A stretch of 29,429 bases of DNA. Origin: a virus (lineage: Duplodnaviria; Caudoviricetes). Below, in pieces: positions 1 to 29,429 of the stretch. Position 1 is the stretch's first letter, and every line of letters begins with the position of its first letter. The translations under genes were made by a program, and so were the position numbers. The notes below the pieces were generated by a model, which had not been told where the DNA came from, did not search any database, and saw only the letters and a list, made by a program, of their open reading frames with translations. Location of the stretch: the IMG/VR virus record IMGVR_UViG_3300006114_001327, positions 1-29,429 of that record. The stretch is one strand, 5' to 3'.

Positions 1-1585
1 CATGCCTTTTTTGACGCCATTCTTCATAAGCCTTCTGGTCTTTTGCTAATTGCTTTTCTAGTTCCGCTTCATTAACCCATGCTTTTTTGGCATAGTATTC
101 CATGGATCTATTTTTAATGGACTCGGGCGTCTCTTTGCCGGACATCAAATCATCCCATGCGGCTTTTCTTACATCTTTTAAACCAGCATACTTGTCTAAA
201 ATAGTGTCCGTACCTAAATCATAAATAATAGAACCAGGATCCGCTTTATTAAGAAAAGGCATGTCTTTTCCATGCCAGTTATATTTTTCTTTCATTATTG
301 CTGGATTAGAAAACCTAATGGCAGAATCTAGTACATTTTCCATTTCCATACCACGAGAAGTATTAGCTGTTTCTCCAGCTTCTTTAGTATCACCTCTTCT
401 TAAAGCGGATTCTCTTCTTTCAGCAGCTTGGTCTGCAAATTCTAATGGATTTCTTACATGGTCTTTTGGATACCATCCTTGGTCGGCAAGTTGAACTAGA
501 GGGTCATTTGCCTTGCCGGTGCCCATTCTTTTGGTTATGTAATTGGCGTAAGGTCCTTGGATCCAATTGTTATAAGCATTTTGAATAGTTTCAATTTCAT
601 TTTCATGTTTAATGATTTCATCCGATAGATCAGTACTATTAATGTGTCTAGTAACGGCATCCCTTAAATCTTTTCCCCATAGAGCAGCCGCTTTTGGATC
701 TCCTTCTGGCATAGGGTATTCGCTTTTGTAATCTTCTATAAAGTTATTGGTTTCATCCCAAACTTTAGGATTTGGGTTTTCTTCTAACTGTTTCCACCAA
801 AGAGTAAATGGGCTTGGATTATCCGCCAAGTCATGGTAATACATAGACTCGTCTATAAAGTTTCCTAGGTTGCCTTGACCTATTAAATCTCCCGAACCAA
901 AACTTGTTGGCCACTGCCCTCCTTTAGGTTTAATCATAGACATAACTGGAGGATTAAGAAACTTGGCTCCTGGAATTAAAGGTTCACTAGAAAGTATTTT
1001 AGAAGCTGCAGTTTCTCCAAGCGCTTTGGCACCTTTAGCAATGGCAGGAGCGGCACTAGTCACACCTTTGGCAACAGCAAAAGGATCAATAACCCCGCCA
1101 ACAATGTTTCTTCCTCCGGCGCCGCCTATATTTTCTGAATAAGCAGCTGGACCATTTTTATAAAACTGAGGGAACATGCTGTAATAATCTTCTGTGGTTG
1201 GCAATGTATTTTCTTTATTAACTATACCGGGGGAAAGATAATTTAATCCCATTCTACCAAGCGATTCAATATCCCCAAAAACTCCAGGAATAGAAGACAA
1301 GGTTCCTTTGATAGTGCCTACCATACCAGGGGCCATTCCTTCGGTAAAAGGAGTAGTTAGGTTACTGAGGTCATACGGATTTACGGGCTGTCCTGCTCGG
1401 TTTCTTGCAACCGCTACTTTCATTTCACTTTGACTGGGCTGGGGGTTTGCTTGGAAAGGGCTAAAGCCAGCGTATTGAGCTGCGTCACTTGGGCTCATGC
1501 CAAGGCCTACTAATTTCTCATATTGCTCTGATGGACTTACTTGCCCTTCTTGAACCGTAAGTTGGTTGCTATTGTCATAAGGCAT
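1..1585 (-). CDS. Large hypothetical protein (>=528 aa), truncated at the left window edge; possibly virion-associated
   Basis: Not in the ORF track because its stop lies outside the window. ATG at 1585 preceded by AGGAG, overlapping the terL stop; my translation stays open to the edge (MPYDNSNQLTVQEGQVSPSEQYEKLVGLG...). Ala/Gly-rich N-terminal half. Confidence 0.75.
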   Translation of the reverse strand, partial: MPYDNSNQLTVQEGQVSPSEQYEKLVGLGMSPSDAAQYAGFSPFQANPQPSQSEMKVAVARNRAGQPVNPYDLSNLTTPFTEGMAPGMVGTIKGTLSSIPGVFGDIESLGRMGLNYLSPGIVNKENTLPTTEDYYSMFPQFYKNGPAAYSENIGGAGGRNIVGGVIDPFAVAKGVTSAAPAIAKGAKALGETAASKILSSEPLIPGAKFLNPPVMSMIKPKGGQWPTSFGSGDLIGQGNLGNFIDESMYYHDLADNPSPFTLWWKQLEENPNPKVWDETNNFIEDYKSEYPMPEGDPKAAALWGKDLRDAVTRHINSTDLSDEIIKHENEIETIQNAYNNWIQGPYANYITKRMGTGKANDPLVQLADQGWYPKDHVRNPLEFADQAAERRESALRRGDTKEAGETANTSRGMEMENVLDSAIRFSNPAIMKEKYNWHGKDMPFLNKADPGSIIYDLGTDTILDKYAGLKDVRKAAWDDLMSGKETPESIKNRSMEYYAKKAWVNEAELEKQLAKDQKAYEEWRQKRH

Positions 1586-2999
1586 AAGGATTAACTCTCC
1601 TTGGCTTAGTTTCATCAATGTAAATATCCATGTCCACTGGATCTGGATCGATATTAAGAAAGTTCATATCCCTTAAAAGCCTGAGTGCTTGTGTCATAGT
1701 ATCCACATAATCATCATGAGTAGCTTGGGGGAATGAGCAAACTTGACTCATAAACTGCTGAGCCCAATCCCTAACTTCTCCCTCCCATTTAGTGCTTTCA
1801 GGAATAAAAACCCTTCCCCTTTCTATTATATTGGAAACTACATGAAGTCGCTGAACTTTATCGGCTTTGCCTGGATTGTAAGCTCTTACAAATAAACCAG
1901 CCCTTTGTAAATCCTGGAGTAGGCTTATGCCCGAGCCTTTATCTTCTATCAGAATAAGATCCACTTTCTTTCCTGGCTCCCCATAGATGGCGGAATAATC
2001 TTCTATGACTCTTGGTTTAAGATCCGGATAAGTTAGTCTTTCTGTCCAGGCGTCTATAAGCATGACCGACCATGGTCTATCCTGAGGCTTAAATACGCCC
2101 CAAACCGTACAAGCCGTAGGATCATTGCTAGTTTTTTCTGTGAACGCCGTGTCATAACTTTGTAGTACATAAGTGAATTCTGGGAAAGGCATGTCGGATG
2201 GCCATAACTTAAACCAGGATCTTTTGACAATACCACCTTCTTCCGGATCTAGAAGTTCGGCGTAAAGCTCTTGGCGCCCTAACTGCGTGCCTTCATATTG
2301 TGCTATTGCATTAAAGAAAGTTGGGGCAAGGTTATCTTTATTCTCGTAAGTGGATCCCTGAGTTAATAGAACCGAACCATTTTCATCATAGCTCTCTTCC
2401 ACTAATCTTCTAATAAGATCCGTTGGTTTAGGGGTAGTGGTTACTATAACCTGAGGGTTGGCTCCAAGCCTCAAACCAAACATCATCATATCCCAAACTT
2501 CTTCCGCTTTATCCCAAGCCGCAAGCTCATCACACCACATCCTATGATGCTGTGGTCCTCTTAGACGATCGGGCTCTTGTGCTGAAAATCCTTTGATAAC
2601 CGAGTCATTGATAAGAATGACTTCTGAGATAGTTCGGTTGTAGGATTTTATCATTTGACTAGGAAGACAGGCGAGAATACCCGAGACACCTTCAATACAG
2701 GTATCTCTAATATCTCCACTGGTAGGCGCAATAATTCCGCAGCGAACCCTTGGATGACTAATTGCATACCAGCAAATATCTTCAGCACCAGTCCTAGTTT
2801 TACCAAAACCTCTTCCGGCAAGGATAAGCCAGGTAGTCCACCAATCCTCTTCCGGGGTTAATTGTTTTTCTCGGGCAGAATTAAGCCATTCAATTCTTTT
2901 GTTTAAAACTATGAGGTCATGTAAAGTAAATTCTTCCAACAAAGATTTAAACTCCTGGGGAGTTGTTTTTGAGAAATCTATGTTGGCTAGTGCATTCAC
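1575..2999 (-). CDS. terL: Terminase large subunit
   Basis: Walker A AGRGFGKT, Walker B WCDELAAW, coupling motif VTTTP, RNase H-like nuclease motifs QSYDTA and HDDYVD. Confidence 0.96.
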   Translation of the reverse strand: MNALANIDFSKTTPQEFKSLLEEFTLHDLIVLNKRIEWLNSAREKQLTPEEDWWTTWLILAGRGFGKTRTGAEDICWYAISHPRVRCGIIAPTSGDIRDTCIEGVSGILACLPSQMIKSYNRTISEVILINDSVIKGFSAQEPDRLRGPQHHRMWCDELAAWDKAEEVWDMMMFGLRLGANPQVIVTTTPKPTDLIRRLVEESYDENGSVLLTQGSTYENKDNLAPTFFNAIAQYEGTQLGRQELYAELLDPEEGGIVKRSWFKLWPSDMPFPEFTYVLQSYDTAFTEKTSNDPTACTVWGVFKPQDRPWSVMLIDAWTERLTYPDLKPRVIEDYSAIYGEPGKKVDLILIEDKGSGISLLQDLQRAGLFVRAYNPGKADKVQRLHVVSNIIERGRVFIPESTKWEGEVRDWAQQFMSQVCSFPQATHDDYVDTMTQALRLLRDMNFLNIDPDPVDMDIYIDETKPRRVNPYAL

Positions 3000-3355
3000 T
3001 TTTTAAGTTTAGATGCGAAGTTTTGAGCTATGCTGTCTATGAGTTGGAGACGAACTTCTAAAGGAGCACCGTCCGCTCCAGTAATTTCCACAGACCTTCT
3101 TTTTGAGTGACCGTATTGAACTAGTTCTTTAAGACAGTCTTTCTTATCTCTTAAGGAAATGTTTGGATCATAAGCAATCTTGGCAAGCTCCATAAGCGGA
3201 TCCCCGAAAGTATCCAAAATGTCTTCCCACACCTCTATTTGAGTCTGACGTTTGGTTTCCCTACCGACCACAATACCGGGAGTTGGTTTATCCTTGATAG
3301 TCGATTCAGGTTTCATTTTCTTGGGAATTTTAGTTACCCATTTTCGTTCGGCCAT
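2996..3355 (-). CDS. terS: Probable terminase small subunit
   Basis: 119 aa, immediately upstream of and overlapping terL by 4 nt; C-terminal KRRSVEITGADGAPL resembles TerS tails. Confidence 0.7.
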   Translation of the reverse strand: MAERKWVTKIPKKMKPESTIKDKPTPGIVVGRETKRQTQIEVWEDILDTFGDPLMELAKIAYDPNISLRDKKDCLKELVQYGHSKRRSVEITGADGAPLEVRLQLIDSIAQNFASKLKK

Positions 3356-3385
3356 AGCAGTTTTTAGTGAATTGTATTTCCTTCT

Positions 3386-3415
3386 ATTATATCCACGTCA
3401 AGACTTAACTTTCAA
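3386..3415 (-). promoter_or_regulatory. Sigma70-like promoter for terS-terL
   Basis: Minus strand TTGAAA-N18-TATAAT, about 30 bp upstream of the terS ATG. Confidence 0.5.
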
Positions 3416-3417
3416 CC

Positions 3418-3627
3418 GGTTTTATATATAGCAAAGAAAACACTAAATTTTTTTCATATACCGACTTTCAAAACCGTTGTGGTTAACATATTAACTGTTA
3501 TTAGTAAATATTAGAACTACTATTAATTAAAACCTAGTAACTATAAGTATCTTATTAGTATATTAGTAAATTATACTTTTTTCAAAAAAAATAATTTTTT
3601 CCTTTTTATTTTCCTATATATAAAACC
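3418..3627. repeat. ~210 bp AT-rich element, copy A, with 14-bp perfect terminal inverted repeats
   Basis: ggttttatatatag (3418-3431) is the reverse complement of ctatatataaaacc (3614-3627); several internal TATTAG units; homologous to 25376-25585. Confidence 0.85.
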
Positions 3628-3642
3628 ACCTAATATTAACGC

Positions 3643-3737
3643 TAACCCATTGATTCACCGTCAATCAACCTCAACACCTAATTTGTAACCCATTGATTCA
3701 CCGAAATCTGGTTTTCATGTAACCCATTGATTCACCG
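3643..3737. repeat. Three perfect 18-bp direct repeats TAACCCATTGATTCACCG
   Basis: Copies at 3643-3660, 3686-3703 and 3720-3737, separated by 25 and 16 nt. Confidence 0.92.
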
Positions 3738-4151
3738 TCACGGTGTATTCTGAATACAGCGAAAAACCAAGAAATCTTCCAAAGAAACCCGGTATTTTTG
3801 GACATCTTCCACCGTATATTGGTTAATTTCACCGGCCAAACTCCCCGGAATCCCATAAAAATCCCCCGAAAGTTCCATAAAAATCCAAGAAATCCCACCA
3901 TTTTTAACCTGAATATAGTGCCAATTCACCTGTTCTTGCTCTAATCCCCGCTGACTTTTAAAGATAACGGTATCTTTTTTTGCCGGCATTTTACCATGTT
4001 TTAACTCAATCCAACCTTCAAAACCATTAACACAATAATTAACATCCGGCATACCAACCGAAACACCATTCTCAACCCTCTCCCACCTACCAGGCAAATC
4101 AAGCAAACGAATCTTGGCCCTTAACTTATGCCAAAGTAATTTTTCCGACAT
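3738..4151 (-). CDS. PD-(D/E)xK nuclease, VRR-NUC / Holliday junction resolvase-like
   Basis: MSE...W, GMPDV, WIELK and Q..W motifs in a 137 aa protein. Confidence 0.8.
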   Translation of the reverse strand: MSEKLLWHKLRAKIRLLDLPGRWERVENGVSVGMPDVNYCVNGFEGWIELKHGKMPAKKDTVIFKSQRGLEQEQVNWHYIQVKNGGISWIFMELSGDFYGIPGSLAGEINQYTVEDVQKYRVSLEDFLVFRCIQNTP

Positions 4152-4155
4152 GAAC

Positions 4156-4464
4156 TTATTTCCAAGCCTCCAAAATATCTAGTAGGCGTCTATAAAACTT
4201 CTGTCTATCCACCATAACCCCTGGTTGGTATAACTCTATAAACTCAATTAAAGGATCATCATCCAAACGTATATCACCATTTTTTACAAATAAAGCCTGC
4301 TTAGCATCCCCCATATAAGACTTAGTCTCACCATAAATTTGCTCCGTCATAGGAGCATCCATACCTTCTTTCACTTCCTCAATTCTTTTTTTAACTAAAT
4401 CATCCGGAATATCTTCCTGCCCTAAATAAAGTTCTTTTTCTCGCTTATTTATCTTCGCCACCAT
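4156..4464 (-). CDS. Hypothetical protein (102 aa)
   Basis: AGGAGG Shine-Dalgarno upstream; part of the co-directional gene run. Confidence 0.7.
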   Translation of the reverse strand: MVAKINKREKELYLGQEDIPDDLVKKRIEEVKEGMDAPMTEQIYGETKSYMGDAKQALFVKNGDIRLDDDPLIEFIELYQPGVMVDRQKFYRRLLDILEAWK

Positions 4465-4607
4465 TTCAACAACCTCCTTCTTCCATGTTTAAGTACTACT
4501 TTAAAAAAATGATATCTACTAAAAACGCCTCTTTTAAAACGAGCATTTCTTCTTTCCCTTGCCATTTTAGACCTATTTTTTCTAGGTTTTAGTTCTATAA
4601 ATCTCAT
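4449..4607 (-). CDS. Small Arg/Lys-rich protein (52 aa)
   Basis: Not in the ORF track. Starts with an ATGA overlap on the upstream stop; MRFIELKPRKNRSKMARERRNARFKRGVFSRYHFFKVVLKHGRRRLLKWWRR. Confidence 0.5.
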   Translation of the reverse strand: MRFIELKPRKNRSKMARERRNARFKRGVFSRYHFFKVVLKHGRRRLLKWWRR

Positions 4608-4831
4608 TTAAGCAACCTTATTTTCATTTGGTCAAATACTTTCTCTCTATATTCCGGAGGAACATTATCATTAACTATACCCCAGGCAACCATGGTGGCC
4701 TGTGTCCAAGCTTCAAGCCAAATAGCTTTTGGGTCAGTTAAAAAATCTTCTTCCGCCTTCGCTACTTTTAAAAGCTTAACCCAGTCATCATAAGCTTCTT
4801 CTTGCTTCTCTTTAACGAATCCTATCAGCAT
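4604..4831 (-). CDS. Hypothetical protein
   Basis: ORF track starts at 4897, but ATG 4831 (MLIGFVKE) has a GGAGG SD and is the more likely start. Confidence 0.65.
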   Translation of the reverse strand: MLIGFVKEKQEEAYDDWVKLLKVAKAEEDFLTDPKAIWLEAWTQATMVAWGIVNDNVPPEYREKVFDQMKIRLLK

Positions 4832-4832
4832 A

Positions 4833-4907
4833 TTACCTCCACCACCCAAAAGGGAATGATTTATTAAACTCGGCAACTTTTTTCCACCATTCATCACTAT
4901 ATTTCAT
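4833..4907 (-). CDS. Putative 24-aa Trp-rich peptide
   Basis: MKYSDEWWKKVAEFNKSFPFGWWR; its ATG sits in a copy of the array junction motif and its stop lies just upstream of ATG 4831. Confidence 0.4.
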   Translation of the reverse strand: MKYSDEWWKKVAEFNKSFPFGWWR

Positions 4908-5181
4908 TTCTAATTCGCTTTCCTTCGGATGGATTTTTTTCCATCATTTCAATCTTTTCTTTATATGGTTTCAACACTTCTATTTCTTCTTTCAACAAAC
5001 TAATTTCTTCTCGTAATACACCAATCATATGTCCTGCTTCAGTCAATTCTGCTTCTTGTTGGCGTAGCATAATCGCTGATTCTCTGTAAAGAATAATAGC
5101 TCTACCTGCGTGTTCAGTTTCTTTACCCAATAATTTAATACTTACACCTTCTAATTTATCCACCAATTCATTTGCAGTCAT
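4897..5181 (-). CDS. Array gene, MTANEL-family hypothetical protein
   Basis: Begins MTANELVDKL and contains MLRQQ, both shared with paralogs in the array. Confidence 0.75.
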   Translation of the reverse strand: MTANELVDKLEGVSIKLLGKETEHAGRAIILYRESAIMLRQQEAELTEAGHMIGVLREEISLLKEEIEVLKPYKEKIEMMEKNPSEGKRIRNEI

Positions 5182-5541
5182 TTATCTCTCCGTTTCAATT
5201 GTTTCACTACGCTCTTTACTACAAGCCTTACCACAATATTCACTGTATCTACTTTCTGTTGTTACCTTTGTTGGGCATTTAGTAAAGTAATGATTACGAC
5301 CATTTGCGTACCATGTGTAAACTGTGCAACCATCAACTTCTGCGTACTTATGTGGTGTAGCCTCGGCTATTTCAGCCTGTCTACGTGCTTCTTTATCTTG
5401 AGGGCTTGATAATAAAAGCCAACCACAAAAAATAAATCCCCCAACAATACCAAACAATGAAACCACAAGTATTAAAGATAAAATTATTCCACCAATAATA
5501 TCAGTGGCATCACCTAAAAAACCCCATAATCTTTCTTTCAT
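5182..5541 (-). CDS. Array gene, predicted membrane protein
   Basis: Long hydrophobic segment IIGGIILSLILVVSLFGIVGGFIFCGWLLL followed by a Cys-containing domain (VDGCTVY...HYFTKC). Confidence 0.75.
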   Translation of the reverse strand: MKERLWGFLGDATDIIGGIILSLILVVSLFGIVGGFIFCGWLLLSSPQDKEARRQAEIAEATPHKYAEVDGCTVYTWYANGRNHYFTKCPTKVTTESRYSEYCGKACSKERSETIETER

Positions 5542-5837
5542 TTCTCACTCGCCTTTCTTAGTATTGCCAAATCTCTTGCAACCAAAAACTCATTTAAACG
5601 GTCTTGTAACTGTTCTATTTCAGATTCTGATGCTGATACTTTTAGGCGCTGTTCTTCCGCAAAGTTTTGAATAAATCTATTTGCATTTTTTAAATCTGCT
5701 ATTTCTTGGGCTTGTTGACGTAACATGGTGGATGCTTGTCTAGTAAAGTGATGATTGTCAAGGCTTTCAAAGTCACCTACTGGAATTTCATCTAATAAAT
5801 CAGCCAATTGATTTGCTGGTAGTTCATTTGCTGTCAT
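5538..5837 (-). CDS. Array gene, MTANEL-family coiled-coil protein
   Basis: MTANEL...MLRQQAQEI...ILRKASEK. Confidence 0.75.
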   Translation of the reverse strand: MTANELPANQLADLLDEIPVGDFESLDNHHFTRQASTMLRQQAQEIADLKNANRFIQNFAEEQRLKVSASESEIEQLQDRLNEFLVARDLAILRKASEK

Positions 5838-5840
5838 TTC

Positions 5841-6011
5841 TCACTCGCTTTCTTTAGGTTCATTAAAAAACTCAATAAATTTTTTAAACACTTCCATTTG
5901 TTCTTTTGTCATTCTATTCACATATTCATCACCCTCACGAACCCATCGCCAAATTACTTTGTTATGAAATTCAACCTCTTCATATGCTTTCCATTTTATT
6001 TTTTCTGTCAT
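5841..6011 (-). CDS. Array gene, hypothetical protein (56 aa)
   Basis: Not in the ORF track. MTEKIKWKAYEEVEFHNKVIWRWVREGDEYVNRMTKEQMEVFKKFIEFFNEPKESE; fills the gap, with an ATGA overlap at its start. Confidence 0.7.
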   Translation of the reverse strand: MTEKIKWKAYEEVEFHNKVIWRWVREGDEYVNRMTKEQMEVFKKFIEFFNEPKESE

Positions 6012-6205
6012 TTCTCAATCTCCTTATATTCCCAAAGCCAACATGAGTCAATGCCGTAGTATATGTATTTACCCTTGCGTTGCACTTTTTCTAGCCACCT
6101 ACAGTCACAATTACCAACCCGCACTGGACGCCAAGCAAACCATTCGTGCCAGTTTTCCAACCTTAATTTTTCATATTCCCACGATTCACCACAGTTAAAT
6201 TTCAT
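6008..6205 (-). CDS. Array gene, Trp-rich hypothetical protein
   Basis: WHEWFAWRPVR...RWLEKVQR; ATGA overlaps at both ends. Confidence 0.75.
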   Translation of the reverse strand: MKFNCGESWEYEKLRLENWHEWFAWRPVRVGNCDCRWLEKVQRKGKYIYYGIDSCWLWEYKEIEK

Positions 6206-6657
6206 TTTTCACCTTTTAAATATGATTCTATTGCTCTTGCAAATTCAATTGTGTATGCTTCATTCATCATTTCAGAATGATTTGGTGGGCATAAATCTAA
6301 TATTTTTTCATCAGTAAGTTCACGCAGCTTATCGTATCTACCAATCAAATAAGACCTTGTATCTAATGTTTCATTCTTTTCTTTGGTTTTTTGAATACCA
6401 TTCCAATAGCCAGTTGCGTATATAGCAGATTCCCTATCCTCAATCTCTTGACTAAAATCAGATAGCCTTTGTAGTGCTAGTTCTTTTTTCAACTGTCCAA
6501 TATTTAACTGTAAATTGTTTGCATCAATGATTTGTTTAAGCATTGCTATTTCTTTGGCTTGTTGGCGTAGCATATCGGGTATTTCGTGAATAAGCCTATC
6601 ATATTCCTCACCCCTGAACATTTTTGTTAATTCATCTGCTAGTTCATTTGCTGTCAT
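6202..6657 (-). CDS. Array gene, MTANEL-family modular protein
   Basis: MTANELADEL, MLRQQAKEI and LRELTDEKI modules. Confidence 0.75.
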   Translation of the reverse strand: MTANELADELTKMFRGEEYDRLIHEIPDMLRQQAKEIAMLKQIIDANNLQLNIGQLKKELALQRLSDFSQEIEDRESAIYATGYWNGIQKTKEKNETLDTRSYLIGRYDKLRELTDEKILDLCPPNHSEMMNEAYTIEFARAIESYLKGEK

Positions 6658-6839
6658 TTTTCGTTCGCTTTCCTTAATTGTGTTTCAAAATCACCATCTT
6701 TCCAGTCCCAACCAAAGAAAAACTTGGTCATCTTTTTATGAAACCAATTTGGTTTTTTGCAAACAAAAACCTTTAAATCGCCACCAATAACCCAACAACC
6801 TGCTTTTGCTGGTGGGTGTGTAAAAACGTAATTCGTCAT
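6654..6839 (-). CDS. Array gene, hypothetical protein (61 aa)
   Basis: KKPNWFHKKMTKFFFGWDW; ends LRKANEK in a junction repeat. Confidence 0.7.
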   Translation of the reverse strand: MTNYVFTHPPAKAGCWVIGGDLKVFVCKKPNWFHKKMTKFFFGWDWKDGDFETQLRKANEK

Positions 6840-7534
6840 TTCTCACTTGCCTTTCTTAGTATTAAATGTGCAAAATAATGTTGTTGAGTAGTAAATCCCT
6901 GTTGCATAGCAATACCATCTTCATGCGATTCTGCCCACAGTTTGTTTATTTCCTCATCTGTTAGTTCACGCATTGGGTGGTCATACAATGCAGTATAGTT
7001 AGGATGTTTTAGTGCATCAGAACTACAAATTGTAGTAAACTCAGGTTTATCAAACCCATCCATTTTAACCATCATAGCAACAGGTTTTTGACTAAAAAAT
7101 GGCTTGGTGTAAAGGAATTCAACCTTCTTTCTTGTTTGCCAATCACTTCCTGAACCTGAGTCAATATACATATATCCATATCCATCAAAGTCATAACGCA
7201 TTGCCACTGGTTCAATTGGGTGTGATTGGGTGTCAGAATGGGTGATGGCTAATTGCTTTAAATACAACTGACGAGTTTCTTCTAAGCGTTCTTTTAACTC
7301 TTCAATTTCTTTGGCTTGTTGACGTAGCATGGCAGAAACTTGTTTACTTTGAGCACAACAAGACCATTCATTTAAATCTGCTAGTTCATTTGCGGTCATT
7401 TCTTTATCCTCATTAAAACACTCTACTAATTCTTGAATAAGTTCTTCCCCAACTTTTGTTAATTTAGGCAAAGAAAAACATTCACGACAACCCCCTAAAT
7501 AAATGCCATGTTTACATTTGCCGTAATGACTCAT
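6836..7534 (-). CDS. Array gene, multi-module fusion protein
   Basis: N-terminal CKH...CREC, internal MTANELADL (ATG 7399), MLRQQAKEI, two PVAM blocks, RELTDEEI, ends ILRKASEK. Confidence 0.75.
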   Translation of the reverse strand: MSHYGKCKHGIYLGGCRECFSLPKLTKVGEELIQELVECFNEDKEMTANELADLNEWSCCAQSKQVSAMLRQQAKEIEELKERLEETRQLYLKQLAITHSDTQSHPIEPVAMRYDFDGYGYMYIDSGSGSDWQTRKKVEFLYTKPFFSQKPVAMMVKMDGFDKPEFTTICSSDALKHPNYTALYDHPMRELTDEEINKLWAESHEDGIAMQQGFTTQQHYFAHLILRKASEK

Positions 7535-7677
7535 TTCTCACTCGCTTTCTTTAGTATTGCAGTCATAGATTTTTCTTCTGCCGTAAATTCAAGTGCATCG
7601 CCATAAACTTCATAAACATTTATTGGCTTTTCTAGATACCAACCCATCCATTCTCTAACTTCTTGGTCTTCTGTCAT
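7531..7677 (-). CDS. Array gene, hypothetical protein (48 aa)
   Basis: Not in the ORF track. MTEDQEVREWMGWYLEKPINVYEVYGDALEFTAEEKSMTAILKKASEK, bounded by junction repeats on both sides. Confidence 0.7.
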   Translation of the reverse strand: MTEDQEVREWMGWYLEKPINVYEVYGDALEFTAEEKSMTAILKKASEK

Positions 7678-7680
7678 TTC

Positions 7681-7869
7681 TCACTCGCTTTCTAAAGGTA
7701 CGTCACGCCATTCACCACCCTCAATAGGAATCCAACCAGAATTGTCTGATAATATTTGATAATTCCACCACTGTTGAAGTATTTTTACTTTGTAACCTGC
7801 CTCAACATCATGGCTAGGAATTACTCTTTCAACAAAACGCAATCTATTTGTTGGTGCAATTGTTCTCAT
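7681..7869 (-). CDS. Array gene, hypothetical protein (62 aa)
   Basis: LRFVER...KILQQWW...GEWRDVP; bounded by junction repeats. Confidence 0.75.
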   Translation of the reverse strand: MRTIAPTNRLRFVERVIPSHDVEAGYKVKILQQWWNYQILSDNSGWIPIEGGEWRDVPLESE

Positions 7870-8090
7870 TTCTCACTCGCTTTCTTTAATAGTAATTTTG
7901 AATATTCATATACATTTTCAAAAAGTTCATCTTCAGGAGTTCTGCGTAATACCAACATAAAAGCAACTGACAGTTCTCGTATTGTTGCATCACTTAATTC
8001 ACGCAAATCATGCTTTTGTATCAATTGATACTTTAAATCTTGTATGGCTACACGCAATTCAGCCAACTCTTTCATTTGTTCGTCTGTCAT
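7866..8090 (-). CDS. Array gene, hypothetical protein
   Basis: ORF track starts at 8102; ATG 8090 (MTDEQ) overlaps the upstream stop. Contains LRELSD and ends LLKKASEK. Confidence 0.72.
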   Translation of the reverse strand: MTDEQMKELAELRVAIQDLKYQLIQKHDLRELSDATIRELSVAFMLVLRRTPEDELFENVYEYSKLLLKKASEK

Positions 8091-8200
8091 TTCACTCTCC
8101 ATATCATTTCTTTTTTGTAAGACTCATTACGTGATAACTCAGTCATAAATATAACGCTGCCACAAATCATAATTGAAAAAATAAATGCAAATGTTTTCAT
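8087..8200 (-). CDS. Small putative membrane peptide (37 aa)
   Basis: Not in the ORF track. MKTFAFIFSIMICGSVIFMTELSRNESYKKEMIWRVK; ATGA overlaps at both ends. Confidence 0.55.
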   Translation of the reverse strand: MKTFAFIFSIMICGSVIFMTELSRNESYKKEMIWRVK

Positions 8201-8361
8201 TCCACTAAAACTTTTATAATATCTCTAAAAAAAGAAAACACTTCTTTTTTCTGGAGTAAACATTCCTGTAAAAATAGCATATCTTTATCCAATTCCACAT
8301 AAGGTTCTGGCTGGTAATGAACCCCGATTTTTACTTTACCAGTATCATAAGGTACATTCAT
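8197..8361 (-). CDS. Hypothetical protein (54 aa)
   Basis: Not in the ORF track. MNVPYDTGKVKIGVHYQPEPYVELDKDMLFLQECLL...; ATGA overlaps at both ends. Confidence 0.6.
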   Translation of the reverse strand: MNVPYDTGKVKIGVHYQPEPYVELDKDMLFLQECLLQKKEVFSFFRDIIKVLVE

Positions 8362-8543
8362 GATAAATTCCTTTCATTAAAAAATTCATAATATTTTTCA
8401 AGCGTAATTTCTATAGAATTAAATCTAACTTGACAATAAGGACATTCTCTTCTTCTTTCTACATAATGCATATGTTGATTCGGATCATAAAGTTTTTTAG
8501 AATCAACCACCGAAGTAATGTTATCACAAGTAATACAATTCAC
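8358..8543 (-). CDS. Zinc-ribbon protein resembling the NrdR N-terminal domain
   Basis: CITC...TSVVDS...RRRECPYC..RFNSIE. ORF track starts at 8570; GTG 8543 has a GGAGG SD and overlaps the upstream stop. Confidence 0.7.
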   Translation of the reverse strand: MNCITCDNITSVVDSKKLYDPNQHMHYVERRRECPYCQVRFNSIEITLEKYYEFFNERNLS

Positions 8544-8917
8544 AAAACCTCCCAAGGGAAAACAATCCACTTATCTAAAACTTTTTTTTCACCAAAATAA
8601 TTAAGCGGAGGTAAACTTGCCTGATGGTAAAGCACCCCAAAATCAGCAGCCGGATTCCTTTTCATGATACCGAATAAAGTTTCACCAGTATCATAAATTT
8701 CATCAATAACCAAAACTCGGCAATCCACCGGCAATTTTTCTTCTTTGTCCATAGCTATCATAGGTAATTTAAGCCTGTGGGAAATATAGACGGCGGGAAT
8801 CAAACCACCCCTAGTAACCCCTGCCACTAAATCATATTTTTTATGAATCTGACTAATTAATTTTTGGCAAAGTTCTTCAAACTGATACCAACCAATAACT
8901 TCTTTTTCTTTTTTCAA
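8540..8917 (-). CDS. Type I purine phosphoribosyltransferase (xanthine-guanine PRTase-like)
   Basis: GVTRGGLIPA, PRPP-binding VLVIDEIYDTGETL and C-terminal WIVFPWE, as in Gpt-like enzymes. Confidence 0.88.
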   Translation of the reverse strand: MKKEKEVIGWYQFEELCQKLISQIHKKYDLVAGVTRGGLIPAVYISHRLKLPMIAMDKEEKLPVDCRVLVIDEIYDTGETLFGIMKRNPAADFGVLYHQASLPPLNYFGEKKVLDKWIVFPWEVL

Positions 8918-9102
8918 AATGGCGCCTCCTCAAAGTTGTATACTTTTTTAGGTTTAGGTTTTATAACTAATTTAACTTTAGAAGAATCAAGCATAGCCAT
9001 AAAATCGAGGGCCTCCTGTTTATAATCAAAAGCCCTAAAAGGACCAAATTCATCATAAACCACAAAACGTTTAGCCAATCCAGTTTTTTCTAACTTTGCC
9101 AA
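8914..9102 (-). CDS. Hypothetical protein (~62 aa)
   Basis: Fills the gap in the co-directional run; acidic/aromatic tail FEEAPF. Start uncertain. Confidence 0.6.
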   Translation of the reverse strand: MAKLEKTGLAKRFVVYDEFGPFRAFDYKQEALDFMAMLDSSKVKLVIKPKPKKVYNFEEAPF

Positions 9103-9364
9103 GATATGCCTTACCTTTCTCTGTTAATTTAACCAGCTTTTTACGGCGGTTCTTTTTGTCATAATAGGAAACTATTAGTTTTAAACCAATAGCCGAATGC
9201 AGGTTGTTATAAGCGGTTAATAAACTACAAACCTTGTTATCGGAAAGATACCGACAAAGCGCCATGGTTTCCGAAGGCTCTTTTTCTAAGGAAGCAAGTA
9301 TAGCCTCCATGATGGGGCTGATACCTGCTTTATATTTAATTAAAATACCATCAATTGCTGCCAT
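9071..9364 (-). CDS. Winged helix-turn-helix (MarR-like) DNA-binding protein
   Basis: C-terminal DKKNRRKKLVKLTEKGKAYL matches the MarR wing pattern. ORF track starts at 9448; ATG 9364 has an AAGGAG SD. Confidence 0.65.
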   Translation of the reverse strand: MAAIDGILIKYKAGISPIMEAILASLEKEPSETMALCRYLSDNKVCSLLTAYNNLHSAIGLKLIVSYYDKKNRRKKLVKLTEKGKAYLGKVRKNWIG

Positions 9365-9372
9365 AATACTCC

Positions 9373-9471
9373 TTATATTAAAAATGCCAAAACAGTAAAA
9401 AAATACATAAAAATGGCAAATAACAAAGTCCCTAAGACAATTTGCCAAAGTGGGGGCGCCTTATCTTCCAT
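9373..9471 (-). CDS. Small membrane peptide (32 aa)
   Basis: Not in the ORF track. MEDKAPPLWQIVLGTLLFAIFMYFFTVLAFLI with a GGAGG SD. Confidence 0.55.
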   Translation of the reverse strand: MEDKAPPLWQIVLGTLLFAIFMYFFTVLAFLI

Positions 9472-9751
9472 GGAAGGCCTCCAAAACTTTATTGAGAGCA
9501 TCTAAACTTTTTCCGCCAATATGCCACCGGTATTCCGAAAATGGAGTATCCATTTCTTTCCAATCATAAATAGTGGCGACGGTTCCATTTTCAAAAGTTA
9601 AAATCCACTGGCAGGTAACTTTATCCATGCCGTTATCATTTGGGCCATAATTAGGCTCTCCAAAAGTGTCTACTAACTGAGAATAATAGGCGTTAATATA
9701 ACCTTGGAGGCCTGTGCCGTTTATGCGGCCATCTTTAATAAAAGAATGCAT
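9461..9751 (-). CDS. Phage hypothetical protein (96 aa)
   Basis: AGGAGG SD; LQGYI...LVDTFGEP...ATIYDWK...WHIGG pattern, which I recall from phage early proteins. Confidence 0.75.
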   Translation of the reverse strand: MHSFIKDGRINGTGLQGYINAYYSQLVDTFGEPNYGPNDNGMDKVTCQWILTFENGTVATIYDWKEMDTPFSEYRWHIGGKSLDALNKVLEAFHGR

Positions 9752-10006
9752 TTAAACACCTCCTTTTAAATTAAAAGCCATGGAAGAATAAGATAACTTA
9801 CCGCCTTTGGCGATCATGGCTTTACGCCATGTCCTAATGAATTTAGGATAGTCTTTATATTGCATGAAAAATGGAATAGTTTTGTAAGGCTCGGCGTTGT
9901 TGCCTTTATTCCATAAGGTTAGTTTGCCCTGACAATAAGAATCCGGTGCAAAACTATTGTCGGCACGAAATCCTATGTTTGCTCTTTCATTACTAATTTT
10001 ACGCAT
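9752..10006 (-). CDS. Hypothetical protein (84 aa), first gene after a promoter
   Basis: AGAAAGGAAAGAAAG leader before the ATG. Confidence 0.7.
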   Translation of the reverse strand: MRKISNERANIGFRADNSFAPDSYCQGKLTLWNKGNNAEPYKTIPFFMQYKDYPKFIRTWRKAMIAKGGKLSYSSMAFNLKGGV

Positions 10007-10048
10007 CTTTCTTTCCTTTCTATTTACGGCACTATTGCCGTTAAATTA

Positions 10049-10078
10049 ATTATAACGGCACTATTATAAAAAAATCAA
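10049..10078 (-). promoter_or_regulatory. Sigma70-like promoter
   Basis: TTGATT-N18-TATAAT followed by TAATTTAAC; same architecture as 18985-19012. Confidence 0.65.
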
Positions 10079-10081
10079 CGA

Positions 10082-10462
10082 TTATTTTTTATTTTTTTGT
10101 AAAAGTTCCTGAACCTCTTCTGGACCTAAGCGTTCATGGTGTTTTCTTGCTTCGTGTTGGGCTATTCTTTTCTTTTCTTTTTGCAAAAACTTTTTATGCT
10201 GGCTTATGGTTTTTTTAGCTTGGGTTGGTAGTTGCATTTCTGGGTCTACTATCTTAAGCATAAAATTGCCTTCTTGGACATATCTTGTGGATGCTCTTTT
10301 GATGAGTCTTTTTAAAAAAGTTGACTCTACTTCATAAGTAGAAAATCGGTAACCACATTCTTTATTAAGGCACCACCTCCTTCGCCATTGTAAATTTTGC
10401 ATAGGAGCAGTAAAAGATACTTTAGTTTCCGACCCACATTTATAACATTTAATTGCCGCCAT
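10082..10462 (-). CDS. Zinc-ribbon protein (NrdR N-terminal-like) with basic C-terminal extension
   Basis: CYKC...TKV...RRRWCLNKECGYRFSTYE. Confidence 0.7.
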   Translation of the reverse strand: MAAIKCYKCGSETKVSFTAPMQNLQWRRRWCLNKECGYRFSTYEVESTFLKRLIKRASTRYVQEGNFMLKIVDPEMQLPTQAKKTISQHKKFLQKEKKRIAQHEARKHHERLGPEEVQELLQKNKK

Positions 10463-12405
10463 TATTTAACCTCCCCCCAACTTTTACCAAATTCCGCATC
10501 CACCAGTAAAGGCACTTTTAATCCTGGTATCTTAGTCATCAACTCAATAATTTCCAATACCGCCTCTTTTACTTCTGGTTTATGTTCTATAGAAAAATCT
10601 AATTCATCATGAACCGTTAAAAGCATAGGAACTGTGTCCATTAATCCGGCTTTGTGAATAGAAACCATAGCCATCTTAATAAGATCAGCCGCCGACCCCT
10701 GTAATAATCTATTAAGTGCTTTGTGGGTAAAGGATCTTCTAATTTTAGGACCCCATTTTTCAAGCGCCTGATCATAAGGCAAAAAAGTTTCGTTGTCGTG
10801 GTTTGAGCTTGGTTCATATAAATTGAATCTTGCGTATCTGCCGGCAAAAGTTCTTATATAACCTCTTTGGCTTGCTCTTTGACTGGCCAAATTATATATA
10901 TCTTTGACAAAAGGGAATTGGTTATGATATTGGTCAAACAAAGGTTTGACTTCTGAAAGTTCTCTTCCTAAATTTTTAGCAAGCGCCTTTTCTCCCATAC
11001 CATAAACCAAGCCAAAATTAATATTTTTGGCTTCTTTTCTTGGGACTCCTGTAAGGTTGGAAACAAACTCATGAAAATCCGTTTTAGGGTCCGTGTAGTA
11101 CTGACTTCTAGCGAGTTCAGCCGACTCTCCGTTTCCATAATGAACTAGCATTCGGTATTCAATTTGACTATAGTCAAATGACCCCCAAGAAGCATGACCT
11201 AAATCAGGCACAAAAATAGATCTAATAAGCGGTCCTAATTCAGGATCCCTAGCAGGAATATTCTGTAAATTAGGGGTGGAGGAACTAAATCTGCCGGAAA
11301 CCGTTCCGGAGTCGTCTGATCTTAATGGATGGAATTGCCCAAAAAGTCTTCCATTTACATGGCTTTCTAAAATGTAAGACCTAATAAAAGTATCTCTTGC
11401 TTTAGTTAATTTACGACACTCAGCAACCTCCGGCAAATTGTCCTCAAGCCACTTAGACCTAAAAGAAGGCTTGCCAGTATTGGTGGTTGGATAGATAAGA
11501 TTTCTTTTTTTAGCCAATTTTTCTACATCTGCTGCTGCGTAAATATTTAAACCATTTAAAGATTTTTCAATAGTTTCTATTCTTTGAGATAAAGCATCAT
11601 CAGCAAGCCTAGCCTTATCAAGATCAACCCTAACCCCATGTTTTCTCATTCTAAATAAAATAGGTAAAAGAGCGGATTCTAACTCAAAAAGAGAAATAAG
11701 ATCCGCCTCCTCTAATAAAGGTTTTTGGCAGTTCCATACTTTTATAGCTAGTGAAGCGTCGGCTTCTGCGTAAGGGCCCACCAAGGCAGGTGGGCATCTC
11801 CAGATATTGCTTGCCTGTTTTCTATCGGGTTGTCCTCCATAGGCCCTAGATGCCCATTTATAAAGGCTATCCTCCGCCTTACTTTCGCCAAGGTATTTCT
11901 GAGACAGTGCATTGAGTGAATAGCTGAAAGCATGTTCATCAAGTAAAGGTTCGGCAATTTGGATATCCCTAATAGCTCCTCTAACTTCAATACCAAGGGT
12001 CGAGAGCCAGCCGATATCGTATAGTGCGTTTGCAAAAATCTTTTCCGTTTTTTCATTTTCTGTAGTTTCACGGATAAACTTAAGTACGGATTCCCTATCC
12101 TGGTTTTCCCCAACTGTGTGTCCGATCGGAAAGTACCAGGCCTGGTCTTTTGTGGCCACTGAGATGCCCGCAACAAAACCTTCACCGGTGGCCCAACCTG
12201 GGCCTGTTTCAAAAATTTTTGGGTCATATGTCTCCGTATCTATAGCAACCTGGTCAATTCCGGTCAAATTCGGAAAGTCTCGGGGTTTCCAACCTGTTTC
12301 TGGTATTGCCGGCATAACTCTTGCCATTTTTTGCTTCTCACCGGTTTTAACCGGTTTTATGGTTTCTACGTCTTGCCAAAAAAGACCGTCCGAGTCATGT
12401 CTCAT
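10462..12405 (-). CDS. polA: Family A DNA polymerase with 3'-5' exonuclease domain and no 5'-3' exonuclease
   Basis: ExoI IDTET, SGRFSS..PNLQNIP, motif A DYSQIEYR, motif B RKEAKNINFGLVYG (Phe at the E. coli 762-equivalent position), motif C TVHDE. Confidence 0.96.
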   Translation of the reverse strand: MRHDSDGLFWQDVETIKPVKTGEKQKMARVMPAIPETGWKPRDFPNLTGIDQVAIDTETYDPKIFETGPGWATGEGFVAGISVATKDQAWYFPIGHTVGENQDRESVLKFIRETTENEKTEKIFANALYDIGWLSTLGIEVRGAIRDIQIAEPLLDEHAFSYSLNALSQKYLGESKAEDSLYKWASRAYGGQPDRKQASNIWRCPPALVGPYAEADASLAIKVWNCQKPLLEEADLISLFELESALLPILFRMRKHGVRVDLDKARLADDALSQRIETIEKSLNGLNIYAAADVEKLAKKRNLIYPTTNTGKPSFRSKWLEDNLPEVAECRKLTKARDTFIRSYILESHVNGRLFGQFHPLRSDDSGTVSGRFSSSTPNLQNIPARDPELGPLIRSIFVPDLGHASWGSFDYSQIEYRMLVHYGNGESAELARSQYYTDPKTDFHEFVSNLTGVPRKEAKNINFGLVYGMGEKALAKNLGRELSEVKPLFDQYHNQFPFVKDIYNLASQRASQRGYIRTFAGRYARFNLYEPSSNHDNETFLPYDQALEKWGPKIRRSFTHKALNRLLQGSAADLIKMAMVSIHKAGLMDTVPMLLTVHDELDFSIEHKPEVKEAVLEIIELMTKIPGLKVPLLVDAEFGKSWGEVK

Positions 12406-13367
12406 GCTCTAATACCTACTATAATGCCTTTTAGTTTATCCATACCATAAAAAGGACAGGGGCCGGGGTACTTTGAAAAGTCCGCTTTGATGGCTTCATT
12501 AAGTACTAGTGAAATCATTTCAGCCCGATATTTACCATCCGGTAAAGTAACTCCTCCAACGGACGCCGTGTGCTCACCATCCATAGTATGGACCCCTTCT
12601 TCATTAAATACCACCACCGGAAACTTCGGATCAGGGTGGAAATGAGCAATCTTTCTAACGGCATCTAATAATTGACCTGGAACTAAAGGCAAACTTTCAT
12701 ATTCATAGTCACCAAATAATTTATCTATATCCGGCCACTCAGAACTTAAAGGATTAACCCTAATCCAAAAATTATCATAAAGAAAAAATAAATGGTTATC
12801 ATCTATCAAAACCTCTTTCGGATCTTGGTTAATTCTAATAAGTTCATCAACAGCAGCCGTAGGAAGAGCCATATTAATAGGTGTTGGAAAAGGTAGGCTT
12901 ACTAAAATTACGTTATTGGTTGCATACATTTTTTCATTCTTAAAAAGAATAGAGCATGACCAAGGTCTGGATGCGTCCTGGCTAATAAATGGCTTTAGTC
13001 TTTTTAAAGTTCCCACAAAACCAACTTTAATTGGATATTTTTCTTTATTAGAAGGTCCTTCCATTTTTGGATAACTTTCATGAGCCATTAATGGTAACAT
13101 AGCTTTAAAAGAGGCTCTTTTAATAATAAGTTTTCTATCCGTTACCGTAAGCACAGGAGCCCCCTCACAGGCATCAACCGCCCTAAGAAATCTATCCGCC
13201 GGTACAGTTGCGCTTATGCCTTTTACCTGGCTACATTCAGCATCAATAGCAACCGCCTTTCCATCCATTCCCTGAATTCTGCCATCATAAATATGAATAT
13301 GTGTAAAAGCAGGAATTAAATCTTTTTCAGCAACCGTTCCAGCAACTAATTTAATAATTTCTAACAT
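12402..13367 (-). CDS. DNA polymerase III beta subunit (sliding clamp)-like protein
   Basis: About 321 aa with a repeated alpha/beta pattern and DnaN-like segments (ATVPADRF, FISQDASRP, MYATN, WPDIDKLF). ORF track starts at 13448; ATG 13367 with AGGA SD is more likely. Confidence 0.72.
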   Translation of the reverse strand: MLEIIKLVAGTVAEKDLIPAFTHIHIYDGRIQGMDGKAVAIDAECSQVKGISATVPADRFLRAVDACEGAPVLTVTDRKLIIKRASFKAMLPLMAHESYPKMEGPSNKEKYPIKVGFVGTLKRLKPFISQDASRPWSCSILFKNEKMYATNNVILVSLPFPTPINMALPTAAVDELIRINQDPKEVLIDDNHLFFLYDNFWIRVNPLSSEWPDIDKLFGDYEYESLPLVPGQLLDAVRKIAHFHPDPKFPVVVFNEEGVHTMDGEHTASVGGVTLPDGKYRAEMISLVLNEAIKADFSKYPGPCPFYGMDKLKGIIVGIRA

Positions 13368-13374
13368 ATTTGTC

Positions 13375-14313
13375 CTATAGATCGAAAAGTGAATCTTGGT
13401 AAAGAGAGTTTGGTTCAGGCAATACTTTAAGCCACTCAACAATTTCAAGCCCCGTCATCATACGCCTGGCCATATGTTCATACTGAAGTTGTTCAATAGT
13501 TAATCCATGAAGCGCCGCTCTTTCTGCTATGACTTCTACCATGTGTTTTGGTATTGTGGTTATGTGAGAACCCATTTCATACCGATTAGGGTTTTCATTA
13601 CTAGTAGCCATTTCCATTAATTTTCCATTATGCAAAAACTTTATTTTTCCCATGACTGCTGCGTAAAGCCAGGATGCTGAATCTACCGAGTACCAGGGGA
13701 CCTGTCTTAACATGTTTTCACCAGTAGCCGCTAATCCATGAGTTTTCTTTCCAGGTAGTTTTCGGTGAACATAATTAGACCAAGCAAGACGGCTTTTTTC
13801 CGGTAAGTCATTTCTAGGAGAAACACAAATATAATCCGCCATATCAGAAACCTCAAACATCCTAGCCTCAGATTCATTTTGGTGAAAAACGGGTAAAACT
13901 ATATTGCCAAATTCTTTAGTTAATACTTTAAAGTTTTCGTCAGAAGTTTTAATTGCCTGAGTAATTTCTTCTTCACCTGCCGTTACTCCTGGTGATCCTG
14001 GAATGACATCTAAGTTTATTAACCATATCTGGATATGACTTGGAATAAGTTTCATAACATCCTGGTAGGTAGCAATTAAATCCTGAAGCTCTACTTTTTT
14101 ACCTTTAGACCAAGCCGTAAAAGCACCGGAGTCAAGCATTATTTCTTTAACCGAGCCACCTTCTAAACCACAAAGTTCAGCCCACCTCTTGGCTTCTTTG
14201 ATGTAGTGGTCATGGCAAGAGCAAAGCCTATAAGTAAACCCTCTTGCCAATTTTTCTTCTACCTCAGCAGTAGCCCCAATAGTACCAGAGAAAAAATATT
14301 TAACTTTAGACAT
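13375..14313 (-). CDS. dpdA: DpdA-like 7-deazaguanine DNA transglycosylase (TGT fold)
   Basis: TGT-family motifs MLDSGAFT, NLDVIP, PVFHQ, THGLA and YSVDSASW, directly downstream of queF-folE-queC-queD-queE. ORF track start is 14328. Confidence 0.85.
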   Translation of the reverse strand: MSKVKYFFSGTIGATAEVEEKLARGFTYRLCSCHDHYIKEAKRWAELCGLEGGSVKEIMLDSGAFTAWSKGKKVELQDLIATYQDVMKLIPSHIQIWLINLDVIPGSPGVTAGEEEITQAIKTSDENFKVLTKEFGNIVLPVFHQNESEARMFEVSDMADYICVSPRNDLPEKSRLAWSNYVHRKLPGKKTHGLAATGENMLRQVPWYSVDSASWLYAAVMGKIKFLHNGKLMEMATSNENPNRYEMGSHITTIPKHMVEVIAERAALHGLTIEQLQYEHMARRMMTGLEIVEWLKVLPEPNSLYQDSLFDL

Positions 14314-14749
14314 TGCGCCAGTACTCAAAAGTTGGCCAGAAAGGAATTCCGCCTCTTGGGGTAAACTGTCCTTCTACTTTTAAATATTCCGGATCCAATA
14401 AATCAACAAGCGCCTGAGCAATCCTAGTAACACAGGACTCATGAAACTCTCCTACTTGTCTAAAAGAACCTAAAAATAATTTCCAAGATTTAGATTCCAC
14501 GCAAAATTCCCTAGGAATATATTCAACCACAATAGTTGCAAAGTCAGGCTGCCCCGTTAGAGGACAAAGAGAAGTGAATTCAGGAGCAATAATTTTAATC
14601 TTGGTTTCAGCATGAGCAAAATTATTTGCTGTTTTAAGTTTCATAGGATTAGGAAACTTTTCCAATAATTTAATATCAGCACCATCATAGTGATAGTCGC
14701 TTTCTTTTCCTAATGCTTTTAAATGTTCTGTTTTTGATAGTTTTTCCAT
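14306..14749 (-). CDS. queF: NADPH-dependent preQ0 nitrile reductase, unimodular (type I) QueF
   Basis: EFTSLCPLTGQPDFA (catalytic Cys/Asp), QueF motif ESKSWKLF, FHE and PRGGI. Confidence 0.93.
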   Translation of the reverse strand: MEKLSKTEHLKALGKESDYHYDGADIKLLEKFPNPMKLKTANNFAHAETKIKIIAPEFTSLCPLTGQPDFATIVVEYIPREFCVESKSWKLFLGSFRQVGEFHESCVTRIAQALVDLLDPEYLKVEGQFTPRGGIPFWPTFEYWRNV

Positions 14750-14750
14750 T

Positions 14751-15308
14751 TTAGTTCCTGATTAAGTTTAACAATTCTTCTTTAGATGACCGATCCCATT
14801 CAAATAAACCTTTCATAGCACTAGTTACCGTGCTGGATCCTTGTCTTTGAATGCCTCTTGATTCCATGCATAAATGCCTACATTCCATAATAACCCCGAC
14901 TGCTTTTGGATTTAAAGCATTTTGAATAGCCTCCGCTATCTGGCTAGTTAATCTTTCTTGTACTTGTAATCTTCTTGCATAAATATCTACTACTCTTGAA
15001 AGTTTAGAAAGTCCTACAATTTTACCATCCGGAATATAAGCCACATGAGCCTTTCCAAAAAATGGTGCCAAATGATGCTCGCAGTGACTATAAACTGGAA
15101 TATCTTTCACCAAAATAATTTGGTCATAATTTTCCGCCCCATCCTCAAAAGTTTTTAATATTTCTCTTGGGTCTTGTTTATACCCATGAGACCAATGCTC
15201 CCATGCTTTGACCACTCTTTTAGGGGTTTCTAATAATCCACCTCTAAAACTATCTTCCCCGATAACAATAGAAAGTAAATTTCTAATAACCGTTTCTTTA
15301 TCAGACAT
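14751..15308 (-). CDS. folE: GTP cyclohydrolase I
   Basis: [47 protein letters not shown] track start is 15332. Confidence 0.96.
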
Positions 15309-16098
15309 TAGCATACCCCTTAATAGTTTCAATCAAAGTATCGTAAAAACCAAGTGTTTTGTCATAGTTAGGGGTATCCGGCAAAGCCATAAGATTTTCA
15401 TGCCAAGCCCTAACCACTAAAGGATCCGGTAAATCCGCTTCCAGAAAACCCTGAGCCCTTAATACATTAGAATGGTTTTTATCTTTCGGAGGATATTTGC
15501 CATCATAAGAAGTGTGGGTATAGGCAAGCGCCGGATAACCGCCGGCATCCGCCATTCTAGCAATGCTTTCAGCTTTAGTATCATTTATTAATGGTGCCAC
15601 TACATGTAATCGATAATCATTTCCTAATGACTGATTGACCATGATCTCAAAGTCGGATCTAAATGCTTCCGTGCAATCCGGATAGTTAGCATTGTCCGCT
15701 TGACAAATACCGGTAACTAAAATAGAGCAGCCCATAACTATAGCACGATTAGCGGCGACAGTTAAAAAAAGCGTATTTCTCATAGGCACAAAAGTAAGCT
15801 CAACCCTGTCCCCAATAATCTTATCCATTTCTTGGTAGTTGGTGTACTGTTCTAATGCTTGGTTTGGGTCGGTGAGTGGAGATTTTCCTTTTAGGATAGG
15901 CCCTAATTCTATAACCTCATGGCTTTCAACACCGGCAATTCTTGCTACTTTTTTAGCCGCTTCAATTTCTATTTTATGCCTTTGATTGTAATCAAAAGTT
16001 ACAGCATGAACTTCTTGGTATAATTGCTTGGCGAGAAACAAGCAGGTTGTCGAATCCTGTCCTCCGGACAAAATGACCATCACTTTTTCTTTTTTCAT
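15301..16098 (-). CDS. queC: 7-cyano-7-deazaguanine synthase
   Basis: [27 protein letters not shown]. Confidence 0.94.
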
Positions 16099-16100
16099 TT

Positions 16101-16550
16101 CTATTCCTTTATATAAATTGCTGAATTAGCGCCATGTTCTTTTACTTCTACACTCACGAGGCGACAGCGTGGTGTGTAACCTTCGTCTTCTAGCCACTTT
16201 TCTGCTAAAAGATAAACATAATGAGCAAATGCCTCACACCCAGTATCCGGAAAAATAACTAAATCAATAATTTCTTTTTTAGCTGCTTCCCTAAACCATT
16301 CTATTTCCGGATCATCCTGGGCTACTATTAATGTATGGTCAAAAAGATCTTCTAATATTTTCTTTAATTGTTTTAGTCCTCCAAAATCTACTACCCAATT
16401 TCTTTCATCAAGCAAAGCAGCCTCAAAGATAAATTTAAAAGACATGGCATAACCATGTATAAATTTACAGTGGCTATTGGCTCGCCATTGCCTAAAAGCA
16501 GTAGAAAAGCCTAGTTCATGTCCGTATGTTTTAGTGGATTGGTAAGTCAT
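16101..16550 (-). CDS. queD: 6-carboxy-5,6,7,8-tetrahydropterin synthase
   Basis: [29 protein letters not shown]. Confidence 0.92.
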
Positions 16551-17248
16551 GGTAGTCCTATTAATTTGTGCATTTGAATAGTTAATCGATAATCGTGTTT
16601 CATGACAAGCGTAGCAGCTAACTTTGTATTAGCGTAAGTTTTATCCGCATCCACATCCCCATCCGGCAAATACTCCATCATAGGCTGTAGCCAGATAGTT
16701 CCTTCTGCTGGACGAAAAAGTTTTAATGGTTTTTCTTTCACCTGAGTGGAAACATTCGGCAAACCATCTTCTAAATCAGTATCACCTACTTTAGTAATAT
16801 ACTTCCAATCTTTACAGTATTTTTTAATAGCTGGGTGGACAGATCCCGTTTTAGGAGAACAAACAATATGAAGTTTATCCGCTAAAGAATCAAGTTCTTC
16901 TTGCCATAAAGTTCCAGCGGTTTCTATTTGAATACTGTAATCATAAGCAAATAACTTTAAGCAAAGTTCATAAAGATTCTGCCTAAAAGGCTCTCCTCCA
17001 GTAATAACTATAAGATTTGTAGGATACTTAATACATTCACTAACAATTTCTTCAGCCGTTAAATGAGTAGTAGAAGATTCAAAATCCGTATCACAAAAAT
17101 GACAACGAAGATTACATCCAGCAAGCCTAACAAAAATAGCAGGCCTTCCAGAAAAAGGTCCTTCACCTTGAATAGTATAAAAAATTTCTTGGACCCAAAA
17201 ACTATCCGGATTTAAGTCCTGTTTTAATATTTTATTCTTCCCAAACAT
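16547..17248 (-). CDS. queE: 7-carboxy-7-deazaguanine synthase (radical SAM)
   Basis: EIFYTIQGEG, CNLRCHFCDT (CxxxCxxC), ITGGEP, IETAG, VCSPK, QMHK. ORF track start is 17332; ATG 17248 (MFGKN) is more likely. Confidence 0.94.
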   Translation of the reverse strand: MFGKNKILKQDLNPDSFWVQEIFYTIQGEGPFSGRPAIFVRLAGCNLRCHFCDTDFESSTTHLTAEEIVSECIKYPTNLIVITGGEPFRQNLYELCLKLFAYDYSIQIETAGTLWQEELDSLADKLHIVCSPKTGSVHPAIKKYCKDWKYITKVGDTDLEDGLPNVSTQVKEKPLKLFRPAEGTIWLQPMMEYLPDGDVDADKTYANTKLAATLVMKHDYRLTIQMHKLIGLP

Positions 17249-17630
17249 CCCTAAGCTCCCATACATTAAGTTTTCTTTTTTTGCCTTCTTCCACCGTAAT
17301 TTTCCGAAATCCAACTTTTTCATAGAAACCATTGGACGGCAAATTTTCAGGACACTTAGCCCTAACTGGTTTGGTAAGCATATTAATCATGGCTTTACCT
17401 AAACCCAATCCTCTTGCTGCTGGAGTAACTAATATTTCGTAAATAACGGTGACCCCGTCTTTTCTAATATGAAAATGACAAAAAGACCCGGTTTCTCTAT
17501 CCACCAACATATGTTTCTTTTCTATAACACCTTTAAAATCCCAACCTCCAATAAAGCCAAGTTCTTCCACATGCTTATTAGCTGCTTTTTTAATTAAAGG
17601 TATGTCTTCTAATGTTGCAAATTCTATCAT
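17232..17630 (-). CDS. GNAT-family N-acetyltransferase
   Basis: Acetyl-CoA-binding motif A ILVTPAARGLGLGKAM and motif B SNGFYEKVGF; overlaps the queE start. Confidence 0.87.
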   Translation of the reverse strand: MIEFATLEDIPLIKKAANKHVEELGFIGGWDFKGVIEKKHMLVDRETGSFCHFHIRKDGVTVIYEILVTPAARGLGLGKAMINMLTKPVRAKCPENLPSNGFYEKVGFRKITVEEGKKRKLNVWELRDVWEE

Positions 17631-17639
17631 AATTAATCC

Positions 17640-17665
17640 AAAAAAGGAGCGGGTTCCCCCGCCCC
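17640..17665 (-). terminator. Rho-independent terminator
   Basis: Minus strand GGGGCGGG-GGAA-CCCGCTCC-TTTTTT just after the DUF932 stop. Confidence 0.85.
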
Positions 17666-17668
17666 AAA

Positions 17669-18637
17669 CTAGATACCAACTAGTTCGTCTGCTAAATTAC
17701 TAGCTAATTCTTTAGTTGCCAAACCATCACCAAACCAAGCCCTATCCATACGAGTATCGTTAGAACGGCCACGGTGGTGATCAACAAACTCCGTAACCGC
17801 ATTAACTAATCCCCAAACAGTGTCTTTAGCGGATTCAAGTTCTGAACCTTTTCCGCGGCCTTGAAATAAATCTAAAAGCGTGCTAACTGTTTTATCTGAA
17901 ACCACTATCTCACCATCATTGCCTTTATAAGAAGCGATTTCACTGAAATAATCTTCGGCATCGGAAGTTGTAACTTTAGTTTCGCTCCAAGCCTCTACGT
18001 GCTTCATAAAATTATCCCAAGAAGTCGCGGCAATGCCTAACTGTGCTTTTACTTTGGCATCGTTAAAAGTAGTTCGGTGGTTAATTCTAACAACTCTACT
18101 ATTACCTTTAGCCTCATCCATAGCAAACCCTAAAGTATTATTGCATACCACACGGATAGAAGTAAACATTGCCGTAGTGGACATAGACCCATCACAGGCC
18201 GTACCTAATAGTAAATAACCTTTAATGGTATCGTCAAGAACTTTAGCCTCTTTACCCATATTAGCAAGTGCCCAGTATTTTCTACCGCCTTTTAACACGC
18301 CAGCTGTTTCTAACTGAAAACCTGCTTTTTCTGTTAAGTCACGATAAAATTCTAAAACTTCTTTGGGCTGGACTACTTGATAGGCGTTACTAACCACAGC
18401 AAGAGGAGTCAAACTATCGGAACGAATTAAAACTTTACGATCCGGAACAATACCTATTTTGGCGCCAATAGAAAATAAAGCTGGTGTTTCTTCTAAAGAA
18501 AAATCCATGCCCGCCTCAACCTGCCAAGTTTCAATAGGCGCACCAGCCTCTAACTGCTGGCCTAAACCGTGCCATGGGGTTTCCCCCACATAAGCAATAG
18601 CCGCACGCCCTTTAGTAAAATCTAGTTCATGGCTCAT
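17669..18637 (-). CDS. DUF932 family phage/plasmid protein (TIGR03299-like)
   Basis: TPWHGLG, YQVVQP, ETAGVLKGGRKYWALA, TSIRVVCNNTL, WGLVNAVTEFVDH, AWFG. Confidence 0.9.
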   Translation of the reverse strand: MSHELDFTKGRAAIAYVGETPWHGLGQQLEAGAPIETWQVEAGMDFSLEETPALFSIGAKIGIVPDRKVLIRSDSLTPLAVVSNAYQVVQPKEVLEFYRDLTEKAGFQLETAGVLKGGRKYWALANMGKEAKVLDDTIKGYLLLGTACDGSMSTTAMFTSIRVVCNNTLGFAMDEAKGNSRVVRINHRTTFNDAKVKAQLGIAATSWDNFMKHVEAWSETKVTTSDAEDYFSEIASYKGNDGEIVVSDKTVSTLLDLFQGRGKGSELESAKDTVWGLVNAVTEFVDHHRGRSNDTRMDRAWFGDGLATKELASNLADELVGI

Positions 18638-18639
18638 AA

Positions 18640-18924
18640 TTATTTGCCCTTTCTAGCAGTTACGCGAACTTCTGGGTAAGTCGTAGTTTTTGTATGAGCA
18701 CGCATAAATTGAGGGGAAAGTTTAGCGCGGACCGCATCCATATCTAAACTATCTCTACTTTTTTCTGTTACATTAGCATCATACATAAGACCTTCATGGG
18801 AACCTAAACCTAAAGCAATTAATTGCTCTTTAAGTTTTTTCTCTTCTGCCTGTAAAGCAGCGATTTCGGCTTTTAGAATGCCGAGTTGGTCAACAAGTGT
18901 TAAAGTGGTATCTATCGTTTGCAT
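18640..18924 (-). CDS. Phage hypothetical protein with N-terminal coiled coil
   Basis: VDQLGILKAEIAALQAEEKKLKEQL; AGAAAGGATAGAAAG leader. Confidence 0.75.
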   Translation of the reverse strand: MQTIDTTLTLVDQLGILKAEIAALQAEEKKLKEQLIALGLGSHEGLMYDANVTEKSRDSLDMDAVRAKLSPQFMRAHTKTTTYPEVRVTARKGK

Positions 18925-18984
18925 CTTTCTATCCTTTCTAGTTTAAAAGTTAACAGTTGCTTTTTATTTGCTACTGTTAAATTA

Positions 18985-19012
18985 ATTATAAATATATTTT
19001 TGAACAAATCAA
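18985..19012 (-). promoter_or_regulatory. Sigma70-like promoter
   Basis: TTGATT-N16-TATAAT followed by TAATTTAAC, with an AT-rich upstream region. Confidence 0.65.
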
Positions 19013-19053
19013 CAACTTTTTAAAAATATATTTATTGTATTTATTTATACGGA

Positions 19054-20592
19054 TCATATTGGTAATTGAAAAAACTTATTGCTTTGAGGTTGAACTATAT
19101 GCAAGTTTTTCTTAGCTCTTGTTATGCCTACATACATGACTCGTCTTTCTGAATCTGGTTCTAATAAATATTCTGAGTGCGTCTTTCGAGCTTGGTCCAA
19201 AAATAAAACCACATTGTCTGCCTCTCCGCCTTTTACCCCGTGAATAGTATTTACATGAACTTCCGGTCTATTAACAAACATTTCAACCCCATAAGTTCTA
19301 AGTATGGATAAATAGTATTCAATATCATCCATGGGAATTTCTTTAAAAGCATCGTGCCAAATAAGGTCCGTAAGTAAACCAAAGTTTGCTTTTAGATCTT
19401 CTATTGTGTAAAGAACACCGTCTTCCATTTTACTTAATGCCTTAAAGCCTCTTTTAACTCCATGCCCTACTTTTAACTGTTCATAAATTTTTTTAATGTA
19501 AATACCGGGCTGAGGATTGCCTGCTCTTAATTTTTCCCAGCTTTTAATTGCCTGTAAATGGTTTTGATTGATTGAGGAGGCTCCTTGCCGTTTAAGAAAA
19601 GGTATTCCAAGAAGACGTAAATTTTTTTCAATACCAGGCAAAGCGTAAGTATTTCTTACAAGTATCAACCAAGATCCTTTTCTAGGATCTACTGGTATGG
19701 CGTCTGGGCTATTATGAAATTCTATGGAACCTAATTCATTTCTAGGTTCTACTACTTTATGATATCTTTTATTAATTTGACCTATTATTTTTTGACTTAA
19801 ATCAAATATAACTTTAGGCATTCTGTGGCTTATGCCTAAAATTTCTTTTTCTCCTTCTAAAGTCAAAAAACTATCTATATCGGCCCCCGACCAAGAATAA
19901 ATAGCCTGGTCATCATCACCAGCAATGTAAACTCTTTTGCACTGAGAAAAACCGCTTTTTAATACTTGCCACTGTAAAGCAGAAAGATCTTGGGCTTCAT
20001 CTATAAATGCAACTTCACAAGGCACAAAAATTTGAGAATAAAAAAAGGTTTCAAGTATACCAGTAAAGTCTATTACTCCTGTATCTAATCTATATTGGTC
20101 ATAAGCATCTGCTATTTGTTTAAACATGTGCCAAGTAAATTCAGGGTTAACTAATTCGTAATAAATTTCTTCTAAACTTTTTAATTTGACTCTTGCAAGT
20201 GCTGCATAAAAAAGCATTTGGTCACCTAAACTACTTCCCGCTGCTAAACCAGTTGACTCATCTGTAACAGCACTAAAAGGCATTTGCATAACTTTTGAAA
20301 ACTCGTCCATATTGATTTGACTAATTAAATCCGTTTGCTTTAATTGCAATTCTCTATAACAAAGAGCATGAATAGTTTTAAAATAAACTAAGTCCGTTTT
20401 TAAAAAATCAAATTTTTCAGTTGTTCTTTTTATGGCTTCTTGTACGGCTTTTCTAGTAAAAGATACAAAAGCAATATTTTGAATAGGTGTACCATTTTGA
20501 ATTTCTTGATCCAATAAATTTAAAAGCGCCGTGGTTTTACCGCATCCGGGCGCACCAAGTATTACTTTTTGCTCACCACTTCCAATCTTCAA
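19054..20592 (-). CDS. UvrD/Rep-like superfamily 1 helicase
   Basis: GAPGCGKT, VSFTRKA, TIHALC, IDEAQD, AGDDDQAIY, TIHGVKGGEAD, YVGITRAK. Confidence 0.93.
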   Translation of the reverse strand: MKIGSGEQKVILGAPGCGKTTALLNLLDQEIQNGTPIQNIAFVSFTRKAVQEAIKRTTEKFDFLKTDLVYFKTIHALCYRELQLKQTDLISQINMDEFSKVMQMPFSAVTDESTGLAAGSSLGDQMLFYAALARVKLKSLEEIYYELVNPEFTWHMFKQIADAYDQYRLDTGVIDFTGILETFFYSQIFVPCEVAFIDEAQDLSALQWQVLKSGFSQCKRVYIAGDDDQAIYSWSGADIDSFLTLEGEKEILGISHRMPKVIFDLSQKIIGQINKRYHKVVEPRNELGSIEFHNSPDAIPVDPRKGSWLILVRNTYALPGIEKNLRLLGIPFLKRQGASSINQNHLQAIKSWEKLRAGNPQPGIYIKKIYEQLKVGHGVKRGFKALSKMEDGVLYTIEDLKANFGLLTDLIWHDAFKEIPMDDIEYYLSILRTYGVEMFVNRPEVHVNTIHGVKGGEADNVVLFLDQARKTHSEYLLEPDSERRVMYVGITRAKKNLHIVQPQSNKFFQLPI

Positions 20593-22100
20593 AAGTCACT
20601 CCCAATAGTAGGCACATTAAAGTCTTCAGTTTGTAAATTAAATTCACTAATAGACCAGCACTGAACACACTTGCCTTTCAAATTAAACTGATGGTGTGAG
20701 GCACCATTTCTTCTTAAAGCAGCCCATTGCTCTTTATTAGTTAATTCTCTAAAATGCTGTTGGTCTAAAAAGCGCCCAAGATCAACCGACCTAAAGTAAG
20801 TTCTACTATCATTAGTCCAAGGTTTTCCAGCAAGTAATTCGTCTTGGTGTCTTGCCTGTGCTTGACCGGTGCAAAATGCTTCTACTAGCTGCATAAATCT
20901 TCCTTCAGTAGACGCGTCAGGAGGCGCTTCAATTAATTCTACATGCTCTAGTTTTTCCTTAACCATTTTTTCCCAACGAATAGGTTTAATTTTGTTTGGA
21001 AGTTTATTAATTTTTTCCATGCAAATTTTTCTAAATTTATCCTGAGAAAGCAAATCGTCCGTATTTAATTCTAAGCGAACCCCGTCCACATCAATAATCC
21101 AAGTAGGAGGATCGGATAAAATTTTGACAAGTGTTCCAATATTGATAGAAGGTTCATCGTTATCCCCCTGTCCTATTCCGTATTCTCTATGCTTACATAA
21201 TTCTTTATTACATAAACCTACAATTGGCGCTTTAGAACATGGATAAAAATAATTTTTTCTAGATAAACTTTTAATGACGGCACCAACCTCTTTAAAAGGT
21301 AAAGGTGGATCTACATAAGCACGGTTATATTGGTCGACTTCTATTTCCCAGTTGTCCCCATGCTTTAATCTTGCGTAAACGCCTAAAGCAAATAAACCTT
21401 CGTTTCTATGCCCTTGTGGGATTTTATTAATAGAAAGTGCCTGCAAACAAGGAGGACCATCAGCAAATGCTTCGGTTTCATTAATGATTATTTGAGCTAG
21501 TTTTTCTTCCGTCAATACCGATTTGATATGTTCGGCTCTTTTTAAAAACTGAAGGATAGAGGCACGTTTTCCTCCAATAATAGCATATCTATCGGTTTTG
21601 TCACCGCTGAAGTATGGCATATTAATCCAATTACCAACATCCCTTTCACTAGCCAATTTAACTTGCTTAGGAAATATTTCAACTCCAGTATAACCGAGTA
21701 CCGAAGAAAATCTCATTAAGTAATTTCTTAATTTAGATGCGTCCACCGGAGTATTTAAAAATAGGTATAAATGAGCACCGCCAGATTTAGTTCTACATGG
21801 TATAAGCGGAAGATCTAGTTCTTTAAGCTTTGCTTCAAGAGCAGGAATATCTAAAGGATAAGTATCGATATCAATAGCACCCCAAGAGCAAGTAGCATCA
21901 TCTCTAATAGGTATAGAACCTACTCCTAATTTTCCATTTAAATGGTCTTCCCACTTGTCTAAAGTCAAAGGTTCTAATATGGTAACTGCTCTTCCGGCAA
22001 CTTTACCGCTGCCTAAAGACGCGGCATCAATTCTATATTGCCCGTGCGCTCTATGGAGGCCTTCGAATAAGTTATAAAATCTTTCTGCTAGTTCTTTCAT
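20589..22100 (-). CDS. Probable primase (AEP-like N-terminus, PriCT-like region)
   Basis: WGAIDID, TKSGGAHLY, EIFPKQ, GNWINMPY, PPCL, GHRNEGLF; lies between the SSB and helicase genes. Confidence 0.8.
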   Translation of the reverse strand: MKELAERFYNLFEGLHRAHGQYRIDAASLGSGKVAGRAVTILEPLTLDKWEDHLNGKLGVGSIPIRDDATCSWGAIDIDTYPLDIPALEAKLKELDLPLIPCRTKSGGAHLYLFLNTPVDASKLRNYLMRFSSVLGYTGVEIFPKQVKLASERDVGNWINMPYFSGDKTDRYAIIGGKRASILQFLKRAEHIKSVLTEEKLAQIIINETEAFADGPPCLQALSINKIPQGHRNEGLFALGVYARLKHGDNWEIEVDQYNRAYVDPPLPFKEVGAVIKSLSRKNYFYPCSKAPIVGLCNKELCKHREYGIGQGDNDEPSINIGTLVKILSDPPTWIIDVDGVRLELNTDDLLSQDKFRKICMEKINKLPNKIKPIRWEKMVKEKLEHVELIEAPPDASTEGRFMQLVEAFCTGQAQARHQDELLAGKPWTNDSRTYFRSVDLGRFLDQQHFRELTNKEQWAALRRNGASHHQFNLKGKCVQCWSISEFNLQTEDFNVPTIGSDF

Positions 22101-22112
22101 AATGTCTCTAAT

Positions 22113-22141
22113 AAAAAAGGGTACTCACTTTCGCTTTCCCC
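22113..22141 (-). terminator. Terminator-like hairpin with an internal loop
   Basis: Minus strand GGGGAAAGC-GAAA-GTGAGTACCC-TTTTTT right after the SSB-like gene. Confidence 0.6.
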
Positions 22142-22150
22142 TAATACTAA

Positions 22151-22933
22151 TTAAAATGGAACATCAGCCTCTGCCGCTACTACTGGTTGGCTTGGTTTAG
22201 CTTCACCAGTTTTAACAGCATCCCTAAATGATTTAGCGGCGCCATATAGTGCCGAATCTTCTAAAGGGCCAACCATTTCAATTTTCCAACCATACCAAGA
22301 ACCTTGATCATTTTGCTCCGGAGAGGTAGTCAGTTGGTAAATATGACTAAACATGGGAGGCGTAAATAACTGTCCTTGAGTATTTTTAAACTTAATAGAT
22401 TCCATTCTAGTCATCCACTGCCTAGATTTTTTGACCTGAGTGGATGCCATGGAAATTAGTGCGGGGGTAAAACTTCCCGTTTCCATATTAACCACTAAGA
22501 CATAGTGAGTTCTAGTATCCACCAAAATATTACCGGTAGGTAATACTAGTTGGTTTTTACTGTCTCGGGTTGCTGTGGTAATGATAGGATCAGAAGGCAA
22601 ATGCTCTCCAACTAGTCCTCCACCTCCACCAGCATCTCTAGGAATCCATTCCACAAACCTTCTAGTAAAGTAAGCAGGAACAACTTTAATGCCTGTTTCT
22701 CCTGATACTATTTCTTGGCTCACAGAATTAAAAAGAAATCCTTCTTCGGCGCCTTTGATGTAAGCGCCGTCGGACTTTTTAACCTGTGGGGATCCGGATT
22801 GCAAAATAGAAATAAACGGAATGGAATAAGAGTCTCTATCCGCATTTTCAAAACCAGCACCAATATCTTCTTCATACATAGAAACAAGTGCCGGTAGATT
22901 TTCCTGCTTAACTGCTACTTCTTTAGTTGCCAT
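22151..22933 (-). CDS. Probable single-stranded DNA-binding protein
   Basis: Position in the replication module and acidic-aromatic tail AEADVPF; IPFISILQ..SPQ and GSWYGW blocks. Confidence 0.6.
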   Translation of the reverse strand: MATKEVAVKQENLPALVSMYEEDIGAGFENADRDSYSIPFISILQSGSPQVKKSDGAYIKGAEEGFLFNSVSQEIVSGETGIKVVPAYFTRRFVEWIPRDAGGGGGLVGEHLPSDPIITTATRDSKNQLVLPTGNILVDTRTHYVLVVNMETGSFTPALISMASTQVKKSRQWMTRMESIKFKNTQGQLFTPPMFSHIYQLTTSPEQNDQGSWYGWKIEMVGPLEDSALYGAAKSFRDAVKTGEAKPSQPVVAAEADVPF

Positions 22934-22990
22934 AATAGCTCCTTAATTTAAAAATGTTTAACTAGTTTTACTTCCGTTAAACTCAAGAAG

Positions 22991-23503
22991 TCACTTCACA
23001 GTCGCTTTAGTAACTTGGAATGCTCCAAATAAATCTAAAGGAATGTTTTTGCCTTGCTGGAGTTGCTCTTTAACAAATGCTTTAAGAGTCGCCGCATGAA
23101 TAGATTTTTTATCTTCGGGGTTTAGACCTAGGTCCTGTGCTGCTTTTACAAATTCCTGTGCTCGGCTATCTTCCTCTTTTCCAAAAGACGCCGATACTAC
23201 ATGTTTAATAATTCCGCCAAAACCATTTTCATTTAACCAGTCATAAGCTAAGTTTTCTTGGCCTTTAGGGATAGATGCATAAACGTCTTCTTTAGTGGAT
23301 ACTTTCATGCCATTTTCTAAAGTAAAAGAACTTACCCCGGCTTCAAACATGGCGGCGGGTAAATCTACTTCTGAAACCTGTTTTAACTGTTCATTTAAAG
23401 CTTTTAAAGCATTTTCAGATTCTTCAATTGCTTTAATTAACCAAACTTGATGATTAGCAAGTGTTGCTATTTGTTTGATAGTGTCATTACTCGGTATAGT
23501 CAT
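22991..23503 (-). CDS. Conserved phage replication-module protein
   Basis: Coiled coil followed by LPAAM...FTL.NG, AYDWL..NG.G.IIK and IHAATLKAFVKEQ. Confidence 0.75.
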   Translation of the reverse strand: MTIPSNDTIKQIATLANHQVWLIKAIEESENALKALNEQLKQVSEVDLPAAMFEAGVSSFTLENGMKVSTKEDVYASIPKGQENLAYDWLNENGFGGIIKHVVSASFGKEEDSRAQEFVKAAQDLGLNPEDKKSIHAATLKAFVKEQLQQGKNIPLDLFGAFQVTKATVK

Positions 23504-23847
23504 ACGGATCTCCCTGAGGTGTCTATTTGAATTGCTATGTAATCTTTCAAGTGTTTATCCCACTTTAATAATTTTACTCTGCCATGATTAACTTCACCAG
23601 CAATCATAGCAGCCGTTGCTATCACCGAAGGATCCCCAATTGTTAAAAGATAATCTTCGTCCGTAAAAGACGCCAGTTTTTCTTTAAGGGTTCTAACCGT
23701 TAACACTGGTGCAAATAAAGCCCTGCCTGCTGGAATCAAAACTTCAGGTTCACCAAATCTCAAAGCCGGGGTCATGTCAAATTCCGAAACAAAATTTCCA
23801 TCTAAATTTCGTCGCATCTTTTCTTGCGTTATAAATACTTTTGACAT
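23500..23847 (-). CDS. Phage hypothetical protein
   Basis: SKVFITQE, ALRFGE, DYLLTIGDP, LLKWD. ORF track start is 23856; ATG 23847 overlaps the helicase stop (TAATG). Confidence 0.72.
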   Translation of the reverse strand: MSKVFITQEKMRRNLDGNFVSEFDMTPALRFGEPEVLIPAGRALFAPVLTVRTLKEKLASFTDEDYLLTIGDPSVIATAAMIAGEVNHGRVKLLKWDKHLKDYIAIQIDTSGRSV

Positions 23848-25331
23848 TATATCCACCTTAATTTAGGATCACCAGTTACCAATGATGCTACTGATTGTTT
23901 GTTTCTCAATGCTGCTACTATTGCTTTGTCTATTGTCTCGACTGCTTCCACGTCAATGTAAGTTACGGGCTCGTCTTGTCCTATTCGGTGTGCTCGATCT
24001 TCGGATTGCAATCGAGTCTCAAGAGAATAGTCATTAGAATAATAGATAACCGTTTTGGCTGCTGTTAAAGTTAAACCAATACCTCCAGAATGAGGCTGGC
24101 CTACAAAAAACCTAGCTTCTTTTTTCTGAAATCTATCAACTGCCAAAACTCTATTAGCGTTAGATATTTCCCCATAATAACTTACCACTTGGTCTTCTCC
24201 ATATTTCTCCTTTAGTGTGCTTTCTATTTCTTTAATTTCAGAAATAAACCTTGCCCAAATAATAACCCCTCCATGGATATCTTCTAAAGAATCCATCAAG
24301 CACTTAATTCTCGGGTTATTCTCGGGTTTTTCAAAAAAAGACTTACCATCTATGGTAAATCCGCCTACTACTTGCTGCAAACGCATGATTGCTTCTAATT
24401 TGGTAACTACTTTTATTTCACCGTCCTCTAAAACTGCTCTAAGTTCGTCTTTTAGTAGTTTGTATGCTTTTACTTGGTTTGGTTCCATCTCATGATAAAT
24501 TCTTTGGTATATTTTTGGCGGCAAGTCAAGACACTCAACTTTCCTTTTTCTATAACTGTAAGGTGCTATTAATGTTTGTAGTCTGTCTAAATTTTTCCAA
24601 ATAGGTTTGCCTGAGTTATCTTTTGCTATTACCTGAGGGGTATATCTTCCACCGGATCTTGCTGTTATGTGCCTCATAAGTCCATGCCCTGGAGGCAATA
24701 GTTCCGAATATTCTGCTTTAAAAGCAAAAAAACTAGTAGTTTTTAGTATATGTTCATCTAAAAATAGAAACTGACTAAAAATATCCATAGGACCCTGAGT
24801 TACGGGGGTTCCTGTCATAATTCTTCTATAAGGCGCAAGTTTACCGAGTTTTAAAATACTTTTGGTTCTAGCCGCCGTTGGAGTCTTTATTCTTGATGAT
24901 TCATCGATAATAAGCATCGTCTTATAGGTGTTAAGCCATTTCTCGGCAAGTTTACGCCCCTTCTCGGTAGAGAACGCTTCGACGTTAAGGGTTAACCAAC
25001 GAAGGCCTTTGAAATCCTTGTCATGAAGGTTTTCAAGGGTTTTAAGTTCTGCCTTGTTAGCGCTTGCTGACCAATAGGCAGATTTATAAGGCGCCCATTC
25101 TGGATGGTGAGTCGGGATTTCATTAAGAATCCAATTTCTATGAACCCCATTAGGGGCAATCACCAAAACACCTTCTATTCTACCAAGCCCATAAAGATGA
25201 CAAGCAGTATCAATAATGACTTTGGTTTTACCGGTGCCTTGCTCCATTAGTAAAGCAAAATATTCTTTTTCACAAGAAATGTTAAATGCTTCCAGTTGGT
25301 GCTGGTATGGCGTGGTTTTGAATCTATCCAT
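23847..25331 (-). CDS. SNF2-family (superfamily 2) helicase
   Basis: PYQHQ, MEQGTGKT, IIDESS, MTGTP, GIGLTLT, QSEDRAHRIGQ. Confidence 0.93.
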   Translation of the reverse strand: MDRFKTTPYQHQLEAFNISCEKEYFALLMEQGTGKTKVIIDTACHLYGLGRIEGVLVIAPNGVHRNWILNEIPTHHPEWAPYKSAYWSASANKAELKTLENLHDKDFKGLRWLTLNVEAFSTEKGRKLAEKWLNTYKTMLIIDESSRIKTPTAARTKSILKLGKLAPYRRIMTGTPVTQGPMDIFSQFLFLDEHILKTTSFFAFKAEYSELLPPGHGLMRHITARSGGRYTPQVIAKDNSGKPIWKNLDRLQTLIAPYSYRKRKVECLDLPPKIYQRIYHEMEPNQVKAYKLLKDELRAVLEDGEIKVVTKLEAIMRLQQVVGGFTIDGKSFFEKPENNPRIKCLMDSLEDIHGGVIIWARFISEIKEIESTLKEKYGEDQVVSYYGEISNANRVLAVDRFQKKEARFFVGQPHSGGIGLTLTAAKTVIYYSNDYSLETRLQSEDRAHRIGQDEPVTYIDVEAVETIDKAIVAALRNKQSVASLVTGDPKLRWI

Positions 25332-25365
25332 GTTACTTTCTTTCCTTTCTTACTTTCTTATTTCC

Positions 25366-25374
25366 ATTATAGCA
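25366..25374 (-). promoter_or_regulatory. Extended -10 promoter for the replication operon
   Basis: Minus strand TGCTATAAT 35 bp upstream of the helicase ATG, followed by a purine-rich leader containing AGAAAGGAAAGAAAG. Confidence 0.55.
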
Positions 25375-25375
25375 C

Positions 25376-25585
25376 ATATATAGCAAAATAAAAGCAAAAA
25401 TTTTTTTGAATTGGAAAAAATAAAAACGTTGTGGTTAACATATTAGTAAACCTATGTGCTAATATGTGCTAATATCTTCTACAAACTTATAGAATATGAT
25501 GCTTATTAGAATATTAGTAATATTAGCTGTGACCGTGATATTTTTTGAAAAAAAATTCATTTTTCTTTTCCTATATATAAAAACC
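25376..25585. repeat. ~210 bp AT-rich element, copy B, with imperfect terminal inverted repeats
   Basis: Shares cgttgtggttaacatatta (25427-25445 = 3475-3493) and ttttcctatatataaaa (25566-25582 = 3609-3625) with copy A, in the same order and with similar spacing. Confidence 0.85.
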
Positions 25586-25612
25586 AAAAAAAGACCCCAC
25601 CGAAGTGGGGTC
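25586..25612 (-). terminator. Rho-independent terminator ending the virion gene run
   Basis: Minus strand GACCCCAC-TTCG-GTGGGGTC-TTTTTTT: perfect 8-bp stem with a cUUCGg loop. Confidence 0.92.
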
Positions 25613-25636
25613 AAGCGCTTCTCACGAATTGAAATC

Positions 25637-26914
25637 TTACCTGTTTAAATTTGTAATTGCTTCTTTTACATAAGGATAACCATATTTTGCTGCTTCATAA
25701 ATTAATGGCGGTGCTGAAAGTATGGCGCCTGCGCCTATTGTGTAAGGATTGGGGATTGCCATGAGAGCACCCCCGGCACCACCCATCATTCCCATAACTC
25801 CAGGAATAGTTTCACCTTTATTGAACCTCTGGGCTCCTTCGGCAAACTGTGCTGCTGAAAGACCTCCACCTAATATCCCTAAACCCGGTATTTTATTAAT
25901 ACCATAACCCAATTTTTTAAGTAAAGACATTTCTTCCGGTTTAAACATTTCCGTTTTTTCCACCGCTCTTCTAAGCACCTCTTCCGCTCTTTGTGCTTTG
26001 GTCATTGCCTTACTTTCTCCGGGAGTTACATGACCGGGAGCACTCATTTTTTCATGCTTTAATCTCCACTCCGCGGCTTTTCTCAAAGCATCATCATAGG
26101 CTTCTTGTAAAGACATTACTTTTTGCTCTGCTTCTATGTGTGCTGGGGATTTATAATTTAAATCTAAAGTGGTTGGCAATTCTAAACCAAGTCCTCTTCG
26201 GTTAGTTAAATTGCTTACCTGAAACTGACTTCTCATCCATTCCGGCATACTTTTTGTTTGCTGGTATAGTCTTGCTGATTCGGTGGAAGATTTTCCTGCT
26301 GGTGAAAGATCCCCAACTACTTTTTCTTGCCATCTAGTTCCGGACATACTTGGGTCATACTGTTTATTGATAGTTTCTGGTACGTATTGCTGAAGGTTTA
26401 ATTTTGCCTGTTCTAACTGTTTGCTTATGGTTTCTACCTGTTTATTGGCATTAAGCATTTCGTCCATTAAAGTATTAACATTTGCACTTTTTAGTGCTTG
26501 TTCTTTTGCTACTTTTTCTTGCTGAACATTAGCTTCACTTTCAGCTAATGCTGCATTTTTCTGTAAGTTTTCATATTTTTTCTGGGATACCTGTGAGGCT
26601 GGGGCTAATCTTCCCATTTTTGAACCTATAAATGCCCCAGGAATAGCGGCCACTATATCTTCAGGCAAAGTTGATTCTTCTGGTTTTTTAGATTCCGTAT
26701 CTTCATAACCTTTTAAAATGGTATTAGGGTTGATACCAAAAATAGGATCCAATTCTTCTATTTTTGGACCTTTATCTTCTTCCATTTGGTTAGCGCCACT
26801 ACTAGAAAAAATAGGGTCTAAACCAGTAATACTAGGTTCACTAATAGTTACCGAACCTTTAGGCTCAGGAGAACTACTGGTACCTCTAATTTCTATCGCT
26901 TCTGGAATAGGCAT
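25637..26914 (-). CDS. Putative internal virion / ejection protein
   Basis: 425 aa, coiled-coil centre, Gly/Ala-rich hydrophobic C-terminus; last gene before the terminator. Function inferred from composition and position. Confidence 0.55.
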   Translation of the reverse strand: MPIPEAIEIRGTSSSPEPKGSVTISEPSITGLDPIFSSSGANQMEEDKGPKIEELDPIFGINPNTILKGYEDTESKKPEESTLPEDIVAAIPGAFIGSKMGRLAPASQVSQKKYENLQKNAALAESEANVQQEKVAKEQALKSANVNTLMDEMLNANKQVETISKQLEQAKLNLQQYVPETINKQYDPSMSGTRWQEKVVGDLSPAGKSSTESARLYQQTKSMPEWMRSQFQVSNLTNRRGLGLELPTTLDLNYKSPAHIEAEQKVMSLQEAYDDALRKAAEWRLKHEKMSAPGHVTPGESKAMTKAQRAEEVLRRAVEKTEMFKPEEMSLLKKLGYGINKIPGLGILGGGLSAAQFAEGAQRFNKGETIPGVMGMMGGAGGALMAIPNPYTIGAGAILSAPPLIYEAAKYGYPYVKEAITNLNR

Positions 26915-28707
26915 TATTGTGCTCCTGGACTATATCTTTTGGTTAATTGATTATAGTAACTATTGTAATTTTGAAGAATACTTTGGTAAGGAGAATCGGT
27001 TCTAGTCCAAAAAAGAGAAGGTTTACTGCCTTCTGGAAGTTTATTGGTGTAGTCACTATAACCTTTATACATTTTTTCAGCAGTATCCATATTTAAAAAT
27101 TGATGCTGAGTCCAATATTTCAAGGACGCAGCCGTATCTGCTATACTTCCCATTGGCGCTTGGTATAGTCTTGCGTCATTATCGGTTGGATTAGTTCCTA
27201 ATAATTTACCCATTTTTTGAACATTGGCAAGGAACTGGCTTGCTAAAATTTGGGATGCTCTTCTTAGGTCCTGTCTATCCGTTTTACTTAAATCTTTCAT
27301 TTCAACAAATTTATCAACCGCCGGAATGGATATCTGAGTTCCGCCAGCCTGAACACCTTCTTTAACAGCCGACGCAGCAGCATTTAACCAACCTTGCTCC
27401 TGTAACAATCCAAAAATAGATTTTTGTCTTTTACCTTCTTTTACGTAATTCACATCTTTATTAATGATACTGTCTAGTTCTCTTAATTGATTTTTTGCCT
27501 CTCCCGTAAACTGCGGGTCCATGGCGACTAAAGCCGGTATTTTTCCAATTTTGGGATCATTATAAAGTTTGTCCTCAGCATTAATTCTTTCTTTGGTTAT
27601 TTCCGATCTTGCCGCTAAAGGCACATCAGAACCAAACCCTATGTTTCCGGTGCTTGCTACCTGTGTTACGGGCTCTTTAAAGTAAGGTGTCGGATCTAAA
27701 GGATTACCTTTGGCATCTTTCATACCAAACGCCAAATGAGGACCGGTGGATTTTCCGGTGGAACCTAATGTTCCAACAGGCGTGCCAGCTTCAATCTTGC
27801 TACCTTCTTTAACATTAATATCTTTTAAATGACCGTAAAAAGTAGACAAACCTTGGTCATTTTTAACTTCTACATAATTACCAAACCCTGGAACTTCTCC
27901 TGCTTTAACCACGGTTCCATTTATTAAAGAATTAATAGGGGTGCCAAGTTTTCCTCCAAAATCTAGGTGACTGTGCATTTCCATTTTATCTTTATTAAAA
28001 GGATCTGGTCTTTGACCAAAACCACTACTTAAAGTTAATCCAGGGGCAAGCATAGGCGTTAAATTAGAAGTTGTAGGTGCTGGTGCTGGTTCTTGCCCCG
28101 GCACGGTATAAGCGCCTTTAGGAACATATTTTAAAGCGCCTTCACCATACTTACCAATAATATCAGCAACTTTAACCCCTCTTTCTAAATCTCCCTGAAC
28201 TAATTTTGCTCTTTCTACGTCCATGGAATAGGCATTTTTCATGCTTTCCGCTAGTTTTGGACTCAAAACGGATAAAGCCATATAGTTTTCAGGCGTAATT
28301 TTAGAAAAAGCATCTGTCGGTAAATTACCAGTTGACACCATGTTAGCGGCAGTTTTGGGATCGGTTCCAAATATATTGCCGAGCATCCGTAGAGCTTTTG
28401 CTTGGTTACCTAGTTCGTATTCTTGTCCGGCAAGCTGAGCTCTCATCATAGCAATAGAAGGTGCCTGTTGCTCTTGTTGCTCTTGCTGTCTTCCTAATTC
28501 AGTAGCAGACCTTCCTATGGCTTCTCCAACATTACCAGTTTTTCCTGGGTCAAGTAACTGTCCTGCTACACTGAACCAGTTGGGCTGATTTCTTTTTTCT
28601 AAAGAAGAAACCACATCATTAATAGCCGTTAAATATTTTTGACGATATTCATCATCTCCACCAAGCATAGGAGTTGGGGGTAAAGTTGTTCCGGTTGGAA
28701 GTGCCAT
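26914..28707 (-). CDS. Putative internal virion protein with an M23 (LytM) peptidase-like domain
   Basis: SSGFGQR..PF, HSHLD (HxxxD), GFGNYV, FYGHL, GSTGKSTGPHLAF and DPTPYF, embedded in a helical protein. Confidence 0.8.
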   Translation of the reverse strand: MALPTGTTLPPTPMLGGDDEYRQKYLTAINDVVSSLEKRNQPNWFSVAGQLLDPGKTGNVGEAIGRSATELGRQQEQQEQQAPSIAMMRAQLAGQEYELGNQAKALRMLGNIFGTDPKTAANMVSTGNLPTDAFSKITPENYMALSVLSPKLAESMKNAYSMDVERAKLVQGDLERGVKVADIIGKYGEGALKYVPKGAYTVPGQEPAPAPTTSNLTPMLAPGLTLSSGFGQRPDPFNKDKMEMHSHLDFGGKLGTPINSLINGTVVKAGEVPGFGNYVEVKNDQGLSTFYGHLKDINVKEGSKIEAGTPVGTLGSTGKSTGPHLAFGMKDAKGNPLDPTPYFKEPVTQVASTGNIGFGSDVPLAARSEITKERINAEDKLYNDPKIGKIPALVAMDPQFTGEAKNQLRELDSIINKDVNYVKEGKRQKSIFGLLQEQGWLNAAASAVKEGVQAGGTQISIPAVDKFVEMKDLSKTDRQDLRRASQILASQFLANVQKMGKLLGTNPTDNDARLYQAPMGSIADTAASLKYWTQHQFLNMDTAEKMYKGYSDYTNKLPEGSKPSLFWTRTDSPYQSILQNYNSYYNQLTKRYSPGAQ

Positions 28708-28718
28708 GATTTATTCCT

Positions 28719-29429
28719 TTAAGTTCCAGTATTGACCACACCAGGTACTACTTGTCCTGATTGTACAGCATTTTGTTGGTCTAGTGTACCTGTATTACCA
28801 TATGCATTTTGAGCATTTGTAGCCAATAAATTACCAAATTGATCGACTGCTTGACCTGATGAATTATATTCAATAGGCGCGGTTGTAGCAGAAGAACCAG
28901 AACCAGAACCAGAACCAGGAAAAAAACCGGCTAAACCGGTGCCTTGACTATAGCTTCCTAATAGTGAACTTAATCCAGATCCAACTAACCCACTTGACCC
29001 AGGTGATGTACCGGTTGCTGGTGTTCCGAACAATGTAGCGCCTAGCGGTGTATTACTAATACCAGCACCAAGAGCTCCTAAGCCTGCTATCTGCTGTAAA
29101 GGTGATGCGGCATAAGCGCCAGGAATTGGACCAGTATAGGATGAGCTTGTACTAGTTGGCATGGTATAGCCACGTAAGAGAGCAGACTCATTGGTTAATT
29201 GCTGCATAGGGAATAACTGTTGATTCTGTGCAATGGTTTGTTGCTGACCGCCGAGTGTAGCAAGTGCATTGACGTCGCCTAAGCCTAAAGCCTGCTGTTG
29301 GCTTGCTAGATTTCCTAACTGTCCAGATGCTGCTACTTTGTTGGCATAGTCTTGCTGTAATGCTTGCTGTTGCTGAGCAGTGATGCCTAACTCAGCATTT
29401 GATATCACATCACCTAAAGCAGTTGCACC
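28719..29429 (-). CDS. Putative internal virion / DNA-pilot-like protein, truncated at the right edge
   Basis: Gln/Ala/Gly/Ser-rich; the frame stays open beyond the ORF-track start (29408) to the window edge. Confidence 0.6.
   Translation of the reverse strand, partial: GATALGDVISNAELGITAQQQQALQQDYANKVAASGQLGNLASQQQALGLGDVNALATLGGQQQTIAQNQQLFPMQQLTNESALLRGYTMPTSTSSSYTGPIPGAYAASPLQQIAGLGALGAGISNTPLGATLFGTPATGTSPGSSGLVGSGLSSLLGSYSQGTGLAGFFPGSGSGSGSSATTAPIEYNSSGQAVDQFGNLLATNAQNAYGNTGTLDQQNAVQSGQVVPGVVNTGT

Follow-up and report, generated by a model that had tools for sequence, protein, structure and literature searches.

Why should a run of small phage genes carry the same short sequence at one boundary after another, although the upstream genes read it in different frames? 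The question is raised by a 29,429-nucleotide stretch of viral DNA (hereafter the window; the virus record is ~52% complete), for which the initial annotation described about 13 small genes joined by a repeated junction. Motif-blind tiling together with one 24-aa ORF indeed gave 13 genes between 8200 and 4833, as follows.

4833..8200, minus strand: array of 13 small genes
8200-8087, 8090-7866, 7869-7681, 7677-7531, 7534-6836, 6839-6654 and 6657-6202, minus strand: array genes 1-7
6205-6008, 6011-5841, 5837-5538, 5541-5182, 5181-4897 and 4907-4833, minus strand: array genes 8-13
4833..4907, minus strand: 24-aa Trp-rich ORF, opened by the ATG at 4907

None of the 11 array genes scanned gave a Pfam match above the cut-off or a named PHROG family. 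The Atlas yields only unnamed viral clusters for gene 6657-6202, and its Ea22 score of 0.77 for an array protein serves only as a lead; nearly all of the 120 proteins listed among 627 short homologs are unnamed. The window has no Rfam match, and a Pfam scan of its 44 ORFs agrees with the initial annotation in finding no integrase. The 24-aa ORF is, to judge from its relatives, a mobile module, free-standing in loci L278 and L195, and L259 and L269 have it fused in frame to the C-terminal end of the gene upstream.

In the window, the motif was called as a 17-nt core with at most 3 mismatches on the minus strand. All eight minus-strand gene boundaries said to share it match at this threshold, and the core match added a ninth at 6008-6024 (minus strand) which the first tally had missed. 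The 17-27 bp junction thus occurs in nine same-strand copies within 4904-7889, compared with a chance expectation of 0.04 on average and 1 at most in 100 dinucleotide shuffles. The annotated consensus is matched exactly by five copies (7866, 7674, 7531, 5834 and 5538), and the core deviates at two positions in copies 6836 and 4904 and at three in copy 6654.

8087..8103, minus strand: weak junction remnant with 5 mismatches, at the upstream edge of the array
7866..7889, minus strand: junction, main allele; ends gene 8090-7866 (KASEK*) and starts gene 7869-7681
7674..7693, minus strand: junction (ESE*), upstream stop in frame with the next start; starts gene 7677-7531
7531..7557, minus strand: fullest junction copy, start codon 7534-7532, stop codons in all three frames
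6836..6860, minus strand: junction, second allele, KASEK*/KANEK* class
6654..6677, minus strand: degenerate junction (KANEK*), 3 core mismatches
6008..6024, minus strand: degenerate ninth junction (KEIEK*), differing at 3 positions; 3' ends of two alignments at 6008
5834..5857, minus strand: junction (ESE*); starts gene 5837-5538
5538..5564, minus strand: junction (KASEK*); starts gene 5541-5182
5178..5194, minus strand: weak junction remnant with 4 mismatches, also a swap point
4904..4925, minus strand: junction with third-frame read-through (KRIRNEI*); provides the start of the 24-aa ORF

The likeness of the best copies, put at about 30 bp, is real: 5538-5567 and 7531-7560 are identical at 27 of 30 positions, and exact identity between window copies reaches at most 24 bp. 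The motif is missing from all 28 other gene starts in the window and precedes no core gene there, contrary to what would be expected of a simple ribosome-binding site occurring equally at core genes. One extra core match lies at a gene end (22991-23007) and lacks the ATG.

The motif was then followed through a survey set of 256 non-redundant loci, selected for holding it, with 517 junctions. The carriers, many of them freshwater phages, are phage contigs of up to 341 kb with unrelated backbones. A single copy is present in 118 of the 256 loci, and in multi-copy genomes the motif is confined to one cluster. All 536 copies lie on the coding strand and none on the opposite one, and 230 of the 280 intervals between consecutive copies enclose exactly one gene. 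Altogether, 491 junctions make 471 distinct pairs out of 310 upstream and 323 downstream families. A genome scan returned 24 loci, from which six phage-like contigs were retained and 18 discarded as chance, each a single match in an unrelated genome; a search with the nuclease-like gene gave six loci, four of which were dropped for being without the motif. No relatives were found with the PRTase gene as query. In 50,697 phage records, neither the array DNA nor the 232-aa protein was matched, and a 38-bp junction query returned only six matches (E=6); cultured carriers or relatives were not found in this way. The listed holders of the array include none with RNA data.

As described initially, the upstream gene reads the window junctions as KASEK*/KANEK* in five cases (7866, 7531, 6836, 6654 and 5538), as ESE* in two (stops at 7681 and 5841) and as KRIRNEI* across copy 4904. 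In the survey, the upstream gene ends at a 4-nt stop/start overlap in 411 of 517 junctions, so that ~80% of copies encode the same peptide; it ends at an in-frame stop, leaving a three-base gap, in 39 and before the core in another 39. The 489 junctions classified by frame thus comprise three ways of reading the motif, and the 78 with another frame or a non-coding core, from 24 and 28 upstream families, show unchanged base conservation. Seven upstream families switch frame between loci. Among peptide-selected, non-seed tails, a pyrimidine-ending Ala codon is used in 3 of 92, compared with 51% in the background, and the Ser codon is identical in 18 of 18. The three readings and a codon choice this far from background sustain the earlier claim that the DNA or RNA sequence is retained and not the peptide. 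Codon bias in tails of this kind might stem from recent common descent instead of selection. The fullest copies contain stops in all frames (in 7531..7557, on the minus strand, at 7553-7551, 7540-7538 and 7533-7531). Such stops are not universal: window copy 4904 and the copies in L259/L269 are read through.

In computed pairing with a 15-nt 16S tail, which was taken from six of eight bacterial 16S loci and may differ from the mature tail of the phages' actual host, the motif forms 12 bp at -11.3 kcal/mol, compared with a median of -6.6 for motif-less starts; with a 12-nt tail its pairing is ordinary (-5.9 vs -5.8). A 15-nt tail has been reported for Neisseria meningitidis (PMC6288834, Table 1), and the fullest copies are computed to pair with a betaproteobacterial-type tail. 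The start codon lies 6 nt past the core, a spacing like that of a Shine-Dalgarno site, and junction starts are less structured than others (median -1.8 vs -3.1 kcal/mol). With its 4-nt overlap or very short gap and its intragenic Shine-Dalgarno sequence (by computed pairing), the junction has the architecture of termination-reinitiation. This suggests that the motif probably recruits the ribosome for the next gene.

Is the junction also a place where genes are exchanged? More than one partner was found at motif junctions for 46 of 56 upstream and 53 of 66 downstream families, whereas junctions without the motif gave 21 of 65 and 25 of 73. Among motif-less controls restricted to within 600 bp or to 4-nt overlaps, 34-39% swap (Fisher p 6e-5 or lower), with 14 of 36 families for the overlaps alone. 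Where pairs share the upstream side, the swapped partner likewise carries the motif in 486 of 542, and where they share the downstream side in 311 of 392, figures that motif-based selection of loci inflates. In swap pairs, identity either drops just past the start codon or climbs ~24 nt ahead of it. Alignment ends are densest at motifs, with 32.4 per kb, followed by other starts (9.4) and gene interiors (3.5), although BLAST ends at motif edges arise partly by construction, and in absolute terms 1499 lie inside genes versus 625. At junction 7866..7889, the 3' ends of 10 alignments cluster at 7862-7866, and four 5' ends fall at 7553 within the fullest copy. Since motif-less junctions also exchange genes (32-39% of families, with ~6 bp identity) and most alignment ends lie inside genes, the linker is not required for exchange.

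Individual loci illustrate these swaps. L148 is 98.8% identical to window positions 1-4831, yet lacks six cassettes between 6657 and 4833 and is joined at the 6654 junction to a homolog of gene 5181-4897. Cassette 7674-7888 is common to the window and L008 with different neighbours, and cassette 5177-5544 occupies another array position in L046. Gene gains and losses, and reorderings too, thus break far more frequently at the motif than at other junctions, and relatives do not keep one gene order with breakpoints unrelated to it. The crossover point varies: among pairs with the second allele, alleles disagree in 23 of 28 that share the upstream side and in 7 of 10 that share the downstream side, the pairs not being independent of one another. 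The second allele itself (6836..6860) appears to be chimeric, with its 5' half from the third allele and its 3' half from the main one. The recombination site proposed initially therefore stands in that genes are swapped at the seam in comparisons, though as a short patch of homology and not a fixed site.

Sequences inside genes also appear to mark exchange.

5032-5086, 5688-5742, 6535-6589 and 7292-7346, minus strand: anchor family A (D3), four 55-bp copies inside genes
6301-6326, 6947-6972 and 7980-8005, minus strand: anchor family B (D7), 26-bp copies inside genes
5160-5200, 5816-5856, 6636-6676 and 7378-7418, minus strand: gene-start module (D2), right after a junction or inside the long gene

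Several copies of family A have alignment ends at or near them, as does family B (6947, 6972-6974, 6293-6331 and 7988-8011), and L195/L045 join 7377 to 6659 within the gene-start module. Judged from these examples, anchors of unrelated sequence appear to behave similarly to the junction in swapping. The proposed gene-cassette array at the motif is supported, with the amendment that the motif is one of several anchors.

Combined, these results are best explained, with a probability that we put at roughly 0.65, by a coupling and ribosome-binding junction which at the same time offers ordinary phage recombination a short linker of homology, as one of several such anchors. At the RNA level, the stops seen in its sequence would halt the upstream gene regardless of its incoming frame, and the extended, interrupted Shine-Dalgarno match (by computed pairing) with the next start codon would couple the following gene. 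At the DNA level, exact identity of 14-27 bp would join otherwise unrelated gene ends, which would allow the ordinary annealing and recombination proteins of phages to exchange, insert or delete single genes between co-infecting phages; a dedicated recombinase would not be needed. The exact match between unrelated junctions has a median of only 14 bp, with at least 23 bp shared in 23% of unrelated junction pairs and 15 bp in 0% of motif-less pairs; the minimal pairing segment of Red-beta is 23-27 bp, according to a passage of PMC3945230. Because recombinants would always be translatable, linker-flanked genes would spread more easily, which may keep the linker homogeneous. Its probable origin is the 3' terminus of a large family of paralogous small proteins, from which it later spread to unrelated genes, and the shorter intragenic anchors would shuffle protein modules likewise. 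We infer this linker-based recombination from the comparison of assembled contigs.

The motif might instead be a translation signal only, with near-random microhomology joins among which survivors keep an intact junction, so that breakpoints merely look targeted. Its Shine-Dalgarno-like placement, the low structure around it and the swapping of motif-less junctions at ~6 bp identity all suit this explanation, and 4-nt overlaps with an intragenic Shine-Dalgarno motif are widespread, as stated in part of PMC6728339. However, translation does not need hundreds of unrelated genes to share 20-27 identical letters, nor would it confine them to one cluster per multi-copy genome and spare the 28 other window starts; the motif moves with upstream and with downstream genes, and 4-nt overlaps lacking it swap far less often. 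We consider this explanation unlikely. Conservation of a charged C-terminal helix of a paralogous family, such as a stability or targeting tag, with hitchhiking DNA and accidental other frames, is highly improbable: the prevalence of one frame, the 253 KASEK and 51 KAQEK among 3268 gene ends, and allele differences mostly at synonymous positions of that frame would fit, but equal base conservation in the other readings, the frame changes within families and the near absence of the commonest synonymous codons would not.

A dedicated sequence-specific factor (a recombinase, nicking enzyme, Chi-like reader or translational regulator), or an integron-like platform, would account for the strict orientation, single gene per interval, sharp edges and very high conservation over unrelated backbones. 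It is nevertheless very unlikely, as among 33 carrier records a tyrosine integrase (PF00589) was found in just one (1 of 14 near-complete ones) and a serine resolvase (PF00239) in none, 5 of the 38 loci given not being searchable. Folding of four junctions on both DNA strands (eight folds, DNA parameters) gave no attC-type hairpin (z -0.76 to 1.53), no protein cluster of at least 200 aa is common to the loci (the largest holds 23 of 288 proteins), and five candidate host-type genomes gave no match better than E 0.4; the variable crossover and the similar action of unrelated anchors also speak against it. In 3300-10500, 21 promoter-like sites compare with 25.9 in shuffles and none recurs at junctions, and no terminator-like site overlaps a junction. 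ERF, RecT, YqaJ and AAA_24 genes adjoin arrays in carrier loci; the ~52% complete record yielded no known annealing protein. As for the host, searching genome contigs with TctC yielded a single, uninformative match of 17 residues, the 16S end is absent from all three MAGs holding array-like contigs, and the best polymerase matches, 41-46% identical, do not name it. Finally, false gene orders from short-read mis-joins at the repeat are scarcely credible: every sequence is a metagenome assembly and an assembler could be misled by the longer modules inside genes, but exact identity between window copies is short, the window gene order recurs in L149 (with which L285 was merged as a near-duplicate), junctions are spanned by individual contigs, with 0-2 differences, in two runs from different years (X11 records 2, 5 and 7; X17 record 31), and the junctions themselves are independent of assembly. 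Contig joints occur at 7866 in 2 of 4 runs, and among the go-back joints listed none connects two junctions.

Integrons and CALIN arrays are head-to-tail series of single-gene cassettes in one orientation, with a linked IntI tyrosine recombinase, attC single-strand hairpins and a fixed crossover point as hallmarks of integrons. The present array shares the single-gene cassettes and the one orientation; unlike integrons, it has no integrase, no attC-type hairpin, a variable crossover and a site within coding sequence. By analogy, the junction works like Botstein linkers and the PeSLs of T4-type phages and is not an integron. Boundary sequences of HK620 were reportedly treated by Clark et al. 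in 2001. In the Botstein/Campbell linker model, as outlined in part of PMC2839356, short conserved module-boundary sequences target phage exchange and keep regulation intact. Here, too, a short sequence lies at module boundaries of different phages and exchanges end in it, whereas the module is one tiny gene, the ~24 bp linker overlaps coding sequence, and a single linker serves hundreds of gene families on unrelated backbones instead of one lambdoid group.

The PeSL cassettes of RB49 and phi1 (Arbiol et al. 2010, PMC2839356) place a repeat before ORFans in a plastic region without an integrase, generic recombination being proposed. They likewise show gain, loss and replacement of genes at the repeat. 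However, PeSLs are intergenic promoter and stem-loop terminator units for which mini-circles were demonstrated, whereas the present linker lacks promoter and hairpin, would chain genes into one coupled operon and is known from assembled contigs. The Start Associated Sequences of Cluster K mycobacteriophages (Pope et al. 2011), according to sections of PMC3203893, are conserved beyond the needs of 16S pairing and remain with the same gene families, and no part in shuffling is ascribed to them there. Both are asymmetric, single-orientation repeats at the ribosome-binding position of non-structural or non-core genes, but the 13-bp consensus of Start Associated Sequences mostly follows gaps >50 bp and has inverted-repeat extensions, while the junction differs in sequence and its genes overlap or abut. 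Termination-reinitiation at 4-nt overlapping pairs with an intragenic Shine-Dalgarno motif (Huber et al. 2019, excerpted from PMC6728339) shares the stop/start overlap and the Shine-Dalgarno sequence inside the upstream gene end; it is, however, a generic architecture, whereas here one specific repeated sequence marks gene exchange. Rad52-like phage recombinases, which perform relaxed homologous recombination (De Paepe et al. 2014), are a plausible enzyme class, although the assays described in part of PMC3945230 used longer homology than the 20-27 bp linker. Literature searches that used terms other than the motif DNA and left most subscription journals outside their scope found no description of this junction, and peptide words retrieved unrelated papers only.

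Whether phage mosaicism arises through short shared sites or through random joining and selection is still debated, as part of PMC3945230 relates, and the linker offers a natural, countable test case with hundreds of junctions, allelic markers inside and matched motif-less controls. Tentatively, it might be the self-propagating "plug standard" of a guild of phages that are unrelated but infect one freshwater host group, carrying hundreds of mini-genes between small tailed and jumbo phages free of integrases, possibly through circles and possibly with a sequence-specific stimulator. With a stop in any frame and a restart, the junction also lends itself as a simple element to the design of coupled operons. 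It delimits several hundred small, unnamed proteins and modules, which are candidates for host-takeover or counter-defence functions, and suggests a route by which unrelated, mostly integrase-free phages may share one accessory gene pool.

The 17-nt core of the junction repeat, with up to three mismatches allowed, occurs nine times within 4904–7882 of the window (0.04 copies expected), and at none of the 28 further gene starts listed for the window is the motif present. The copies share one orientation, with one gene per interval. The initial annotation had described the junction as being read in three frames, and this was confirmed for its copies. In the fullest copy (7531–7557), every frame has a stop codon, the last of which is overlapped by the start codon. 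The ATG at 4907 opens a genuine 24-aa module. For the gene listed from 4897 (4604–4831, minus strand), the most likely start is 4831, giving 75 aa, in agreement with the comparison loci L148, L230 and L269.

Motif-based scans yielded, among the matches listed, 124 + 66 viral, 122 metagenome and 25 genome stretches. From 340 records, 22 were dropped because they were chance matches or lacked the motif, and 62 because they were near-duplicates, which left 256 loci, window included, with 536 motif copies. Single-copy loci account for 118 of the 256 and for 6 of the 14 near-complete records. Where a record has several copies, they are clustered at a single place (a 202-kb genome, for instance, has seven in a 1.5-kb stretch), except for one record with a third copy at the opposite end. 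One copy lies in a jumbo-phage-like 341-kb contig (L232:8–961, minus strand), together with clamp-loader ATPase and TctC receptor genes. Separately, an Odoribacteraceae MAG (L130:3164–4866) carries a motif-like sequence three times at a spacing of about 840 bp, with a 4-codon ORF after every copy; this repeat was judged different from the junction motif and left out of the analysis.

The 517 unique junctions were classed by where the upstream gene terminates: 411 have a 4-nt overlap, 39 an in-frame stop and another 39 an end ahead of the core (25 of them at a third-frame stop), with 19 unresolved and 9 other. These three classes comprise 257, 24 and 28 upstream families, respectively, seven families differ in class between loci, and base conservation is alike across the classes. 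Furthermore, a pyrimidine-ending Ala codon was found in only 3/92 tails (peptide-chosen, non-seed) vs a background of 51%, while a comparison Ala codon seven residues upstream was split 48/29/1. The likeness of the frame classes and this codon bias therefore place the conservation at the nucleotide level, which descent and homogenisation could yield as well as selection. The third allele, KAQEK, ends 51 genes, and the second resembles a chimera built from the third and first.

Motif-blind tiling picked the motif ATG as gene start in 453/536 copies, and 430/460 complete downstream ORFs are of ≤150 aa. A 15-nt 16S tail was taken from six of eight loci in relatives of the Burkholderiaceae MAG holding L126, a carrier contig. 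With this tail the main allele forms 12 bp at a computed −11.3 kcal/mol, compared to −6.5 for shuffled motif regions and −6.6 for motif-less starts; with a 12-nt tail the advantage is gone (−5.9 vs −5.8). Neisseria meningitidis belongs to the Betaproteobacteria. Its 16S tail of 15-nt length is backed by RNA-seq (PMC6288834, Table 1). Hints of the host come from Burkholderiaceae and Methylopumilus MAGs, whose bins include phage-like contigs, and from the TctC gene in the 341-kb carrier. Upstream and downstream genes would be translationally coupled through the junction.

Gene swaps are concentrated at the repeat. L148 matches window 1–4831 at 98.8% identity, yet six cassettes are missing, and the order runs from the gene ending at 6654 to a homolog of 5181–4897 and then the gene at 4831. 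In L046, the 5541–5182 gene is placed ahead of the 8090–7866 gene, and in L008 the 7869–7681 gene sits between different neighbours, the alignment ending at both motif edges. The comparisons over all loci are as follows, every locus having been selected by motif presence, which limits every comparison in this data set.

Partner changes at motif and motif-less junctions
Pairs with 60 bp shared upstream, different downstream: 542/596 at motifs, 109/238 motif-less
Pairs with shared downstream DNA, different upstream: 392/441 at motifs, 151/282 motif-less
Upstream families with >1 partner, de-replicated: 46/56 at motifs, 21/65 motif-less
Downstream families with >1 partner, de-replicated: 53/66 at motifs, 25/73 motif-less

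In the family test, nearby and same-overlap controls behaved similarly to all motif-less junctions, of whose families a third swap as well. The motif was retained beside the upstream gene in 486/542 swaps and beside the downstream gene in 311/392; since it stays with both, crossovers fall inside it. Allele discordance indicates crossover at more than one position. Motifs carry alignment ends at 3.4 times the density of other starts and 9 times that of gene interiors. In four public runs, contig joints or loose ends occur at 7866, 6836, 6659, 5567, 5537 and 7560, and at intragenic anchors too. The majority of alignment ends are intragenic, several at short anchors common to paralogous modules, and the array proteins are therefore also mosaic. 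In L008, two different genes of one array (4515–4823 and 5709–6011, oriented) share a 30-residue C-terminal module, showing intragenic module reuse within one genome.

As for the machinery, of 33 carrier records searched, one yielded a tyrosine integrase and none a resolvase. Tests for hairpin folding of the junctions were negative, as was the search for a recurring promoter or terminator there. By protein cluster size, with one representative scanned per cluster, the array neighbours in different loci include ERF (8), RecT (6), YqaJ (9), AAA_24 (2), primase-helicase (12) and PolA (12). As these neighbours vary by locus, the backbones are unrelated, and several encode annealing proteins; the half genome in the window has none that could be recognised. 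Exact matches between unrelated junctions have a median of 14 bp (≥20 bp in 35%, ≥23 bp in 23%), and the best come close to the Red-beta minimal segment, given as 23–27 bp in PMC3945230. Co-infecting phages may exchange genes by generic phage recombination, positive feedback would spread the linker, and the linker may have originated as the tail of a paralogous protein family.

The window corresponds to roughly half the genome of a tailed phage (estimated completeness 52%), with terminase, PolA, two helicases, primase and a 7-deazaguanine cluster on the minus strand. No cultured relative was found in a search. Among the listed metagenome runs, 11/24 contain at least half of the sampled words, indicating near-identical freshwater DNA, and four of these 11 are possible source runs. 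The following features lie outside the array:

3643–3740: three direct repeats of 21 bp, 90–100% identical, between a nuclease-like gene and genes toward the terminase
13375–17332, minus strand: complete-looking 7-deazaguanine pathway, adjoining the polymerase
22151–23856, minus strand: Pam3 gp34/gp33/gp32-like genes with no assigned function, primase on one side and helicase on the other

The pathway comprises queuine tRNA-ribosyltransferase-like, QueF-like, GTP cyclohydrolase I, QueC, PTPS (QueD) and radical SAM genes and probably serves DNA modification against restriction. Solely on account of its position, the gp34-like product is a candidate for DNA binding or annealing. By eye, the genes at 10006 and 18924 have a common leader (10006–10080 and 18924–19015, minus strand) with a promoter-like site, a short hairpin and a shared purine-rich ribosome-binding stretch; a similar stretch occurs at 25331 (25331–25360, minus strand). 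Two intergenic blocks (3418–3627 and 25376–25582), both AT-rich and about 200 bp long, are alike in direct and inverted orientation (66% over 217 bp, via L148) and are possibly origins or promoters.

The junction works in like manner to the Botstein linker of modular phage evolution and the promoter/stem-loop cassettes (PeSLs) of T4-type phages (PMC2839356), occupies the same position as the Start Associated Sequences (SAS) of Cluster K mycobacteriophages (PMC3203893) and is built on a termination-reinitiation architecture (PMC6728339). It shows no integron features, and because tests that define integrons, PeSLs and SAS came out negative, it is assigned to none of them; topic searches of the available literature listed no description of it. 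The junction is real and non-trivial, the underlying principle being old, and it is testable through its reach across unrelated phages, its all-frame stop design and its built-in controls.

What the first reader, a model, noticed from the sequence alone, without database searches (positions are those of the whole stretch)
13375..17630. Deazaguanine cluster with true QueF plus a GNAT: candidate pathway to N-acetyl-preQ1 in DNA
Seen: GNAT-queE-queD-queC-folE-queF-dpdA form one overlapping or abutting run, the GNAT overlaps the queE start, and a terminator separates the run from the upstream gene. Established: FolE, QueD, QueE and QueC make preQ0, QueF reduces it to preQ1 (a primary amine), and phage DpdA swaps such bases for guanine in DNA. 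Methylated and formylated dPreQ1 have been described in phages. This QueF keeps the catalytic Cys and the ESKSxKL motif, so it looks like a reductase and not the QueF-like amidinotransferase that yields dG+. Inference: an amine-acylating enzyme heading a pathway that ends in a free amine suggests 7-(acetamidomethyl)-7-deazaguanine, which I do not know to have been described.
Basis: partly seen in the sequence, partly recalled or inferred. Interest (0 to 1): 0.9.

Follow-up and report, generated by a model that had tools for sequence, protein, structure and literature searches.

The report
Phage acetyltransferase capping preQ1-modified DNA
A freshwater phage that can replace guanine in its DNA with the amine-bearing base preQ1 also carries a small acetyltransferase from a family that usually travels with such base-swapping enzymes, so its DNA probably holds an acetylated base that has not yet been measured.

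Summary
The run is real: GNAT-queE-queD-queC-folE-queF-dpdA on the minus strand, continuing into clamp and polA. QueF is a true reductase by sequence, and DpdA is DpdA1-like. The GNAT belongs to a distinct, basic family. In 25 of 31 distinct viral loci it is fused to or near a TGT-fold gene (DpdA1-like, DpdA4/DUF6610 or BRC-type). All 4 viral carriers with QueC also have QueF. In three cultured Nanhaiviruses with the nearest DpdA, R5C has this GNAT, Pan1 a DpdM homologue and R26L neither. PaMx11 gp48, a proven aminomethyl-dU DNA acetyltransferase, outscores every PDB GNAT against the family profile. Best reading (0.68): the GNAT N-acetylates dPreQ1 after insertion, giving 7-(acetamidomethyl)-7-deazaguanine. 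Against: no chemistry was done and the acyl donor is unknown; 8 of 8 informative close relatives lack the GNAT; only 13 of 50 bacterial carriers show QueF; some members have no TGT; no promoter was found after the hairpin. My literature searches found no such base, but GNAT-TGT coupling is in print for BRC defence systems. This scan reported the same idea before on other DNA. R5C against R26L is a ready LC-MS test, though R5C's GNAT is shorter at the N-terminus.

The parts
17638..17665 (-). Terminator-like hairpin (8-bp stem, 4-nt loop) plus T6, in the gap between the DUF932 gene and the GNAT
   Evidence: stem 17665-17646; z -3.7. Function not shown.
17232..17630 (-). GNAT acyltransferase, 132 aa, pI 8.9; candidate dPreQ1 N-acetyltransferase
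   Evidence: Pfam Acetyltransf_7/_1/FR47 over cut-off; family conservation; neighbourhoods; pI
16547..17248 (-). QueE, radical SAM CDG synthase
   Evidence: phrog_2076 1e-43; TIGR04349 8e-26; start
16101..16550 (-). QueD, CPH4 synthase
   Evidence: PF01242 1e-16; phrog_2389 3e-44
15301..16098 (-). QueC, preQ0 synthase (no Gat domain fused)
   Evidence: PF06508 1e-47; TIGR00364 154.5 bits, over cut-off 150.3
14751..15308 (-). FolE, GTP cyclohydrolase I
   Evidence: PF01227 1e-70; TIGR00063 over cut-off
14306..14749 (-). QueF, unimodular NADPH-dependent preQ0 reductase
   Evidence: TIGR03139 134 bits; 4F8B 5e-33 vs QueF-L 5JYX 5e-4; motifs
13375..14313 (-). DpdA (DpdA1-like) DNA guanine transglycosylase; keeps D61 (LDSGAF), D102 (NLDVIP), D211 (SVDSAS)
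   Evidence: phrog_887 2e-41; tblastn to Nanhaivirus 47-50%, phiSM 29%, 9g 25%; motif positions. Their match to TGT catalytic aspartates is recalled, not tested by structure.
12402..13367 (-). DNA polymerase sliding clamp, same run (context)
   Evidence: phrog_947 5e-51; 7-nt gap after dpdA
10462..12405 (-). Family A DNA polymerase, same run (context)
   Evidence: PF00476 2.5e-59
17669..18637 (-). DUF932 / TIGR03299 gene upstream of the hairpin (context; marks the slot in relatives)

Best explanation
The phage makes preQ0 from GTP (FolE, QueD, QueE, QueC) and reduces it to free preQ1 (QueF); these steps follow from family assignment and known chemistry. DpdA swaps preQ1 for some guanines in replicated DNA (inferred from homologues). 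The GNAT then moves an acetyl group from acetyl-CoA to the exocyclic CH2-NH2 of dPreQ1 in DNA, giving 2'-deoxy-7-(acetamidomethyl)-7-deazaguanosine, calculated MH+ 338.146 (inferred). It is an optional capping gene, gained into a variable slot ahead of queE, playing the part that DpdM (methyl) and DpdN (formyl) play in other phages. Its likely use is to shield the genome from restriction or from defences that read the free amine.
For: (1) Gene fusions: 17 of the 48 longer family members carry DUF6610, 10 with it N-terminal and 7 C-terminal; P0054 carries a phrog_887/DpdA-like domain. DUF6610 is DpdA4 of HVTV-1, a dPreQ1 virus (PMC10516641). (2) Neighbourhoods: a TGT-fold gene lies in 29 of 35 viral loci (25 of 31 after removing 4 duplicates; 10 fused, 18 within 1 kb), 44 of 70 genome loci and 52 of 77 metagenome loci. 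Of 12 BRC-like genomes with none in the fetched flank, 10 have it elsewhere. (3) Link to the amine: all 3 viral records with QueC among 30 searched also have QueF over cut-off, and so does the window; 3 more have QueF without QueC. Rough baseline: 51 phage records match QueF against 225 for QueC. In G035 queF and the GNAT sit together, apart from dpdA and queC. YhhQ lies beside 7 of 35 viral loci. (4) Interchange: R5C has the GNAT and no DpdM; Pan1 has a 40%-identical DpdM homologue just before dpdA and no GNAT; R26L has neither. (5) Nearest tested enzyme: PaMx11 gp48, which acetylates 5-aminomethyl-dU in DNA oligos (PMC8989533), scores 63.9 bits on the family profile; the best of 177,635 PDB sequences scores 46.5. 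Two TGT-less outliers sit in TET/JBP-GATase-amino acid:DNA transferase clusters. (6) Acetyl-CoA motif R73-x-x-G76-x-G78, N100 and Y103 are kept (roles recalled); 93% of 172 family cores have pI above 8.
Against: No chemistry. The family has motifs that gp48 lacks (K92-C93-P94, GKKRxLNVW), so donor or mechanism may differ; gp48 is an outgroup on a long branch. The GNAT is absent from 11 of 11 related contigs (11-72% complete), 8 of which span the slot, so it is dispensable. Most viral carriers have neither QueF nor QueC (QueF in 6 of 30). Only 13 of 50 bacterial BRC-like carriers have QueF over cut-off (incomplete MAGs), so preQ1 is not shown to be the substrate family-wide. Members without any TGT exist: a 735-kb phage and 3 of 3 small genomes tested. 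The contig is 52% complete, so other tailoring genes could lie outside it. No promoter was found between the hairpin and the GNAT. The pI figure has no control set. The neighbour profiles were built from the same loci and named through representatives only.
Confidence: 0.68

Rival explanations
1. The GNAT acylates preQ1, but with another acyl group (succinyl, propionyl, aminoacyl), or acylates the free base before DpdA inserts it.
For: Family-specific Cys93 (93% kept) and C-terminal GKKRxLNVW motif are missing in gp48. Fusion to TGT would also fit channelling of a free base. Cui 2023 leaves open whether DpdN acts on preQ1 or dPreQ1.
Against: The canonical acetyl-CoA motif is intact. The family is basic. 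gp48 uses acetyl-CoA on DNA. The window's GNAT groups with DpdA4-linked members (support 94, quick tree) yet sits with a DpdA1-like enzyme, which fits recognition of the product in DNA better than a matched change in TGT specificity.
Confidence: 0.14
2. The GNAT serves the TGT module but acts on something other than the preQ1 amine (a protein such as DpdA or a host factor, or another base); the phage DNA then carries plain dPreQ1.
For: Phage GNATs such as Rac acetylate host proteins (PMC7824862). Many bacterial carriers show no QueF (13 of 50). The BRC paper suggests the base there may stay dPreQ0. A few members have no TGT.
Against: Repeated pairing with three different TGT subfamilies, with QueF alone and with YhhQ, and its place as an alternative to DpdM in Nanhaiviruses.
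Confidence: 0.11
3. The GNAT is a recent passenger here: poorly expressed behind the terminator or without a substrate, so the base is dPreQ1 or dPreQ0 as in its GNAT-less relatives.
For: 8 of 8 relatives that span the slot hold unrelated 60-70-aa ORFs there. The hairpin ends about 15 nt before the start codon, with no promoter-like site.
Against: The same barrier would silence queE-polA too. Five other clusters keep the gene whole at 80-83% identity, and two of them end in the same DVWEE that the queE overlap creates. Strain changes in X12 are one silent and one V-to-I. GC and GC3 match the flanking genes.
Confidence: 0.07

Closest known systems
Phage dPreQ1 tailoring: DpdM (mdPreQ1, Cellulophaga phiSM, Vibrio VH7D) and DpdN (fdPreQ1, Flavobacterium immuto_2-6A); Cui et al. 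2023, PMC10516641
   Same: Same FolE-QueD-QueE-QueC-QueF-DpdA core and one extra enzyme that caps the preQ1 amine; window DpdA matches phiSM DpdA (29%, 2e-15).
   Different: The extra enzyme is a GNAT, not a YkgJ-type methyltransferase or a PurN-type formyltransferase; neither is in this contig. The predicted product is acetyl, and 'acetyl' occurs 0 times in the paper's main text.
Pseudomonas phage PaMx11 gp48, 5-aminomethyl-dU N-acetyltransferase (Lee et al., PMC8989533)
   Same: Small phage GNAT that acetylates a major-groove CH2-NH2 on a base in DNA with acetyl-CoA; best-scoring characterised protein on the family profile (63.9 bits); direct BLASTP 35% over 54 aa, E 3e-8.
   Different: Acts on a thymine derivative made by gp46/47/49; lacks the KCP and GKKRxLNVW motifs; lies outside the family.
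GNAT/TGT module of BRC (BREX-Related Capture) defence systems; PMC12839542, computational
   Same: GNAT beside or fused to a TGT in loci with HerA and PglZ-like genes; 57 of 70 genome loci of this family have that type of layout.
   Different: Here the module is in a phage with its own preQ1 pathway and a DpdA1-like enzyme. The paper proposes acyl and 7-deazaguanine self-marks in general, thinks the base may stay dPreQ0, and does not name acetyl-preQ1 in the passages read. That my bacterial loci are the paper's BRC systems is inferred from gene content.
Dinoroseobacter phage vB_DshS-R5C (Nanhaivirus) gp79-gp88 cluster
   Same: Cultured phage with QueD, QueC, FolE, QueF, the nearest DpdA (47%) and a family GNAT two genes after dpdA.
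   Different: Its GNAT is 111 aa and lacks the first 30 or so profile positions; I found no report of its DNA chemistry in my searches.

Membership tests
Phage dPreQ1 (DpdA + QueF) modification system | FolE, QueD, QueE and QueC for preQ0 synthesis | tested here: met
Phage dPreQ1 (DpdA + QueF) modification system | QueF reductase with catalytic Cys and E(S/L)K(S/A)hK(L/Y)(Y/F/W) motif, not QueF-L, Gat-QueC or ArcS | tested here: met
   C62, ESKSWKLF; TIGR03139 over cut-off; 4F8B far above 5JYX; motif from PMC10516641; QueC has no Gat domain. ArcS was not searched as a family; none of the ORFs scanned matched it.
Phage dPreQ1 (DpdA + QueF) modification system | DpdA-family transglycosylase | tested here: met
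   phrog_887 2e-41; matches 9g and phiSM DpdA
Phage dPreQ1 (DpdA + QueF) modification system | preQ1 or a derivative present in virion DNA | not testable with these tools
   needs LC-MS/MS
DpdM (mdPreQ1) system | YkgJ/CxxxCxxCC methyltransferase | tested here: not met
   no PF03692, no tblastn hit with phiSM or Pan1 DpdM; contig 52% complete
DpdN (fdPreQ1) system | PurN-like formyltransferase | tested here: not met
   no PF00551; contig 52% complete
GNAT superfamily | Acetyltransf profile match and R/Q-x-x-G-x-G/A acetyl-CoA motif | tested here: met
   PF13508 34.2 bits over cut-off 27; R73, G76, G78
GNAT superfamily | GNAT fold in a structural model | not testable with these tools
PaMx11 gp48-type aminomethyl-dU acetyltransferase | Orthology to gp48 and link to 5-hmdU kinase / amino acid:DNA transferase genes | tested here: not met
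   gp48 is an outgroup without the family motifs; no gp46/47/49 homologue among ORFs of the window. It works like gp48 by analogy only.
BRC defence system | HerA, PglZ, BrxC-, BrxA- and BrxB-like genes with GNAT/TGT | tested here: not met
   none of the bacterial neighbour clusters hit the window; no PADLOC hit for the window GNAT or DpdA

The most novel reading that the evidence does not exclude
This GNAT family is a general 'aminomethyl-base capper' that, with any TGT subfamily, writes one undescribed DNA base, 7-(acetamidomethyl)-7-deazaguanine. Bacterial BRC-like defence loci use it as their self-mark, and phages such as this one carry it to mimic that mark or to hide the free amine of preQ1 from defences that read it.
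Probability: 0.25. Interest if true: 0.85.

Novelty: new variant of a known kind. Interest (0 to 1): 0.66.

Why it matters
It would add a new natural DNA base and a third way of capping dPreQ1 beside methyl and formyl. It would give a function to a GNAT family of several hundred clusters (587 representatives at E<=1e-10) and a concrete chemistry for the self-mark proposed for BRC defence systems. It can be tested at once: two cultured phages of one genus on one host species, R5C (GNAT) and R26L (none), differ in this gene.

Tried and rejected
Direct locus search with the window GNAT found no viral relatives; a small alignment found 7. A shallow profile comparison of DUF6610 fusions with DpdA gave nothing (prob. 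0.2); deeper local profiles gave only a weak match over the HxLG...SxD stretch (E 7e-4), so DUF6610 = DpdA4 rests on PMC10516641, not on my test. No structural model could be made, so fold and surface are untested. I expected L020/L021 neighbours to match PaMx11 gp46/47/49; phmmer found none and only Pfam showed the amino acid:DNA transferase. The small ORFs in the same slot of relatives are not GNAT remnants. RNA-library contigs (X15, X16) cover parts of dpdA, queF, queC and the GNAT/queE junction at depth 2-4, but cannot show transcription. Palindrome counts show ordinary avoidance (CGCG, GGCC, AGCT, TGCA at 0.41-0.54 of expected) and give no DpdA target motif. The tree is the quick one, mostly unresolved. 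The QueF-L / dG+ reading was rejected. The TGBSV paper does not mention the acetyltransferase (bioRxiv 10.1101/2020.02.27.968263, passages). No complex prediction was sent, as binding is not claimed. Rows dropped before counts: loci with no family hit (L034; 10 of 80 genome loci; 3 of 80 metagenome loci) and the 33 genome and 40 metagenome loci returned with 300-base flanks only.
Full report
Observation. The window is a linear virus record, 52% complete, with a terminase, a helicase-primase block and a family A polymerase. On the minus strand lie GNAT (17630-17232), queE (17248-16547), queD, queC, folE, queF and dpdA (14313-13375). All overlap or abut, and the run continues into clamp and polA. 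FolE, QueC and QueF pass curated NCBIfam cut-offs; QueD and QueE match Pfam and PHROGs strongly; dpdA matches phrog_887 at 2e-41. A terminator-like hairpin lies in the 38-nt gap upstream, only about 15 nt from the GNAT start and with no promoter-like site between. One contig of an independent lake run spans the whole stretch without gaps.

QueF and DpdA. QueF aligns with B. subtilis QueF at 5e-33 and with QueF-L at 5e-4. It keeps the catalytic Cys, the PD aspartate, ESKSWKLF and HESC. Cui et al. showed that phage QueFs with this motif complement E. coli delta-queF and that a DpdA from such a phage inserts preQ1 (PMC10516641; parts 3 and 4 of 7 read, plus passages). The DpdA is DpdA1-like: 175 phage records match it, best the Nanhaiviruses Pan1, R5C and R26L (46-50%), then phiSM and 9g types. 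That it inserts preQ1 is inferred.

The GNAT family. A profile of 9 homologues found 587 representatives at E<=1e-10. Across 158 sequences the family keeps the acetyl-CoA motif, N100 and Y103, plus its own R56-x-D58, K92-C93-P94 and G116-K-K-R119-x-L-N-V-W124. Of the 48 longest of those 158, 17 are fused to DUF6610 in both orders. Cui et al. name DUF6610 as DpdA4 of the dPreQ1 virus HVTV-1. A motif scan gave 25 viral, 113 genome and at least 120 metagenome loci. With loci and the window, 182 loci held a family member and had flanks. A TGT-fold gene lay within the fetched DNA in 29 of 35 viral (25 of 31 distinct), 44 of 70 genome and 52 of 77 metagenome loci; at 90% dereplication, 106 of 158 clusters. 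Many misses are short contigs or loci where the TGT lies beyond 8 kb: 10 of 12 such genomes hold it. Of the six viral misses, one has DpdA elsewhere and queF adjacent, two are fragments with queF nearby, two lie in thymine-hypermodification clusters and one, a 735-kb phage, is a true exception. Three small genomes also lack a TGT. Most bacterial loci (57 of 70) resemble the BRC defence systems, whose GNAT-TGT pair is described in PMC12839542 (section 36 and passages read). The profiles used for these counts were built from the same loci and named through representatives, so the counts describe linkage and are not an independent test.

Why preQ1. Among 30 viral records searched whole, 3 have QueC and all 3 have QueF over cut-off; 3 more have QueF alone. 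The window makes 4 of 4. Among annotated phages only 51 records match QueF against 225 for QueC, a rough and redundant baseline. YhhQ, the preQ0/preQ1 transporter, lies beside 7 of 35 viral loci. Against this, 24 of those 30 records show no QueF and would need host preQ1, and only 13 of 50 bacterial carriers have QueF over cut-off. Two of those 13, G072 (L103) and G076 (L107), are unpublished genomes; they also count in the genome-locus tallies.

A natural comparison. The three Nanhaiviruses share queF and dpdA. R5C has the GNAT two genes after dpdA; Pan1 has, just before dpdA, a protein 40% identical to phiSM DpdM (E 4e-47); R26L has neither. Whole-record searches confirm this. The window's own lineage shows the same variation: 11 IMG/VR relatives keep the que-dpdA cluster at 59-88% identity and have no GNAT, and the 8 that span the slot hold other small ORFs. 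No DpdM homologue was seen in the window or in any other fetched locus, the two source loci being left out. In a quick tree the window's GNAT groups with three DpdA4-linked members (support 94), so it seems to have joined a DpdA1-like operon. This suggests it reads the product in DNA rather than one partner enzyme.

Nearest characterised enzyme. A family member used as query on 50,697 phage records hit, after the family itself, the acetyltransferases of PaMx11 and its relatives. PaMx11 gp48 acetylates 5-aminomethyl-dU in oligos with acetyl-CoA (PMC8989533, passages). It scores 63.9 bits on the family profile; the best PDB sequence scores 46.5. It lacks the family motifs, so it is a sister and not a member. 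An earlier scan note had named gp48 before I tested it.

Mechanism. Shown by sequence: a complete preQ1 pathway, a DpdA and an intact GNAT in one run, and the family's linkage to TGTs. Inferred: insertion of preQ1 by this DpdA, action of the GNAT after insertion, acetyl as the group, and protection from restriction as the benefit. I put the whole at 0.68; another acyl group or the free base 0.14; another target 0.11; passenger 0.07.

Novelty. Searches for acetyl-preQ1 wordings gave 0 papers. Acetyl + dPreQ1 + 7-deazaguanine + DNA modification gave one review (listing only). Deazaguanine + phage + acetyltransferase + preQ1 gave 5 listings that look unrelated. fdPreQ1/mdPreQ1/DpdN/DpdM from 2023 on gave only Cui et al.. 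'Acetyl' is absent from the main texts of Cui 2023 and Hutinet 2019, and five terms were absent from the one Cui supplement file held. The library lacks most subscription papers, and Iyer et al. 2013 could not be read, so an earlier prediction is possible; BRC supplements were not read. The BRC paper already links GNAT and TGT to acyl and deazaguanine self-marks without naming this base. This scan reported the same idea on at least six other genomes; none was close enough in sequence to be found with this GNAT. I treat those notes as leads, not support. Verdict: a new variant of a known kind, well supported by genomics, untested chemically, with a cultured test pair.

Noticed in passing
window 8540-8917 (-): 125-aa phosphoribosyltransferase-domain ORF (PF00156, 3e-8); in L037 such a domain is fused to FolE. 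It may recycle the guanine released by DpdA.
   Followed up: no
L020:7088-10387 and L021:2627-5606: Divergent members of the GNAT family lie in TET/JBP - GNAT - GATase - amino acid:DNA transferase (PF18724) - P-loop protein clusters, a likely route to an acylated aminomethyl-pyrimidine.
   Followed up: partly
L199:6099-6464, L229, L189, L166, L237, L087, L119: BRC-like loci carry a divergent 114-150-aa QueF-like protein (Cys kept, ETK[AS]L, no RGG); closer to QueF than to QueF-L by phmmer, activity unknown.
   Followed up: partly
L012:8655-9282 (R5C gp87-gp88): The R5C GNAT lacks the first 30 or so family positions; the overlapping 103-aa gp87 does not score on the profile.
   Followed up: partly
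L280:6029-6679 (Pan1_55): Pseudanabaena phage Pan1 encodes a DpdM homologue (40% to phiSM) just before dpdA and so probably carries mdPreQ1.
   Followed up: yes
L002-L011, folE-queF gap; L001, L003-L011, DUF932-queE gap: Relatives carry a helix-turn-helix-like extension in frame ahead of queF (ORFs of 276-281 aa) and unrelated 60-70-aa ORFs ahead of queE; R5C has a similar upstream open frame before queF.
   Followed up: no
L014:9935-10798: In a 735-kb phage the GNAT is the N-terminal part of a 287-aa protein among repeat-motif genes, with no TGT found in the record.
   Followed up: partly
P0011, P0017, L016, L029: ParB-like domains are fused to the GNAT in phages where dpdA and yhhQ follow directly.
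   Followed up: no
window 6205-4897 and 7534-6836 (-): Several small ORFs share the words MTANELA and MLRQQA.EI, a paralogous set of unknown function.
   Followed up: no
window 26914-28707 (-): 597-aa protein with a peptidase M23 domain, probably virion-associated.
   Followed up: no
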